In this document: positions 1 through 54,050 of the stretch, piece by piece
Layout: each line of letters begins with the position of its first letter
How positions within the stretch are numbered: the first letter of the stretch is position 1
NCBI GenBank assembly: GCA_964547855.1
Contig: CAZJPG010000004.1
Span: 1-54,050 of the forward strand
Direction of reading: 5' to 3'
Source of the DNA: an uncultured Gammaproteobacteria bacterium
GTDB lineage: Bacteria > Patescibacteriota > Patescibacteriia > Patescibacteriales > WJLG01
Length of the DNA stretch: 54,050 nt
Translations under genes and position numbers: made by a program
The notes under the pieces: model-generated
The model's database searches: none
Seen by the model: only the letters and a program-made list of their open reading frames with translations
Told to the model about the DNA's origin: nothing

Positions 1-1
1 G

Positions 2-652
2 GTGAAGGAAAAAATTATTAGCATAAAAGAGAAGATAGCAAAATATAAAAAAAATAAAGAAATAATTTCTAAAACACAAGAAGATTTGTTGAGTGAACTT
101 ATTGTTAAGCTCGATTATTTGGAATTAAAATTTTTTAAAATAAAAGAAATTATTACTGTTTTAACTGGAGATATGAGTATTTTTAAGCTTAATCAAGATA
201 CCGGAGTGGTTTCTTTTAATGGGGTTGATATTTTAAAATTAAACAGAGCTAATCTAGACAAGCCAGTTGTTCAGGGAAATATTTCTGAAGGTTATTTTAA
301 AGACTGTGATGATTTTATGTATAGCAAGGAAAAAAGGAATAAGCAGAAAGAGCTAGAAATGCTTACAGAGGAATATTATCAAATAGCTCATAGGATTGGT
401 CATATAATTATTAAACTCCCTGGTTTAAAAAGTTTTGATTTTAAAGAAATTTCAATAATTAGAAATAACTTAATAGAGCATCCTGAAGGCAAGAATAGTA
501 TGGTGATGGTAAATTCTTTTTCGTATTCTAGATTGGACGGACCAGTTATAAAAGGGATTAGAATTAATAATCAATTAAATCATTTAGATAAGGGCTTGTA
601 TCTGAATAATGAGAGGTTTTTAAATGAAATAGAAAAAGTTTTTGTTTTATGA
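2..652 (+). CDS. Hypothetical protein, possibly HEPN-like (5' end may be truncated by the window)
   Basis: AT-rich ORF; contains RNNLIEH (R-x5-H) after a helical EEYYQIAHRIGHII segment; stop overlaps the next ATG. Confidence 0.6.
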   Translation: MKEKIISIKEKIAKYKKNKEIISKTQEDLLSELIVKLDYLELKFFKIKEIITVLTGDMSIFKLNQDTGVVSFNGVDILKLNRANLDKPVVQGNISEGYFKDCDDFMYSKEKRNKQKELEMLTEEYYQIAHRIGHIIIKLPGLKSFDFKEISIIRNNLIEHPEGKNSMVMVNSFSYSRLDGPVIKGIRINNQLNHLDKGLYLNNERFLNEIEKVFVL

Positions 653-1197
653 AAAGAGTTTATGTTATACATGGCTGGGGCGCCAACCCAAGTTGTAATT
701 GGTTCCCATGGCTTAGACAGGAGCTTGAGAATAAGGGGGCGGAAGTCTTCGTTCCAGAGATGCCGAACACTAATTATCCGCAATGCAAAGAATGGGTCGA
801 GAATCTTAGGGTGTTGATAGGTGAGCCGAATTCCGACACAATCCTAGTCGGGCATAGTTTGGGCACGGCGACGATCTTGAGGTATTTGGAGTCGTTAAAA
901 GAAGGCGAGTCCGTGGGCGAGGTATTCTTGGTGGCCGCCGCCGACGCTAACCCTGGTTTTCCGGAGGTCGAAAGTTTCGTTTCGACTCCGCCGGACTATG
1001 AAAAGATAAAGAAGGGGGCCAAATCGTTCACTGTCATTCATAGCGACGACGATCCGGTCGTGCCATTCGAGATGGGCCAGCGTTTAGCCAAAGGGTTGGG
1101 TGCGGAATTCATCCCTTTGTCAGGCTTGGGACATTTGAATGCTGGCGAGGGATACGGCGAGTTCGATTTACTACTCAATAGGATAATAAAATCTTGA
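649..1197 (+). CDS. RBBP9/YdeN-family alpha/beta serine hydrolase
   Basis: IHGW, GHSLG nucleophile elbow, HSDDDPVVP (Asp), GHLN (His). Confidence 0.9.
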   Translation: MKRVYVIHGWGANPSCNWFPWLRQELENKGAEVFVPEMPNTNYPQCKEWVENLRVLIGEPNSDTILVGHSLGTATILRYLESLKEGESVGEVFLVAAADANPGFPEVESFVSTPPDYEKIKKGAKSFTVIHSDDDPVVPFEMGQRLAKGLGAEFIPLSGLGHLNAGEGYGEFDLLLNRIIKS

Positions 1198-1263
1198 AGT
1201 GATGGAAAAAATCGCCCAAAATTTTGCATGACGAAAGAATCTTCGCCGTTTATGCCTTAAGAT

Positions 1264-1300
1264 AAAAAAAGAACGAGAGCCTGTAAAAAGCTCTCGTTTT
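1264..1300. terminator. Bidirectional intrinsic terminator
   Basis: aacgagagc/gctctcgtt stem flanked by A- and T-tracts between convergent genes. Confidence 0.8.
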
Positions 1301-1325
1301 AGTTTTGTACAAAAAGGCTGTAGCG

Positions 1326-1913
1326 TCAGAAATCGAGGTAGGCGCTCAATTCGCCGACCGGTTCTTTGGCCTGAAAGTCGTAGAACGCTATCGGTTCAAG
1401 ACTTAGCGGTGTTCCCGGTATGGTCAAATTGGCTCCGCCTCCGGCTCTCCAGGTCGGTCCAAGGCGATATGTCTTGAGTTCCGGCTTGAGCCAGTCATTG
1501 GCCTTATATGCGGCACAGAAATACAAATAATCATTGTCATCATCGCCGCTGGCGCCATATTCATACCAGCCGTAAAGCGAGAAGTCTTTGATCGTCAGCG
1601 ATCCATCCGCAGCAATACGCCACCAGCCATCGGCCGTCTCGACTCCGCCGTAAACGGTGAAGCAGAACATCGACGAGGGGTAGAAGCATATTCCACCAAC
1701 ACCTTCGGCCCAGCCTTCCAGGACATACCCGAAAGCATTGAAACCGACCAGCGAGCCGGAGTCGCGATGGGTGACGAACACCCAGGTTTGCGGGGCCACC
1801 TGGTCGCTCTTTGTCACGACATCTCTGGCCATGAACTGGATGGTGTTCTGAGAGCTGGCCGAGGCTACGACCAACAAGACGACAAGCGACAGTCCGCGAA
1901 GGGAAAGTCTCAC
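1326..1913 (-). CDS. Secreted hypothetical protein, beta-barrel-like
   Basis: GTG start with AAGGAGG SD; N-terminal signal peptide; alternating aromatic/Gly beta-strand pattern; C-terminal ELSAYLDF. Confidence 0.7.
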   Translation of the reverse strand: MRLSLRGLSLVVLLVVASASSQNTIQFMARDVVTKSDQVAPQTWVFVTHRDSGSLVGFNAFGYVLEGWAEGVGGICFYPSSMFCFTVYGGVETADGWWRIAADGSLTIKDFSLYGWYEYGASGDDDNDYLYFCAAYKANDWLKPELKTYRLGPTWRAGGGANLTIPGTPLSLEPIAFYDFQAKEPVGELSAYLDF

Positions 1914-1976
1914 AGGGTCCTCCTTGAAAAAAGGTTGATGTTTTTGTTTGGTTTACTGCACTTAAAAGAACCGTTG

Positions 1977-2005
1977 ATAATATCATAAAAATATTTTTTT
2001 GTCAA
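1977..2005 (-). promoter_or_regulatory. Sigma70-type promoter for the 1326..1913 gene
   Basis: Minus strand TTGACA-17 bp-TATTAT with TG extension; coordinates approximate. Confidence 0.65.
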
Positions 2006-2112
2006 TATTGGCAAAGATGCCTCCTTGGTCGTTCTTGAAGACATGTTTAGGTCTTCGACAGTCACTCAAAGTGTGCTAAAATATAAGAAGTTATCAATAA
2101 AATTCAAATAAA

Positions 2113-4812
2113 ATGAACAACGAAATATTCGCTCAAAGAGAGAAAAAATTAGATAAGATATTTAACCCAGGAGCAGTTGCGGTCATTGGCGCCTCTGACC
2201 GCCAAGGAGGTGTAGGCAATGCCCTGATGAAGAATCTTATCGGCAATGGTTTCCAAGGTATTATCTATCCAGTGAATCCAGTTCGCGAGAGCGTGCAGGG
2301 CATCAAGGCCTATCCGAGGATCGGCGATATTCCTGATAAAATAGATTTAGCTTTGATCGCCACTCCGGCCTCGACCGTTCCGGCGATAGTTGAGGAGTGT
2401 GGACAGGCTGGCGTATCTGGAATCATAATCATCTCTTCCGGTTTCGATGAGATCGGTGAAAAAGGGCATGAAATGACCGAGCAGATCATGGAGACGGCGA
2501 AAAATTATGGCATGCGCATCATTGGTCCTAATTGTCTTGGATTCATTCGCCCATCTATAAATCTTAATGCCAGTTTTGCTAATAAAATGGCCCTGCCTGG
2601 GCACATCGCCTTTATCTCGCAGTCTGGCGCTTTGTGCACTTCGATTCTGGACTGGTCGGTAAAGAACAATGTTGGCTTCTCTCATTTCGTCTCAATAGGT
2701 TCGGCTTGCGATATAACTTATCACGACTTGATCGATTATTTCGGCGAAGACCCTAACACTGAAAGTATCTTGGTGTATATGGAGTCATTGAAAGAGGCGC
2801 GCAAGTTCATGTCCGCCGCTCGAGCCTTTTCGCGCCATAAGCCGATCGTCATTTTGAAAGTCGGTCGCACTGCTGAAGGTTCACGCGCCGCTAAATCTCA
2901 TACTGGTGCCCTGACTGGTAATGACGCTGTCTATGATGCGGCCTTCGAGCGTGCCGGCATTATTCGCGTGGACGGCGCTTTGGAATTGTTTCATGTGGCC
3001 AAGGCTCTGGCTATGCAGAAGCGTCCGGCAGACAATCGCGTGGCCGTCATTACTAATGCTGGCGGTCCTGGTGTCATAGCCACAGATTTTTTGTCTATAC
3101 GTGGCGGGCGCCTGGCGGAGTTATCTAAAACAACGATCTCTAAATTGAAGAAAATATTACCAGCATCAGCTTCGACTAATAATCCAGTCGATATTTTGGG
3201 CGATGCCGATCCGCAGCGCTATCGTCAAGCCGTCGAGCTATGCCTTAATGATGATGGCGTGGATGCCGCTCTGGTCATTTTGACGCCGCAAGAAATGACC
3301 GATCCGACCGATGTGGCCCGTGAGATAGTCGCCATTAAAAACAAAAAAGGCAAGACCATGTTCGCTTCTTGGATGGGCGGCGATGACGTAGCTGAGGGTC
3401 GCGCCATTTTAGAGAAGGGTAACATACCGATCTACCGTACCCCGGAGGAGGCTATTAATATCTTTATGTATGTTGATAGCTACGCTAAGCGTTTAGAATT
3501 TTTGAAGGAGACTCCGGCCTCTATTCCGCATGCTTTTAAGCCTAAGACCGAAAAGAATCGTCAGATAATAGAAAGCATCGCCGAGACTGGACGCTCTGTT
3601 TTGACCGAGGACGAATCGAAGGAGCTTTTATCGAATTATGGTATACCGGTCGCCAAGAATGGACGAGCGACTTCGGCCGAAGAATCTGGTCGGATATCAG
3701 AATTGATCGGTTTCCCGGTGGTCATGAAAATTTTGTCGCCGGATATACTACATAAGACGGATGTTGGAGGGGTCAAGTTGAATATAAATAGTAAATCCGA
3801 AGCTGAAAAAGCCTATAAAGATATAACGGCTGGTGCCAAAAAACACGCACCGAAGGCTAAGATCGATGGCGTATTCATCGAAGCTATGACCCGTAAGCGC
3901 TATGAGCTTTTGATCGGTTGTAAGAAGGACGAGGTCTTTGGTCCAGCTATAGTTTTCGGCATGGGTGGTGTGGCTGTCGAAGTGTTTAAGGACACTAAGG
4001 TCGGATTACCGCCATTGAACATGTCGCTAGCACTCAAAATGCTCAAGAGTACTAAGGTGTATCGTTTGTTAGAAGGATATCGCGGTATGCCGGGCGTAGA
4101 TATCGAAGCCATCCAATTTTTGTTATACAAGTTCGCTTATTTAGTGACGGATTTTCCAGAAATAAAAGAACTCGACATCAATCCGTTTTCGGTCGATGAG
4201 AAAGGTGGTGTTGTTTTGGATGCGAAAGTCATCCTTGACGAAAGAGTTCTTGGCGTTAAACATAAACCGTATTCGCATTTAGTCATCTCTCCGTACCCCA
4301 AAGAATATGAAACGGATTTTATACTGAAAAAGAGTAAGAAGAAGGTTTCGATAAGACCGATAAAACCGGAGGATGAGCCGCAAGAAGAAGGGTTATTTAA
4401 ATATCTATCGGCCGAGACTTTGAAGCAAAGATTCTTGTCTTCGTTTAAGGGTGTGACGCGCGAGATGTTGGAAAGATTCACTCAAATAGATTATGATCGC
4501 GAGGTTGCCTTGGCTGCAGAGATGACGGATAAAGGTAAAAAGATATTCATTGGCGTAGTGCGCTTAACGTCTGATCCTTACAATGAGACCGCTCATCTTT
4601 CTTTTGTCGTCGCCGATCCTTGGCAAAAACAAGGATTAGGCGGTAAGTTTTTGGATTATATTTTGGAGCTTGCCAAGGAGCGCGGCGTTAAGAAAGTTTG
4701 GACTAGGTTGCTTCCTGGCAATAAGGTGGCAGCTAATATGTTCGAGAAGCGTAATTTCAAGATCGAGAAAAAAGGATCTTATTTGGTCGCAGAATTAGAG
4801 TTGGAGGAATAA
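2113..4812 (+). CDS. Acetate--CoA ligase (ADP-forming) alpha+beta fusion with C-terminal GNAT domain
   Basis: CoA-binding domain (AVIGAS...YPVNP), GPNCLG, SQSGA, SHTGAL catalytic His, TNAGGPG, ATP-grasp (HKTDVGGV), GNAT (VADPWQKQGLG). Confidence 0.92.
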   Translation: MNNEIFAQREKKLDKIFNPGAVAVIGASDRQGGVGNALMKNLIGNGFQGIIYPVNPVRESVQGIKAYPRIGDIPDKIDLALIATPASTVPAIVEECGQAGVSGIIIISSGFDEIGEKGHEMTEQIMETAKNYGMRIIGPNCLGFIRPSINLNASFANKMALPGHIAFISQSGALCTSILDWSVKNNVGFSHFVSIGSACDITYHDLIDYFGEDPNTESILVYMESLKEARKFMSAARAFSRHKPIVILKVGRTAEGSRAAKSHTGALTGNDAVYDAAFERAGIIRVDGALELFHVAKALAMQKRPADNRVAVITNAGGPGVIATDFLSIRGGRLAELSKTTISKLKKILPASASTNNPVDILGDADPQRYRQAVELCLNDDGVDAALVILTPQEMTDPTDVAREIVAIKNKKGKTMFASWMGGDDVAEGRAILEKGNIPIYRTPEEAINIFMYVDSYAKRLEFLKETPASIPHAFKPKTEKNRQIIESIAETGRSVLTEDESKELLSNYGIPVAKNGRATSAEESGRISELIGFPVVMKILSPDILHKTDVGGVKLNINSKSEAEKAYKDITAGAKKHAPKAKIDGVFIEAMTRKRYELLIGCKKDEVFGPAIVFGMGGVAVEVFKDTKVGLPPLNMSLALKMLKSTKVYRLLEGYRGMPGVDIEAIQFLLYKFAYLVTDFPEIKELDINPFSVDEKGGVVLDAKVILDERVLGVKHKPYSHLVISPYPKEYETDFILKKSKKKVSIRPIKPEDEPQEEGLFKYLSAETLKQRFLSSFKGVTREMLERFTQIDYDREVALAAEMTDKGKKIFIGVVRLTSDPYNETAHLSFVVADPWQKQGLGGKFLDYILELAKERGVKKVWTRLLPGNKVAANMFEKRNFKIEKKGSYLVAELELEE

Positions 4813-4818
4813 TGGAAG

Positions 4819-4844
4819 GCTGATTATTTTTAAAAATAATCAGC
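4819..4844. repeat. Perfect 26-bp palindrome
   Basis: gctgattatttttaaaaataatcagc equals its own reverse complement. Confidence 0.9.
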
Positions 4845-4848
4845 ATAG

Positions 4849-4876
4849 TATTCAATATTCACTATTCGCTATTCAA
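4849..4876 (+). repeat. Heptamer tandem repeat (TATTCNN x4)
   Basis: tattcaa tattcac tattcgc tattcaa, ending 1 nt before the ATG at 4878. Confidence 0.8.
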
Positions 4877-4877
4877 A

Positions 4878-6644
4878 ATGTTTTTGGATAAATTTAAAAA
4901 AAATCTACCAGGTTTGATTTTGGTATTATTCTTAGTGGTTGGTTTTACCGTCTACGCCAACTCTTTCAATAACGGATTTTTTTGGGACGACGATGATTTG
5001 ATAACTAATAATGTCTTTGTCCAAAGATTTGATATTGTTAAATTCTTCACTAAGAACGAGATAGCTGGTGTTGGTCAGGTCAGTAATTATTGGCGCCCTT
5101 TGCTTTTGGTGTCGTTCGCCATTGATTATAAACTGTGGGGACTTCATCCGATCGGCTTTCATCTTACTAATACTTTATTGCACGTATCGAATGCCTGGCT
5201 ATTGTTTTTAATTTTTGGATTTTTGATATCGTCGCGACTGAATAGGCGTGAGGGATGGGTCTTGTCTTTTTTGGCGGCATTATTATTTCTGATTCATCCC
5301 TTGCAAACTGAAGCCGTAACTTATGTTTCGGGGCGAGGCGATCCCTTATCGACTCTATTTTCTTTGTTGTCCATAGGTGCTTATATTGTCTTCCGGGAAA
5401 AGAATAAAGTCTGGTCGTATGTATTGGCAATAGTTTTCTTGATTGCTGGGCTGTTGATGAAAGAGCAGGTTGTTTTTTTGCCTTTACTGTTTGTCTTGCT
5501 GGAATTCGTTTTTTATCGCGAGGACAATATAAAGAAAAGTGCTTTGTCTTGGTTAAGGTCGCTTTGGCCTTTTTTCGCTGTTTCGGTCATCTATGTCATT
5601 CTGCGCCTAACTATCTTTAATTTTAATGATTTGCTTTCCGGTGTAGATGGTCAGGTGGGGGATTATTCACAAGCTAATGTTTGGCAGAGGGTACTGACAT
5701 TTTCTTCGGTCATGCTGTCATACTTTAAGCTTCTGTTTATCCCGACTGGATTGCATATGGCTCGCGAGGTCGAGACAGTAAAGTCTGTGCTTTCTTGGCC
5801 GGTGGGCATTTTTTTATTTTTAGTCATCGGATTGTCTTGCTTATCTTTTAAACTCTGGAAAAAGGAAAAGTTGATCGCCTTTGGCCTGCTATGGTTTGCG
5901 GTCATATTATTGCCACGTACTAATATTATCGCCATCAATCGCCCGATGTACGAGCACTGGCTTTATTTGCCGATGTTCGGTTTTTGGCTAGCTGTACTCT
6001 CTATTTTTTGTTTATTTCATGAGAGTCTAAGGTCAATTAAAGCTAAAAATGTTTTTAAGGTTTTTTGTATTGTTATTTTTTCTTTTTTCATTTTTCTTTT
6101 TTCATCCTTGACTGTGTTAAGGAATATTGATTGGCGCGATCCGATAACATTTTATGAAAAGAATTTGTCATATACCCCGAATAATTATATTCAGCTTAAT
6201 AATTTGGCCATGGCCTATGCCGATGTCGGACGAAATAGCGACGCGATAGAGACCTATAGGAAAAGCTTGGCCATTGCCGATATCTATCCTCAAGTACATC
6301 ATAATTTAGCCAATAGCTTGGCGGCGATTGGTTCATCGACCGAGGCGGAGGCTGAATATCGCAGAGCGATCGAAATGAGCCCTGAATTCTACCAGGCTTA
6401 TATTAACCTGATCACAATACTGGTCGGAGAGGGGAGGATAGATGATGCAAAGCAGGTTTTAGGCGAGGCAGAGGGGGTTTTTGCCGATATTGCCGATTTC
6501 TGGTATCTTAAGGGAGTGATTTATTATAGCTTCGGGGAGTTTGACGAGGCTTTATCAGCCATGAAAAGAGCAGCGTCTTTAAATCCAAAAAATGAAGAAT
6601 ATCAGGAAATCATAACTAATCTTAGCTTAAACAAAGACAAATGA
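4878..6644 (+). CDS. TMTC-like GT-C membrane glycosyltransferase with C-terminal TPRs
   Basis: FFWDD lumenal acidic motif, YWRPL, HPLQTEAVTYVSGRGD, EHWLYLP, W-D-ITFYE then TPR repeats. Confidence 0.8.
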   Translation: MFLDKFKKNLPGLILVLFLVVGFTVYANSFNNGFFWDDDDLITNNVFVQRFDIVKFFTKNEIAGVGQVSNYWRPLLLVSFAIDYKLWGLHPIGFHLTNTLLHVSNAWLLFLIFGFLISSRLNRREGWVLSFLAALLFLIHPLQTEAVTYVSGRGDPLSTLFSLLSIGAYIVFREKNKVWSYVLAIVFLIAGLLMKEQVVFLPLLFVLLEFVFYREDNIKKSALSWLRSLWPFFAVSVIYVILRLTIFNFNDLLSGVDGQVGDYSQANVWQRVLTFSSVMLSYFKLLFIPTGLHMAREVETVKSVLSWPVGIFLFLVIGLSCLSFKLWKKEKLIAFGLLWFAVILLPRTNIIAINRPMYEHWLYLPMFGFWLAVLSIFCLFHESLRSIKAKNVFKVFCIVIFSFFIFLFSSLTVLRNIDWRDPITFYEKNLSYTPNNYIQLNNLAMAYADVGRNSDAIETYRKSLAIADIYPQVHHNLANSLAAIGSSTEAEAEYRRAIEMSPEFYQAYINLITILVGEGRIDDAKQVLGEAEGVFADIADFWYLKGVIYYSFGEFDEALSAMKRAASLNPKNEEYQEIITNLSLNKDK

Positions 6645-8278
6645 TAGGTAAATTTTTTAATAAAGGGATAAACAGTGTGACCGTGGCGGCCATAATAATC
6701 GCCATGTCCTCTTTGGTTAGTCGTCTTTTGGGAATACTTCGCGACAGAATATTGGCCGGAGAATTTGGGGCCGGACAGACGCTTGATGTCTATTATGCCG
6801 CTTTCCGTTTGCCAGATTTAATTTTTAACATCGTCGTCATGGGGGCTTTGACCGCCGGTCTTGTGCCTGTGTTTACAGGACTTATCAATGATTGGAAAGA
6901 CGGTCGCCCTAATCTTTTTAGCGATGGGAACAAGAAGGCCTGGGAGCTTATAGACAATTTAATTAATTTGATGTTTTTGGTGTTGTTGGTCTTTTGTTTT
7001 TTAGGCATCGTTTTCGCCGATCAATTGATGAGCTTGATGGCTCCTGGCTTTTCTTTGGAGGCCAAACATGAGTGCGCGTCTTTGACTCGTATAATGTTCC
7101 TTTCGCCGATGTTCTTGAGTCTGTCAGGTGTTTTTAGTGGTATCTTGCAATCCTTCCGTCGTTTTTTTCTGTATTCGCTCGCACCGATACTTTATAATGT
7201 CGGCATAATCGTGGGTGCACTTTTTTTCGTTCCAACTTTTGGAATAAAGGGTTTGGCCTGGGGTGTCGTCTTGGGTGCGGCCATGCACATGGCCATACAG
7301 ATCCCGGGTGTGGCAGCTTTGGGCTATAGATATCGTCCGTTGATAAATTTTAAGGATAAAAGTCTGCGTAAGATAGTAAAGATGATGGTCCCTCGAACAT
7401 TGACATTAGTCGTGACTCAATTTAATTTTATGGCCGTCACCATAATCGCCACCGGACTTTCGGCTGGTTCTTTGGCGATCTTTAATTTGGCTAACAATCT
7501 TCAGTCTTTCCCGATAGGTATTTTCGGTATATCGTTCGCCGTGGCTGCCTTCCCAATATTGTCGGCAGCCGCTGGCAGGACAGACAAATTGATCAAGCAT
7601 TTTTCTAATACTTTTCGTCAGATATTATTTTTTATCGTGCCGTCGACTATCTTGCTGCTGATCTTAAGAGCCCAAGTCACTCGCATAATATTGGGCAGCG
7701 GTAACTTTGACTGGGAGGACACGATGCTTACTTTTGATACTTTAGGATTGTTCTCGATCAGTTTATTTGCCCAGGCGACCATTCCTTTGTTGATGAGAGT
7801 CTTTTATGCTCGTCATGACTCTAAGACTCCGTTCATTTGGGGAATGGTCTCAGTAGTGGCTAATATCGCCATGGCTTTGTATTTTGTTAGCCACAAGGGC
7901 GTGCTTGGTTTAGCTCTATCCTTCTCTTTGTCTAGTATTTTGAATTTTATACTTCTTTGGCTTTCCTTGCATAAAGTCCTTGGGTCAATGGATGAGGATC
8001 GAGTACTCGTCTCTACTGTAAAATTCTCTTTGGCTGGCGTTGCTGGCGGCTTCGTAGCTCAGTCCATGAAACATGCCATTGAGCCTTTTGTCGGCACTTC
8101 TCATTTTGTTGGGCTTTTGGCGCAAACCGCAGCCTCTGGGATATTGGGTTTGGCCGTTTACTTCTTGGTCTGTTATTTGTTGCGCAGTGAGGAGATGATG
8201 GCGTTTTGGGCATCGGTCAAGAGCCGCTTAATAAAGCTTTGGGGACGCAGCCGAATGGTGAATATGGAGAACGTCTAA
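6641..8278 (+). CDS. murJ: Lipid II flippase MurJ (MviN)
   Basis: SRLLGILRD, DVYYAAFRLPD, FYARHDSKTP, many TM helices. Confidence 0.93.
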   Translation: MIGKFFNKGINSVTVAAIIIAMSSLVSRLLGILRDRILAGEFGAGQTLDVYYAAFRLPDLIFNIVVMGALTAGLVPVFTGLINDWKDGRPNLFSDGNKKAWELIDNLINLMFLVLLVFCFLGIVFADQLMSLMAPGFSLEAKHECASLTRIMFLSPMFLSLSGVFSGILQSFRRFFLYSLAPILYNVGIIVGALFFVPTFGIKGLAWGVVLGAAMHMAIQIPGVAALGYRYRPLINFKDKSLRKIVKMMVPRTLTLVVTQFNFMAVTIIATGLSAGSLAIFNLANNLQSFPIGIFGISFAVAAFPILSAAAGRTDKLIKHFSNTFRQILFFIVPSTILLLILRAQVTRIILGSGNFDWEDTMLTFDTLGLFSISLFAQATIPLLMRVFYARHDSKTPFIWGMVSVVANIAMALYFVSHKGVLGLALSFSLSSILNFILLWLSLHKVLGSMDEDRVLVSTVKFSLAGVAGGFVAQSMKHAIEPFVGTSHFVGLLAQTAASGILGLAVYFLVCYLLRSEEMMAFWASVKSRLIKLWGRSRMVNMENV

Positions 8279-8308
8279 TGTTTTTATTTCTAAAGCAGGG
8301 TAAGTAGA

Positions 8309-8337
8309 TTGACTACTAGGAAGAAAACCTTTAATAT
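8309..8337 (+). promoter_or_regulatory. Candidate sigma70 promoter for lepA
   Basis: TTGACT-17 bp-TAATAT. Confidence 0.45.
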
Positions 8338-8367
8338 TAGAAGATAAAGGTCAAAAAGACCTTTTTA

Positions 8368-10164
8368 TTGTCTTATTTCATGAAAAATATCAGGAATTTT
8401 TGCATAATTGCCCATATCGATCACGGAAAATCGACTCTTTCCGATAGAATGTTGGAGATGACGGGAACTATAGAAAAGCGCCGCATGAAGGAGCAGTTTT
8501 TAGATATGATGGATTTGGAAAGAGAAAGAGGTATCACCATCAAACTTAAGCCGGTATCCATGAATTTCAATGGTTACGAGATGAATTTGATCGATACTCC
8601 TGGACATGTGGATTTCTCTTATGAGGTTTCTCGCTCTTTGGCGGCGGTCGAAGGAGCTATTTTGCTTATCGACGCTACTCAAGGGATACAGGCTCAGACT
8701 TTGGCTAACTTGTATTTGGCCCTAAAAGAGGATTTGACGATTATCCCAGTAATAAACAAGATCGACCTGCCAGCTGCTGACATACCTAACACAAAGGCCG
8801 AGATAGTGAATTTGATTGGTTGCGATGAAAGTGAAATATTGTCCGCTTCTGGAAAGACTGGCGAGGGCGTTGAGGCCATACTAAAGGCTGTTATAGACAG
8901 GATCCCGCCGCCTACCGGCGATGAGGCTAAACCTACTAGGGCACTTATATTTGATTCTAATTATGATGAATATAAGGGTGTTGTGGCGCATATTAGGGTC
9001 GTTGATGGATCGTTCAAGAAAGGGGATAAGATAAAATTGCTCTCCAGTAAAACAGAGAGTGAAATTTTAGATATCGGCGTATTTAAACCAGACTATCATC
9101 CAACATCCGGTCTTTCCGCTGGTGAGGTCGGATATGTTATCACTGGCTTTAGGGATGTCTCGGAGTGCGGAGTTGGTGATACTGTAACTCTTTTGTCGGA
9201 TCTGGGTAAAGTCGAGCCGCTCAAGGGTTATGAGCAGGCGAAGCCAATGGTCTTTGCCGGTATTTTTCCGCGCGAAGGCAATGATTTCAAGGACCTTAGG
9301 GAGGCTATGGATCGTCTTAAGCTCAATGATTCTTCTTTGACCTATGAACCAGAAAGATCGGAGGCCTTGGGTTTCGGGTTCCGTTGTGGTTTTCTTGGTT
9401 TGCTGCATTTAGAGATATTCCAAGAGCGCCTTCGTCGCGAATTCAATCTTGATTTGATAGTCACCGTGCCAAGTGTAGCTTATAAAGTCTATAAGCGTGG
9501 GACTTTGGAAGAGATCACGGTTAGAACCCCGCAGAAATTGCCGTCTCTCGGAGAAGTCGATCGCATCGAGGAGCCGTGGGTGACCATGGATATCGTGGTG
9601 CCGAAAGAATATATCGGCAAGGTTATGGATTTGGCTCAAGAGAAAAGAGGAATTTATAAAAATACCGAGTATATTGACGAAAAGAGAGTGATCATACATT
9701 ATCAGATGCCGATGGCCTCAATCCTGACCGATTTTTATGATAAGATAAAGAGTGTCAGTTCTGGATACGCTTCGATCAATTATGAGTTTTTGGATTATCG
9801 TCCAGCTAAAGTGGTTAGGCTTGATATTCTAGTCGCTGAGGATATGGTCGAGGCTTTATCGGTTATAACCTACGAAGACGATGCTTATCGACGTGGACGC
9901 GAGATAGTCGAGACTTTGAAAGATTCATTGCCTAAGCAGATGTTCGTGGTCAAGATTCAGGCAGCTGTCGGCGGGAAGATCATTGCCGCTGAGCAGTTGT
10001 CAGCTATGCGCAAGGACGTTACGGCCAAACTTTATGGCGGCGACGTTTCCCGTAAAATGAAACTTTTAAAGAAACAGAAAGAAGGAAAGAAGAAAATGAT
10101 GCAAGCCGGCAAAGGTTCGGTCGAGATACCGCCGGAGACATTTGTAAAGATATTGAAGAAATAG
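8368..10164 (+). CDS. lepA: Elongation factor 4 (start probably ATG 8380)
   Basis: RNFCIIAHIDHGKSTL, DTPGHVDF, NKID, GFRCGFLGLLH, KDVTAKLYGGD. Confidence 0.97.
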   Translation: MSYFMKNIRNFCIIAHIDHGKSTLSDRMLEMTGTIEKRRMKEQFLDMMDLERERGITIKLKPVSMNFNGYEMNLIDTPGHVDFSYEVSRSLAAVEGAILLIDATQGIQAQTLANLYLALKEDLTIIPVINKIDLPAADIPNTKAEIVNLIGCDESEILSASGKTGEGVEAILKAVIDRIPPPTGDEAKPTRALIFDSNYDEYKGVVAHIRVVDGSFKKGDKIKLLSSKTESEILDIGVFKPDYHPTSGLSAGEVGYVITGFRDVSECGVGDTVTLLSDLGKVEPLKGYEQAKPMVFAGIFPREGNDFKDLREAMDRLKLNDSSLTYEPERSEALGFGFRCGFLGLLHLEIFQERLRREFNLDLIVTVPSVAYKVYKRGTLEEITVRTPQKLPSLGEVDRIEEPWVTMDIVVPKEYIGKVMDLAQEKRGIYKNTEYIDEKRVIIHYQMPMASILTDFYDKIKSVSSGYASINYEFLDYRPAKVVRLDILVAEDMVEALSVITYEDDAYRRGREIVETLKDSLPKQMFVVKIQAAVGGKIIAAEQLSAMRKDVTAKLYGGDVSRKMKLLKKQKEGKKKMMQAGKGSVEIPPETFVKILKK

Positions 10165-10223
10165 TTTTTGGCGCTAATTATAAAGTTTAGCGCATGGTGC
10201 GAAATATTTCATACTTCATATTT

Positions 10224-10319
10224 ATGAAAAAGAAACTTATCGTTAAAATGACCTGGGTATTCATATCGTTGATGGTCATCTTCTCTATGGTGGCCTGGAC
10301 AGTGGCCCCATATCTTTGA
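10224..10319 (+). CDS. 31-aa single-TM peptide, absent from the ORF track
   Basis: MKKKLIVKMTWVFISLMVIFSMVAWTVAPYL; fills the gap between lepA and recJ, same strand. Confidence 0.6.
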   Translation: MKKKLIVKMTWVFISLMVIFSMVAWTVAPYL

Positions 10320-10341
10320 TTTTTGATTTTTACGCCCATCA

Positions 10342-12054
10342 ATGAATAGAATATGGCAAGCTTTGCCTAAAGCAAGAGAGGATTTTTTTAAGAGATACCC
10401 GGAGTACGACCGGGTTGTCTTGCAGTTGCTATATAATCGCGGCATCAGAGACCGCGATGACATGGAATTCTTTCTGTCTGGTCGCTATGAGGAGAATTTC
10501 GACCCTTTTATCTTTAGAAAGATGGAGGAGGCCGTGGCTTTGGTGATTGACACTATTAAGTCCAGACAGAAAATTTGCGTCTATGGCGATTATGATGCTG
10601 ACGGAGTCACTTCGACATCTTTATTGTTTGAGGTTTTAACGACGCTCAAGGCCGATTGTTTCGTTTATATACCGAATCGATCTAGCGAGGGGTATGGAAT
10701 GCATAATAGTGCGATTGATAAGATAGCCGGTAAGGGGGCTAAATTGATCATTACCGTCGATAATGGGATTCGCAATAAGGCCGAGATAATATATGCCAAG
10801 GAGAAGGGTATGGATGTTATAGTTACTGATCACCATGAACCACCAGAGTTAGTCGATGATTTGCCGCCATGTCTGATCATTGACCCGCACGTAAAAGGCG
10901 AGAGATATCCATTTAAATATTTGGCTGGAGTGGCCGTAGCCTTTAAATTGGCCAGGGCTTTAGTCGAGAGATCGACTTTGGCGGCCGAAATGAAGGAGAA
11001 ATTATTAACGAAGGTTTTGGATTTGGTGGCCATTGGCACCGTAGCCGATTGTGTGACTCTTCTTGGTGAGAATCGCTTGCTTTTAAAGAAAGGGTTGGAG
11101 GTTTTGAACTCGACCAAGAGAGTTGGCCTTAAGGAACTCATAAAGAAGGCTAAAATAGACGGTAAGCACCTAGAGTCCTGGAATATAGGTTTTCAAATAG
11201 CTCCTCGTCTCAATGCTTCCGGGCGCATGGGCAGTGCTGGTGGAGCCTTTAATTTACTCTCGACCAAAGAAAAGGAAATCGCGGAAGAGGAAGCCGAGAA
11301 GTTGGATGAGAGAAATCAGCGTCGTCAGAAAGAAACAGAGGAGATAGTGCGCGAAGTCGAAGAACAAATAAAAGAACAACTTGAAGAGAAGATAATTATC
11401 GGCGTTTGCCCAGACGAAAAAAAGCCATGGAACGAAGGTATTGTGGGCTTGGTGGCTGGTCGCATAGCTGAAAAATATTATAAGCCATGTTTGGTCATGA
11501 CCAAGGCCGAAGGGTTTTATAAAGGCTCTGGACGCAGCATTGATGAATTCAATTTATTCAAGGCCTTAGAGGAGGCAAAGGAGCATTTAGCTAAGCACGG
11601 CGGTCATCAGTTGGCTTGTGGTTTTTCTTTATCCGTTTCCAAATTATCATCGTTTTCCGCTAAGATGCGAGAGATAGCCAGAAGGGAACTCGATGGTGTC
11701 AATCTGGAGTCAAAGGTCGTAATAGACTGTGAGTTAGAAGGCGGAAAAATAAACCGAGAGTTATTGAAGGATATAAGCAAGTTAGAGCCTTTTGGCTTTC
11801 GCAATCCGCAGCCTAAATTCATGACCAAGGGTCTAATGATCAGGGATATAGTTTATCTTGGTGCGGAAAAGAAGCATATTAAATTGCGTTTCGATGGTCT
11901 CTGGGGCATCGGTTTTTCTAAGGCCGAGGAATGGAAGGATATTAAGATCGGCGATGTCGTTGACGCTGCCTATCATCTTGAGCTTAATGAATTTAACGGC
12001 AGTTCCAACTTGCAACTGAAGTTGGTTGACATTAGATTGAGCCACGGAGTGTGA
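10342..12054 (+). CDS. recJ: ssDNA-specific exonuclease RecJ
   Basis: GDYDADG, TVDNG, TDHH, GTVAD, APRLNASGR, GSGRS, GGH motifs. Confidence 0.96.
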   Translation: MNRIWQALPKAREDFFKRYPEYDRVVLQLLYNRGIRDRDDMEFFLSGRYEENFDPFIFRKMEEAVALVIDTIKSRQKICVYGDYDADGVTSTSLLFEVLTTLKADCFVYIPNRSSEGYGMHNSAIDKIAGKGAKLIITVDNGIRNKAEIIYAKEKGMDVIVTDHHEPPELVDDLPPCLIIDPHVKGERYPFKYLAGVAVAFKLARALVERSTLAAEMKEKLLTKVLDLVAIGTVADCVTLLGENRLLLKKGLEVLNSTKRVGLKELIKKAKIDGKHLESWNIGFQIAPRLNASGRMGSAGGAFNLLSTKEKEIAEEEAEKLDERNQRRQKETEEIVREVEEQIKEQLEEKIIIGVCPDEKKPWNEGIVGLVAGRIAEKYYKPCLVMTKAEGFYKGSGRSIDEFNLFKALEEAKEHLAKHGGHQLACGFSLSVSKLSSFSAKMREIARRELDGVNLESKVVIDCELEGGKINRELLKDISKLEPFGFRNPQPKFMTKGLMIRDIVYLGAEKKHIKLRFDGLWGIGFSKAEEWKDIKIGDVVDAAYHLELNEFNGSSNLQLKLVDIRLSHGV

Positions 12055-12070
12055 ATTAATATTCGTTTTG

Positions 12071-12199
12071 TTTAATCTTTTGTCGGCTACCGCTCACCGC
12101 CTCCGGCGCGGCGGTTCGCTACTGCTTCTCGCGGCCTCTTCGCGCCTTGCGCGAAACTGTGCCCGGCCGCTTCGAAGAAGCGCGCCGACAAAGATTAAA
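12071..12199. repeat. GC-rich nested-palindrome element with terminal inverted repeats (REP/MITE-like)
   Basis: Ends tttaatctt(t)tgtcggc / gccgacaaagattaaa; internal ttcgcgc-ctt-gcgcgaa, gcggcc/ggccgc and ccgcc/ggcgg stems. Confidence 0.65.
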
Positions 12200-12217
12200 A
12201 AAACATATAAGGCATAT

Positions 12218-12637
12218 ATGGAAAATTCAAAAGAACTAATAATCCATACCGACGGTGGAGCTAGGGGTAATCCTGGGCCGGCCGGCATAGGCGCGGTTTT
12301 AAAGGATAAAGATGGTAATTTGGTAGCTGAGGTCTCCGAATATATCGGTGAGACGACGAATAATCAAGCCGAGTATAGGGCGGTTTTAGCGGCATTGGAG
12401 AAGGCCAAATCATTGGGAGCCGAAGAGTTGGAGTTCGTGTTAGATAGTGAATTGGTGGTTAAACAGCTTAATCGGGAATACAAAGTCAAAGACAAAGGTT
12501 TAGCTGTAGTTTTCATGAAAGTATATAACGCTTCATTGGGATTTAAGAAAGTTTCATTTCGCCATGTTCGTCGTGAGATGAATAAGGAAGCTGATGCTTT
12601 GGTGAACAAGGCGTTGGACGCAAGGACTAGTATTTAG
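12218..12637 (+). CDS. rnhA: Ribonuclease HI (archaeal/actinobacterial-like family)
   Basis: TDGGARGNPGPAG, TNNQAEY, DSELVVKQL, HVRREMNKEAD; ATG 12218 is preferred over the ORF-track start, which runs through the repeat element. Confidence 0.9.
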   Translation: MENSKELIIHTDGGARGNPGPAGIGAVLKDKDGNLVAEVSEYIGETTNNQAEYRAVLAALEKAKSLGAEELEFVLDSELVVKQLNREYKVKDKGLAVVFMKVYNASLGFKKVSFRHVRREMNKEADALVNKALDARTSI

Positions 12638-12640
12638 TAT

Positions 12641-12668
12641 AAAGCCCCTTGTTGGGGTTTTATTTTTT
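12641..12668 (+). terminator. Intrinsic terminator after rnhA
   Basis: aaagcccc/ggggttt hairpin followed by a T-rich tract. Confidence 0.6.
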
Positions 12669-12725
12669 AACCATTTTAAAATACTCGATACTTTATACTA
12701 GATACTAAATAAACTTTTCCACAAC

Positions 12726-12757
12726 AAAAAACCCACCAATTTCTTGGCGGGTTTTTT
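12726..12757 (-). terminator. Intrinsic terminator after porB (bidirectional shape)
   Basis: aaaaaacccacca/tggcgggtttttt. Confidence 0.75.
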
Positions 12758-12783
12758 GTTTTGTCTTAGGTTTTTCTTTATTA

Positions 12784-13713
12784 TTATTCTAAATCAGCCC
12801 GTAGGCCAAACCTAGTAATGTTAGCATCTGCAATGCTTTGTATATATTTTATCTCATCTTCTCCTTTTTGTGAAGTGAATAAGTGTTTGAAGCGAGCCTG
12901 GATCTTCAAATACTCTTCGACTGGTTTGAACTCTTTCATCTTGGACGAATTGACTAACTGACCATCGATGAACTCTAATTGCGGGTAAAGACCCGTTTGA
13001 ACGGCTAGCTTGCCAGCTTTCATAGCATCAGAAGGCTTTAATCCCCAACCAGGTATGCAAGGAGCCATTATCTGTATATAGGCAGGTCCTCCCATCTCCA
13101 AGGCTTTTTTAACTTTAGCAGTTATGTCCTGCGGGTATCCGGCGGTCGATTGAGCTACGTATTTCAAACCGTGAGCCAAGGCTATCCCGATCATGTCTTT
13201 TTTTCTTTGTGTGGAGCCGATAGACTCCTTTCCGGCCGGTGCGGTGGTAGTGGAAGCTCCAGCTGGAGTCGCTCCAGAGGCTTGATAGCCGGTGTTGGAG
13301 TATATCTCTGTGTCATAACAGATATAGACGACGTCGTCGCCACGCTCCCACATTCCTGATATTAGACCTATGCCGATATCGAATGTCGCGCCATCGCCAC
13401 CTTGGGCGATCACCTTAGTCTTTATTTCCTTGCCTCCTCGCTTGATTTTAGCGTCTAAGGCAGCTCGTATCCCAGAGGCTACGGCTGACGCATTTTCAAA
13501 TAAAGAATGTATCCATGGCACTTTCCAAGATGATTCCGGATAAGGAGTGGTGGTCACCTCACTACAGCCAGTGGCATTGGCGATAATGACGTCTGGTCCC
13601 ATGGCGCGAGTGGCGGCCATAGCCGACACCAATAATCCGCAGCCAGCACAGGCTCGGTGCCCAGAAGCGATCAGTACGTCGCCTTGTTTTAACTCTGTTT
13701 TGTTATTGTTCAT
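12784..13713 (-). CDS. porB: Pyruvate:ferredoxin oxidoreductase beta subunit (TPP-binding)
   Basis: GHRACAGCG, ATGC, GGDG, YSNTGYQ.SGATP, APCIPGW. Confidence 0.93.
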   Translation of the reverse strand: MNNNKTELKQGDVLIASGHRACAGCGLLVSAMAATRAMGPDVIIANATGCSEVTTTPYPESSWKVPWIHSLFENASAVASGIRAALDAKIKRGGKEIKTKVIAQGGDGATFDIGIGLISGMWERGDDVVYICYDTEIYSNTGYQASGATPAGASTTTAPAGKESIGSTQRKKDMIGIALAHGLKYVAQSTAGYPQDITAKVKKALEMGGPAYIQIMAPCIPGWGLKPSDAMKAGKLAVQTGLYPQLEFIDGQLVNSSKMKEFKPVEEYLKIQARFKHLFTSQKGEDEIKYIQSIADANITRFGLRADLE

Positions 13714-13725
13714 ATTTATTTTTTG

Positions 13726-14955
13726 TTATTCAACATGAAAATGATTTGCACTGGCATCTTTGTTGTATTTGCAGTTAGATGCTTCAGTATAGTAGTCACA
13801 ACAAGTTGGTCCGCTTGTGCACTCATATTGAAAGTTGGTCAGGTTCGCTGCCTTTAATTTTTTAGCCATGGTGTCGACTTTTGTTGGATCTTCGCTTTTG
13901 TCTGTAAAATTTAAATCAACACATCTGCCGTCTGTATGACATGGGTCTATGTGATGGTCTGTCGGTGGCCAAGCTTCGGTTACTTGCCAACCACTATAGG
14001 TCATATATATTGTTTTTAGCTTTTCGGCCATCTCTGGGGATGCTTTGCAGCTAGAAGCATTTTTGCACATTCCTAGATATATGTCTGTGCAATTATCACA
14101 TGCCTTACAATTTATTTTGTAATCATTTGGGCAGCCAGGTGGTATGGTCGGACAGCAGCAAGTTTGATTACTTCCTACGTTGGAGCCACATAATTTTACG
14201 GCAAGCAGGTTATTAGAACTTCCTGTAAGATCGATGGCTGAATAACTGTATTTAGTTTGGTTTTCTTGACAGGTATTATTTGCTGCCCAGGAGCAGCCAG
14301 GCTGTTGTTGATATGAACAGCAGCAAGCGTAGTTGTCGCCTGGTTTTTTTGTGGCTGCACAATCAGAATCGGTGCCGCTTGGCGTGTTTGGTGGACAACC
14401 AGTATTACCGGTCCCACTGGTTGTCTCTGATCCGGTTTTTACTTTTTGCGTCTCAGTCCAGGAGCAATTTTTTTCGGAAGAATTGGTACTGCTTTTCACG
14501 TCAAATTTCAGGCTCGTTACATTACTACTTAGATTAACCAGTGCAGGATTGACCTGTGATAGCACTATATACGATGTTAGAACTAATACCATGCCAGTAA
14601 TGGCGGCGAATATCATTTCCTTGGCCTCTCCGATCGAGGATGGGTTTCCTCCGGCCAATATCCATCTAAGGCCGCCGATCATAAGCATGACCGCAGCCAA
14701 GATGCCTACAGCTCCAACGGCGTAAGTATAGACGGATTTAACGTAGGCCGCGATTGGTGCGGTAGTCTTATCAAAGACGATGTCCTGGCCGATCGGTACG
14801 TTGGCTTTGAACGTCTCTTGGGCGTTGGCTATTTCTGGCGATGAAAAACTTCCGACAGCGGCAACTGTTTGAGCTGCGGCCAAAGCAACGAATACCCAGG
14901 CCATTAGGCGGGGCATTAATCTAAGCTTGGAAGTCTTATTTTTCTTTTTAGGCAT
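13726..14955 (-). CDS. VirB2/TrbC-like pilin fused to a Cys-rich linker and a Hedgehog-like/M15 Zn-peptidase domain
   Basis: Signal peptide; pilin motif GILAAVMLMIGGLRWILAGGNP..EAKEMIFAAITG; C-terminal VTEAW..DHH..H-TDGRCV-D..YE..HFH. Confidence 0.75.
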   Translation of the reverse strand: MPKKKNKTSKLRLMPRLMAWVFVALAAAQTVAAVGSFSSPEIANAQETFKANVPIGQDIVFDKTTAPIAAYVKSVYTYAVGAVGILAAVMLMIGGLRWILAGGNPSSIGEAKEMIFAAITGMVLVLTSYIVLSQVNPALVNLSSNVTSLKFDVKSSTNSSEKNCSWTETQKVKTGSETTSGTGNTGCPPNTPSGTDSDCAATKKPGDNYACCCSYQQQPGCSWAANNTCQENQTKYSYSAIDLTGSSNNLLAVKLCGSNVGSNQTCCCPTIPPGCPNDYKINCKACDNCTDIYLGMCKNASSCKASPEMAEKLKTIYMTYSGWQVTEAWPPTDHHIDPCHTDGRCVDLNFTDKSEDPTKVDTMAKKLKAANLTNFQYECTSGPTCCDYYTEASNCKYNKDASANHFHVE

Positions 14956-15012
14956 AAGCGCGGTAGTAGTAAATATTTTTTAGGGATTTGATAAAGCGTT
15001 TTTCTGTCCATG

Positions 15013-15068
15013 CTTTATACATGATACTTAATACTTCATGCAAAAAGTATAATGTATAAAGTATAATG
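15013..15068. repeat. Inverted heptamer-periodic repeats
   Basis: ctttatacat-gatactt-aatactt ... aagtata-atgtata-aagtata; ctttatacat pairs with atgtataaag. Confidence 0.6.
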
Positions 15069-15111
15069 CCCGATGCGTGTAAAGATTTGAAAATTTATCG
15101 TTTTTGTTACT

Positions 15112-16320
15112 TTATTTACCAAGCCAAATATCTTCCTCTCCGCCAGGGATGGATTTTTCCAATATCGTTTCAAAGGTTTCAGCATTAATATCTCGTCCGC
15201 CAAGCCCGACGACAAAGCTTTTAACTGAAGAAAAACCTTTATTCAATAAGGAAGACCGAACTTCCAAGGCTAGAGGGGCAGTCGCTCCTAAAGATGCATC
15301 TTTTTCGACTACGGCTACATTTTTGGCTCCGAATTTTTTCAAGGCTTCGGCTATCTCTTCTCCTGGCCATGGGCGCATAGTTCTTATTTTTAATACTCCG
15401 ACTTTGCCTTTGCCTCCGGAGAACATTCCACTTGGCGCTTTTTTATTGGCTTTATCAGCGGCATCCTTCGCCGTTCCAGCCAAAGAACCCATGGTGATTA
15501 TGACTTTTTCAGCCTTTGCTGGTCCGTAGTATTCAAGTAGGCCAGTATCCAAAAGAACGTCTTTGCATTCTTTGCACAAAGTTTTGAAAGCCTTTTTGTA
15601 TTTTTGGTACTCTTCGTTTATGAGCTTTTTAGAGTCGATGATATTTTCATGAGCTTCTTTTCTTATCTCGAAATAATGCGCCGGAGTGGCTAAGGCACCC
15701 AAGGTTCTAGGATTCTCTGGGTCTAAGTAGCTGCCTTTTTTTGGTTTGTAGGTTGGCAAGAATTTTTGCACATCCTTTTCTTCTGGTAGTATAACCTCCT
15801 CATAAGAATGAGTAAGCACGAAGCCGTCGACATTCACGATGGCTGGGGCCATTATTTTCTCGGCGACCTTATAGGAAATGATGTGCTGCATGACCGCTTC
15901 TTGGTGATTCTCGGAGAACAATATTAAAAAGCCAGCATCGCGGATGGCCATGATGTCTTGTTGGTCGTTCCATATACTGATCGGGGAGGAAATGGCACGA
16001 TTGGCGCAAGTGATAACGGCCGGCAACCTCATACCAGCAATGTTGTATAACACTTCGGTCATCAACAATAATCCTTGTGAGCTGGTCGAGGTATATACTC
16101 TTTCGCCGGTAGCACTGGCACCTAGTATTATCGAAGCGGCTGCGAATTCGCTTTCGGCACGCAAGTATTCATAGTCGGCTTCACCATCGGCCTTAAAGCG
16201 AGCCAGATCTTCAACGATGTGCGTTTGCGGGGTTATTGGGTAGGCCGAAATGACCGTTGGCTTGATCGCTTTGATGGTCAAGGCGATGGCACGAGACCCT
16301 TCGAGTATTTGAGGTTTCAT
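15112..16320 (-). CDS. porA: Pyruvate:ferredoxin oxidoreductase alpha subunit
   Basis: AYPITPQT, ESEFAA, TSTSSQGL, NRAISSP. Confidence 0.94.
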   Translation of the reverse strand: MKPQILEGSRAIALTIKAIKPTVISAYPITPQTHIVEDLARFKADGEADYEYLRAESEFAAASIILGASATGERVYTSTSSQGLLLMTEVLYNIAGMRLPAVITCANRAISSPISIWNDQQDIMAIRDAGFLILFSENHQEAVMQHIISYKVAEKIMAPAIVNVDGFVLTHSYEEVILPEEKDVQKFLPTYKPKKGSYLDPENPRTLGALATPAHYFEIRKEAHENIIDSKKLINEEYQKYKKAFKTLCKECKDVLLDTGLLEYYGPAKAEKVIITMGSLAGTAKDAADKANKKAPSGMFSGGKGKVGVLKIRTMRPWPGEEIAEALKKFGAKNVAVVEKDASLGATAPLALEVRSSLLNKGFSSVKSFVVGLGGRDINAETFETILEKSIPGGEEDIWLGK

Positions 16321-16327
16321 AGTTTAA

Positions 16328-16400
16328 TTGAATATTGAATACTGAATTATGAATTCAGAATTTTATTTTTATATTTATGATTCACTATTCACTATTCAGT
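16328..16400. repeat. Inverted heptamer tandem arrays
   Basis: ttgaata ttgaata ctgaatt atgaatt cagaatt ... attcact attcact attcagt. Confidence 0.75.
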
Positions 16401-16418
16401 TTTTCGTAAAAACAAGAA

Positions 16419-16682
16419 TTATTTTTTCTCCAGTTCCATGGCAATGCATTTGACTGGGCACTCTTCGGCACAGAGGCCGCAGCCTTTGCAATAATCATAA
16501 TTCGTCTCTGGTCTTTGGCCCTTTTCAGTATCTTTCATTTTTATGGCATTGTCAGGACAGACCCTGGCGCAAGTGCCACAACCAATGCATTTTTCTTGAT
16601 CGGTCTTGGGGATGAAAGTTCTCCAGTCGCCGGTCTTATTGTTCATGGTCGAACCGGGGGCGACCGTTAGATCTATAGTCAT
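16419..16682 (-). CDS. porD: PFOR delta subunit (2x[4Fe-4S] ferredoxin)
   Basis: KTGDWRT, CIGCGTCARVCP and CKGCGLCAEECP. Confidence 0.93.
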   Translation of the reverse strand: MTIDLTVAPGSTMNNKTGDWRTFIPKTDQEKCIGCGTCARVCPDNAIKMKDTEKGQRPETNYDYCKGCGLCAEECPVKCIAMELEKK

Positions 16683-16694
16683 ATTTGTTTTTAA

Positions 16695-17255
16695 TTAAGA
16701 ATGATAAGCTCTTTCCAGGGCCTCTATATTCTTTTTGATTATCTCTTCGCCTTTTTCTTCGAATTTTTCCTCAATAGCTTTCTTTAACCCCTCAATGCTT
16801 AAAAGTCCGTCCAGTTTTGCCAAAGCTCCAAGAATGGTCGTGTTGGAAAGGTTTTTGCCAAAGATTTCCATAGCTATCTTGGTGGCGTCCACTGGGTAGA
16901 TGTTTCCGGCTGGAACGGATTTTTTATCTTGTCCGTAGGTTAATTTTATTTCTTCCTTAGGCTTTGAGGTGTTCACTACTACGATAACGTTCTCGTCGCA
17001 ATCGGCAGTTGGATTTAAGCCTACTAAGGTTGGGTCGAGTATTATTAAAATATCAGGACTGGATACTTGCTCTCTGGTGCGTATGAAATTTTCGTCTATG
17101 CGGGCAAAGGCCTGAATAGGCGCGCCAGTACGCTCAACGCCAAAGGAAGGAAAGGCTTGCGATTGTTTGCCGTCTTTGTAAGCGGCGATAGCTAGCAATT
17201 CGGCGGCCGTGACCACTCCCTGACCACCGCGGCCATGCAATCTGATTTGTTTCAT
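16695..17255 (-). CDS. porG: PFOR gamma subunit
   Basis: IRLHGRGGQGVVT, FPSFGVERTGAP, NTTILGA. Confidence 0.93.
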   Translation of the reverse strand: MKQIRLHGRGGQGVVTAAELLAIAAYKDGKQSQAFPSFGVERTGAPIQAFARIDENFIRTREQVSSPDILIILDPTLVGLNPTADCDENVIVVVNTSKPKEEIKLTYGQDKKSVPAGNIYPVDATKIAMEIFGKNLSNTTILGALAKLDGLLSIEGLKKAIEEKFEEKGEEIIKKNIEALERAYHS

Positions 17256-17261
17256 ATTCGA

Positions 17262-17924
17262 TTATTGTTTTTGATTTAAAATTAGATTTATGATCTTCTC
17301 CCAGTTGTCGAGCGGGATGTCGCCAGCCACCCTATATCCATTGACGAAGAAGGTTGGTGTGCCAGCTACGCCAAGAGTCTGTCCGTCAGCTGCGTCTTTT
17401 TGTATTTGAATCATTACGTCGCCACTTTCTAAGCAGTCTGAGAAATCTTTTTTGTTAGCCCCGACGCTAACGGCGATATTCGGTAGGCTGGAAAGATCGA
17501 AATTTCCTTGATTGGCGAATAATTTATCGTGCATCGCCCAAAAAAGACCTTGTTTGCCGGCACAGCGAGCGGCAATGGCAAGTTGGTCGGAGTTTTCATG
17601 TACGGGATAATCCTTAAAGACGATCTTAACGCTGTCTTTATATTTTATTCCTATTTGCCTGATTTTGGAGTGTGACTCTTTGCAGTATGGGCATTCGAAA
17701 TCAGAGAATTCGACGATAGTTATTTTAGGTTTTTCGGACCCAAACCAGAAGTCGCCCTCGATCGGGACGGTAGAAGTCTCGGTTTGTCTTTCTATCTTTT
17801 TAGAGATGTCCGATTCGTTGTCCGCACCATCTTGCGGTCCGATGAAATAAACGATAATCGCGCAAATCAATATGATCAGACCGAAAACTATCAAGGCGAT
17901 ATTTTTCTTGCTCGGTTTTTCCAT
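17262..17924 (-). CDS. Membrane-anchored DsbA-family thiol-disulfide oxidoreductase
   Basis: N-terminal TM; EFSDFECPYC; GTPTFFVNG. Confidence 0.9.
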   Translation of the reverse strand: MEKPSKKNIALIVFGLIILICAIIVYFIGPQDGADNESDISKKIERQTETSTVPIEGDFWFGSEKPKITIVEFSDFECPYCKESHSKIRQIGIKYKDSVKIVFKDYPVHENSDQLAIAARCAGKQGLFWAMHDKLFANQGNFDLSSLPNIAVSVGANKKDFSDCLESGDVMIQIQKDAADGQTLGVAGTPTFFVNGYRVAGDIPLDNWEKIINLILNQKQ

Positions 17925-17961
17925 TGCCCTTGAGTCGTTTATTGGATTATAATATATATTG

Positions 17962-17990
17962 ATTATAACATTTTTAATCTATGTCTCCAA
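17962..17990 (-). promoter_or_regulatory. Candidate promoter for the dsbA-por operon
   Basis: Minus strand TTGGAG-17 bp-TATAAT with TG extension. Confidence 0.55.
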
Positions 17991-18130
17991 ATGGCAAAAA
18001 TAAGGATTTAGAATATTGGGAGAAGAGAATAGAGGGGAGGTCCAAAAAGCGTTCGACTAAGGGTAAGCCAAGGATGAAGGTGAGTGGCGCTGGAGTTAAA
18101 GTTTTAGAAAGGATAATAAGATCTAAATAA
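17981..18130 (+). CDS. 49-aa basic small protein, absent from the ORF track
   Basis: MSPNGKNKDLEYWEKRIEGRSKKRSTKGKPRMKVSGAGVKVLERIIRSK; ends 7 nt before the tspO ATG; purine-rich coding-like composition. Confidence 0.55.
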   Translation: MSPNGKNKDLEYWEKRIEGRSKKRSTKGKPRMKVSGAGVKVLERIIRSK

Positions 18131-18137
18131 TAAAACT

Positions 18138-18599
18138 ATGAAAGATTTTTTAGCTTTGCTTGGTTTTTTGTTGGCCTCGGCCGCAACCGCCGCCATAGGT
18201 GGCTTGGCTCCGTCGGCTGCGGGATATGTCGAATTAAGGCAGCCATTCTTTGCTCCGCCGTCTTGGTTGTTTGGACCGGTTTGGACTTTGCTCTATGTTT
18301 TAATGGCCGTAGCCGCTTGGCTAGTTTGGCGGGAAAGAAAAAAGACCAAAGTCAAAGTGGCTTTATTTTTTTATTTCGCGCAATTAGCCTTGAATGCCTT
18401 GTGGACGTTGATATTCTTTTTATGGATGGCCAGATTTTGGGCCGTGGTCGAAATAATTATCCTCTTCGTGTTCATTTTTGTGACTACGTTGTTTTTCGGA
18501 CGCATCAAAAAGGCATCGGCCTATCTAATGATCCCGTACATGGCTTGGGTGATCTTTGCCACAGTTTTAGCTTCGGCAGTTTGGTATCTTAATAGATGA
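18138..18599 (+). CDS. tspO: TspO/MBR family protein
   Basis: L.QPFFAPPSWLFGPVWTLLY, QLALNALW, PYMAWV.FA. Confidence 0.92.
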   Translation: MKDFLALLGFLLASAATAAIGGLAPSAAGYVELRQPFFAPPSWLFGPVWTLLYVLMAVAAWLVWRERKKTKVKVALFFYFAQLALNALWTLIFFLWMARFWAVVEIIILFVFIFVTTLFFGRIKKASAYLMIPYMAWVIFATVLASAVWYLNR

Positions 18600-18623
18600 T
18601 CGTCAGTTAATCTTTGATAATAT

Positions 18624-19382
18624 ATGATGAGATTTTTTTCTTGGAATGTGAACGGTCTTAGGGCAGTGATAAAAAAGGGATTTAACGAATTTCTTAAAAA
18701 AGAGAAGCCAGATATTTTAGGGTTGCAGGAAATAAAAATATCGGAAGAGGCTAGAAAAAAAGAAGAATTCGATTTTGCCGGTTATCAAGAATTTTGGAAT
18801 TGCGCCAAGCGTCCAGGTTACTCGGGTACGGCCGTCTTGGTTAAGGAAGGAATTAAAGTCGTTGGTCGTGTAAAATTTCCAAATGACGACGAAGGACGAG
18901 TGTTGATTTTGGAATTCGGTAAATTTTATTTTGTTAACGTTTATTTTCCAAACGCCAATCATGAGTTGAGCCGACTTGATTTCAAAATGGAATTCAACGA
19001 TAGATTACTGAAGTTTTTAAAGAAGCTTGAGAAGAAAAAGCCTTTGGTCGTTTGTGGTGATTACAATGTCGCTTATGAGCCTATCGACTTGGCGAGGCCA
19101 AAAGAAAACGAGGGCAATCCTGGTTATACTAAGGAAGAAAGGGGTTGGTTTTCGAAGTTCATGAAGGCTGGTTTTAAAGATACTTTTCGCATTTTAAACC
19201 CGGAAAAAGTCCAATATTCTTGGTGGAGTTTTAGAGCAGGGGCCAGATCGAGAAATGTCGGGTGGAGGATTGACTATTTTTGTGTTTCGTGTAATATTAT
19301 CAATAAAGTTAGCAGTTCTTTTATAAAAGATGGAATTACCGGCAGTGATCATGCTCCGGTCGGAGTAGAGATAAAAATGTAA
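18624..19382 (+). CDS. xth: Exodeoxyribonuclease III / AP endonuclease
   Basis: SWNVNGLRA, LQEIK, GYSGTA, GDYNVA, GWRIDYF, GSDHAP. Confidence 0.95.
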   Translation: MMRFFSWNVNGLRAVIKKGFNEFLKKEKPDILGLQEIKISEEARKKEEFDFAGYQEFWNCAKRPGYSGTAVLVKEGIKVVGRVKFPNDDEGRVLILEFGKFYFVNVYFPNANHELSRLDFKMEFNDRLLKFLKKLEKKKPLVVCGDYNVAYEPIDLARPKENEGNPGYTKEERGWFSKFMKAGFKDTFRILNPEKVQYSWWSFRAGARSRNVGWRIDYFCVSCNIINKVSSSFIKDGITGSDHAPVGVEIKM

Positions 19383-19398
19383 ACAGGGAGGGATCGTT

Positions 19399-19542
19399 AT
19401 GGGTAGTGTTCCTGATTGGTTGATTTTAGTTCTATTCTTTGTGGTGATGTTGGTGTCTTGTACGGCTGGTGGATGGCTTGGAATAAAATATGTCATCAAC
19501 AAAGTAATTGGTTTTATAGCTCGTTATAGCAAAAATGGTTAA
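19399..19542 (+). CDS. 47-aa membrane peptide, absent from the ORF track
   Basis: GGGAGG SD; MGSVPDWLILVLFFVVMLVSCTAGGWLGIKYVINKVIGFIARYSKNG. Confidence 0.55.
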   Translation: MGSVPDWLILVLFFVVMLVSCTAGGWLGIKYVINKVIGFIARYSKNG

Positions 19543-19561
19543 TCTTAAAGAGGCGGTGAAC

Positions 19562-19735
19562 ATGAAAAAAAGTTTTTGGTTGGTGTCAGCGCTTGTTTCG
19601 GTCGGTGCGATATTCGTTTTGGCCGGCATGACGGCTTTGGCCTTAGTTTGGCCGAGCTACAGGAGGATCTTCGCAGCCGAATTATCCGAGGCCGTGGATC
19701 GTGGACATGAGGCTGGTGCGTATCCGGTTGATTAG
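19562..19735 (+). CDS. Small single-TM hypothetical protein
   Basis: GAGGCGGTG SD-like sequence before ATG 19562; hydrophobic N-terminus. Confidence 0.55.
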   Translation: MKKSFWLVSALVSVGAIFVLAGMTALALVWPSYRRIFAAELSEAVDRGHEAGAYPVD

Positions 19736-19759
19736 GATGCGGCTGGTTAGGGGGTTGTC

Positions 19760-20035
19760 ATGATTTTGCCAAGAGTGAAACTGAAAAAGAGAGAAGGTAG
19801 CGATAGTTATTTTATAAATGACGGCAAAAGAATATCGGCTATCAATGAATCATTTCTCAGTAATTCGGATTTATCGGTGATAGGCGTAGTCAAAGAGAAT
19901 GAGAGGACTTGGTTCATTCGTAGTGATGATGTCGAGAATGGTGATGTTATTTGGGTCGAGGCGACGTTCGATGAGGTCGCCAGATACCAAGAGACCGGCA
20001 AAAAGGATTTTTTGAAAGAAGATTTACCGCTTTAA
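19760..20035 (+). CDS. Small hypothetical protein
   Basis: AGGGGG SD-like sequence; 91 aa; followed by a terminator. Confidence 0.6.
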   Translation: MILPRVKLKKREGSDSYFINDGKRISAINESFLSNSDLSVIGVVKENERTWFIRSDDVENGDVIWVEATFDEVARYQETGKKDFLKEDLPL

Positions 20036-20044
20036 TAGCGGATG

Positions 20045-20071
20045 GGCGACTGTGATAACAGCCGCTTTTTT
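20045..20071 (+). terminator. Intrinsic terminator
   Basis: gcgactgt/acagccgc hairpin followed by T6. Confidence 0.65.
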
Positions 20072-20107
20072 ATTGGGTAAAGGCAATTTTAAATGATGTT
20101 TTTTAAT

Positions 20108-20136
20108 TTGCTTTTTTGTTTTTTTTAGGTTAAAAT
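20108..20136 (+). promoter_or_regulatory. Candidate leuS promoter
   Basis: TTGCTT-17 bp-TAAAAT. Confidence 0.55.
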
Positions 20137-20171
20137 CGGAATAAGCGAATATTAAATAAAGTCTTTGATAT

Positions 20172-23060
20172 ATGGAAAGATACGATCACAAAGCCATTGA
20201 GAAAAAATGGCAAACAAAATGGGAGGAAGATGGGGTATACAAGACCGGAGAAGACCGCTCTAAGCCGAAGTATTATGTTTTGGACATGTTTCCCTATCCA
20301 TCAGGGGCTGGTTTGCATATCGGTCATGTTAAGGGTTATTCGGCGACCGACGTTCTGGCTAGGATGAAAAGAATGCAAGGCTTCAATGTTTTGCACCCGA
20401 TCGGTTGGGACGCTTTTGGTTTGCCGGCGGAGAACTATGCTTTAAAGAATAAAGTCCACCCTAAAATTCAAACAGAGGAGAATGTATCTTATTTTAAGCA
20501 ACAGCTTAAGGGTTTGGGTTTTTCTTACGATTGGGACAGAGAGATAAATACTACGGATCCGGAGTATTATAGATGGACGCAGTGGGCCTTTATTAAGATG
20601 TGGGAGAAAGGTTTGGCCTACGAGTCGTTCGAGCCGATCATTTGGTGCCCATCTTGCCAGACTGGCTTGGCTATGGAGGATTTGGAAGACGGAAAGTGCG
20701 AGCGCTGCGGCAGTGAGATCGAGCGCAAGCCAATGCGCCAGTGGGTTATAAAAATAACTCAATATGCTGATCGTTTGCTTGCCGATTTGGATAAATTACC
20801 GGGATGGGAGGAGTCGATCAAGGAGATGCAGCGCAATTGGATAGGAAAATCAGAAGGTGCGGAGATAATATTTCAAATAAAAAATAAAAAAGAAGAAACA
20901 AAGAATGAGGGGGTAAAAGTCTTTACTACGCGTCCGGACACTTTATTTGGAGTAAGCTATGTGGTTCTCGCGCCAGAACACCCGTTGATCGGCGAATTGC
21001 GGTCAGATATCGGCAACTGGGGAGAGGTTGAGGAGTACATCGAAAAGGCTAGGGCCAAGACTGATTTACAAAGGACCGATTTGAACAAAGACAAGACTGG
21101 TATGAAGCTGGATGGTGTTATGGCAATAAATCCAGTTAACGATGAAAAGGTTCCAGTATTCGTCGCTGATTATGTTTTGGCTAATTATGGCACTGGTGCG
21201 GTAATGGCCGTTCCAGCGCACGATCAGCGTGATTATGAATTCGCCCGCAAATATAGTTTGCCAATGAAGCAAGTGATCAGGCCAAAGGATTGTTCTTGGG
21301 ATGACATAAACAAGGTCTTAAAAGGATTGAAAAATATTAAATCCATAGCCGATGAGAGCGGGGTCAAGTTTTGGCTAATGGGAGGATTGGCCTGTGCTTT
21401 CCACAATGGAGTTATATATCGTCAGCATGGAGACTTGGATCTTATAGTCGAGAATGAAGTCGATCTCTCTGGATTCGGTTTAGTTTTGGAAAAGGCGGGT
21501 TTTTTGAAAAAAGGAGAAGAAGTGGACTGTGAAGACCCGAGCCGCAATCATTGTATATATAAGAACGACGAAGGATTGGAGGTCGGAGTCAGTCTTTATA
21601 AACATTTGCCTGATTTTAAGACTCCTGGCCTATCAGAGGAAAAGAAAAAATATAGTGACGTGGAAACTCTCGTGATCAGCCGTGAATATGCCGAGATTTT
21701 TAAGCAGCATCAAATAGAGAAGCGCAACCTTCCTAAAGATATTTTGGATAAGCAATATTTTGGTGGAAAGGCCTTTGAGGACGAGGGTGCTTGTGTGAAC
21801 TCTGATTTTTTAGATGGTCTACCGACGGACGAGGCTAAGAAAAAAATGACAGAATGGCTTGAGCAAAACGAAAAAGGAAAAAAGAAGGTTAATTATAAAT
21901 TGAACGATTGGGTGTTCTCCAGACAAAGATATTGGGGTGAGCCGATTCCTTTCGTGCATTGTGAAAAGTGTGGCACTGTGCCCGTTTCTGTCGACGAGTT
22001 GCCGGTTAAATTGCCGGATGTCGAGCATTATGAGCCGACCGGAACGGGGGAGTCTCCATTGGCGAATATCACGGATTGGGTTAATACGACTTGTCCTAAA
22101 TGCGGTGGAGCGGCTAAGCGCGAGACCAACACGATGCCGCAATGGGCTGGTTCTTCTTGGTATTATTTGCGTTATATGGACCCAAAGAATGATGAAGCTT
22201 TGGTCGATTTGGCCAAGGAGAAATATTGGTCGCCAATCGATTTCTATGTCGGCGGCGCCGAGCATGCCACCCGTCATCTGATCTATGCTCGTTTTTGGCA
22301 TAAGTTCTTATTTGATATTGGCGTCGTTAATTACGAAGAACCGTTCACTAAGTTGCAGCATGTCGGGCTTGTTTTAGGTACTGACGGCAGAAAGATCAGT
22401 AAGCGCTTGAACAACGGAGCCAATCCTTTGGATGTGGCGGCGGAATTCGGCGCCGACGCTTTACGCATCTATGAGAATTTCATGGGTCCATTTGGCCAGT
22501 CTTGTGCCTGGGGCAGCAATGGCCCTGTGGGTGTGCGTCGATTTTTAGATAAAGTTTGGGCGATAGCCAATAGTGGTTTTTCTCCTGAAAGCAGTAAGGA
22601 AGTTTTGAATTTGCTTCACAAGACCATTAAAAAGGTCGGTGACGATATTGCGGAGTTTAATTTGAATACGGCCGTCTCGGCTATGATGATCATGGTCAAC
22701 GCTATCGATGAGCAGGGGATTTCTAAGGAAGATTTTTCAAAGTTCATACAAATACTTTCGCCTTTTGCCCCGCATCTTTGCGAGGAGATTTGGCATGATA
22801 AATTAGGACAGCAAGATGGTGTCTTTAAGACCGAGTGGCCGAAATATGACGAAACTTTAATGAGGGACGAAGTTATAAATTTGGTAGTTCAGGTCAATGG
22901 TAAATTACGCGCCACTCTTAAAGTGTCTCCAGAGATAAACGAAGACGAGGCCAAGAAGGTCGCGTTCGAAAACGCCGATGTTAAAAAGTGGGTCGATGGC
23001 AAAGAGATTGTTAAAGTAGTTTTTGTCCCGGGCAAACTTTTGAATTTTGTAGTAAGATAG
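20172..23060 (+). CDS. leuS: Leucine--tRNA ligase with an inserted nucleotidyltransferase-like domain
   Basis: MFPYPSGAGLHIGH, FTTRPDT, AVMAVPAHDQRD (CP1), DWVFSRQRYWG, KISKR, VVQVNGKLRA; ~160-aa insertion at ~21282-21770. Confidence 0.96.
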   Translation: MERYDHKAIEKKWQTKWEEDGVYKTGEDRSKPKYYVLDMFPYPSGAGLHIGHVKGYSATDVLARMKRMQGFNVLHPIGWDAFGLPAENYALKNKVHPKIQTEENVSYFKQQLKGLGFSYDWDREINTTDPEYYRWTQWAFIKMWEKGLAYESFEPIIWCPSCQTGLAMEDLEDGKCERCGSEIERKPMRQWVIKITQYADRLLADLDKLPGWEESIKEMQRNWIGKSEGAEIIFQIKNKKEETKNEGVKVFTTRPDTLFGVSYVVLAPEHPLIGELRSDIGNWGEVEEYIEKARAKTDLQRTDLNKDKTGMKLDGVMAINPVNDEKVPVFVADYVLANYGTGAVMAVPAHDQRDYEFARKYSLPMKQVIRPKDCSWDDINKVLKGLKNIKSIADESGVKFWLMGGLACAFHNGVIYRQHGDLDLIVENEVDLSGFGLVLEKAGFLKKGEEVDCEDPSRNHCIYKNDEGLEVGVSLYKHLPDFKTPGLSEEKKKYSDVETLVISREYAEIFKQHQIEKRNLPKDILDKQYFGGKAFEDEGACVNSDFLDGLPTDEAKKKMTEWLEQNEKGKKKVNYKLNDWVFSRQRYWGEPIPFVHCEKCGTVPVSVDELPVKLPDVEHYEPTGTGESPLANITDWVNTTCPKCGGAAKRETNTMPQWAGSSWYYLRYMDPKNDEALVDLAKEKYWSPIDFYVGGAEHATRHLIYARFWHKFLFDIGVVNYEEPFTKLQHVGLVLGTDGRKISKRLNNGANPLDVAAEFGADALRIYENFMGPFGQSCAWGSNGPVGVRRFLDKVWAIANSGFSPESSKEVLNLLHKTIKKVGDDIAEFNLNTAVSAMMIMVNAIDEQGISKEDFSKFIQILSPFAPHLCEEIWHDKLGQQDGVFKTEWPKYDETLMRDEVINLVVQVNGKLRATLKVSPEINEDEAKKVAFENADVKKWVDGKEIVKVVFVPGKLLNFVVR

Positions 23061-23121
23061 ATAATATAAAAAATTTTCGCGTAGCCCATAAAGAGTTGCG
23101 CGTCTCACATTCACGCACAAA

Positions 23122-24351
23122 ATGAAACGTCCTCATTATTTTTCCGGAAAAGTCTCCGGAGGTTTTGTTTCCATCTATTCCTCTAAAATAATTACCGGCA
23201 TCTCTTCGGCCTTAATGGGGCTGTTCTTGCCGATTTTTTTATTCGAGGCCCTAAATCTTAATCTGAGTCATGTCTTGATCTATTGCTTGATCGATTATTC
23301 TCTTTACGGATTATTGGTTTGCTTCGGGGCTAGGTTCTCTCTTAATAAATTAGGGATCAAAAAGTCTATTATCGTTAGTGTCTTTTTTGGGGCGATTTTT
23401 TATTTAGTACTGTTTTTGATGACCGAAAAAGGCGCCAGTTTCGGGCTGACCGACCATAATCTGTATTTGATGCTTGGACTTACGATCTTGTTCATAAATT
23501 TGAATCGCTGGCTCTATTGGGTGCCGATGCATACAGACCTGACAAAATTCACTGACAAGGATAACCGAGTTAGGGAGATGTCCTTTTTAGAGGCCACGTT
23601 GACATCTTTGCGCGCCATCGTTCCATTTTTTGGTGGATGGATATTGTTAGAGTATGGATATAACGTGCTTTTTCTAATGACCATTTTTATTTATTTTTCC
23701 TCGATATTTCCGTTGCTTAGATTGCCTAAGACAGAGGAGAGATTCAGCTGGACCTATGGGCGCACTTGGAAGGAATTTTTTTCCAAGAAACGCCGTAAGA
23801 CCGTTCTGGCTTTTATGGGTGATGGAGCTGAAAATGTAGTGTCAGGAACTATTTGGCCGATATTCATTTGGCAGCTTTTAAATGGTAATTATTTTACTGT
23901 CGGCGCCATTTCTTCGTTAATAGTTTTGGCTACGATAGCCTTGCAATTAGCCGTTGGAAGATTCGCTGATCTTGGTAAACGTGATAAGATCCTGCGCTGG
24001 GGCACAATTTTGTACTCCGTTGGTTGGGTAGTTAAGATATTTATCGAGACAGCTTTTCAGATATTCGTTATTTCCACTTATCATAATTTGACCCGCATTT
24101 TCACTCGTGCCCCATTTGATGCCTTGAATTATCAAAAAGCCGCCGATCAAGGGCATTATGTTGACGAATATACTGTCATTCATGAAATGGCTTTAATGTT
24201 CGGACGCATCGTGGTGATCTTGGCGATGCTGGCTTTGATCCCGATTTTTGGCATCGCTCCAACCTTTATTTTGGCAGCTTTATCGACCTTATTGATGAAT
24301 TTCTTGATCGATAGCAAGACCGTAGAGGCCATAGAAGCTAGGGTTGGCTGA
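23122..24351 (+). CDS. MFS-like transporter
   Basis: ~12 predicted TM segments in a 6+6 layout; GRFAD motif. Confidence 0.8.
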   Translation: MKRPHYFSGKVSGGFVSIYSSKIITGISSALMGLFLPIFLFEALNLNLSHVLIYCLIDYSLYGLLVCFGARFSLNKLGIKKSIIVSVFFGAIFYLVLFLMTEKGASFGLTDHNLYLMLGLTILFINLNRWLYWVPMHTDLTKFTDKDNRVREMSFLEATLTSLRAIVPFFGGWILLEYGYNVLFLMTIFIYFSSIFPLLRLPKTEERFSWTYGRTWKEFFSKKRRKTVLAFMGDGAENVVSGTIWPIFIWQLLNGNYFTVGAISSLIVLATIALQLAVGRFADLGKRDKILRWGTILYSVGWVVKIFIETAFQIFVISTYHNLTRIFTRAPFDALNYQKAADQGHYVDEYTVIHEMALMFGRIVVILAMLALIPIFGIAPTFILAALSTLLMNFLIDSKTVEAIEARVG

Positions 24352-24385
24352 TAGCTGTGATAATCGTGTTGTTTGGAATTAACCA

Positions 24386-24424
24386 AAATAAAGCCGCAGA
24401 TTTTTAAATCAGCGGCATTTTTTG
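24386..24424. terminator. Bidirectional terminator
   Basis: gccgc-agattt/aaatc-agcggc stem with flanking A/T tracts between convergent genes. Confidence 0.7.
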
Positions 24425-24437
24425 ATTGAGAAAATAT

Positions 24438-25025
24438 TCAGATCGTAAAAGACTCGTAAAAATCCATTATTCTTTTTTGTGGATGTATATAATTTTTTAT
24501 GTTTTCTGGAGTTGTGAATATTTCCGGATTTTTTTTATAGATTAGAAATAATTTCAAGAAAAAAGTATGGCTTACACAAAGGATGTTGGGGTGTTTTAAT
24601 CTTAACTCTGACAATTTTTTATCTAATTTTTTGATTCTTGCAAGTAATTCATGCCTTTTCTCATTTAGATCGTCACTTATGAAAAGTTCGATAAAATTTT
24701 TTCTAATGGCTGTGCTTAAATTTTTATTATATTCCTTCTCTGTTATGGTTGGGGAGAATTTTATTTCTTGTAATAGTGTTGAGTAAATGATTTTCGGATT
24801 TTTATTGAAAGAGATATTTTTGATCGTTTCTTTCGCTCGTTTTGCGGTGGAGCTTATTATAAAATCAGCCTCACTTCTTTGTTTGTCAATGGGGATTTTT
24901 TTTACCATATCCATATCTAGTCCGGGGTCGTTTTTTCTAGAAAGAAGGAGTTTAATATTATTGAATTTGCTTAATTTGTTTTTTACAACAGGGTTATAGG
25001 GACCTATTTTCATTAAGGTAATCAT
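24438..25025 (-). CDS. Degenerate histidine-phosphatase-fold protein
   Basis: SSTAKRAKET, LQEIKF and ILCVSH match His_Phos_1 landmarks; the RHG motif is replaced by MKIG. Confidence 0.6.
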   Translation of the reverse strand: MITLMKIGPYNPVVKNKLSKFNNIKLLLSRKNDPGLDMDMVKKIPIDKQRSEADFIISSTAKRAKETIKNISFNKNPKIIYSTLLQEIKFSPTITEKEYNKNLSTAIRKNFIELFISDDLNEKRHELLARIKKLDKKLSELRLKHPNILCVSHTFFLKLFLIYKKNPEIFTTPENIKNYIHPQKRIMDFYESFTI

Positions 25026-25030
25026 GTTTT

Positions 25031-25073
25031 TAAAAATGATCGGGGGATAATTATTTCATCTCCCCCGATTCAT
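25031..25073 (-). terminator. Intrinsic terminator after the 25076..25882 gene
   Basis: atcggggga/tcccccgat stem followed by TTTTT on the minus strand. Confidence 0.7.
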
Positions 25074-25075
25074 TG

Positions 25076-25882
25076 TCAATAAAGCTCTCCCTCTATTACC
25101 CCAACCGGGAATTTGGGGTGTGGAGCTAAATAATCTGAATTTGGCACAAGACTAAAGTCAAAAAAATTTTTAATATTCAATGTCTCATGGTTTATAACTA
25201 TGAGATTTTGATTTAAAAATATTTTTCTTAATAGTGTTCCTTGTGTCATGTAAAGGCTCATGGCGTGTGCCGCTGCTTTCTTGTTTTCCTCTTCACTTAG
25301 TTCTCGTCCTCGAAACATCATGGAGAGAAGGGCTCTTTTATTCATGAAATAAGAAAACCTTATTTTAAAATCTCTGTCCGTGCCTTGTCTATCCAATATG
25401 TTTTTTTCTACGATTTCTTGAATTTGGAGATAGTCAATTCCTTTGTCTTGGTAAAAAGATGAAAAAGTTTCCACCTTAGCCAGGCCATTAATTTTTTCTT
25501 GTATGGCCTTAGCGGAATTTTCGCAGCATTCAAGATACTTTTCCCTGTTTTCGGCTACTCGACAGTAAAACTCTTCCATTCCTGATGATATTTCTGGTAG
25601 ATCCGCGACTAGTATGATCCATTTGATGTTTATTTTTCGATGACAGAGATCGTTGATTAAGCACGGAACCGAATCAATGTGGGCTTTGGCCGACAGGCTT
25701 ATCCCGCTTCCAAGTTTACCGGAAAAAGTATATTTTTCTCCGTCATTTGGGTAATCTGGACAGACATTGGATACTAAGGTTATTTCCTTATTCATCCTTT
25801 CTATTTTTTTAACTCCTTGTTTGGAAAACAGAATTTTGTTAGCCTGACCGACAGTGAAATAGTCTTTGCGATTGAGCGACAT
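25076..25882 (-). CDS. Hypothetical protein; possible class Ic aaRS/CDPS-like Rossmann domain
   Basis: AGGAGG SD; downstream of a T-box; segments VCPDY, WIILVADLPE, AKVETFSSF, SLYMTQG. Confidence 0.7.
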   Translation of the reverse strand: MSLNRKDYFTVGQANKILFSKQGVKKIERMNKEITLVSNVCPDYPNDGEKYTFSGKLGSGISLSAKAHIDSVPCLINDLCHRKINIKWIILVADLPEISSGMEEFYCRVAENREKYLECCENSAKAIQEKINGLAKVETFSSFYQDKGIDYLQIQEIVEKNILDRQGTDRDFKIRFSYFMNKRALLSMMFRGRELSEEENKKAAAHAMSLYMTQGTLLRKIFLNQNLIVINHETLNIKNFFDFSLVPNSDYLAPHPKFPVGVIEGELY

Positions 25883-25924
25883 ACGTCCTCCTTTTTTTGT
25901 TTTAAAGAACAGTGAATAAAGAAC

Positions 25925-26239
25925 AAATAAAAAACCTCCCGTCTCTTTATTGGAATATTAAAATTCCAGTAAAAGGACGGAAGGTTGTTCCGCGGTGCCA
26001 CCTTTTTTATTTTGCTAATTCGTTTTTGGCGTTTTATTTATAAAAATAATCCGCCAGTGACGGATTAACAAAATCTCTTTCACTGACTCAGTCTCGTCTT
26101 TTGAGACGACGACATCAGCTTTCCCATGATTACGGGGGAGTCCGGGCCAACACTATGTGCATTGGCCATCTCAGCATGCCCAACCCCTTGTATTTGCACA
26201 AGGGACATGCGTCAATGATTTTTGCGTTTATTAAGTACT
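25925..26239 (-). ncRNA. T-box riboswitch leader (transcriptional attenuator)
   Basis: Minus strand AAGG-UGGCACC-GCGG...CCGUCCUU antiterminator (T-box at 25990-26005) overlapping a long terminator hairpin at 25933-25986 plus U-tract; a sigma70 promoter lies upstream. Confidence 0.85.
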
Positions 26240-26245
26240 AAAGTC

Positions 26246-26274
26246 ATAATACACCTTTTTTGTTTTTTTGTCAA
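26246..26274 (-). promoter_or_regulatory. Sigma70 promoter for the T-box leader
   Basis: Minus strand TTGACA-17 bp-TATTAT. Confidence 0.8.
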
Positions 26275-26316
26275 TCTAGCTTGTTTTTTATGGTTAATGG
26301 GTGCTATTATTCGAAT

Positions 26317-27144
26317 ATGAGTTTACTGGAAAGAACTAAAGAAATTAGCAGAACATACGACATTCACCCGTCTCGCTCTAAGGGGCAGAATTTTTTAGTG
26401 AATGAAGATGTTTATAATAGGATCGTCGAAGCGGCTTCGTTGACCAAGGCTGATTCTGTCCTTGAGATCGGGCCTGGCTTAGGGTTTCTTACGGGTAAAT
26501 TATCGGAGGCTGCCGGCAGAGTTGTGGCCGTGGAATTGGATGATAAGTTGTTCTCATATCTTAAGGAGATGTTGAGTACTAATAATATTGATAATGTCGA
26601 AGTTTTGAATCAGGACGTTTTAACTTTAGACGCTTCTGATCATGGCATGTCTGACGGCAATTATAAGGTCGTTGCCAATTTGCCATACAATATAACATCA
26701 TTTTTTCTAAGGACCGTCTTCGAGACTTGGCCTAAGCCCAAGGAAATAGTTTTGCTCCTGCAAAAAGAGGTCGTAGAAAGGATTTGCGCCAAACCTGGCG
26801 ATATGTCGCTTTTGGCTTTGTCGATACAGTATTTCGCTGAAGTAGAAAGTCTATTTTTTGTTCCGCGTTCTGACTTTTGGCCCTCGCCGGAAGTTGACAG
26901 TGCCGTCATTCGTATTAAAACTAAGCCTGGGATCAGTAAAAATAGCGAGTTATTTCGTTTAGCAAAAATTGGTTTTTCGGCCAAGCGCAAGATGCTTAAA
27001 AATAATTTGGCTGGCGGGCTAAAAATTTCACCCGCTGAAGCCGAAACGATAATAGTTTCTGTTGGTCTTTCTCCTAAGGCTAGAGCAGAAGATTTGTCTG
27101 TATCCGATTGGGTGGAATTAGCGTCGAAAATCAGCCGTATTTGA
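26317..27144 (+). CDS. rsmA: 16S rRNA m6,2A methyltransferase KsgA
   Basis: KGQNFL, LEIGPGLG.LT, VELD, VANLPYNIT, P.PEVDSAV, F.AKRKML.NNL; ATG 26317 preferred. Confidence 0.95.
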   Translation: MSLLERTKEISRTYDIHPSRSKGQNFLVNEDVYNRIVEAASLTKADSVLEIGPGLGFLTGKLSEAAGRVVAVELDDKLFSYLKEMLSTNNIDNVEVLNQDVLTLDASDHGMSDGNYKVVANLPYNITSFFLRTVFETWPKPKEIVLLLQKEVVERICAKPGDMSLLALSIQYFAEVESLFFVPRSDFWPSPEVDSAVIRIKTKPGISKNSELFRLAKIGFSAKRKMLKNNLAGGLKISPAEAETIIVSVGLSPKARAEDLSVSDWVELASKISRI

Positions 27145-27182
27145 TCGTGTTTTATTGTTATTTCAATACTTCTTTTTTTATA

Positions 27183-27220
27183 ACGCCGAACAGCCATTAT
27201 TTGTTCGGCGTTTTGTTTTG
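27183..27220 (+). terminator. Intrinsic terminator after rsmA
   Basis: aacgccgaaca/tgttcggcgtt followed by a T tract. Confidence 0.8.
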
Positions 27221-27245
27221 TTCAAGAATAAAAATGTGGTATAAT
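27218..27245 (+). promoter_or_regulatory. Extended -10 promoter upstream of the giant-protein locus
   Basis: TGTGGTATAAT; -35 weak. Confidence 0.55.
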
Positions 27246-27285
27246 TTTATAGTATTTTAAGGAAGGCATTTAACCCTTCTAGTTT

Positions 27286-27954
27286 GTGGATATTTTAAAG
27301 AAATTTCGGGCGGAGAATTCTGCCTCGGAAAGCAATCTTAGTAGTAGTCAAAAGCTGGCCGTTTTCGGGCTAGCTATTTTGGGTATAACGACGATGATCT
27401 TTTGGGCGATCGGAATGAAGAATAACATATACCGCCCATTGGAGCCGAAGAGTAATGAGGCATCGAATGCGACTTGCCCGAATGGAAATTGTTCAGGCGT
27501 TGCCGATCAAACGAAATCGCAAGACACGGACCAAGATGGATTGTCGGATTGGGATGAGACTAATGTCTATGGCACGTCTCCATATATAGAAGACACTGAT
27601 AGCGATGGCATAAAAGACGGTGACGAGATCGCTCTTGGCACCGACCCCAATTGTCCTGCTGGGCAGGATTGTTCCGGTGCATCATCTGTTATCGAATCGA
27701 ATGTTACTACTGGCAACACTTCAGAAGATTCGACTATGCCAGATTCTCTTAATTTGAGTAAAGAGCAAGTCGAGGCTAATCAAGATGCGATCAACCAAGC
27801 GTTCACAGGTCAGGCAGATGCCAAAACATTAAGAGAGTTATTGAAAAAATCAGGTATGCCACAAGATATTTTAGATCAGATGACGGATGATCAGATAATG
27901 GCAGCCTATTTATCAACTTTAGAGTCCGCTACTTCCAATCAAACTGGAAATTAA
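27286..27954 (+). CDS. Single-TM protein with bacterial TSP3-like Ca-binding repeats
   Basis: DTDQDGLSDWDE and DTDSDGIKDGDE motifs; N-terminal TM; Cys pairs. Confidence 0.75.
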   Translation: MDILKKFRAENSASESNLSSSQKLAVFGLAILGITTMIFWAIGMKNNIYRPLEPKSNEASNATCPNGNCSGVADQTKSQDTDQDGLSDWDETNVYGTSPYIEDTDSDGIKDGDEIALGTDPNCPAGQDCSGASSVIESNVTTGNTSEDSTMPDSLNLSKEQVEANQDAINQAFTGQADAKTLRELLKKSGMPQDILDQMTDDQIMAAYLSTLESATSNQTGN

Positions 27955-27970
27955 ATTTTTTAAATAAAAT

Positions 27971-30900
27971 ATGAGCCTCAACTCGCACAATCAAAAGAAA
28001 GAGCCTTCCAAAATGAAGAAGCTCTTTTTGGGCGTCTTGGTCGCGGTATTCTCTTTAACTATCGCAACCTCTGCCGCTCCTGCCAATGCTCAAATAAGCA
28101 TTGTTGGATCTATTCCTGAAGTGACGACTAATCTTTTAGACAAGCTAAAAGAAGTATTTTCGACTTTATTAAAGAAGACTGGTTCGGCTTTAATGAATAG
28201 TGCGGTAAAGAATGCGGTCAACACCTTGGCATATGAGGCTGCCAATAAGGTGGGGGCTGGAATGACCGGACAGAAGCCGATGTATGAAGAGAAGGAATGG
28301 GGAGATATTTTTGCCGACACCGGCAATGCTGCTATTGGAGGTTTTATAGATTCCATGGATGAAGTTTGGGGGGTGAATCTTTGTGAACCAGATTTGAGCG
28401 TTAAGCTTAAGATAGGTCTTGGACTCAAGGCTCAATCTGCTCCACCTAAACCAAGTTGCGATTGGCAGACTTTGAGCAAGAATTGGGACATGGAAAAGTT
28501 AAAAGGAGATTTCACCAAAAATTTCGCCGTCACCTTTGAACCGAATAATAGCGATCTTGGGGCTGCTAGATTCTTGCTTAATTCCATGTTAGAGAAGGAA
28601 GCCTCCGAAGTCGCCGATAAAAAATTGGAAACAATGTCCAATCAAGGTTGGTTAAATCCTCGTAACATAGGTGGTATAGCCAAAACCTTTCCTGATAATG
28701 CCAAAATTCAGCTAGAAGGATCCAACCAGGCTTATTGGAATAGTATGGGAAAGGTCACTGGAGATATTTTTACTGACGCCGCTAATGTTTTTTTGAATCA
28801 ATTAGCCATAACGACTTATCAAGGAATAATGGCCAATTTAACGGAAAAGAGTAAGGATAACTCAAACGGATTAGCTGATGCTTCGGCTGATCCTTCGGCT
28901 GGCGGCGGAGCCGCTGGTGTACGTAGTGGTTTGGCTAAGATCGTTGAATCGCGATTCGATAGCCGAGGTGATTATGATATTTTAGGAGAATTGTCGTCTT
29001 GCGCTTCGACTCCAGGTGGTGTCGGGCCGACGAATTGTGTTATCGATGAGCGCATGCGCCAAGCTATAGAGCAAAAAAAGACCGTTGGCCAGGCCTTGAA
29101 AGAAGGTTTGTTAAGGTCTGATGCTCCATTTGGTTTCGTTTCTACTGGCAACGGCTTGGAACCTAACTATCTTGAGGGAATACCGTATCGTTCGATGTTG
29201 ATATTACGTAAATTTAGAATAATACCAGTTGGGTGGGAGTTGGCCGCTCAAAAAATATATAGCAGCAATGATGCTAAAAAGAACGCTTATTTGGGGAAAA
29301 TGGTTGAGTGCTATTCAAAAGATGATGCTTATGAAGGGTACTGGTCCGACTGGTGTAATGGGCTAGTCGACCCGGATTGGGTTTTGAAAGCGCCGCAGAA
29401 TTATTGCGCCAAGGAAGGTTATGGCCCGCAAGTTATCTTTAGCCAAGCCGTAGAGCAGGGATCGGAGAACGTTGTGACAGAGAAAGAAGATGTCGATGGA
29501 GATGGCATTCTTGATACCGAAGATGCTAATGGTAATAAAGTCCTTGATTCAGGAGAGGATATTAATGGTAATGGCGTCTTAGACACGGAGGATGTTAATG
29601 GTAATGGCGTCTTAGATGAAAAAAACGAAATAATTAAGTTGCCGCCAAAATTGATCGTTAATCGCTTGGATGGATATTGTGCCGATGAACAGTCATGTAT
29701 TAAAGAAAAGGCTGATGGTTCTTGTGAATATTATGGTTACTGCACGGAGGAGCGCAGAAAATGGAGTTTTGGTGGTGATTCTTGTGAGCCAGTCTTTAAT
29801 ACCTGCCAGACATTCAAAGGTGAGAAAGGGGAGTCGATCTCTTACTTGAAGAATACCTTGGATTTTTGTGATGCTAGCGACTATGGTTGTGAAAGATATG
29901 CCAAAGCCTCTGTTTTGAGTTATAGCACGACCGCCAAAGCTAATAATTGGTCTAATAACGATGGTTATAGTTATTTCAATAAAAATGCCCAGGAGTGCGA
30001 CGCCGATAATGAGGGCTGCCATGAATTTTTGAGAATAGCTAAGGGTGTTGGTACTAATTTGATCCGTAATTCTGGTTTCGAACAGAACCAGAATAGTGAT
30101 TATTGTACGACGATGTTCTCTGTGGATTGTAGTATATTTTCTCCGGAAGAATCTTCGGCCAGTAATCCTGGAGCTGAGCCAGAGAGATTTTGGCGCATCA
30201 AAAGCCAAGGAGGAGGTGGAGCTATAGCCGACGATGCTCCAGATCGCGGCGGTAATGTTCTTAGAATTAATTCTTCTGTCTCACCGGCCGGTTGGTATTC
30301 TCCAGATAGATCTGCTGGCTCCGATTACTCGGTCTTGCCACAAGGTTTTGTTATGGAGCCAGAGGTCTCTTATACCTTGAGTGCCGACATATACAATATA
30401 GATGCCGATAGAGTTGTTTTGGCCATAGGACGAGAGGGGCAATATTGGGAGGCTAAAGAAATAACGTCTCAAGGTAGCTGGGTTAGGGAGTCGGTCACTA
30501 TAAGAAACAATCAAGATATTTTAGCCAATGAAATAAGGATTTTCGGTTACGGTTCTTCGGGTGTAGCTTTTTATATAGACAATATTAAGTTTGAAATAGG
30601 GAACAAGGCTACGGCTTATAATGATTATCGTCAGAGCAATCTTGTCTACGAAAGACTCTTGCCGATCTATCTTGAGCCGATTTGCTATGTCGATGCCGCC
30701 AATGGCGACTATCGTCTAAAATCAGACGCTCCGACCGAATGCCGTCAATATGCTCGTAAGTGTAATCGTGATGAGGCTAACTGCGAAATGTTCACCTCGA
30801 CGAAGGATGGAGCTAAATTGCCAGCCGCCGTTGGTGATAAGGACTATTGTAGTGCTGAATGCAATGGTTTTGATTCCTATGTTCAGAGCCAAAATAATTT

Positions 30901-33900
30901 TAATTCACGTCAGGCTTTCTACTTTATTCCTAAGACGGCCGCGGTTTGTTCGGCCGCAGATGTGGGTTGCGAAGAATTTACAAACTTGGACAAAAGCGAG
31001 CAGGGTGGCGAGTCGCGTGAGTATTACAGTTATTTAAGGCAGTGCGTTAAACCAAACACTTCTGGCAATACTTGTGCTAGTTTCTATACTTGGGAAGGTA
31101 ATAATGAACAGGGTGAGCAGTTATCTTTGCATAATTTGAAGTCGGACCCCTCTGGAGATGTGTCGTTGACTAGCAGTGATCTCGGACTTTGTAGTGAGAC
31201 CATCTTTAATCTTGCTCCGACCGATCTTGGATATAATCCGGATTGCCGCAAATTCTATAATCAATCCGGTGGGGTCTCGTATCATCTTTATTCCAGAACG
31301 ATTTCTTGTACCGAGGATTGCCACCCTTATAGGATGAGCAATAAGAACGTCGACCCAGCCATAACTTCTTCGGCTGCTTGTACTGGCGCTTCGCGCAGTT
31401 GGGATAGTTCGATCAATGCTTGCCGCTATTGTGAGAACGGTGGGACTTGGAGCAGTGAACATCAGGCTTGTATATATAACGCCACTCCAGGTGAGAGTAC
31501 TGCCTGTTCCGCTTCGGCTAATGGTTGCTCTGAATTCAATGGCAATCAGGGAAATAACGTCAGACAGCTATTGCTGGATACTTTTGAGGCTGGGTCTAAT
31601 TCATGGAATGGTGGAACGGTCATGTCTTCTGCTGTTAGCGGTCTGAAGTCTTATCAAATAACTTCGACCGTCAGCCGTCAAGTCGGGAGGTCTGTTAAAC
31701 AAGGGGGCTCTTATGCCTTGAGTTTTATCGCAAAGCCGACAGGTTCTTCCGATGTCCAAGTAAGTGTTAGTATTGGTAATGGTATGTTGATCGATTCTTT
31801 TAGTGCTAACGCCGAAACAGAGTCATCGGTCACTGCTAAAGCTGACGAGTGGAATCTGTATCAACTCAATCTTCCTGTTTTAAATCACGAAGTCACCGAT
31901 TCAGAGATGTTGATAATAAGCATTTCCGGCGGCGGTGTCTATCTCGACAATATTAAATTGACCGCTATCACCGAACGTTATTATTTAGTCAGAAATTCAT
32001 GGAAGACGCCGGATTCTTGTAATCAGGATGAAAATGGCAAGCCTTATCCTTTGTATATGCTGGGTTGCTCGGAATATAAAGATCGTCTTGGCAATATACA
32101 TTATTTGCATCGTTTCTCTAGACTCTGCCAGGAGTCGGCCGTTGGTTGCGAGGCGATGATCGACACTCAGAATTCCACTAAGCAGTCCAGTGAATATTTC
32201 TCCGCTGGAACTGGTACCTTGGTCCCTTCCGATAGGGTGTCGTATGCTGTCTATGATCCGGATAAGAAATGCAAGAGCACTAGCAAAGGTTGTGAACGCT
32301 TTGGTTTGGCCAAAGAATATCAGAACTCATATACTTATTCCGACGTTTTTATAAAGAATGACCCTGATAAATATTCAAGTACGCTTTGCTCTCAGGAAGG
32401 CGTTGGTTGTAACAAGTGGGCGGCTGCCGATGGTGATTATTATTTCAAGGATCCTGGTGATATGGTCTGTGAGTGGCGCATAGGTAAATTACCAAGCAAG
32501 AGCGCGCCTGATTGGGGCTGGTTCAAGAAGAAGGTCAAGCGTTGCAATGGTACGGATGCAGTTTGTTCGTCTAATCTAGATTGTGCTATCGGGACTTGTC
32601 AGCTTGAGACCACTCCAGATGAGGATTTAGCTTGTCCAGTGTCTAGTCTTAAGACTTTTGGCCAGGGCGGCATGGGTAACGAAGTGTTCCAGCCAGTTGA
32701 GGAGTCTGGGTTTAATTGGGTTGGACTATGTTCTACCGATCAATCTGGCTGTACCGAATATATAGAGCCGGTCAGCGAGTTTTCTTCCAACTTGATATAT
32801 AATGCCGATTTTAGGCAGGATATAGATGGCAATGGTGTCGCCGATGGCTGGACAAGTCCGGCCAATGGTCAGAGCCTGTTCTTGGAGGGAGGAAGTCTCT
32901 ATGCGTTGACGGTCGAGGGGGCGAATATGGCCACTGTCAACGTTTCCTCTCCGACCTTTATGCCATTCCATTTGTTAAGTAGTGATAATTCACTTCTTGA
33001 TCCTATTGGCAGCTTCGTCGTTCATGGCAGTTCAAGCGTGATATTTTATCTTAATAGCAACGCCGAACCAGCGGTGACGGTTTCTAGTAATGACGCCAAT
33101 AATTCTTCTAAGATAATATTAAGAAAAGTCATAACTGACTATCAGCTAACGTCTGATGTGGACAAGAAATCTTGCAATGGAGTCGCCAATGTCGGCAATG
33201 GCTGCGTTTACTTTAATGAGAGATCGGTCGTAGGAGCTTCTGGTCTGTCATCGCTGACCAAGAACGCGTGGTTGGAGTATGGCAAAGAGATAAATGTTGG
33301 CAACCCAGTCAATAATGTCAACCAGCTTATAAAAGTATCGCCTGACCGCGTTTGTAATACTTGGTTGTCATGCAAAACTTACACGAAGGGCGATGACAAT
33401 AAACCAGTCTGTTTCGATATCGCCGAATGCGATCGTTTGGACGCTGGTGGAAATTGCGCCAACTTCAAAGTTATCGAGCCTAATCGGAAGCAAGATCGTG
33501 TCTACGATCCGACCGATCCTACGGCCGAAAATTCCGAGACCGTAAAGAACGCCTCTGGCTATGTTAAGATCGCCTACGCCGGAGTTCCTACTAGTATCTC
33601 GGTTAAGAATTGGCTTCCGAGCGATTACAAGCTTTTTGGCTTGATGGAGCAGGACGGAGAGAAAGTCAATGTCTCCAATGGTAATTTTGAGGACAATATC
33701 AAAGAATTGAATTCTAATAAAAACGGGTTTGTCTATAAGCCAATGGGTTGGTCTCCGGCCAATGCCAATTGGGATTCGTCTTCAATCGGAGGTAGTGGTA
33801 TGTTCCAGGTGATAACCGATCCGTTGTCAGCTCAAAATTTCGGCATAGATTATCCAGCCGAAGGCAGAGCCTTCTTGCAGTATAGTCCGGCCAATTCCGA

Positions 33901-36244
33901 TAACTATCCTTATTCGGATGCGATCAGGATTTCGACTAATAAAGAGTATTATTTAAGTTTTAAGATAAATACTACTAAGCTTTTAGGTGGAAGTTCTAAA
34001 GCTGTCGTTCAGGTCCTTAAACAGAACGGAGACGTGATAGGCGGCTGGGAATTTGGCAGTTCTCTTGATTGGTACGCTACGACCACGGTCTTTACCTCGG
34101 TCGATTCAAATATCGTCCATCTGCGTCTCGGTGCTTCCGGCTCAGCTTTGGGCGGTTACATCTATATCGATGACATAAAGATATCTCCGGTACTGAAGAC
34201 CAAGGAAGATGGAAGCCAATGGCTAGCCAGCCAGTCGTGTAAGCTATATCCGAAAGAGGATTCCTTGTCATGTGATTACTATGATGATGCCGGCATACGC
34301 CTAAAAGGCGATCTTGGCTATTGTCTTGAGTATGATCGCGCCCCTGGAGATCCGAACACTTGTCTCTTGTGGTGGCCGATCGATAAGGTCAGTGGACAGG
34401 GGGAGGGTAAAAAATCGTCTAGCGGGGATGTTAAGGGGTATACTGGTTCAGCACCATTGTTCTATTGTGTGGCAGCTGAAGACAGGAGGCCATATATAGA
34501 TGCCACTCAAGTTTTTTGGTCGGTTGATGAAACTATATCGTTAACTGTTAATGGTGTAAATGTTCTTGGTGGAGAGGTTGGCTACAATAGAGAGGGTGGT
34601 AGAGATGGGCAGTCGGCTATTTATGACGCTGACCCAACAAGATCTGGCATGGTGCCGTTTATGGACAACACAACAATATCTAGTGTGGCAGAAAGAAGAG
34701 TTTATCTTAATCCTGGTGTTAATAATATTTCAGTTACTTTGGACTCTGATGGCGGTGGCGGGGCTACTGTCATGTTGTTTGGCGGTCGATTTGTCTATTG
34801 GAGTTATGGCGGTATTCAGCAAACTGGAGTCTTTAATATTACAAATCAAACCACAGCAAGAACTTCGGAAGTCTCTAATTCTAATTATGGTGGAAACGCT
34901 AGGATTTATAATTGCGAAATTGACAATGGTTCCGGAGACAATGTTGCGATAGATGCGTTTTTCACTGCTGGTAATTTTGACGATGGCAGAAGAAGGCTTG
35001 TGTTTGCTCCTGAAAATGGTGGTAATGAAGATGGTGAGTGTGATTACGGAGGAAGTATAGGCGGTAGAACCGTTACCTTCACCATAACATTGCCAGAGTA
35101 CGGATGCAGAAGCGTAGCCCAGGTTGTTGATCGCAATGGAACGAATAAGGCTTGGGTTGAAAGATTGAAAGAGTCTAGCAAGTATGAAGCTCTGTGCAAT
35201 ACTCAGGCTGGTATGCCATCGTGGGCGAGTAGTTTGAGAATGTATGACAATGCCGAAGGGCGCAATGTGACAATCGCCGCGGCCAATGGTACATGTTCTT
35301 ATAGTGCCAACAATACTCCTTATGGATCGATAACACCTCCGGCCGGAACCGAATTCGAAATGATGTCACCATCGGAATGGGGTAGGATTAATTTAGGTAT
35401 TCCGTTATTGTATAGGTCATCAGGCGCTAATATGGGACAGCTTTATTCGCCGTCGACTTTGAGTTATTTATTCGCTGAGAGCTATGGTGTTTGGGATTGG
35501 GACGATGGTCTTAAAACATATAAAATAAATTATAGCTCAGCCTTGAATTGGTCATCTCCAGCTGATATTTGTACGAATAACGTTCGCCCAACGTCTAATA
35601 ATAATTGTGCTGTTAGACCATCTCTTAGTAATGATAGCGGCGATAGCAATAGCTTGAGACTTAATGGCGGCGCTAATGCTGTGGTTTTGGGTCGTGGTTT
35701 CGTCAACTTAACATTCAACAGTCAAGTGGATTCACAGCAGGCCCCGTTGGTGATGTATGAGGTCGATTGGGGTGATGGTGAGAAGCTGACCGTTTCCGGG
35801 TCAGAGATGAAGGATATGCCTAGCAAGGACTATCCTCACTCTGCTTACCATGCTTATGACTATTGGGATATTTTGGCCAAGAGTAATGCGGCTTTAGTTA
35901 AAGAAAAAATGCCAACAGTTATCTGTAATCCAAAAGACGGCACGCATCCTTGGGATTATTGCACGCTTAAGCCGAAGGTTAAGGTCAAGGATAATTGGGG
36001 TTGGTGCAGCGAGGGTCGTGATGGCGTACCTTGTCCATCGCCTTCGTCGGCTAAATGCATCCTTTCCGGTAATGCTGGTTTGAATGATCCGGCTGCCATT
36101 ACGATGTCTAATTGCAGAAACTATTCAGTGAGCGCTTATGCTAGTAATCCATCAAGGACTTGTCCTTCATCAAGGCCGGTCTGCAGTGATGGTTATTATG
36201 AGACTTCGGGGGAGGTAGTAGTCTATAATTACATAGGAGAATAG
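27971..36244 (+). CDS. Giant (2757 aa) Cys-rich exported protein with CBM-like and Ca-binding modules
   Basis: Signal peptide MKKLFLGVLVAVFSL...ANAQ; DxNGNGVLD repeats; N[LI]..N.[GN]FE CBM4/9-like starts; very high Cys content. Confidence 0.85.
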   Translation: MSLNSHNQKKEPSKMKKLFLGVLVAVFSLTIATSAAPANAQISIVGSIPEVTTNLLDKLKEVFSTLLKKTGSALMNSAVKNAVNTLAYEAANKVGAGMTGQKPMYEEKEWGDIFADTGNAAIGGFIDSMDEVWGVNLCEPDLSVKLKIGLGLKAQSAPPKPSCDWQTLSKNWDMEKLKGDFTKNFAVTFEPNNSDLGAARFLLNSMLEKEASEVADKKLETMSNQGWLNPRNIGGIAKTFPDNAKIQLEGSNQAYWNSMGKVTGDIFTDAANVFLNQLAITTYQGIMANLTEKSKDNSNGLADASADPSAGGGAAGVRSGLAKIVESRFDSRGDYDILGELSSCASTPGGVGPTNCVIDERMRQAIEQKKTVGQALKEGLLRSDAPFGFVSTGNGLEPNYLEGIPYRSMLILRKFRIIPVGWELAAQKIYSSNDAKKNAYLGKMVECYSKDDAYEGYWSDWCNGLVDPDWVLKAPQNYCAKEGYGPQVIFSQAVEQGSENVVTEKEDVDGDGILDTEDANGNKVLDSGEDINGNGVLDTEDVNGNGVLDEKNEIIKLPPKLIVNRLDGYCADEQSCIKEKADGSCEYYGYCTEERRKWSFGGDSCEPVFNTCQTFKGEKGESISYLKNTLDFCDASDYGCERYAKASVLSYSTTAKANNWSNNDGYSYFNKNAQECDADNEGCHEFLRIAKGVGTNLIRNSGFEQNQNSDYCTTMFSVDCSIFSPEESSASNPGAEPERFWRIKSQGGGGAIADDAPDRGGNVLRINSSVSPAGWYSPDRSAGSDYSVLPQGFVMEPEVSYTLSADIYNIDADRVVLAIGREGQYWEAKEITSQGSWVRESVTIRNNQDILANEIRIFGYGSSGVAFYIDNIKFEIGNKATAYNDYRQSNLVYERLLPIYLEPICYVDAANGDYRLKSDAPTECRQYARKCNRDEANCEMFTSTKDGAKLPAAVGDKDYCSAECNGFDSYVQSQNNFNSRQAFYFIPKTAAVCSAADVGCEEFTNLDKSEQGGESREYYSYLRQCVKPNTSGNTCASFYTWEGNNEQGEQLSLHNLKSDPSGDVSLTSSDLGLCSETIFNLAPTDLGYNPDCRKFYNQSGGVSYHLYSRTISCTEDCHPYRMSNKNVDPAITSSAACTGASRSWDSSINACRYCENGGTWSSEHQACIYNATPGESTACSASANGCSEFNGNQGNNVRQLLLDTFEAGSNSWNGGTVMSSAVSGLKSYQITSTVSRQVGRSVKQGGSYALSFIAKPTGSSDVQVSVSIGNGMLIDSFSANAETESSVTAKADEWNLYQLNLPVLNHEVTDSEMLIISISGGGVYLDNIKLTAITERYYLVRNSWKTPDSCNQDENGKPYPLYMLGCSEYKDRLGNIHYLHRFSRLCQESAVGCEAMIDTQNSTKQSSEYFSAGTGTLVPSDRVSYAVYDPDKKCKSTSKGCERFGLAKEYQNSYTYSDVFIKNDPDKYSSTLCSQEGVGCNKWAAADGDYYFKDPGDMVCEWRIGKLPSKSAPDWGWFKKKVKRCNGTDAVCSSNLDCAIGTCQLETTPDEDLACPVSSLKTFGQGGMGNEVFQPVEESGFNWVGLCSTDQSGCTEYIEPVSEFSSNLIYNADFRQDIDGNGVADGWTSPANGQSLFLEGGSLYALTVEGANMATVNVSSPTFMPFHLLSSDNSLLDPIGSFVVHGSSSVIFYLNSNAEPAVTVSSNDANNSSKIILRKVITDYQLTSDVDKKSCNGVANVGNGCVYFNERSVVGASGLSSLTKNAWLEYGKEINVGNPVNNVNQLIKVSPDRVCNTWLSCKTYTKGDDNKPVCFDIAECDRLDAGGNCANFKVIEPNRKQDRVYDPTDPTAENSETVKNASGYVKIAYAGVPTSISVKNWLPSDYKLFGLMEQDGEKVNVSNGNFEDNIKELNSNKNGFVYKPMGWSPANANWDSSSIGGSGMFQVITDPLSAQNFGIDYPAEGRAFLQYSPANSDNYPYSDAIRISTNKEYYLSFKINTTKLLGGSSKAVVQVLKQNGDVIGGWEFGSSLDWYATTTVFTSVDSNIVHLRLGASGSALGGYIYIDDIKISPVLKTKEDGSQWLASQSCKLYPKEDSLSCDYYDDAGIRLKGDLGYCLEYDRAPGDPNTCLLWWPIDKVSGQGEGKKSSSGDVKGYTGSAPLFYCVAAEDRRPYIDATQVFWSVDETISLTVNGVNVLGGEVGYNREGGRDGQSAIYDADPTRSGMVPFMDNTTISSVAERRVYLNPGVNNISVTLDSDGGGGATVMLFGGRFVYWSYGGIQQTGVFNITNQTTARTSEVSNSNYGGNARIYNCEIDNGSGDNVAIDAFFTAGNFDDGRRRLVFAPENGGNEDGECDYGGSIGGRTVTFTITLPEYGCRSVAQVVDRNGTNKAWVERLKESSKYEALCNTQAGMPSWASSLRMYDNAEGRNVTIAAANGTCSYSANNTPYGSITPPAGTEFEMMSPSEWGRINLGIPLLYRSSGANMGQLYSPSTLSYLFAESYGVWDWDDGLKTYKINYSSALNWSSPADICTNNVRPTSNNNCAVRPSLSNDSGDSNSLRLNGGANAVVLGRGFVNLTFNSQVDSQQAPLVMYEVDWGDGEKLTVSGSEMKDMPSKDYPHSAYHAYDYWDILAKSNAALVKEKMPTVICNPKDGTHPWDYCTLKPKVKVKDNWGWCSEGRDGVPCPSPSSAKCILSGNAGLNDPAAITMSNCRNYSVSAYASNPSRTCPSSRPVCSDGYYETSGEVVVYNYIGE
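29555..29620 (+). repeat. 33-bp tandem duplication encoding Ca-binding loops
   Basis: gaggat(a/g)ttaatggtaatggcgtcttaga x2, encoding ED[IV]NGNGVLD. Confidence 0.85.
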
Positions 36245-36275
36245 AATTTTATAGTCAGTATATTTTCAAGAATAG

Positions 36276-36312
36276 AATCCCCTTGGTCGATCAAAAGACT
36301 GAGGGGATTTAT
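36276..36312 (+). terminator. Terminator after the giant gene
   Basis: aatcccct/aggggatt followed by a T-rich tract. Confidence 0.7.
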
Positions 36313-36410
36313 TTTAATAAAAATAAATTTCTATAGTCTTAGCACTATTTATTTTAAATAGTATAAATTGTTTATTTTTAGCCATAAAATTAATCAAACT
36401 TGACTTTTCT

Positions 36411-36439
36411 TTGACTTTATGGTCGACGTGTGCTATAAT
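36411..36439 (+). promoter_or_regulatory. Sigma70 promoter for the beta-propeller gene
   Basis: TTGACT-17 bp-TATAAT with TG extension. Confidence 0.8.
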
Positions 36440-36543
36440 TTCCAATAGATTTTCGCGTCCCCGCAAGGGGGCTCTCGCGAACGTACTTTAAAAAGGATTG
36501 GCATCCTCGTATTTATTGTCAACTTCAAAAAAGGAGATTCAAG

Positions 36544-37860
36544 ATGCGTAACGTATTATTGACCCTGTTGTCGTTGGCCTTGGTAGCCAACGTTATGTCA
36601 GCGGAGAATGTTAATGTTGATTTTTTCACTTCTTCGAACTGGATAAAGTCTGCTGGTGTTAACATGAACAATGAATATAATTATCCGAAAAGCTCGCACC
36701 CTTTTCGCAATGAGGAGTGGATTTCTGCGACTACCAATATTTATTCAGTGTCTTCTTCCAGCAACTTTGAGGTTTTGGATCATTTCCTTCTTCCCTCTGA
36801 CATGCCATCTAATTATCAAGCGGTGTTCGAATTCGCTTTCGACAATTTTGGTAATATTTGGATGGCTCATCACGAGGGCGTTACTCGGTATAATGAAAAG
36901 ACCAAGACCTGGAAGCATTATACTGACCTTGGTTTGGGAAGTCAGGCTCGGGCTCGTCGCATTCAGTACGACAGCAAGCACAAAAAGCTTATGGTCGGAA
37001 CGATCGACGGTTTCGTCTCAGCAACGATCAATCCTGACGGCTCCGTGGCTAGTTGGAATAAGATGCTTCCTGACAGCACCGATAAGACGGTCCACTGCAT
37101 CGGTTATTATAACGATGAAATGTGGGCCCAGAATACCAAGAATATTTACCATTATGTCGATGGCAAATGGACTGGATATTCAGCTGAGGACCTTGGTGCT
37201 GTGACATTCGTTCGGCCGGCCACTGCCTTTGTGGATAAGAATGGTGATTGCTGGACAGCTGTCATGGATACTGAGATCGTATTCAATTCGAAGTATCGAT
37301 TGGCTAAATTTGAACATTCTTCCGGTTCTTGGAAGAGCGTTCAGGTCGAGGGTGTCGATGAGTGGGATCCGCATAGTGCTGAAACGCATCGTATGGCTAA
37401 CGGAATATATTCGATCGCCATCGATAGAAATGGTGTTATGTGGTTGTCTGGCGTCTGGAGCTTGATGAAGGTAAACGACCTTGCAGCTTCGAAATTGACC
37501 GTAAAGTACATGACCAAGTGGGATAATGGTGACTTGCTGAACACCGATTATGTCATTCTCGGCCTTAATCCGGCCAGTGGATTGAAGGTATCGGCTCGCA
37601 AGCAGATAGAAGATACCACCGGTCTTGGAGCGTATTACGCTTCAGTATCGTCGGTTCGCCAGCCATTCATTCGAAACTTGACCATTGCTCGCAACAAAGG
37701 TCAGCAGTACATCGGCACTTTTTCGCTCGATGGTCGTCGAATCGCCAAGTCCAATCCAGCACTTTCGGCCGGAAATTATCTTCAGATGTTCCGGACGGCA
37801 GAGGGGCAAAATAGTATTGTCAAAGTTATGAGTTTGACCGCCAATCCTTCTCATAATTAA
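36544..37860 (+). CDS. Secreted beta-propeller (Reg_prop-like repeats) with a T9SS/Fibrobacter-like C-terminal tail
   Basis: AAGGAG SD; signal peptide; repeats FDNFGNIW, VDKNGDCW, IDRNGVMW; tail TFSLDGRRI...LSAGNYL. Confidence 0.7.
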   Translation: MRNVLLTLLSLALVANVMSAENVNVDFFTSSNWIKSAGVNMNNEYNYPKSSHPFRNEEWISATTNIYSVSSSSNFEVLDHFLLPSDMPSNYQAVFEFAFDNFGNIWMAHHEGVTRYNEKTKTWKHYTDLGLGSQARARRIQYDSKHKKLMVGTIDGFVSATINPDGSVASWNKMLPDSTDKTVHCIGYYNDEMWAQNTKNIYHYVDGKWTGYSAEDLGAVTFVRPATAFVDKNGDCWTAVMDTEIVFNSKYRLAKFEHSSGSWKSVQVEGVDEWDPHSAETHRMANGIYSIAIDRNGVMWLSGVWSLMKVNDLAASKLTVKYMTKWDNGDLLNTDYVILGLNPASGLKVSARKQIEDTTGLGAYYASVSSVRQPFIRNLTIARNKGQQYIGTFSLDGRRIAKSNPALSAGNYLQMFRTAEGQNSIVKVMSLTANPSHN

Positions 37861-37882
37861 AATAATATTGTTTAGTCTTGTT

Positions 37883-37916
37883 AAGACCCGTTGAGTTAAC
37901 ACTCGGCGGGTCTTTT
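37883..37916 (+). terminator. Intrinsic terminator
   Basis: aagacccgttgag/ctcggcgggtctt followed by TT. Confidence 0.8.
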
Positions 37917-38079
37917 CTGTTGATCAAAAAACGACTCACCATCAACGTGGTATTTTTTTGTGTGACCAACCTGTTAGTATTTTTTTGAATGGGGTGGTGC
38001 TTGCCTGTGTAAAACTCAATAAAACTAGTTAAAAATTAGAGCCAATTATCTAATGTTCGTAGTTTTTTATTCTACAGGG

Positions 38080-38113
38080 CAATATTCAACAAAAACTCCA
38101 ATTATGGTATAAT
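38080..38113 (+). promoter_or_regulatory. Candidate promoter for the T4SS-like operon
   Basis: TTCAAC-17 bp-TATAAT with TG extension; coordinates approximate. Confidence 0.55.
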
Positions 38114-38164
38114 TAACAATGTAGCGACAGCTGTTTTTATGTTAGCTTTAGCAATCTCGAAATT

Positions 38165-38800
38165 ATGCCCCAGACCGGCAGTGTAGACATCGATCTGATG
38201 CAGAAAAAGCGGCTTAGTTCCTTAGAGGAACAGAACCGGGCGGCCAATGAATTAAGGGATGCTCGGCGTTCTTCTGTTGCCGGATCAGTGAATGAGGAAA
38301 AAGGAATGACTCTGCGCCAGCAGGTCATAGCTGCGCGTAAACAACTTGCCGGTGCGGCTAAGAATGCTCGAAAAACATCCAGTGGTATGGGGGCCGTTAA
38401 AGGCCCTAATAAAGCCAAGATGGGGACAGCCCAGCTTCTTAAAGCGGCCTGGATAAACGTCATAGATAGTTTTGGCGCTACTTTGCTCTATATCAATTTT
38501 CATGCCTTTGCTCGCCTGATTCCTGGGTTGCGTAACGTATTCTGTCGTTTGGGCGAAGAGTGGTTGCCTAAAGGAACTTCGGCATCGATGCCGGGTCTTG
38601 AGGACAAGATAGCTAAGGTCGGTTTATTAGAGAAGATGTTGCTTGCCGTCGTTGATGCCATACTTTTAGCTGCGCTTTTGGTCGTTGTCGCGCTTTTCAT
38701 TATAATCGTCAATATGTTTTTTGCTAGTTGGAAAGAGAGAGTTGAGACTATATTTGAAAATTGGGAGCTTTTCAAAGAGCTAGTTAAATTGCTCGGATAA
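38165..38800 (+). CDS. Hypothetical membrane protein
   Basis: Basic N-terminal half with hydrophobic C-terminal segments; 2 nt from the next gene. Confidence 0.7.
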   Translation: MPQTGSVDIDLMQKKRLSSLEEQNRAANELRDARRSSVAGSVNEEKGMTLRQQVIAARKQLAGAAKNARKTSSGMGAVKGPNKAKMGTAQLLKAAWINVIDSFGATLLYINFHAFARLIPGLRNVFCRLGEEWLPKGTSASMPGLEDKIAKVGLLEKMLLAVVDAILLAALLVVVALFIIIVNMFFASWKERVETIFENWELFKELVKLLG

Positions 38801-38802
38801 AA

Positions 38803-41325
38803 ATGCTCGATTTTATAAAAAACAAATTTCAATCGTTAACGAAGAACAAGAAGACTGTCGTGTCTTTTTGTTTGGTTTTTGTTTTATTCGCTTTATTGGT
38901 ATGGTTTGGGACCGATGTTGTTTGGGCGGCATCAAATGATAATAACATTGCCGCTGGTGAGAAGACGGCTGGGATCATAGCTATAATCATAAGTACGATC
39001 GCCGGGTGGTTGATAAATATTTTTGGTGCTATTTTTTCGTCTATTTTGAACGTGGTCGTGGCCGTTGCTAATTACAATGATTTCTCCAATGCCCAGGCAA
39101 TAGTTCTTGGCTGGGTGGTCGTACGCGATATTTGCAACATGTTCTTTATACTGATCTTGTTGGTCATAGCCTTCGCCGTGATATTGCGTATCGATGGATA
39201 TGATGTCAAAAAAATGATCCCGAAGTTGCTGATCATGGCTGTGTTGATAAATTTTTCCAGAACGATCTGTGGTTTGATAATCGATGCGGCTCAAGTAGTG
39301 ATGTTGACCTTTATTCATAGTATAAAGGGGATGGGCGGTCATTTGGTGGACATGTTTGGAATTAAGGATTATCAGACGTTCAGTAAGGACAGTAAGGGAA
39401 ACCCGAATTCCGGACAGATAGTCGTTGCCTCTGTTTTGGCTATAATTTTCATGTTGATAGCTACGGTTGTCGTTATTGCTTTGTTGGGAGTATTGGTCAT
39501 GAGAATAATCATGCTTTGGATATATGTCACTTTGTCGCCGTTGGCGTTTTTCTTAGCCTCGTTTCCGCAGGGAAAGAAATATTCTCAAAAATGGTGGAGT
39601 GAATTTTCCGAGAACGTTATCGTCGGCCCAGTTTTGGCATTTTTCCTTTGGCTTTCTTTTGCCACTTTGGGAAGCGTCACCGATGGCAGCAAATTGTTAG
39701 GACCAGATGTAGATCTTTCCAGCGGTTCGCCAAGTGGTTTAACAGGCATACTTTCCGGCTCTAATGTCATGAAATTCGCTATATCCATCGGCATGCTTTT
39801 AGGTGGCTTAATGATATCGTCTAGCATGGCCGGAGCGGCTGGAGGGTTTGCTGGTAAAGCCATGGGCAAGATACAGGCCGGCGCTGCTTGGACTAAACGC
39901 AAAACTTTGGGTGCGGCAAAAACAGCCGCAGTGGCTACTGGTGGGGCGGCTTTGGGTGTGGCAGCTGTCACTGGTAAGTCACTCGATCGTTTTGGTGGGG
40001 GGATGGTAAATGCTGGCTTGAAAAAAGCAGGTTTGTCCAAGGGGAATAATAGCATATTGGCCGACCGTGGATTGATTGGTGGGAGTTTTTCTGCAGTTAG
40101 GGGTGGAACTTCCAATCTCATGGCTAAAGTGAAAGAGACTATCTCTAAAAACAGGACATTGAATGATGATATATACCAATCTCAATTTAATAAGGACGGC
40201 ATAGTTGAGCATAGAGGAGAAAAATATAAAGTTAATAGCTCTGGAGAGTATCAACGCATAGATGATAAAGGAAATCATGTTTCACCAACCGAAGCCAATG
40301 CTTTCTTGACCAATGCTGACGGTAAGAGAGTGAAGAAAGGCGCCATGAATAGCTTTGCCATCCAAGCCTTTAAGAGGTCGATGAGAGAGGCTACTTCTGG
40401 TTCAAGGGCAGCCTCCAACGCTCTTGAGGAAAAAAATATTGAAGAGGCCAAAAATAAGATCAAAACATCTGGCATGTCTAATGAAGAGGCGCGTCGTCGT
40501 ATGGAAAGCTCCGGGACCACTGCTATCGAGAAAAAGGCTTTGGTTATGCATTTGGCTGAAGAGAAAGGCTTTGAGAGCATAGACCAAAGAGAAAGAGCTC
40601 AAAAAATCCTTGGCGGCAACGAGTCATTGGTTAAAAAATTCGGTGATACGGTGGTCAAAAATCAGGTTCATTTGGCATATAATTTGAACGCCGTGGACAA
40701 AAAAGGTAATCCTGACACTGATAAGCGCGCGCTGGAGCGAAATAGAATGATGAAAGATTTGTCCAAGAATAATATTGATGTGCGTAATTTGTCGAAAGAG
40801 GCTATTGGGGACACGGCCTTCATGGATGCGGTTCATGACTGGGCCGGTGATTCCAAATTCTCCAATATTATGAAGGCCAACGCTGAGGCGGGTGGCAAAA
40901 AGAATCAGGAGAATGTCGTCAATGCTTTGTCTAGAAAAGTTGACAGAACAAAACTAAAGACAGATAAATTCGCAAAGATTCAAGCTGATATAAGCGGCGA
41001 TCTTTCTCTGGCATTCAATTTGCAAAACGATGGAAAAGGTGGAGTTGATACTGCTGCCGTAGCTCAATATTTGGCGACCGCGAAACCAAAGCAGCTCGAA
41101 TCAATTGACAATGATGCTATGGATAAATTAATGAATGTTTTATCTGGTTCACAGAGAACCGGAATACAGAATGCTATAGGAAAGAGTGTGTCGTATGCTC
41201 AAATAAAAAGCATATATAAATCTGGTAATCAAGAATTAGCCAAACGTCTCAAAGATGATATTCTTAATATTGGAGGCAACGCAGCCGTTGATATTCGTGG
41301 AGATGCTGAATTGATGTCGCTTTAA
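38803..41325 (+). CDS. TrbL/VirB6-like T4SS membrane protein with a long soluble C-terminal extension
   Basis: GWVVVRDICNMFFILILL.IAFAVIL, LLIMAVLINFSRTI...IIDAAQ, R.IMLW...LSPLAF; Gly/Ala-rich linker. Confidence 0.75.
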   Translation: MLDFIKNKFQSLTKNKKTVVSFCLVFVLFALLVWFGTDVVWAASNDNNIAAGEKTAGIIAIIISTIAGWLINIFGAIFSSILNVVVAVANYNDFSNAQAIVLGWVVVRDICNMFFILILLVIAFAVILRIDGYDVKKMIPKLLIMAVLINFSRTICGLIIDAAQVVMLTFIHSIKGMGGHLVDMFGIKDYQTFSKDSKGNPNSGQIVVASVLAIIFMLIATVVVIALLGVLVMRIIMLWIYVTLSPLAFFLASFPQGKKYSQKWWSEFSENVIVGPVLAFFLWLSFATLGSVTDGSKLLGPDVDLSSGSPSGLTGILSGSNVMKFAISIGMLLGGLMISSSMAGAAGGFAGKAMGKIQAGAAWTKRKTLGAAKTAAVATGGAALGVAAVTGKSLDRFGGGMVNAGLKKAGLSKGNNSILADRGLIGGSFSAVRGGTSNLMAKVKETISKNRTLNDDIYQSQFNKDGIVEHRGEKYKVNSSGEYQRIDDKGNHVSPTEANAFLTNADGKRVKKGAMNSFAIQAFKRSMREATSGSRAASNALEEKNIEEAKNKIKTSGMSNEEARRRMESSGTTAIEKKALVMHLAEEKGFESIDQRERAQKILGGNESLVKKFGDTVVKNQVHLAYNLNAVDKKGNPDTDKRALERNRMMKDLSKNNIDVRNLSKEAIGDTAFMDAVHDWAGDSKFSNIMKANAEAGGKKNQENVVNALSRKVDRTKLKTDKFAKIQADISGDLSLAFNLQNDGKGGVDTAAVAQYLATAKPKQLESIDNDAMDKLMNVLSGSQRTGIQNAIGKSVSYAQIKSIYKSGNQELAKRLKDDILNIGGNAAVDIRGDAELMSL

Positions 41326-41337
41326 TTTTGTTTTTAA

Positions 41338-42441
41338 ATGAATATTTTTCAACAAAAATTGAATAAATTACCAAAAGAAGTGGCGTCGTTTTTGGTATCA
41401 ATGGAGGCTGTTAAGCTGAATAAGGAGGTTTGTGGTAAATATGGATTAAAAGGCGACCAGGTGGACAAATATGTTAATTTAGTCAGTTCTCTATTTTTTA
41501 AAGAGGTTTCTTTAGATGAGCTCGTGAAGACTGTGTCTTCTTTGTTTGGTTTTGATAATTTCAAGGCTAATGAGATGTCGAAGGACATTGCTGGTATTAG
41601 GCTTTTGGTTGTAAAAGATTGGGTTGCCGGAGTTAAGGAGTATATTGAATCACTGAATGGAAAAATTGAAGATTATGCGCCTTACGTTGAGAGACAAAAA
41701 AAGGCTCTAGAAGATGAGGACAAGTTCTTCAAAGAGGCAATGGCTGAAGAGTCTCTGGATGATCAAAAAGACTCTGATAAAGAAAAAGATTCTGCGGTTA
41801 ATCGCAGTGTTGTCGAATTTGATATTACAAAGGAAAAAAATGACAGTGTTAATAATTTTAAAGAATCTGTTTTAGAGTTGCTGGATTCAGACAACGAGCC
41901 TTTAGCTGATGAGTATAATGGTATTTTGCTGCAAGTTCTTATCGATGGCGGTGTTTCCGCTAAGGTCGATTTGGAAAAAGCTTTGTATGAGAATCAAGAA
42001 CGTTTGACCTCGGCCCCATTCATGCTTGATGGCAAAGTGTCTTCTGGTACTGTTGCTAATTGGATAAAATATTTTATCTCTATAAAAGGCACAGGGATTT
42101 TTGATAATATAGTTTTGTCTTCGTTCTTAGTCCAGTCACCTAACGCCAAGGCTTTGAGCGAAGTAGAAAAATCTCGTTTGCGCAAATTGCTGCTCTTGTA
42201 TCGTAATTTGAAATTTTTTCCGGAAAGCATGCCGAATAATACCGGCGAAGGTTGGGAGATAATACCTACACAGGTCACCGAAGAAGTCCAAAGAGAGGTT
42301 AAGGTCGTTCAAGAGAAGAAGGATTCTGAAAATGAAAAAAAGATCCAAGAGTTGCGAGCGACTCTAGCTAAATATCCAGAAGGAAGTTTGGCCAGAAGGG
42401 CCGTGGAAGAGGAGATCAAGAGAGTAAAAAGTCAAAAGTAG
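41338..42441 (+). CDS. Hypothetical protein
   Basis: 367-aa ORF within the operon; N-terminus KLNKLPKEV..FLVS.E. Confidence 0.75.
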   Translation: MNIFQQKLNKLPKEVASFLVSMEAVKLNKEVCGKYGLKGDQVDKYVNLVSSLFFKEVSLDELVKTVSSLFGFDNFKANEMSKDIAGIRLLVVKDWVAGVKEYIESLNGKIEDYAPYVERQKKALEDEDKFFKEAMAEESLDDQKDSDKEKDSAVNRSVVEFDITKEKNDSVNNFKESVLELLDSDNEPLADEYNGILLQVLIDGGVSAKVDLEKALYENQERLTSAPFMLDGKVSSGTVANWIKYFISIKGTGIFDNIVLSSFLVQSPNAKALSEVEKSRLRKLLLLYRNLKFFPESMPNNTGEGWEIIPTQVTEEVQREVKVVQEKKDSENEKKIQELRATLAKYPEGSLARRAVEEEIKRVKSQK

Positions 42442-42525
42442 AAGTAGAGAATTTGTTTTTTGATATTAATAAGAGAACTTTTGATTTCACGATAAGTCTA
42501 TTCATTTTTAACTTTTAACTTTTTA
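42425..42525. repeat. Inverted heptamer-like repeats
   Basis: aaaagtc-aaaagta-gaagta ... tttaact-tttaact-tttt. Confidence 0.5.
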
Positions 42526-42534
42526 TTTAATACT

Positions 42535-43917
42535 GTGCTTGAATACCTTGATAAATTCACTAAGTTGCCGGCAGATATTCAACAGAAGGCTTCCAGCCAG
42601 GAGGTCCTTTTAGCGTTAGATGAGTTATCTTCTCGCTATAATGTCGATCTAGCATCCTTTGTCATGAGGGTGATGGTCGGCGATTTGATGTATCGCAATA
42701 TGCTGGCTAGCTTGATCAAGGAATTCGACATGGAGCTCGATCAAGCCGAATTGCTGGAGGCCGAGCTTCGTGATCGTGTCTTTAAGAAGGTACAGGATTA
42801 TTTGCTTGGCACAGCCAAGCCAGAGCCAGCCACTGAAGAAGAAATTAAGGAAGTCGAAACTGTCGTCGAAAAGGCCGAGAAAGAGGAAATAAATATTAAA
42901 AAGTTGCCAGAAGGTGAGGAAGAGAAGCTTTTAATGGCCCCTAAAAATGATCTAGATGAAAAGAAAGTAAAAAGTGTTCCGGTTGAAAAACCGTTAGTCG
43001 CCGAAGAAGAGAAAGAGATAACTGAAATTAAGAAAAAAATGCCAGTTGGCCAAGAAACCGAGGCCGACAGGTATTCCCGCGTAGCGGCTGATGTCCTTGA
43101 GGAGTCTGGCCTTAATATGCCAAGCGAAGGATTGAATTTGCGTTTCAAGCAGATAATGATCACATATCTTAAGGGTATACGTACGAAGATCGAGACCAGA
43201 GAGACGATGACTAAACCAGTTATAAGTGGTGGTCTTAATCTTGATAATCCGGAAGTAGAGAGAATTATCGCTATTGCCAATAAAAAATTAGCTGAAGAGA
43301 ATAAGAGGGCTCCTTTGGGAAAAGTTAAAATAGAGGAAGGCCCATCAGGATTCGTCTTTAAGAAAGAAGAAATAGCCGAAGCCTTGGGTAAAGTTCCTCC
43401 AAAACCTAAGGATGAAAAAGGAATGACCATGACTGGCGAGGAATATGATTTGGCAGCAGAGATAAAGAAGGGTAATGTTTCCGCTTCAGCGTCAGCTTCC
43501 GCGTCGACCCCAAAACAACAACCAGAGACCACACAAAGGAAGGCGAAGGTAGTCGGTGGAAAAAAGGCCATGGACGATATCAAGACGCCGCAGATAATGA
43601 GTCCGATAGACGAACTGGCCTATATGGATCTTGTCACCTTCCGTCGATTAGATAGTGACCCAGTGCGACGTTGTAAAAAGATAGAGGATAAAATCGGTCT
43701 TTTGGCCAAGGAGGGCATCGATCGCCAGCTTGAAGGTATCAAAGCCTGGCGCTTGAATCCGGTAAATAAAACTTACATATCAATGGGTCAGGATAGTATA
43801 ACGCAAGGCAAGGGGATTGATGATATAATAGTTGACCTTAAGAACAAAGGCTTTAATTATCTGACTAGGGTCGAATTCGAGGCGATAATGGATCTTAATA
43901 ATAGATTGCGATTTTAA
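42535..43917 (+). CDS. Hypothetical protein
   Basis: GTG start; N-terminus KFTKLPADI..KASS.E; low-complexity linker; stop overlaps the prgI ATG. Confidence 0.75.
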   Translation: MLEYLDKFTKLPADIQQKASSQEVLLALDELSSRYNVDLASFVMRVMVGDLMYRNMLASLIKEFDMELDQAELLEAELRDRVFKKVQDYLLGTAKPEPATEEEIKEVETVVEKAEKEEINIKKLPEGEEEKLLMAPKNDLDEKKVKSVPVEKPLVAEEEKEITEIKKKMPVGQETEADRYSRVAADVLEESGLNMPSEGLNLRFKQIMITYLKGIRTKIETRETMTKPVISGGLNLDNPEVERIIAIANKKLAEENKRAPLGKVKIEEGPSGFVFKKEEIAEALGKVPPKPKDEKGMTMTGEEYDLAAEIKKGNVSASASASASTPKQQPETTQRKAKVVGGKKAMDDIKTPQIMSPIDELAYMDLVTFRRLDSDPVRRCKKIEDKIGLLAKEGIDRQLEGIKAWRLNPVNKTYISMGQDSITQGKGIDDIIVDLKNKGFNYLTRVEFEAIMDLNNRLRF

Positions 43918-44372
43918 TGCAAATGTTCACTGTTCCGCAGTTCATAGACGCGGAAGACAAAATAATAGGAGCGATGACGGTTAGGCAATTCGTTATTTGC
44001 CTAGCTGGTGTGGCCGTGATCGGAATTGGTTGGAAAATATTCGATTTTTCTTTGTTTGTCGTTTGGGGTATTGGTAATTTAGCGGTGTTTGGAGCTTTTG
44101 CTTTTGTTAAAGTCAATGGTCGCCCTTTTCATTATTTTGTGTTGAATGTGGTCCAGACATCAAAAAAACCACGCTTAAGAGTTTGGAATCATAGAAATCC
44201 TTTGAAGGACGTGGTGTCTTCGGAGGACGACAAGGGAGAGGCCGTTCACACTGCAGCCAAGGTCGTTCCAGTGAAGCCTCATCCAGCGGGGTCGCGTTTG
44301 AGAGAACTTTCTTTGATCGCCGACACCAAGGGTGCCTATAAGGGTGGAGAGGGCGAAGAGATAGTCGAATAA
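43917..44372 (+). CDS. PrgI-family (VirB3-like) protein
   Basis: F.VPQFIDAEDKIIG.MTVRQF, two TMs, K.NGRPF. Confidence 0.85.
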   Translation: MQMFTVPQFIDAEDKIIGAMTVRQFVICLAGVAVIGIGWKIFDFSLFVVWGIGNLAVFGAFAFVKVNGRPFHYFVLNVVQTSKKPRLRVWNHRNPLKDVVSSEDDKGEAVHTAAKVVPVKPHPAGSRLRELSLIADTKGAYKGGEGEEIVE

Positions 44373-44405
44373 TTTAAAAAAGGAAAGTCAAATTATATTG
44401 TTTCT

Positions 44406-45092
44406 ATGGCAGAAAGGAAAAATGAACTAGCAAAGGGGAGAATAAGCGTTTCGACGCAGCAGTTTTTGGATATCGCTGAGATTAAGGACGATACAGTGGT
44501 TATGCGCGACGGTACGGTGCGTGCCGTTCTTTTGGTCTCTAGTATTAATTTTGCCTTGAAGAGCGAAGAAGAACAGGATGCTATTGTCGGATCGTATGTT
44601 GGTTTTTTGAATAATATAAATTTTCCCGTGCAAATAGTCATTCAGTCGCGTCGTTTGAATATAGATAACTACATAAACGAACTAAAGAAGAAAGAAAAGG
44701 AACAGACTAACGAACTCCTCAAGATGCAGACGACTGAGTATATAAATTACATACAAGAGATCGTTCAGCTCGGCGACATCATGAGCAAGAGTTTCTATAT
44801 CGTCATTCCGTACAATCCATTGTCTGATAAGCACAAAGGATTTTTTGCCTCCATGCAAGAAGTCTTCAAGCCAGCTTCGGTCGTAAGGATGAAAGGCAAG
44901 CGTTTCGAGCGTTATAAGTCAGAGCTACAGCGCCGTCTTGAGAGTATCCAATCTGGCATGCAGTCCGCAGGATTAAAGACGGTTCGCTTGGATACCCAGG
45001 GTTTAATAGAGCTTTATTATACGACCTATAATCCCGATACGGCTGAAAACCAAAAGCTGACCGATATAAAGAATTTAAGGGTAGTAGGTTAA
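44406..45092 (+). CDS. T4SS-associated protein (TraC/VirB4 N-terminal-like)
   Basis: STQQFLDIAEIKD, VSSINF.LKSEEEQ, FLN..NFP.QIVIQSR; lies between prgI and the ATPase. Confidence 0.65.
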   Translation: MAERKNELAKGRISVSTQQFLDIAEIKDDTVVMRDGTVRAVLLVSSINFALKSEEEQDAIVGSYVGFLNNINFPVQIVIQSRRLNIDNYINELKKKEKEQTNELLKMQTTEYINYIQEIVQLGDIMSKSFYIVIPYNPLSDKHKGFFASMQEVFKPASVVRMKGKRFERYKSELQRRLESIQSGMQSAGLKTVRLDTQGLIELYYTTYNPDTAENQKLTDIKNLRVVG

Positions 45093-45126
45093 ATATAGGC
45101 GTTACGCTTTTTGCGTTACGTGTTAT

Positions 45127-47037
45127 GTGATTATGATAGATTTAAAAAAGGCCAATTTAGAACAGAAAAAACCGGTCAAAGATGAAGACGACGTAGAACT
45201 ACCTGAAAAGGAGAATGTGATGTATGTCGAGGAGTTAATCGAAGAGGAGCGGGCTTTTAGGCGTGGAGTTTTATCGATCATCGATCTGATCTCTCCGGCG
45301 GCCATGGAAGTCACCCCGGATCATATTCGCCTGGGCGGCAAATTCGTACGCACGCTTTTTATTATTGGTTATCCGAGATATATCAGTGTCGGGTGGTTCG
45401 CGCCAATAATAAATATGAATGAAGTCTTTGATGTATCTATGTTCTTCTACCCGGTCAAGACCTCTATAATATTGAAACAGCTTAAGAAAAAAGTCGGCGC
45501 CTTGGAAGCGCAGATCATCGGTGACGCCGAAAAAGGAGCTGCTCGCGATCCATTGGCCGAGACCGCTTTGAAAGATATTGAATATTTGCGCGATGCCTTG
45601 ACTCAGGGCATAGAGAAATTTTTTCAATTTTCTCTATACGTGAGCCTTTACGCCGATACCAAGGAAGACCTCGATAAATTTTCCGATCGAGTCGAGGATA
45701 TATTCGGTTCAAGATTGGTGTACTCGAAAAAAGTTTTCTTTCAATCGGAGCAAGGATTTAATTCTACAGTCCCATTGTGCAACGATGAATTGTACATAAC
45801 TTTCAACATGAATTCCTCTCCGGCAGCCTCGTCCTTTCCATTCATTTCGTCCGACCTAACCTCTGATCATGGTATTCTTTACGGAATAAATCGCCACAAT
45901 AATAGCTTGATATTGTTTGATCGCTTCTCTTTGCAGAATGCCAATACACTTGTCTTCGCTACTTCTGGTGCTGGTAAAAGTTACTGTATAAAATTAGAGA
46001 TATTACGTTCCCTTATGATGGGTGCTGACGTTATAGTCATTGATCCGGAATATGAGTATAAACATTTATGCGAATCCGTCGGTGGAACGTATATCAACAT
46101 TTCGCTATCCAGTGAAGAGAAGATAAATCCTTTCGATCTGCCTCGCTCCATGGGTGGCAAATCGAAACCGGGAGATATTATCCGCGGTGCCGTTATTACT
46201 GTTAAAGGTTTGGTGAAGTTGATGCTTGGCAGTCTTGATCATACCGAAGATTCGATCGTTGATCGCGCTTTATTGGAGACATATGCCAAGAAAGACATTA
46301 CTCCAGACGCCGATCTGTCCAATGTCGAGCCGCCGATAATGTCGGACTTTCAAGAGGTCTTAGAGGGTATCGAAGGCGGGTCTGATTTGGCGCAGAGATT
46401 AAAGAAATACACCGAAGGAACTTTCGCTGGTATTCTGAACTATCCGACTAATGTCAAAATGAACAATCAGCTCGTCTGTTTCTCGGTTCGCGACTTGGAG
46501 GACGAATTAAGACCTTTGGCTATTTATACTATAGTCAATTATATTTGGAATATAGTTCGTTCTGAGCTCAAGAAGAGGATATTGGTTATCGATGAGGCTT
46601 GGTGGTTGATGCAGAGCGAGGATAGTGCCAAGTTCATTTATGCGCTAGTCAAGCGTTGTCGTAAATATTATCTCGGTGTCACTACGATCACTCAAGACGT
46701 CAACGACTTTTTGTGTTCGCCTTATGGTCAAGCCATAGTCACCAACTCATCCTTGCAAATGTTGCTGAAGCAGTCTCCGGCCGCCATAGATCTGATTCAA
46801 AAGACCTTTGCTTTGACCGAGGGTGAGAAATATTTATTACTAGAATCCGGAGTCGGCGAAGGAATAATGTTTGCTGGCAATAAGCACGCTGCTATTAAAA
46901 TCGTCGCTTCTTATACGGAAGACCAGCTCATAACTACCGACCCCAGGCAGTTATTGGAGATCGAGGAAGCTAAGAAGGAGTTCGCCGCTTCACAGGACCA
47001 AGGAGAGGGTACACCGGTTTTGGATATGCCTATTTAA
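45127..47037 (+). CDS. VirB4-like T4SS ATPase
   Basis: Walker A ATSGAGKS, IDPEYEY, INPFD, Walker B LVIDEAW, RKY..G..TITQD.NDF. Confidence 0.9.
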   Translation: MIMIDLKKANLEQKKPVKDEDDVELPEKENVMYVEELIEEERAFRRGVLSIIDLISPAAMEVTPDHIRLGGKFVRTLFIIGYPRYISVGWFAPIINMNEVFDVSMFFYPVKTSIILKQLKKKVGALEAQIIGDAEKGAARDPLAETALKDIEYLRDALTQGIEKFFQFSLYVSLYADTKEDLDKFSDRVEDIFGSRLVYSKKVFFQSEQGFNSTVPLCNDELYITFNMNSSPAASSFPFISSDLTSDHGILYGINRHNNSLILFDRFSLQNANTLVFATSGAGKSYCIKLEILRSLMMGADVIVIDPEYEYKHLCESVGGTYINISLSSEEKINPFDLPRSMGGKSKPGDIIRGAVITVKGLVKLMLGSLDHTEDSIVDRALLETYAKKDITPDADLSNVEPPIMSDFQEVLEGIEGGSDLAQRLKKYTEGTFAGILNYPTNVKMNNQLVCFSVRDLEDELRPLAIYTIVNYIWNIVRSELKKRILVIDEAWWLMQSEDSAKFIYALVKRCRKYYLGVTTITQDVNDFLCSPYGQAIVTNSSLQMLLKQSPAAIDLIQKTFALTEGEKYLLLESGVGEGIMFAGNKHAAIKIVASYTEDQLITTDPRQLLEIEEAKKEFAASQDQGEGTPVLDMPI

Positions 47038-47072
47038 TTCGATAAAAGAATTAGAAATTAAAAGTTAAAAAT

Positions 47073-47717
47073 ATGGAAGAAAAAGAGAAGGATAGTAAAA
47101 AAGTCCTTATAGCGCTAATAATAATCGTCTTATTGTTGTTAGCCGCATTAGTTTGGTTCCTGTTCTTCTTTAAGTGGCCGAAGAAAGCCGAGACGACCCA
47201 GCAACCAAGCACCGAACAAACGACCCAACAAATCGATGTGGTCAATGATACGGTCGCCACTTCGGTAAAACAGCTTGAGATAGTTGTAGATAAAGACGCT
47301 CAAGCTCCTGATCAGAAAGACGTAGAGGAGACTAATCTGGAAAAGCTCGCTTCTTTGTTCGCTGAACGTCTCGGGAGTTATTCCAATCAGTCGGAATACG
47401 GGAATCTCGTTGACCTTAAAGTCTTCATGACCGAAAGCATGAGTGGTTGGGCCGATAGCTACATAGCCAAGGCTAAGGCTGAATCTAATTATGACGGCGT
47501 GTATCGCGGCGTCATGACTCGCGCCATATCGGCAGAGATATCCGATTTAAATGATTCCAGCGGCACGGCTAAAGCGGTGGTCCATACTCAAAAAGTAGAA
47601 TCTTCAGATGTGTCCGATAATGTAGTTTATTATGAGGACTTGTCGATCGGTTTTAAGAAAGAAGGACCGGTTTGGTTGGTGGACGATGCTAGATGGCTAG
47701 GCAAGAAGAGCAATTGA
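47073..47717 (+). CDS. Single-TM protein, possibly VirB8/TcpC-like (NTF2 fold)
   Basis: N-terminal TM, Thr/Gln linker, FAERLGSYSNQ helix followed by beta strands ending WLVDDARW. Confidence 0.55.
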   Translation: MEEKEKDSKKVLIALIIIVLLLLAALVWFLFFFKWPKKAETTQQPSTEQTTQQIDVVNDTVATSVKQLEIVVDKDAQAPDQKDVEETNLEKLASLFAERLGSYSNQSEYGNLVDLKVFMTESMSGWADSYIAKAKAESNYDGVYRGVMTRAISAEISDLNDSSGTAKAVVHTQKVESSDVSDNVVYYEDLSIGFKKEGPVWLVDDARWLGKKSN

Positions 47718-47720
47718 TAG

Positions 47721-48464
47721 ATGTTTTTTATGAGTAAGGCCTCTAAACCAAAAAATAAATTTTTCAATAATTTGTTTGTGGTCGTGTCTATAGCGGCCTT
47801 GCTTGTTGTCATGGCTACGTTTTCTTTTTTGTTGAGACAGTTGCGATATCCTGTTGCCAAGGAACTGATCTCAGAATCATATTATTCGCCTAGCGTTCCA
47901 GTGAGAACGGAGACCGACGATCCGTTTATAACCAAGGGCGAGGCGGCTAAGGAATTATTACTTAGTCCAGTGGTAGATGGGCGCGATCCGCAGATCGGTC
48001 CGGACGATGCTAAGATCACAATAGTCGAATTCTCTGATTTTTCTTGTGATGTCTGTGCTCAACAAGAAGAGGTGATAAAGGAGGTCATGGAAAAATATAA
48101 GGACCAAATAAAGCTGGTTTGGAAGGATTTACCGGATGTCGATACTTTGTCATATGAGGCGGCCGTAGCCGCTCGTTGTGCTGGAGAACAAGGAAAATTT
48201 TGGCAAGTTCATGATTTTTTATTTTCTGATCCAGGAGCATTCTCCGCTTCTTTGTCTGACGTATCGGACAAGACCGGTTTGAACTCTTCTGATTTCTCGT
48301 CATGTTTTTCGTCTGGAAGGCATGATAGTGATATAAAAAGGAATATGGAAGAGGCTAGTGCCTTGCGCATTCCTGGTGTACCTTTCTTTTTTGTCGGCGA
48401 TCAGGAATATTTAGGCTCCATAGATAAGGAGGATTTAGAAAGAATTATAGAAAAGGGCCTTTAG
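47721..48464 (+). CDS. Membrane-anchored DsbA-family oxidoreductase
   Basis: EFSDFSCDVC, GKFWQVHD.LF, GVPFFF. Confidence 0.88.
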   Translation: MFFMSKASKPKNKFFNNLFVVVSIAALLVVMATFSFLLRQLRYPVAKELISESYYSPSVPVRTETDDPFITKGEAAKELLLSPVVDGRDPQIGPDDAKITIVEFSDFSCDVCAQQEEVIKEVMEKYKDQIKLVWKDLPDVDTLSYEAAVAARCAGEQGKFWQVHDFLFSDPGAFSASLSDVSDKTGLNSSDFSSCFSSGRHDSDIKRNMEEASALRIPGVPFFFVGDQEYLGSIDKEDLERIIEKGL

Positions 48465-48483
48465 GGAGGAGGCCGCCATTATT

Positions 48484-49830
48484 ATGAGCGGTAAGATAAA
48501 AACAATATATACTTGCGGCAAATGCGGCGCCCAAACTCCAAAATGGAGCGGGCGCTGTTTGGAATGCGGCGCCTGGGGATCATTGACCGAAGAAATGGTC
48601 AGTGGGGATGATTTGAAAAAGGCACAGGACTCTAAGATCCCAGCCGCTTCGCTTATCGATTTGTCTAAAACTGAAAATTCCCATCTTTCCAGGCATAAAA
48701 CTGGTATCGGAGAGCTTGATCGTGTTTTGGGCGGTGGATTGGTCGCTGGCTCTTTAATCCTTTTGGGTGGTGAGCCGGGAATCGGTAAATCCACCATAGT
48801 CGCTCAAATCGCCGATCGTCTTTCTGGTGGGAAAGATAAGATAGTCTATGTTTCTGGCGAGGAATCGGCTGGACAAGTTAAGGGCAGACTTGAGCGTTTG
48901 AAGTGTGATTTGGGGCATATAGCTTTTATCTCTGAGACAAGTACGGAAAAGATTTGTTCTGCAGTCAGACAGGAGAGGCCTCTTTTGGCTATCATCGACT
49001 CTATACAGACGGTTTCCACTGCCGAAGTCGAGTCCGAGGCTGGTTCATTAGCGCAGATCAGGGCTTCGGCCGCAAAATTTTTGGAAGTGGCAAAAAAAGA
49101 CGGAATAGCAGTTTTAATGATCGGTCACATCACCAAGGATGGTCAGATCGCCGGACCAAAATCACTAGAGCACATCGTTGATGTCGTCATATATCTCGAA
49201 GCCGATACAGGCGGTGATTATCGCGTCTTGCGCGCGGCCAAGAATCGTTTTGGGTCGGTCAACGAGCTTGGCGTTTTTGAGATGACCGGCGAAGGATTGA
49301 AAGAAATAAAGAATCCATCCTTGATATTTTTAGATAAGGAATCGGAGAACATATCTGGCTCGGCTATAAGCTCGATAATGGAGGGGACTAGGCCGTTTTT
49401 GGTCAACATTCAGGCCCTGGTCACTAAAACGGTCTTCGGTTATCCGCAACGCAGATCTTCTGGCTTTGATTTGAATCGTTTGCAGGTTTTATCGGCCGTG
49501 TTAACCAAAAAGACGAAGTTTAATTTGACCAATCAAGATGTGATAATAAACGTGGTCGGTGGGCTTAAAGCTGCTGACCCGGCCATGGATTTGGCGGTTT
49601 GCCAGGCGATCATAACTTCCATTCTTAATCAAGCATCGAATAAGAAAACTTTAGTTTTGGGCGAGGTCGGTTTAGGGGGTGAAGTTAGAAACGTCGCGAA
49701 GCTCGAGGCCAGATTAAAAGAAGCTGCGTCCTTGGGGTTTGAACGAGCATTGATTCCTAATGTCGATGTTAAAGTCGATGGGTTGGAATTAAAGAAAATA
49801 AAGAACGTTTCGGAATTATTGGAAATTTGA
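48484..49830 (+). CDS. radA: DNA repair protein RadA/Sms
   Basis: C4 Zn finger, GGEPGIGKST, IDSIQT, KNRFG, EGTRP, GEVGLGGE. Confidence 0.96.
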   Translation: MSGKIKTIYTCGKCGAQTPKWSGRCLECGAWGSLTEEMVSGDDLKKAQDSKIPAASLIDLSKTENSHLSRHKTGIGELDRVLGGGLVAGSLILLGGEPGIGKSTIVAQIADRLSGGKDKIVYVSGEESAGQVKGRLERLKCDLGHIAFISETSTEKICSAVRQERPLLAIIDSIQTVSTAEVESEAGSLAQIRASAAKFLEVAKKDGIAVLMIGHITKDGQIAGPKSLEHIVDVVIYLEADTGGDYRVLRAAKNRFGSVNELGVFEMTGEGLKEIKNPSLIFLDKESENISGSAISSIMEGTRPFLVNIQALVTKTVFGYPQRRSSGFDLNRLQVLSAVLTKKTKFNLTNQDVIINVVGGLKAADPAMDLAVCQAIITSILNQASNKKTLVLGEVGLGGEVRNVAKLEARLKEAASLGFERALIPNVDVKVDGLELKKIKNVSELLEI

Positions 49831-49901
49831 CAATAATATAAAATATTGGTATTAGTATAATATCCATTAATGCTGTGCACCAACTTTGAAGGAGGTAAGT
49901 T

Positions 49902-50186
49902 TTGGACGTAAGGATACTTATTCCAAGAAACAGCGATGTGGCTAAAGCCGGTTTTCGCGGCCTATATTTTTTAAAGAAGGCCATGGTTCGCTGCCATTTT
50001 AATTTTCAGGAGCGCACATTGGAAGACGACCAGTTTCAAACCGAACTATTAGTCAGTCAGGGGACTGATAAAAAGTCGTGGCCGCCGCAGTTGTTCTTTG
50101 ACTTTCCAAATTGCAGCATGCTAGCTGATATGTTCGGTGTGGTGGTGAAAGTTGATGATATACAATTTTTGCCAACAATAGCCTAG
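49902..50186 (+). CDS. Small hypothetical protein
   Basis: AAGGAGG SD before the TTG start; followed by a terminator. Confidence 0.6.
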   Translation: MDVRILIPRNSDVAKAGFRGLYFLKKAMVRCHFNFQERTLEDDQFQTELLVSQGTDKKSWPPQLFFDFPNCSMLADMFGVVVKVDDIQFLPTIA

Positions 50187-50206
50187 TATTGGCTTATTTT
50201 ATGGTT

Positions 50207-50235
50207 CGGCTTTCTTTCTCTGGAAAGCCGTTTTT
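50207..50235 (+). terminator. Intrinsic terminator
   Basis: cggctttc/gaaagccg followed by T5. Confidence 0.75.
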
Positions 50236-50237
50236 AT

Positions 50238-50266
50238 TTGACATAGACCTATATTTATGATATAAT
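50238..50266 (+). promoter_or_regulatory. Consensus sigma70 promoter
   Basis: TTGACA-17 bp-TATAAT with TG extension. Confidence 0.85.
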
Positions 50267-50323
50267 ATAAATATAGAGAATAATGACAAAATAGAACCTT
50301 AAATAACCCTTAGGAGGTATTAC

Positions 50324-50569
50324 ATGTATGCTGTTGCGAATGCAGTACCAAGCCCAATGATGGGAAGAATGAAGAGACCTGCCATGGTGAAACGTGTGTT
50401 TGCTTTTTTTAAAAAAGCACTTAATAATTTCGCCAGAATCGTTGTCGGCATCGTCGCTTGTTGCGGCTTCTTCTATCTTCTCGGCATTGCTGTTCTTTCC
50501 CTTCCCAACACTGCCCCCGGCCTTCTTAATGGCTGGATCCATTTCCCGCTCCACATACTCGGCTTCTAA
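50324..50569 (+). CDS. Small membrane protein
   Basis: Consensus promoter plus AGGAGG SD; basic amphipathic N-terminus then a TM segment. Confidence 0.7.
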   Translation: MYAVANAVPSPMMGRMKRPAMVKRVFAFFKKALNNFARIVVGIVACCGFFYLLGIAVLSLPNTAPGLLNGWIHFPLHILGF

Positions 50570-50590
50570 GAAGCCATTAGCTCCCAAGCT

Positions 50591-50635
50591 AAAAATCAAA
50601 GCCCCGCCTTCCATTATGGACGGCGGGGATTTTTT
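50591..50635. terminator. Bidirectional terminator
   Basis: ccccgcc/ggcgggg stem between the convergent small gene and recG. Confidence 0.75.
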
Positions 50636-50645
50636 AAAATCATCT

Positions 50646-52748
50646 TTATTCTAAATGTATCTCATTGCCAAGGCCTTCGATCTTTTCTTTTAGTAGTAAA
50701 TGTTTTTCTAGTTTTGGGTCTTGGTCTAATAATTTACTGGCTTCTTCTTGGGCTTGTTGCATTAGCTCGTAATCAAAAAGAGTGGCGACCTTGAATTCTG
50801 GGAAGCCTGATTGAGCCGTGCCGTAGATCTCTCCGGAGCCGCGGAATTTGAGGTCCATTTCCGACAAAGAAAAACCATCCGCATATTTTTCCATGACTGA
50901 CAATCTTCTTTTTTGTCCTTGGTCGTCGTCGCTGGTAAATAGAAAACAATATGATTGTTCGGCACCGCGTCCGACGCGGCCGCGAAATTGGTGGAGTTGG
51001 GCCAAGCCAAACCTCTCCGCCCCTTCTATCATCATGATCGTGGCATTGGGAACGTCTACGCCGACCTCGATGACGGAAGTTGAGATAAGTATTTTTGTCT
51101 TTCCTTCTAAAAATTCAGTCATTATCTTTTCTTTTTCGGCAGGTTTTAATTTGCCGTGCAACATGGCCGTCGGTATCTCTGGGAATATTTGTTTGTCTAG
51201 TTTTTCGTATTCGCTTTTGACCGCTTTAGCTCCAAAGAAGTCTGATTCTTCTATGAGGGGGCAAACGACAAAGGCTTGTCTTCCTTTTTTTATTTCTTGG
51301 CGAATAAAATCATAGGCAGCTTGGCGCTTGTCTTCGGCGACTAGTTTGGTCAAAATCGGTTTTCTGCCGCTTGGCATTTGTCTGATCAACGATACGTCGA
51401 GATCTCCGAATAGTATCAAAGCCAATGAGCGAGGTATTGGAGTTGCGGTCATGGATAAAAGATGAGGTTCTTTTTTGCTGCCGGATTTTGATAATAAGGT
51501 TTTTCTTTGCTCGACTCCGAAGCGGTGTTGTTCATCGATGACGGCTAGGGCTAATTTTTTGAATTTAACATCTTTTTGCACTAAGGCATGCGTACCGATG
51601 ATGATGTCTATTTCCCCGTTTTTTATAGTTTTGATAAGTTCTGCCCGCGACAATGATTTTTCCTCTTCTTTTAATTGATTGGAAAAATTGGAGTTAGTCA
51701 TTCGATAGCTATTGGTCAAAATAGCGATTTTGAGCGGAAAGTCTTTGAATAGACGGCAAATAGAATTGAAATGTTGTCGTGCTAATATTTCCGTTGGAGC
51801 CATCAATACGCCTTGAAAGCCGTTTAAAGCGACATTTAATAAAGCGAGTGCGGCCACCAATGTTTTGCCTGAACCTACGTCACCATTAAGGAGTCGTGAC
51901 ATTGGCATTCCTGTTTCCATTTCCTGTAGCATACGCCAAGCGGCCTTTTTTTGGTCGTCGGTAAGTTGAAATGGAAGAGAGGATACGAAGTCTTTGGTCT
52001 CTTTTTCTTTAAAGATGATCTTTTCCGCATTTGATTTGGCTCGTTGTCGTTTGAAAGATTGCGATCTTAGTTGAGCTAGAAAAATTTCGTCAAAGGCTAA
52101 ACGGCGGCGCGCTTGTGATGATTCGTCGAAATTCTTTGGGAAGTGTATTTTTTCTAGAGCCTCGTCTATTGGCAAGAGTCCTAATGCGCTAAGAGTGCCT
52201 GCCGGCAGAGTTTCTTTTAATTCTTTAGTAGCTGGCAGTATTTGCTTAATGAAAAAACGAAGCTGCTTTTGAGTCAGGTTTTCCGTAGTATGGTATATCG
52301 GTACTAAGCCTTGAGTGTGAGTAGGGGATAAGGTGCTTATTTTTTCATAAGCCGGTGAGACCATGGTCATAATCCCTCCCTCATCCTTAACTTCCCCAGC
52401 CAAAGACACTCTGTCTCCTGGCTTAAGATTTTTAGCGATAAACGGTTGATTGAACCAGATCACTTTAACTCCTTCCGTGTCATCTCTTACTAAGGCCTCG
52501 GTGATATACATTCGACGGCGATGGGCGCGGCGGTTGTTTATTAGTTCGAGTTCGCCGATGATGTTGGCTTTTTTGCCTGGCACTAAATCTTTTATTTTTA
52601 AGCTTTGAGAGAAGTCGTCATAACGAAAAGGCAAATGCCAAAGCAAGTCTTGGATGGTCTCAAGACCCAGAGTTTTAAGTGATTTGGCTATTTTAGGGCC
52701 GATCTTCGGCAACCCTGATAGTTTGGCGGAAAGTTCCATAATATCCAA
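50646..52748 (-). CDS. recG: ATP-dependent DNA helicase RecG
   Basis: RLLNGDVGSGKT, IDEQHRFG, MTATPIPR, QLHQFRGRVGRG, D..FRGSGE. Confidence 0.96.
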   Translation of the reverse strand: MDIMELSAKLSGLPKIGPKIAKSLKTLGLETIQDLLWHLPFRYDDFSQSLKIKDLVPGKKANIIGELELINNRRAHRRRMYITEALVRDDTEGVKVIWFNQPFIAKNLKPGDRVSLAGEVKDEGGIMTMVSPAYEKISTLSPTHTQGLVPIYHTTENLTQKQLRFFIKQILPATKELKETLPAGTLSALGLLPIDEALEKIHFPKNFDESSQARRRLAFDEIFLAQLRSQSFKRQRAKSNAEKIIFKEKETKDFVSSLPFQLTDDQKKAAWRMLQEMETGMPMSRLLNGDVGSGKTLVAALALLNVALNGFQGVLMAPTEILARQHFNSICRLFKDFPLKIAILTNSYRMTNSNFSNQLKEEEKSLSRAELIKTIKNGEIDIIIGTHALVQKDVKFKKLALAVIDEQHRFGVEQRKTLLSKSGSKKEPHLLSMTATPIPRSLALILFGDLDVSLIRQMPSGRKPILTKLVAEDKRQAAYDFIRQEIKKGRQAFVVCPLIEESDFFGAKAVKSEYEKLDKQIFPEIPTAMLHGKLKPAEKEKIMTEFLEGKTKILISTSVIEVGVDVPNATIMMIEGAERFGLAQLHQFRGRVGRGAEQSYCFLFTSDDDQGQKRRLSVMEKYADGFSLSEMDLKFRGSGEIYGTAQSGFPEFKVATLFDYELMQQAQEEASKLLDQDPKLEKHLLLKEKIEGLGNEIHLE

Positions 52749-52776
52749 TTCTACCTTATTTTTTAAGGTTTTTCAA

Positions 52777-52818
52777 TAAAAAAATCCGCCCACAGAAGAT
52801 TCGACTTCTTGGCGGATT
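52777..52818 (-). terminator. Terminator after the pyrF-like gene
   Basis: aatccgcc/ggcggatt stem with a minus-strand T-tract. Confidence 0.7.
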
Positions 52819-52830
52819 CATGAGACTTAT

Positions 52831-53700
52831 TCAATGTACGGGTGCATGCTTGGTGTTTTTACTGGCTGGGCTTATTTGATTCGATTCAGCATCGACTCTT
52901 TTTAGTCTGTCTTTTACTTGCAGGGCATGAGCTATCTCGACCATTATTCTGAAGACGTCTTTTTCGGTCGCATAGAGACCATTTTGGTTTACGATTGGTT
53001 TGTCGATCAGTAAATAGTCAGCCCCGTCTTTAATAGCATTGAACGGGGTTATTGTCCTTTGATGAACGCTAGGGGTTGCTTCGTCAGGAACTACATTGGT
53101 AGCGATCTTTAATATGCCATCAAAGGAGCTACTGTCATAGCTTTTTAATAAATAAGGCTTGCAGATTACGCCATCCAAGTTCGCTCTTTGAACGTAGCCG
53201 TTGAACGTGATCATTCTGCGATCGACGTCGCCGAAATTCGATGTCGCCAAAGAATGCTCCATGTGGGGCGGTATCGTCACTCCGAAAACGAGTGGTCGTG
53301 GCGAGCTGAAAATAGAATCTTCCGTGACATTGTGGTCGTCAGAAAATTTCTTTTCATTCTTGCTTATGGTTTCCATAAAAGCTTTCATCGAATTGTAGCC
53401 TGCGGAGCACTGTATGTTTACCATGGCTACCCCCGATGTCCTTAATTTTTCCGCGCAGGATATCATTTGTTGCGGCGGTAAGTTAAGGTTAAAATCCAAG
53501 AAAGCTTTGACGTTCTTATTCCTGAAGGTCATTAATATTAACTCCAAGGAATGGGATATTAGCATTGATGGGTTAATGCAGAAATATCCGGCCATATTAG
53601 AGATGGCTTCCAGTGTATTGTTTATCTCTTTAAGGGTGTTTAAGTGACGTATGTCTACTATTATTCTGTTTTTGACTCGCGCCCTTAAGGCTTCTTCCAT
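52831..53700 (-). CDS. OMP-decarboxylase (PyrF)-fold protein lacking catalytic residues
   Basis: GGAGG SD; collinear PyrF landmarks (MVNIQCSAG, LDGVIC, QRTITP.NAI.DGADYLLI), but DxKxxD is replaced by DFNLNL. Confidence 0.7.
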   Translation of the reverse strand: MEEALRARVKNRIIVDIRHLNTLKEINNTLEAISNMAGYFCINPSMLISHSLELILMTFRNKNVKAFLDFNLNLPPQQMISCAEKLRTSGVAMVNIQCSAGYNSMKAFMETISKNEKKFSDDHNVTEDSIFSSPRPLVFGVTIPPHMEHSLATSNFGDVDRRMITFNGYVQRANLDGVICKPYLLKSYDSSSFDGILKIATNVVPDEATPSVHQRTITPFNAIKDGADYLLIDKPIVNQNGLYATEKDVFRIMVEIAHALQVKDRLKRVDAESNQISPASKNTKHAPVH

Positions 53701-53757
53701 AGTACCTCCAGTTACACAATTGATTGTTTTTTAATGATCATTTTTGATTTTCGTTTT

Positions 53758-53786
53758 AATTTAACATAAAACATTATTTTTAGCAA
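53758..53786 (-). promoter_or_regulatory. Candidate promoter for the pyrF-like gene
   Basis: Minus strand TTGCTA-17 bp-TAAATT with TG extension. Confidence 0.5.
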
Positions 53787-53810
53787 GTTCTAGTGTTATT
53801 TTCGTAGCCT

Positions 53811-54050
53811 CTCGACCAAACTGGACGCCCAAAACAAAAACAGCCTTGCGGCCGTTTTGTTTGTGCGCCCAGTAGGAATCGAAGGGCGTAAAGCCCGTCT
53901 CCCCTGGAAGGACTTATTACCTATTTTTATTTTTTTGCATCTATTTTTGGTTTACGACTTTGCCTATTAGTAGTCTTCCTTTTAGTAGATTCTCAACCAA
54001 ACTGGACGCCCAAAACAAAAACAGCCTTGCGGCCGTTTTGTTTGTGCGCC
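53811..54050. repeat. 59-bp direct repeat (53811-53869 and 53992-54050)
   Basis: ctc(g/a)accaaactggacgcccaaaacaaaaacagccttgcggccgttttgtttgtgcgcc; one mismatch; second copy cut off by the window end. Confidence 0.92.
53864..53883 (-). pseudogene. tRNA 3'-end fragment (T-loop to discriminator)
   Basis: Minus strand TTCGATTCCTACTGGGCGCA; no matching 5' half upstream; acceptor stem resembles tRNA-Arg. Confidence 0.7.

Follow-up and report, generated by a model that had tools for sequence, protein, structure and literature searches.

In F-type T4SS operons, mating pairs are stabilized by TraN, a Cys-rich extracytoplasmic protein (22 conserved Cys, ~600 aa) that sits in the outer membrane of diderms, is accompanied by the thioredoxin-like TrbB and TraF, needs operon-encoded disulfide isomerases and carries variable regions that set recipient specificity. 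Patescibacteria account for much of bacterial diversity, and the ones that have been studied attach to host cells; in the sole genetically tractable lineage the T4SS is essential, and a perspective describes its role as ‘completely unknown’ (PMC11665869). A survey did not find a PrgB-like adhesin in Patescibacteria (PMC12102498). For the CPR episymbiont Vampirococcus lugosii, giant proteins of 1,392–4,163 aa have been proposed to recognize and hold the host (PMC8080830). Here we analyse a stretch of 54,050 nucleotides (hereafter, the window) in which a giant protein is encoded beside a T4SS locus, and we put the chances at about even that this giant is a Sec-exported, disulfide-stapled, lectin-bearing host-binding fibre that stands next to the T4SS module and is not transported through it.

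The giant is the longest open reading frame (ORF) of the window (27971..36244; ranges written with two dots are window coordinates on the + strand), and the ORF of the original prediction is real, with 2,757 aa and 82 Cys. The protein would have 2,743 aa if translated from ATG 28013 (that is, internal Met15), where the public gene call P0001 (2,743 aa) begins; this ATG has a purine-rich stretch on its 5′ side, the first ATG lies in pure A/T, and the former is probably the true start. No RNA runs carrying the gene sequence were found; the organism occurs in communities of anaerobic digesters or wastewater. Full-length homologs number >120 at E = 0, all of them labelled ‘hypothetical’ and all from Patescibacteria, Parcubacteria or Falkowbacteria MAGs, and the N-domain described below is carried by 1,683 representative clusters, almost all 2,300–3,000 aa long, with an N-terminal position in all of the best 150 of these 1,683. 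The giant is a member of a large unannotated Patescibacteria family, and its divergence rate is that of the envelope-exposed T4SS parts (median identity 37%, as against 41% for VirB6 and 74% for VirB4). Within the family, the scaffold is conserved overall, and the slot of the first beta module (M1) and aa 2171–2445 vary.

The N terminus carries a probable Sec signal peptide (28013..28090; MKKLFLGVLVAVFSLTIATSAAPANA ahead of Q), called heuristically from hydropathy and the A-x-A rule. The sole hydrophobic segment of the protein (aa 15–38) is followed by a signal-peptidase-I-like A-N-A before Q, and the same heuristic recovers the tripartite n-h-c structure (KK, a 19-residue hydrophobic core and P-A-N-A before Q); a hydrophobic segment occupies the N terminus in 112 of 116 family members, in line with the signal peptide proposed originally. 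The observation that neither an LPxTG motif nor a C-terminal TM anchor is visible holds as well: no further TM segment, LPxTG or N-terminal lipobox was found in the giant of the window, a C-terminal TM is present in 0/116 family members and an LPxT[GAS] string in 1/116. The abundance of Cys is equally firm, as the 82 residues amount to 3.0% of the protein, ~60 of them are invariant across 116 aligned sequences, and C-x6-C occurs 13 times where ~2.4 would be expected from composition. MdbA-like oxidoreductases are enriched in CPR (bioRxiv 10.1101/335083), and TM-anchored DsbA-like genes lie in the window at 47721-48464 and 17262-17924. The former, a membrane-anchored DsbA/MdbA-like thioredoxin recognized by domain search, adjoins p214, which has a TM and an extracellular domain (47073..48464 for the pair). 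We rejected it as a dedicated partner of the giant, given that it comes after p214 in only 4/50 VirB4-centred loci, in which the usual order is VirB4–p214–RadA–RecG; it is a facultative neighbour.

These export features bear directly on the possibility that the giant is a cargo of the T4SS, that is, a toxin-like effector, delivered to or into the host, whose jelly rolls would bind receptors in the manner of Cry, Vip3 and binary toxins. The adjoining T4SS is without a known substrate, and Foldseek also lists receptor-binding regions of Cry1Ac, Vip3A and CDTb/iota-Ib, but these matches have low TM over extended alignments and come from beta-sandwich modules held in common. Searches of Pfam, NCBIfam and PDB gave no toxin domain, whether pore-forming or enzymatic, and a Sec signal with ~80 extracellular-type Cys is incompatible with a VirB4-driven cytoplasmic route; we consider an effector very unlikely. 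The original suggestion of export with the adjacent T4SS is not supported, given a classical Sec signal and ~80 Cys that would form disulfides, and that of a tip filament finds neither similarity to VirB2/VirB5 nor any sign of polymerization. Homology of the giant to VirB, Trb, Tra or Prg proteins was absent from Pfam, NCBIfam and PDB.

Behind the signal peptide, the giant opens with a helical N-domain and closes with a C-terminal beta domain; between the two lie four beta modules set among five Cys-rich spacers, and then a hypervariable region. The N-domain (aa ~80–495; 28208..29455), delimited by conservation and AF2, is mostly helical, holds 7 invariant Cys and is the most conserved part of the protein, with invariant acidic and basic residues D334, R407, K414 and E423. 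Its AF2 model is helical, with a pLDDT of 57 overall and 80–90 at aa ~355–475. By sequence it has no relatives in Pfam, NCBIfam or PDB, and Foldseek against PDB gave no match below E = 3; the N-domain is novel and without known relatives. It is followed by a lineage-specific insertion of four acidic D-x-[DN]-G-[DN]-G loops (aa 501–553; 29471..29629), defined by motif listing and by an occupancy of 0.03 in 116 homologs, and in a read comparison with related strains a contig from run X13 lacks 29472-29632, which corresponds to this insertion. The loops proposed earlier to bind Ca are there as four repeats of this type at aa 505–550, but the segment has no match to TSP3_bac (PF18884) or other Pfam support, and only ~3% of homologs have it.

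Spacers 1 (aa 565–690, 10 Cys; 29663..30040), 2 (aa 898–1195, 20 Cys; 30662..31555) and 3 (aa 1344–1600, 16 Cys, four C-x6-C hairpins; 32000..32770) were delimited by Cys pattern and conservation, the first of them terminating in a C-x6-C-x-E-F hairpin ahead of M1. Spacer 4 (aa 1735–1835, 7 Cys; 33173..33475), where model confidence is low, and spacer 5 (aa 2088–2170; 34232..34480) were recognized by conservation; spacer 5 is the most conserved short stretch and served as the probe in our genome scan for giant loci. Between the spacers lie the beta modules M1 (CBM4/9-like jelly roll, aa 696–880; 30056..30610; hhalign), M2 (CBM4/9/16-like jelly roll, aa 1197–1340; 31559..31990; Pfam matches of homologs and PDB profiles), M3 (aa 1607–1725; 32789..33145; AF2 strands at pLDDT ~75) and M4 (CBM4/22-like jelly roll, aa 1900–2080; 33668..34210; Pfam, PDB, AF2 and Foldseek).

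The four CBM starts read from the sequence (nucleotides 30056, 31560, 32790 and 33670) match these four beta modules (aa 696, 1197, 1607 and 1900), and CBM likeness is upheld by profile or fold for M1, M2 and M4, whereas M3 shares just the N-x-D-F...W CBM-type start signature and has no homology to M1, M2 or M4 detectable by hhalign. In Pfam no family reaches threshold on the giant of the window itself, its score against CBM_4_9 (PF02018) being 12.5 bits (E = 0.19, aa 1221–1273) for a cutoff of 25.9. The M2 equivalents of homologs P0003 and P0025 pass that cutoff at 29.3 and 32.4 bits, and the M2 profile matches the CBM16 module 2zez in PDB (E = 9e-4). For M4, homolog P0048 scores 26.3 bits against CBM_4_9_1 (PF22637, BppA domain 1; cutoff 27), the PDB profile match is 1gui (CBM4, E = 0.016) and the AF2 model reaches pLDDT 75–88. 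The jelly-roll fold superposes on solved CBM4/16/22 modules (Foldseek E ~1e-6, TM ~0.7), the match to CBM4-2 (2y6k; E = 9.7e-7, TM(target) 0.71) being joined by 2zex (CBM16), 4xup (CBM22) and 1gui (CBM4); the CBM4-2 match was placed on M4 by aligned length, as the query range is not reported. hhalign shows M1, M2 and M4 to be homologous to one another (M1~M2 97.6%, M1~M4 94%), a kinship that emerges only by profile–profile comparison, given that BLAST self-comparison of the giant finds no internal repeats. The top matches in a viral fold search were phage host-specificity, tail-fibre and CBM-CenC proteins.

Variation is found at two places. The M1 slot has an occupancy of 0.34–0.75 in the alignment of 116 homologs, and in homolog P0025 Pfam shows M1 to be swapped for Laminin_G_3. 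The hypervariable region (aa 2171–2445; 34481..35305), defined by alignment and BLAST coverage, has a column identity of 0.08–0.37 and an occupancy of 0.22–0.65, and BLAST coverage falls there from ~115 to ~15 of 119 homologs. No diversifying elements (DGR or other) were seen near the gene, and the only RT-like match, at 12068-12637, was rejected as a DGR component, being an RNase H/RVT_3 domain. Beyond this region, conservation and AF2 define a C-terminal beta domain (aa 2450–2690; 35318..36040), beta-rich at pLDDT ~75–85, whose best PDB sequence match is a designed Ig domain (E = 0.013). The YEVDWGDG segment that suggested a PKD-like C terminus is present, and its ...VDWGDG... motif is conserved, but we did not retain the PKD assignment, which is unsupported by Pfam or PDB profiles: five C-terminal segments matched no Pfam family, PKD (PF00801 / PF18911) included, at E ≤ 10, and no PKD-containing PDB chain was found for the family profile or among the top 50 Foldseek matches. 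The domain-wise AlphaFold and Foldseek comparison bears out the CBM4-2/16/22 folds, and leaves the N-domain without a match and PKD absent from those top 50.

Because CBM-type folds normally go with enzymes, it is conceivable that the giant is a secreted or surface enzyme in which a catalytic N-domain is targeted to polysaccharide by the CBM modules, for example to degrade cell wall or host envelope, taking the part of VirB1, which these loci mostly lack. The matching CBM4/9/16/22 modules in PDB are typically attached to glycoside hydrolases, the N-domain is the part with the strongest conservation and the four invariant charged residues, and in most classes of Patescibacteria virB4 seldom has a linked VirB1 homolog (PMC12102498). 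Against this, no family in Pfam, NCBIfam or PDB resembles the N-domain in sequence or in fold, its mostly long predicted helices are unlike the known compact hydrolase folds, and ~2,200 more residues of non-catalytic scaffold with a hypervariable distal region suit adhesins or receptor-binding proteins better, so that we consider an enzyme unlikely.

The original prediction would have fallen had relatives shown no linkage with T4SS genes, and linkage holds: a small membrane protein (p211) and VirB6 come after the giant in 40/41 species-level loci, and in 34/37 species loci TSP3p lies directly upstream. In the window, TSP3p (222 aa; 27286..27954; Pfam TSP3_bac) is a membrane-anchored partner with an N-terminal TM (aa 23–45), 4 Cys, Ca-binding-type repeats (TSP3_bac 32.8 bits, cutoff 25) and a conserved C-terminal helical tail, and is 35% identical to the partner in locus L003. 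Downstream follow p211 (38165..38800; C-terminal TM by prediction, and synteny), which accompanies VirB6 with or without the giant; a VirB6/TrbL-like polytopic membrane protein (840 aa; 38803..41325) with ~8 TM segments, for which Pfam TrbL gives E = 7e-5, below cutoff, and TrbL_3 is recorded on orthologs; p367 and p460, both acidic and cytoplasmic, which synteny shows to be conserved in the cluster (41338..43917); and, from domain search, PrgI (VirB3-like), a TrsD/TraC-like protein and the VirB4 ATPase (43917..47037). The adjacent T4SS genes reported at first are confirmed. A ‘split VirB4’ (44406-45092 plus 45127-47037) was rejected, as the 228-aa ORF is the TrsD/TraC-like gene usual for this class of T4SS, an interpretation taken from PMC12102498.

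The synteny expected with VirB4 and VirB6 stands for the latter and in part for the former: at least 18 loci have the full PrgI–TrsD–VirB4 set in one uninterrupted block, and linkage of the giant is kept also where that half lies elsewhere. In the reverse direction it is weaker, that is, not reciprocal, as the expected place of the giant is taken up by housekeeping genes in 7/17 closely related VirB6 loci; the T4SS therefore does not require an adjacent giant. TSP3p is missing from all giant-less T4SS loci examined.

This asymmetry raises the question of whether the giant is a general envelope or S-layer-type protein of ABY1-class cells whose proximity to VirB6 is inherited gene order with no functional coupling. 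leuS and ksgA are likewise conserved neighbours, so synteny partly reflects conserved gene order, and to the giant-less loci can be added that, by pattern match, terminator-like hairpins flank the TSP3p–giant pair in the window. One, 3′ of ksgA (12-bp stem and T run; 27182..27212; consensus scan), may form the 5′ boundary of a TSP3p–giant unit; the other (14-bp stem; 36275..36310) lies 30 nt past the giant stop. Terminator-like and promoter-like sites also part the giant from the T4SS genes, and between them stands a secreted Reg_prop/beta-propeller-like gene (438 aa; 36544..37860) that has promoter-like and terminator-like sites of its own in the pattern scan and is lineage-specific, being shared with L006, the closest relative, in part with L027 and with no other locus compared. 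However, the 40/41 adjacency spans proteins only ~35–40% identical, and the giant keeps p211–VirB6–p367 despite a changed upstream context or a distant VirB4 half: at least 7 loci that lack ksgA upstream still show the linkage, and in L005 PheRS replaces LeuRS/KsgA. Hypervariable regions, moreover, favour partner recognition over a lattice protein. We hold an uncoupled S-layer-type protein to be quite unlikely.

The host-binding surface fibre fits the lectin jelly rolls, the swappable slot, the hypervariable region, the Sec signal and the structural likeness to phage host-specificity proteins. Of the giant adhesin first proposed, the lectin modules, the variability, the Sec signal and the T4SS linkage stand, and adhesion itself, and with it the function as a host-binding fibre, is what we infer from them. 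We suggest that the giant belongs functionally to the Patescibacteria (ABY1-type) T4SS locus and brings about contact with the surface of the host cell as follows. The signal peptide would direct Sec export, with cleavage after A-N-A, and outside the membrane the ~80 Cys would be oxidized by MdbA/DsbA-type thioredoxins such as the two in the window, yielding rigid spacers that each close with a C-x6-C hairpin ahead of a beta module. The N-domain may dock on TSP3p and/or on p211 and VirB6, as gene adjacency suggests, and, as there is no covalent or TM anchor, we propose that it holds the giant at the cell. The three CBM4/9/16/22-type jelly rolls, the fourth beta module, the hypervariable region and the C-terminal domain would then project outward and bind host envelope glycans, with the M1 slot and the hypervariable region, by their pattern of variability, setting host specificity. 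The bound fibre, itself no T4SS substrate, would thereby place the membrane channel against the host, working much like adhesins of monoderm conjugation systems or a phage receptor-binding protein.

A bolder variant is that the giant is the missing extracellular part of the T4SS, with N-domains assembled on VirB6, p211 and TSP3p and the stapled rod forming a bridge or conduit to the host; the rod would then replace the pilus and the outer-membrane core that monoderm-type systems lack, and cross the epibiont envelope while the distal variable modules choose the host. This we regard as very unlikely. As a host-binding fibre, the giant is a testable candidate for coupling host recognition to the secretion machine in ABY1-class cells, and its swappable lectin slot and hypervariable region would mark host range in metagenomes. 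The family is new to annotation, with over a thousand clusters, a novel N-domain and a fixed position between TSP3p and VirB6.

Among known systems, PrgB (aggregation substance) and the other surface adhesins of monoderm T4SS (pCF10 type, MPF-FATA) resemble the giant as large Sec-exported surface proteins encoded near PrgI, VirB4 and VirB6-like genes; the giant likewise lies in or next to a T4SS cluster (with VirB6 in 40/41 loci), and presumably shares a role in making or stabilizing cell–cell contact for the channel. Unlike PrgB, it has no LPxTG sortase anchor and, with no sequence similarity, is twice the size, has ~80 Cys and bears CBM-type instead of PrgB-type adhesin domains. TraN has no detectable homology to the giant, whose DsbA-like neighbour is facultative (4/50 loci). 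Phage receptor-binding, host-specificity and tail-fibre proteins with CBM/CenC-type modules (for example, BppA of lactococcal phage Tuc2009) share the chain of beta-sandwich and jelly-roll modules with a conserved proximal and a variable distal part, but the gene of the giant is cellular and chromosomal and lies in a T4SS context, its product has a signal peptide and Cys-rich spacers, no phage genes were found near it, and its global TM to phage proteins is ~0.1, so the likeness is modular only. CBM families 4, 9, 16 and 22 (CenC-type) share with M1, M2 and M4 the jelly roll and the N-G-x-F-E ... Y-x-D-[DN]-I frame; unlike these, the giant has no attached glycoside hydrolase, and the modules in the window score below the Pfam threshold. 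The giants of V. lugosii are comparable in being exported proteins of great size encoded by a tiny genome; their domains are of WD40, PKD, integrin or fibronectin type, and no T4SS linkage is described for them, whereas the family in the window has an N-domain and a Cys framework of its own and a fixed site beside VirB6.

The open reading frame at 27971-36244 (+), far longer than any other in the window, is real and encodes a giant protein of 2743-2757 aa, depending on which of two ATGs serves as the start: the public gene call (P0001, 2743 aa) begins at Met15 (ATG 28013), which has a purine-rich stretch upstream, and the first ATG is surrounded by pure A/T. As the original prediction had stated, the protein is rich in cysteine (82 residues) and carries a probable signal peptide, a single hydrophobic segment at aa 15-38 with P-A-N-A|Q after it; the predicted lack of an LPxTG or C-terminal transmembrane (TM) anchor also holds, as a sequence and motif scan yielded no further TM segment, no LPxTG and no N-terminal lipobox, and a C-terminal TM occurs in 0 of 116 full-length family members. 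C-x6-C occurs 13 times, against ~2.4 expected by composition, and nine of these follow the frame [YF]-x5-8-C-x3-[DENS]-x-G-C-x-[EK]-[FYW]. Pfam and NCBIfam gave no significant match to the giant (top, CBM_4_9, E=0.19).

A word-indexed search returned 408 relatives, the best 120 of which are nearly all 2,300-3,000 aa long (E=0), come only from Patescibacteria, Parcubacteria or Falkowbacteria MAGs and are all named 'hypothetical', about half of them with a precomputed CBM_4_9 match. When a profile of the conserved N-domain (aa ~80-495) was run against 1.84 billion representatives, 1,683 proteins matched at E<=1e-3 (1,070 at E<=1e-30), and in the 150 matches listed the domain is always N-terminal in a giant protein or giant fragment. 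Across an alignment of the 116 full-length members (71-155 Cys each), a hydrophobic N-terminal segment is present in 112, ~60 of the giant's 82 Cys show little or no variation, and a conserved scaffold (aa 50-2170) containing a variable slot (aa 700-880) is followed by a hypervariable region (aa 2171-2445) and a second conserved stretch (aa 2450-2690). An insertion of four acidic D-x-[DN]-G loops at aa 501-553 (29471-29629), found in ~3% of members and skipped exactly by one contig of sequencing run X13 (29472-29632), seems to be a recent, lineage-specific gain with a likeness to the TSP3 repeats encoded by the partner gene upstream. Metagenomes of wastewater, bioreactors and anaerobic digesters, generated in several studies, contain the giant sequence; no RNA run was among those listed. 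Many TPA MAG records with the Patescibacteria locus bear the title 'uncultured Gammaproteobacteria bacterium' (L006, L009, L010, L015, L018, L030 and others), and short contigs with giant-gene fragments are filed under Gastranaerophilales, Zixiibacteriota or Methylomirabilis (L022, L055; P0014); such titles are probably placeholder labels or the result of mis-binning.

Each of the four CBM starts proposed originally coincides with one of four beta modules (M1-M4). Their CBM4/9-like nature is borne out by profile and fold for M1, M2 and M4 but not for M3, which showed no relation to the others in profile-profile comparison (M1 with M2, 97.6%, E=1e-11; M1 with M4, 94%; M2 with M4 weaker and local, 81%). 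Pfam matches in homologs put CBM_4_9 at M2 and CBM_4_9_1 (BppA domain 1) at M4, and the public protein P0025 has a Laminin_G_3 domain in the M1 slot instead. The family profile matched CBM16 (2zez, E=9e-4) at M2 and CBM4 (1gui, E=0.016) at M4, and nothing else in the PDB. An AF2 model of aa 1560-2757 (pLDDT 61.8, pTM 0.59; beta modules 70-88) retrieved CBM4-2, CBM16, CBM22 and CBM4 with Foldseek (E ~1e-6, target TM ~0.7), and the top matches in a viral fold library were phage host-specificity, tail-fibre, minor-tail and CBM-CenC proteins. Given that a C-x6-C-x-E-[FY] hairpin lies 10-15 residues before each of three jelly rolls, the repeating unit can be described as Cys-rich spacer, hairpin and beta module.

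The N-domain is predicted, at low confidence, to be mostly helical (pLDDT 57 overall; 80-90 at aa ~355-475), and neither the family profile against the PDB nor Foldseek found sequence or structural relatives of it. At the other end, a conserved domain has a strand-like pattern (P-x-x-x-N-[IV]-x-V-N ... GFVNLTFNS-x-VDSQQ-x-PLV-x-Y-x-VDWGDG ... PHS-x-YH-x-Y ... C-x-x-KP-x-VK-x-KDNWGW). The VDWGDG pattern behind the predicted PKD-like C terminus is thus present and conserved, but Pfam, a PDB profile search and the top 50 Foldseek hits gave no PKD match, and the likeness to PKD is a lead rather than a finding.

The giant adjoins T4SS genes, as claimed. Directly upstream lies TSP3p (222 aa, TM-anchored, TSP3_bac repeats); downstream follow a secreted propeller-like protein (36544-37860, +; 438 aa, signal peptide, weak Reg_prop match), p211 (a small protein with a C-terminal TM), a VirB6/TrbL-like polytopic protein, two acidic cytoplasmic proteins (p367 and p460), PrgI (VirB3-like), a TrsD/TraC-like protein and VirB4. 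The TrsD-like frame was considered as a broken VirB4 and this was ruled out, as it is a normal T4SS component (cf. PMC12102498). The propeller-like gene is shared only with the closest relative (L006), and partly with L027, and comes with promoter-like and terminator-like sites of its own; pattern matching alone placed terminator-like hairpins at 27182-27212, 36275-36310 and 37883-37914 and promoter-like sites at 36411-36439 and 38086-38113. TSP3p and the giant may form their own transcription unit in this genome; elsewhere, in other genomes, a mere ~25 nt separate the giant from p211. Nearly all related loci have p214 (47073-47717, +; single N-terminal TM, soluble domain of ~170 aa) immediately behind VirB4; its place and its topology would be right for a VirB8-like component, a kind that a 2025 survey of Patescibacteria T4SS (PMC12102498) could seldom find. 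A TM-anchored DsbA/MdbA-like thioredoxin (47721-48464, +) precedes RadA and RecG, in agreement with the VirB4-RadA-RecG context described for class ABY1 (PMC12102498), and a second membrane-anchored protein of this type lies at 17262-17924 (-); MdbA-like oxidoreductases are CPR-enriched (bioRxiv 10.1101/335083). That the operon has an oxidoreductase dedicated to it was considered and withdrawn, the gene after p214 being a facultative neighbour (4 of 50 related loci) rather than a fixed member of the system. A 409-aa frame (13726-14955, -) matching T4SS_pilin (PF18895; 29.6 bits, cutoff 26.6) possibly encodes a VirB2-like pilin-domain protein ~13 kb from the cluster; it sits among pyruvate:ferredoxin oxidoreductase genes (12784-13713, 15112-16320, 16419-16682, 16695-17255). 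Elsewhere, an 899-aa fusion (2113-4812, +) of an ADP-forming acyl-CoA synthetase-like part (CoA_binding, Succ_CoA_lig, ATP-grasp_5) and a C-terminal GNAT acetyltransferase has the architecture of Pat-type protein lysine acetyltransferases.

Linkage to the T4SS, whose absence would have counted against the original proposal by its own criterion, is present in relatives. An exact-protein look-up gave the order TSP3p-giant-p211-VirB6-p367 in 4/4 homologs, and probing one genome from each GTDB species with the conserved Cys-rich spacer 5 gave 57 loci, annotated by ORF calling and phmmer with the window proteins. VirB6 lies downstream of the giant in 40 of the 41 loci with at least 4 kb of downstream sequence (median gap 1.1 kb, usually filled by p211), TSP3p lies upstream in 34/37, and a contiguous PrgI-TrsD-VirB4 follows in at least 18. 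As leuS and ksgA, too, often lie upstream, these counts could stem from conserved gene order alone. However, the giant-VirB6 linkage persists under rearrangement, which argues for a functional module: ksgA is absent upstream of TSP3p in at least seven loci (L005 has PheRS there), and in ~8 loci the cluster ends after p367 and metabolic genes follow, with the giant still beside p211-VirB6-p367. Many relatives keep their T4SS genes as two modules at separate locations, TSP3p-giant-p211-VirB6-p367 and p460-PrgI-TrsD-VirB4-p214-RadA-RecG (L005/L010, L012-L014, L024, L034, L037; L065, L075, L079, L080, L085).

The reverse test, in which metagenome contigs were scanned with a VirB4 probe and the loci searched with a giant-family HMM, was less favourable. 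Among 17 loci with p211-VirB6 and at least 1.3 kb of upstream sequence, ten have a giant C terminus upstream and seven (L083, L093, L103, L104, L106, L111, L114) have GroEL, a class II aminoacyl-tRNA synthetase, Ddl, a methyltransferase, an NYN-domain gene or an ABC ATPase instead; TSP3p is likewise absent from all seven, and their VirB4 is very similar (73-80% identity). These are either giant-less variants or genomes with the giant elsewhere. Taking the strong forward linkage and the weaker reverse result together, the TSP3p-giant pair appears to be an insertion upstream of the p211-VirB6 module in many, but not all, lineages. Median identities to the window proteins, taken across loci, are 37% (giant), 36% (TSP3p), 34% (p211) and 41% (VirB6), against 62% (TrsD) and 74% (VirB4); judged by these values, the giant evolves at a rate like that of envelope-exposed parts.

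The best-supported reading is that the giant is a Sec-exported, disulfide-stapled modular fibre, held at the cell by its N-domain, that binds host glycans beside the T4SS. After Sec export and presumed signal cleavage, disulfides would staple the fibre, the N-domain would keep it at the cell, probably by docking to TSP3p and/or p211 and VirB6, and the lectin-type modules and variable regions may bind host surface glycans, which would place the T4SS membrane module against the host. The analysis establishes the gene, its family, the Cys framework, the folds of M2 and M4, the variability pattern and the gene linkage, whereas signal cleavage, disulfides, docking and binding are inferences. Three less probable rival readings make the giant an enzyme whose N-domain would be a new kind of catalytic domain, a general envelope protein, or a cargo or toxin of the T4SS. 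Export through the adjacent T4SS, one option of the original proposal, is unlikely given the Sec signal and extracellular-type Cys content. We found no description of this family in the literature: CPR genomes are said in general terms to encode giant surface proteins (PMC8080830), and the 2025 survey leaves the gene unmentioned and states that adhesins such as PrgB were undetected (PMC12102498). We rate the giant as belonging with T4SS-associated or episymbiont surface adhesins, to which it adds a new N-domain and Cys scaffold.

What the first reader, a model, noticed from the sequence alone, without database searches (positions are those of the whole stretch)
29860..32760. Nine dispersed copies of a C-x5-GC-x2-aromatic motif in the giant protein
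Seen: CDASDYGCERY, CDADNEGCHEF, CNRDEANCEMF, CSAADVGCEEF, CSASANGCSEF, CQESAVGCEAM, CKSTSKGCERF, CSQEGVGCNKW and CSTDQSGCTEY, several flanking the CBM-like modules. I recognise no named family. Inference: a novel disulfide-stapled stalk repeat into which lectin domains are inserted.
Basis: partly seen in the sequence, partly recalled or inferred. Interest (0 to 1): 0.65.

Follow-up and report, generated by a model that had tools for sequence, protein, structure and literature searches.

The report
Conserved cysteine loops in giant protein
Nine copies of a short two-cysteine loop are real and unchanged in hundreds of relatives of a giant exported protein of ultra-small (Patescibacteria) bacteria; they most likely act as small disulfide clasps that stiffen the protein, and the family has no name yet.

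Summary
All nine C-x5-[G/N]-C-x2-[FYWM] strings are in the 2757-aa ORF (window 27971-36244), against 0.04 expected by chance. All 18 cysteines are invariant at the same nine positions in 112 homologues and 82 species genomes.

No Pfam, NCBIfam or PDB family matches. The family (about 1,100 clusters at 50% identity) contains only giant Patescibacteria proteins. They lie in conserved synteny beside a monoderm-type T4SS-like cluster, with a membrane-anchored DsbA (CDVC) in the window's own cluster.

AlphaFold gives the same local shape in eight of nine copies: Cys, a three-residue helical turn, Gly, then a second Cys that opens a beta strand carrying the hydrophobic residue. Two variable loops of the same type are gained or lost only as cysteine pairs, which argues for local disulfides. 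Bond geometry could not be measured.

This is an 11-24-residue motif, not a domain-sized stalk repeat. Three copies, plus a C-x8-C variant, are the N-terminal cap of a repeated "Cys-loop + jelly-roll (CBM-like)" unit. The other six lie in conserved Cys-rich scaffolds between variable lectin-like modules.

It is a new variant of a known kind, of moderate interest.

The parts
27971..36244 (+). Giant ORF, 2757 aa (P0001). It has an N-terminal signal/anchor segment (aa 15-38) and 82 Cys, and is otherwise predicted extracytoplasmic.
   Evidence: full-length homologues
29783..29815 (+). Copy 0 (aa 605-615, CEPVFNTCQTF): a C-x6-C-x2-F variant with Thr in place of Gly
   Evidence: weaker profile match to the other copies
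29867..29899 (+). Copy 1 (aa 633-643, CDASDYGCERY)
   Evidence: model 1 shows Cys, a helical turn at 76-78, and a strand at 82-86
29996..30028 (+). Copy 2 (aa 676-686, CDADNEGCHEF): N-terminal cap of jelly-roll unit U1
30047..30634 (+). Jelly-roll module J1 (about aa 693-888). It is highly variable between homologues; P0042 has a Laminin_G_3 domain at this position.
30761..30793 (+). Copy 3 (aa 931-941, CNRDEANCEMF), in scaffold A
30947..30979 (+). Copy 4 (aa 993-1003, CSAADVGCEEF), in scaffold A
31505..31537 (+). Copy 5 (aa 1179-1189, CSASANGCSEF): N-terminal cap of jelly-roll unit U2. This is the one copy that falls in a low-confidence stretch of the model.
31553..31972 (+). Jelly-roll module J2 (about aa 1195-1334). 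It is CBM_4_9-like: sub-threshold in this protein, above threshold at the same position in homologues.
32126..32158 (+). Copy 6 (aa 1386-1396, CQESAVGCEAM), in scaffold B
32270..32302 (+). Copy 7 (aa 1434-1444, CKSTSKGCERF), in scaffold B
32387..32419 (+). Copy 8 (aa 1473-1483, CSQEGVGCNKW), in scaffold B
32729..32761 (+). Copy 9 (aa 1587-1597, CSTDQSGCTEY): N-terminal cap of jelly-roll unit U3
32777..33154 (+). Beta-sandwich module J3 (about aa 1603-1728)
33173..33214 (+). Variant loop C1735-x9-C1745-V-Y-F. Its two Cys are replaced together, never singly, in homologues.
33428..33466 (+). Variant loop C1820-x8-C1829-x2-F, aligned with copy 2 as the head of jelly-roll unit U4
33626..34222 (+). 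Jelly-roll module J4 (about aa 1886-2084); homologues hit DUF642 and CBM_4_9_1 here
47721..48464 (+). Membrane-anchored DsbA-like thiol:disulfide oxidoreductase with a CDVC active site, in the same T4SS-like cluster; the likely oxidase for the giant protein
   Evidence: DsbA genes also lie near the giant gene in L001 and L002
38803..47037 (+). T4SS-like genes downstream: VirB6/TrbL-like, two unknown genes, PrgI (VirB3-like), a TraC-like N-terminal part, and a VirB4-like ATPase
   Evidence: synteny conserved

Best explanation
Each motif is a small structural clasp in an exported, disulfide-rich giant surface protein. Cys(i) and Cys(i+7) are inferred to form a local disulfide that closes an 8-residue ring. 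Residues i+2 to i+4 make one helical turn, and the near-invariant Gly at i+6 allows the tight return. Cys(i+7) is the first residue of a beta strand, whose hydrophobic or aromatic residue at i+10 packs back against the loop. The clasp fixes the start of a beta hairpin. Three copies, plus a C-x8-C variant, are the N-terminal cap of a repeated 'Cys-loop + jelly-roll' unit. The other six rigidify the conserved Cys-rich scaffolds that separate the variable lectin-like modules. The DsbA-like oxidase encoded in the same T4SS-like cluster probably performs the oxidation. Shown here: the motif, its invariance, its restriction to this family, the shared predicted local conformation, export, and the presence of DsbA. 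Inferred: the i/i+7 disulfide, the packing role of i+10, and the rigidifying function. The role of the whole protein (host contact or adhesion for the Patescibacteria T4SS-like apparatus) is also inferred, from synteny and from variable lectin modules on an invariant scaffold.
For: Enrichment is 9 copies against 0.04 expected. All motif Cys are invariant in 113 family members; in 83 GTDB-derived sequences the only exception is one gapped sequence at copy 1587. Gly at i+6 is 91% conserved when the copies are pooled. A 23-column motif HMM finds the nine copies at the same nine orthologous positions in every one of the 82 locus homologues (one or two misses at copies 1473 and 1587). It finds none above noise in about 2,150 other ORFs of the loci. 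AlphaFold models show the same DSSP pattern (Cys, 3-residue helical turn, Cys as strand start) at 8 of 9 copies in model 1 and again in model 2. An optional C-x(4-9)-C loop between copies 6 and 7 has both Cys in 56/83 and 33/113 homologues, no Cys in the rest, and never one alone. The variant loop C1735/C1745 has both Cys in 100/113 and 65/83, neither in 13 and 18, and one alone in 0. The protein has a single N-terminal hydrophobic segment. A TM-anchored DsbA with CDVC lies in the cluster. Units U1, U2 and U3 align end to end including the loop, at 90-98% probability. Conserved scaffolds alternate with variable modules.
Against: No coordinates were available, so the S-S distance of any i/i+7 pair was not measured. 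The nine canonical pairs never vary, so their own pairing cannot be read from covariation; the pairwise gain and loss comes from two related loops. Model confidence is moderate (mean pLDDT 71 and 68). Copy 5 and the sequence after copy 9 lie in low-confidence stretches. No member of the family has been studied experimentally, and no cultured organism carries it.
Confidence: 0.7

Rival explanations
1. The motif cysteines do form disulfides, but not with each other. They cross-link to other conserved cysteines of the scaffold, or between subunits, so the C-x6-C spacing reflects a shared loop rather than a closed ring.
For: The scaffolds hold many other invariant cysteines close by, such as 905/924, 960/964, 1025/1035 and 1500-1555. 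The pairing of the nine canonical copies is not directly observed.
Against: Every conserved segment keeps an even Cys count with the motif pair counted as one unit. Loops of the same type are gained and lost strictly as pairs. The nine copies share a spacing of exactly 6 with a Gly before the second Cys, which is what a closed ring would constrain.
Confidence: 0.13
2. The loops are functional sites rather than clasps: metal-binding knuckles, redox-active switches, or ligand-contact loops that recognise the host surface.
For: Absolute conservation of short surface loops is also typical of binding sites. The loop interior is rich in Asp, Glu, Ser and Asn.
Against: Two Cys alone, without a conserved His, Cys or Asp partner, make a poor metal site. 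Loop residues i+1 to i+5 vary between homologues while Cys, Gly and the hydrophobic residue are fixed, which is the signature of a structural motif. The variable elements of the protein are the jelly-roll modules, not the loops.
Confidence: 0.07
3. The recurrence is a chance or compositional by-product of a Cys-rich protein.
For: The protein has 82 Cys, and C-x6-C alone is expected 2.4 times by chance.
Against: The full pattern is expected 0.04 times and occurs 9 times. All copies are positionally conserved across hundreds of homologues. Profile-profile alignments between copies are in register at E values of 1e-4 to 1e-9.
Confidence: 0.01

Closest known systems
CBM_4_9 / CBM22 / CBM16 jelly-roll carbohydrate-binding modules (Pfam PF02018 and relatives)
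   Same: The modules that follow copies 2, 5 and 9 are beta-sandwich jelly rolls. Homologues pass the Pfam thresholds for CBM_4_9 or Laminin_G_3 at these positions. The model matches CBM22, CBM16 and CBM4 structures with target-normalised TM-scores of 0.64-0.70.
   Different: In this family the jelly roll carries a disulfide-type Cys loop 19-20 residues before its first strand, as part of the duplicated unit. I am not aware that this is described for CBM4/9/22 (my own knowledge, not tested). Sugar binding was not tested.
Eukaryotic cysteine-rich ectodomain repeats (furin-like / GCC2_GCC3 / TNFR-type, e.g. Elapor1)
   Same: They work alike: short disulfide-pinned beta hairpins build rigid extracellular scaffolds with little hydrophobic core. 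Elapor1 appeared among the low-TM hits of the large model.
   Different: There is no sequence-profile match. The TM-score is about 0.1. Those repeats carry 3-4 disulfides per 40-50 residues with CxxC elements, whereas here there is one C-x6-C ring per unit. This is not a member of those families.
Surface adhesins of monoderm conjugative T4SS (e.g. PrgB of pCF10)
   Same: It is a large exported surface protein with lectin-like modules, encoded beside VirB6/PrgI/VirB4-type genes. A 2025 survey reports that no PrgB-type adhesin was detected in Patescibacteria T4SS loci (PMC12102498), so this family is a candidate for that role.
   Different: There is no sequence similarity and no LPXTG or C-terminal anchor. 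The protein is about twice the size, Cys-rich and chromosomal, with no relaxase nearby. The function is inferred from context only.
Bacterial thrombospondin type 3 repeats (Pfam TSP3_bac)
   Same: They are present in the same gene pair: a D-x-D-x-D-type run at aa 507-552 of the giant protein and a Pfam hit in the upstream small protein.
   Different: These are calcium-binding Asp-rich loops without cysteines, unrelated to the motif. The run in the giant protein is absent from about 90% of homologues.

Membership tests
Any named Cys-rich repeat or domain family (Pfam-A, NCBIfam) | A match to the family HMM at or near its gathering threshold | tested here: not met
   The whole protein gives no relevant hit at E<=1. 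Among 83 scaffold-B segments scanned singly, the commonest family matched only 4 members, all sub-threshold.
Any solved structure family (PDB) | Sequence or fold similarity of the Cys scaffold to a solved chain | tested here: not met
   phmmer and profile hmmsearch return 0 hits. Foldseek on the scaffold-B model gives a best E of 0.8 against PDB and 0.42 against BFVD, with TM-scores mostly below 0.35 on short alignments. The model's pLDDT is only 68, so a missed fold cannot be excluded.
Local disulfide loop (structural cystine clasp) | Extracytoplasmic location and an available oxidase | tested here: met
   There is a single N-terminal hydrophobic segment with an A-x-A site. A TM-anchored DsbA-like protein with CDVC lies in the same cluster, and DsbA genes lie near the orthologous genes in L001 and L002.
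Local disulfide loop (structural cystine clasp) | The two cysteines are conserved, gained and lost as a pair | tested here: met
   The canonical pairs are invariant. The optional loop near aa 1408 has both Cys or neither, never one. C1735/C1745 are both present or both replaced, never one alone. The direct evidence comes from variant loops, not from the nine canonical copies.
Local disulfide loop (structural cystine clasp) | S-S bonding geometry between Cys(i) and Cys(i+7) | not testable with these tools
   Structure prediction returns only pLDDT and DSSP, and no coordinate file appears in /data.
Domain-sized tandem or dispersed repeat ('stalk repeat') | Homology between copies that extends over a domain-length unit | tested here: not met
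   hhalign between 33-column family profiles aligns only 11-24 columns, centred on the motif. Scaffold-versus-scaffold comparisons reach only 60-64% probability over 74 columns.
CBM_4_9-type jelly roll (the flanked modules) | Pfam HMM match and jelly-roll fold | tested here: met
   P0001 itself is sub-threshold (12.5 bits against a cutoff of 25.9). Homologues pass at the same position (29.3 and 37.3 bits), and one has Laminin_G_3 at 87.9 bits. Fold matches to CBM22/16/4 have TMt 0.64-0.70. J1, J2 and J4 are mutually homologous. Carbohydrate binding was not tested.

The most novel reading that the evidence does not exclude
The Cys-loop + jelly-roll unit and the Cys-loop scaffolds define a previously undescribed extracellular fold family. 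Under this reading it forms the host-contact arm of the Patescibacteria (class ABY1/Falkowbacteria-type) T4SS-like apparatus: an invariant disulfide-clasped frame that displays rapidly swapped lectin modules for host recognition. That would make it the adhesin reported missing from these systems.
Probability: 0.25. Interest if true: 0.7.

Novelty: new variant of a known kind. Interest (0 to 1): 0.42.

Why it matters
Patescibacteria make up a large share of bacterial diversity and live attached to other cells, yet how they recognise hosts is largely unknown. Their T4SS-like system is essential for epibiotic growth in the one lineage tested (PMC10633639), and no adhesin has been assigned to it (PMC12102498).

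This motif is the most sharply conserved signature of a giant exported protein found beside that system. A relative is encoded in 447 GTDB species genomes, and the family spans about 1,100 protein clusters at 50% identity.

The motif gives a simple sequence handle for annotating the family. It marks the boundaries of the swappable lectin-like modules. It also predicts that correct folding needs the cluster's own DsbA, which matters for anyone trying to express fragments for structural or binding studies.

On its own, the motif is a structural detail rather than a new mechanism.

Tried and rejected
1. Measuring disulfide geometry was not possible. Structure prediction gives no coordinates and nothing is written to /data.

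I used 34 rows for model 1, and fragment rows taken from genome loci for model 2.

4. The look-up of encoding contigs for the window's own protein returned nothing on record.

5. I checked whether contig JAQUPG010000006.1 holds the window, because its length equals that listed for P0002. It carries a 39%-identical orthologue with its own LeuRS and KsgA, and has no nucleotide match to the window, so I dropped this lead.

6. Three full-text literature searches found no description of the motif or of the giant family.

7. A motif-only HMM search of the 1.84-billion-protein library was considered and rejected. Each copy scores 11-24 bits, so only multi-copy family members could reach significance. 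I searched with the scaffold-B profile instead.

8. The metal-site and chance explanations were rejected for the reasons given under the rival explanations.
Full report
**1. The observation**

The finding lies inside one ORF, window 27971-36244 (+), 2757 aa. All nine quoted strings are present, at residues 633, 676, 931, 993, 1179, 1386, 1434, 1473 and 1587 (DNA 29867-32761). The pattern C-x5-[GN]-C-x2-[FYWM] occurs nine times. In 2000 shuffles of the same residues the mean was 0.04 and the maximum 2. A tenth copy without Gly (CEPVFNTCQTF, residue 605) precedes them. Among successive cysteines, a gap of 7 is the commonest, seen 13 times.

**2. Conservation and family**

The region finds more than 600 proteins, nearly all 2.3-3.0 thousand residues long. 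Those that carry a name are labelled hypothetical, and the organisms named are Patescibacteria, Falkowbacteria or Parcubacteria.

- In an alignment of 113 full-length members (38-64% identity), all 20 cysteines of the ten copies are invariant. So are almost all cysteines between residues 138 and 2131.
- A scan of one genome per GTDB species found relatives in 447 species. In the 82 loci I examined, the 20 cysteines are again invariant, apart from one gapped sequence at copy 1587.
- Each copy keeps its own preferred hydrophobic residue: Y at 633, F at 993, M at 1386, L at 1434 and W at 1473. The copies are therefore old and individually constrained.
- The pooled logo is C-[SND]-A-x-x-[VA]-G(91%)-C-x-[E]-[YFLMW]-[TI].
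- A 23-column HMM of the motif scores each copy at 11-24 bits. It recovers the nine copies at the same nine orthologous positions in every homologue (one or two misses at copies 1473 and 1587). It finds nothing above noise in about 2,150 other ORFs of the window and loci.
- A profile of residues 1325-1625 searched against 1.84 billion representative proteins finds 1142 proteins at E<=1e-3 and 1101 at E<=1e-10. All of the best 150 are family members or fragments of them. The family is closed, with no tail of distant relatives in other architectures.

**3. Is it a known family?**

No.

- Pfam and NCBIfam give nothing relevant on the protein.
- When 83 scaffold segments were scanned one by one, no Pfam family matched more than 4 of them, and all such matches were below threshold.
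- There is no PDB sequence match, either by single sequence or by profile.
- Foldseek with the large model finds only the jelly-roll modules (CBM22, CBM16, CBM4; target TM 0.64-0.70) plus low-TM multidomain hits.
- The scaffold-only model has no significant match in PDB (best E 0.8) or BFVD (best E 0.42).
- Three full-text literature searches found no description.

**4. Do the copies share a fold?**

Locally, yes. Model 1 covers residues 560-1750 (34 rows, pLDDT 71, pTM 0.52). Model 2 covers residues 1325-1625 (83 rows, pLDDT 68).

In eight of nine copies of model 1, DSSP gives the same pattern:
- the first Cys;
- a three-residue helical turn at i+2 to i+4;
- the second Cys as the first residue of a beta strand, which contains the i+10 hydrophobic residue and usually pairs with a following strand.

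Model 2 repeats this pattern at copies 7, 8 and 9. At copy 6 it shows the strand but no helical call. Copy 5 lies in a low-confidence loop.

The similarity is short, however. hhalign between family profiles of the copies is always in register but spans only 11-24 columns, at E values of 1e-4 to 1e-9. Scaffold-to-scaffold comparisons reach only 60-64% probability. This is a motif, not a domain-sized repeat.

**5. Relation to the lectin-like modules**

Conservation along the protein alternates:
- conserved Cys-rich stretches at about 570-690, 870-1200, 1320-1620, 1710-1830 and 2070-2160;
- variable modules at about 690-870, 1200-1320, 1620-1710 and 1830-2070;
- a hypervariable region at 2160-2370.

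Homologues pass Pfam thresholds for CBM_4_9, Laminin_G_3 or DUF642 in the module positions. J1, J2 and J4 are mutually homologous.

Copies 2, 5 and 9 each end 19-20 residues before the conserved Phe of the first jelly-roll strand. Units U1 (669-877), U2 (1172-1333) and U3 (1580-1725) align end to end, loop included, at 90-98% probability. U4 (1815-2079), which carries a C-x8-C-x2-F variant, aligns with U1 at 90%.

So three canonical copies and one variant are the N-terminal cap of a duplicated Cys-loop + jelly-roll unit. The other six copies lie in the inter-module scaffolds.

**6. Are the pairs disulfides?**

There is indirect support from four sides.

- The only hydrophobic segment is N-terminal (residues 15-38, ending ...APANA|Q), so the rest of the protein is outside the cell.
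- The same gene cluster encodes a membrane-anchored DsbA-like protein with a CDVC active site. DsbA genes also lie near the orthologous genes in two distant genomes.
- An optional C-x(4-9)-C loop between copies 6 and 7 (mostly C-x6-C) is present with both Cys in 56/83 and 33/113 homologues. It is absent with no Cys in the rest, including this protein, and never has a single Cys.
- The related loop C1735-x9-G-C1745-V-x-F keeps both Cys in 100/113 and 65/83. It has both replaced, with the loop length kept, in 13 and 18. It never has one alone.

Such strictly paired behaviour is the usual signature of a local cystine. The nine canonical pairs never vary, so for them the bond is inferred by analogy and from the constant spacing. 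Geometry could not be measured, because no coordinates are returned.

**7. Context and likely role of the protein**

The gene order in the window is:
- Exo_endo_phos, LeuRS, MFS, (two minus-strand genes), KsgA;
- a small TSP3 protein, the giant protein, a Reg_prop protein and a 211-aa protein;
- a VirB6/TrbL-like protein (840 aa), then 367-aa and 460-aa proteins;
- PrgI, a TraC-like N-terminal part, a VirB4-like ATPase and a 214-aa protein;
- DsbA, then RadA, with RecG nearby.

The backbone from KsgA through the small TSP3 protein and the giant gene recurs in homologues of only about 40% identity. Where the fetched flank reaches far enough (L001), it continues through VirB6-sized, PrgI, TraC-like and VirB4-like genes.

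A 2025 survey describes the Patescibacteria T4SS as homologous to monoderm conjugation machinery. It notes radA and recG beside it in class ABY1, and states that no PrgB-type adhesin was detected (PMC12102498). In Saccharibacteria the T4SS is essential for epibiotic growth and lacks a relaxase and coupling protein (PMC10633639).

From this I infer, without proof, that the giant protein is a surface or host-contact component associated with that apparatus. Its invariant disulfide-clasped frame would display variable lectin-like modules.

**8. Verdict**

A novel disulfide-type motif with a shared local structure is supported. A 'stalk repeat into which lectin domains are inserted' is not: the motif is short, and part of it belongs to the lectin unit itself.

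Cystine-pinned extracellular scaffolds are a well-known principle, while this motif and its family are undescribed. I therefore rate it a new variant of a known kind, with interest 0.42. The more novel reading, that this is the missing host-contact arm of the Patescibacteria T4SS-like system, has a probability of about 0.25.

Noticed in passing
window 27286-27954 (+): A small protein (222 aa) with an N-terminal TM segment, a TSP3_bac repeat and two short Cys pairs (CPNGNC, CPAGQDC) lies directly upstream of the giant gene. A TSP3-type or unannotated small gene of 212-224 aa occupies the same place in L001, L002, L083 and L084, so it may be a conserved partner.
   Followed up: partly
window 44406-45092 and 45127-47037 (+): The VirB4-like ATPase is preceded by a separate 228-aa TraC-like N-terminal ORF. 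The same split (224 aa + 634 aa) occurs in L001, so it looks like a conserved two-gene arrangement rather than a frameshift.
   Followed up: partly
window 29489-29626 (aa 507-552 of the giant protein): An Asp-rich run of thrombospondin-type-3-like calcium loops (DVDGDGILDTEDANGNKVLD...) is an insertion that about 90% of homologues lack.
   Followed up: partly
window 34450-35080 (aa about 2160-2370 of the giant protein): This is the most variable part of the family (identity about 5%, 55-87% gaps). Some homologues (P0046, P0055) instead carry long C-terminal extensions with CGDG...CDDG-type Cys-rich repeats. It is probably the main specificity-determining region.
   Followed up: no
window 30104-30130 (aa 712 and 720 of the giant protein): An extra Cys pair (C-x7-C) inside jelly-roll J1 is unique to this protein among the 113 aligned. 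This is another case of cysteines appearing as a pair.
   Followed up: partly
homologues, between aa 1393 and 1434 of P0001 (e.g. L001, P0037): Most of the more distant homologues have an additional C-x6-C-V-x-V loop (consensus ND......C......CV.V.AD) that the window's protein lacks.
   Followed up: yes
window 36544-37860 (+): The slot between the giant gene and the VirB6-like gene is variable. Here it holds a Reg_prop beta-propeller protein; in L002 a PSII_BNR protein with a Por_Secre_tail; in L001 an aspartyl/asparaginyl-type tRNA synthetase.
   Followed up: no
L006/L084 (JAQUPG010000006.1): This contig has the same length (79,385 bp) as the one listed for the window's own protein P0002. It carries a 39%-identical orthologue with its own LeuRS and KsgA, and has no nucleotide match to the window. 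The coincidence is unexplained.
   Followed up: partly
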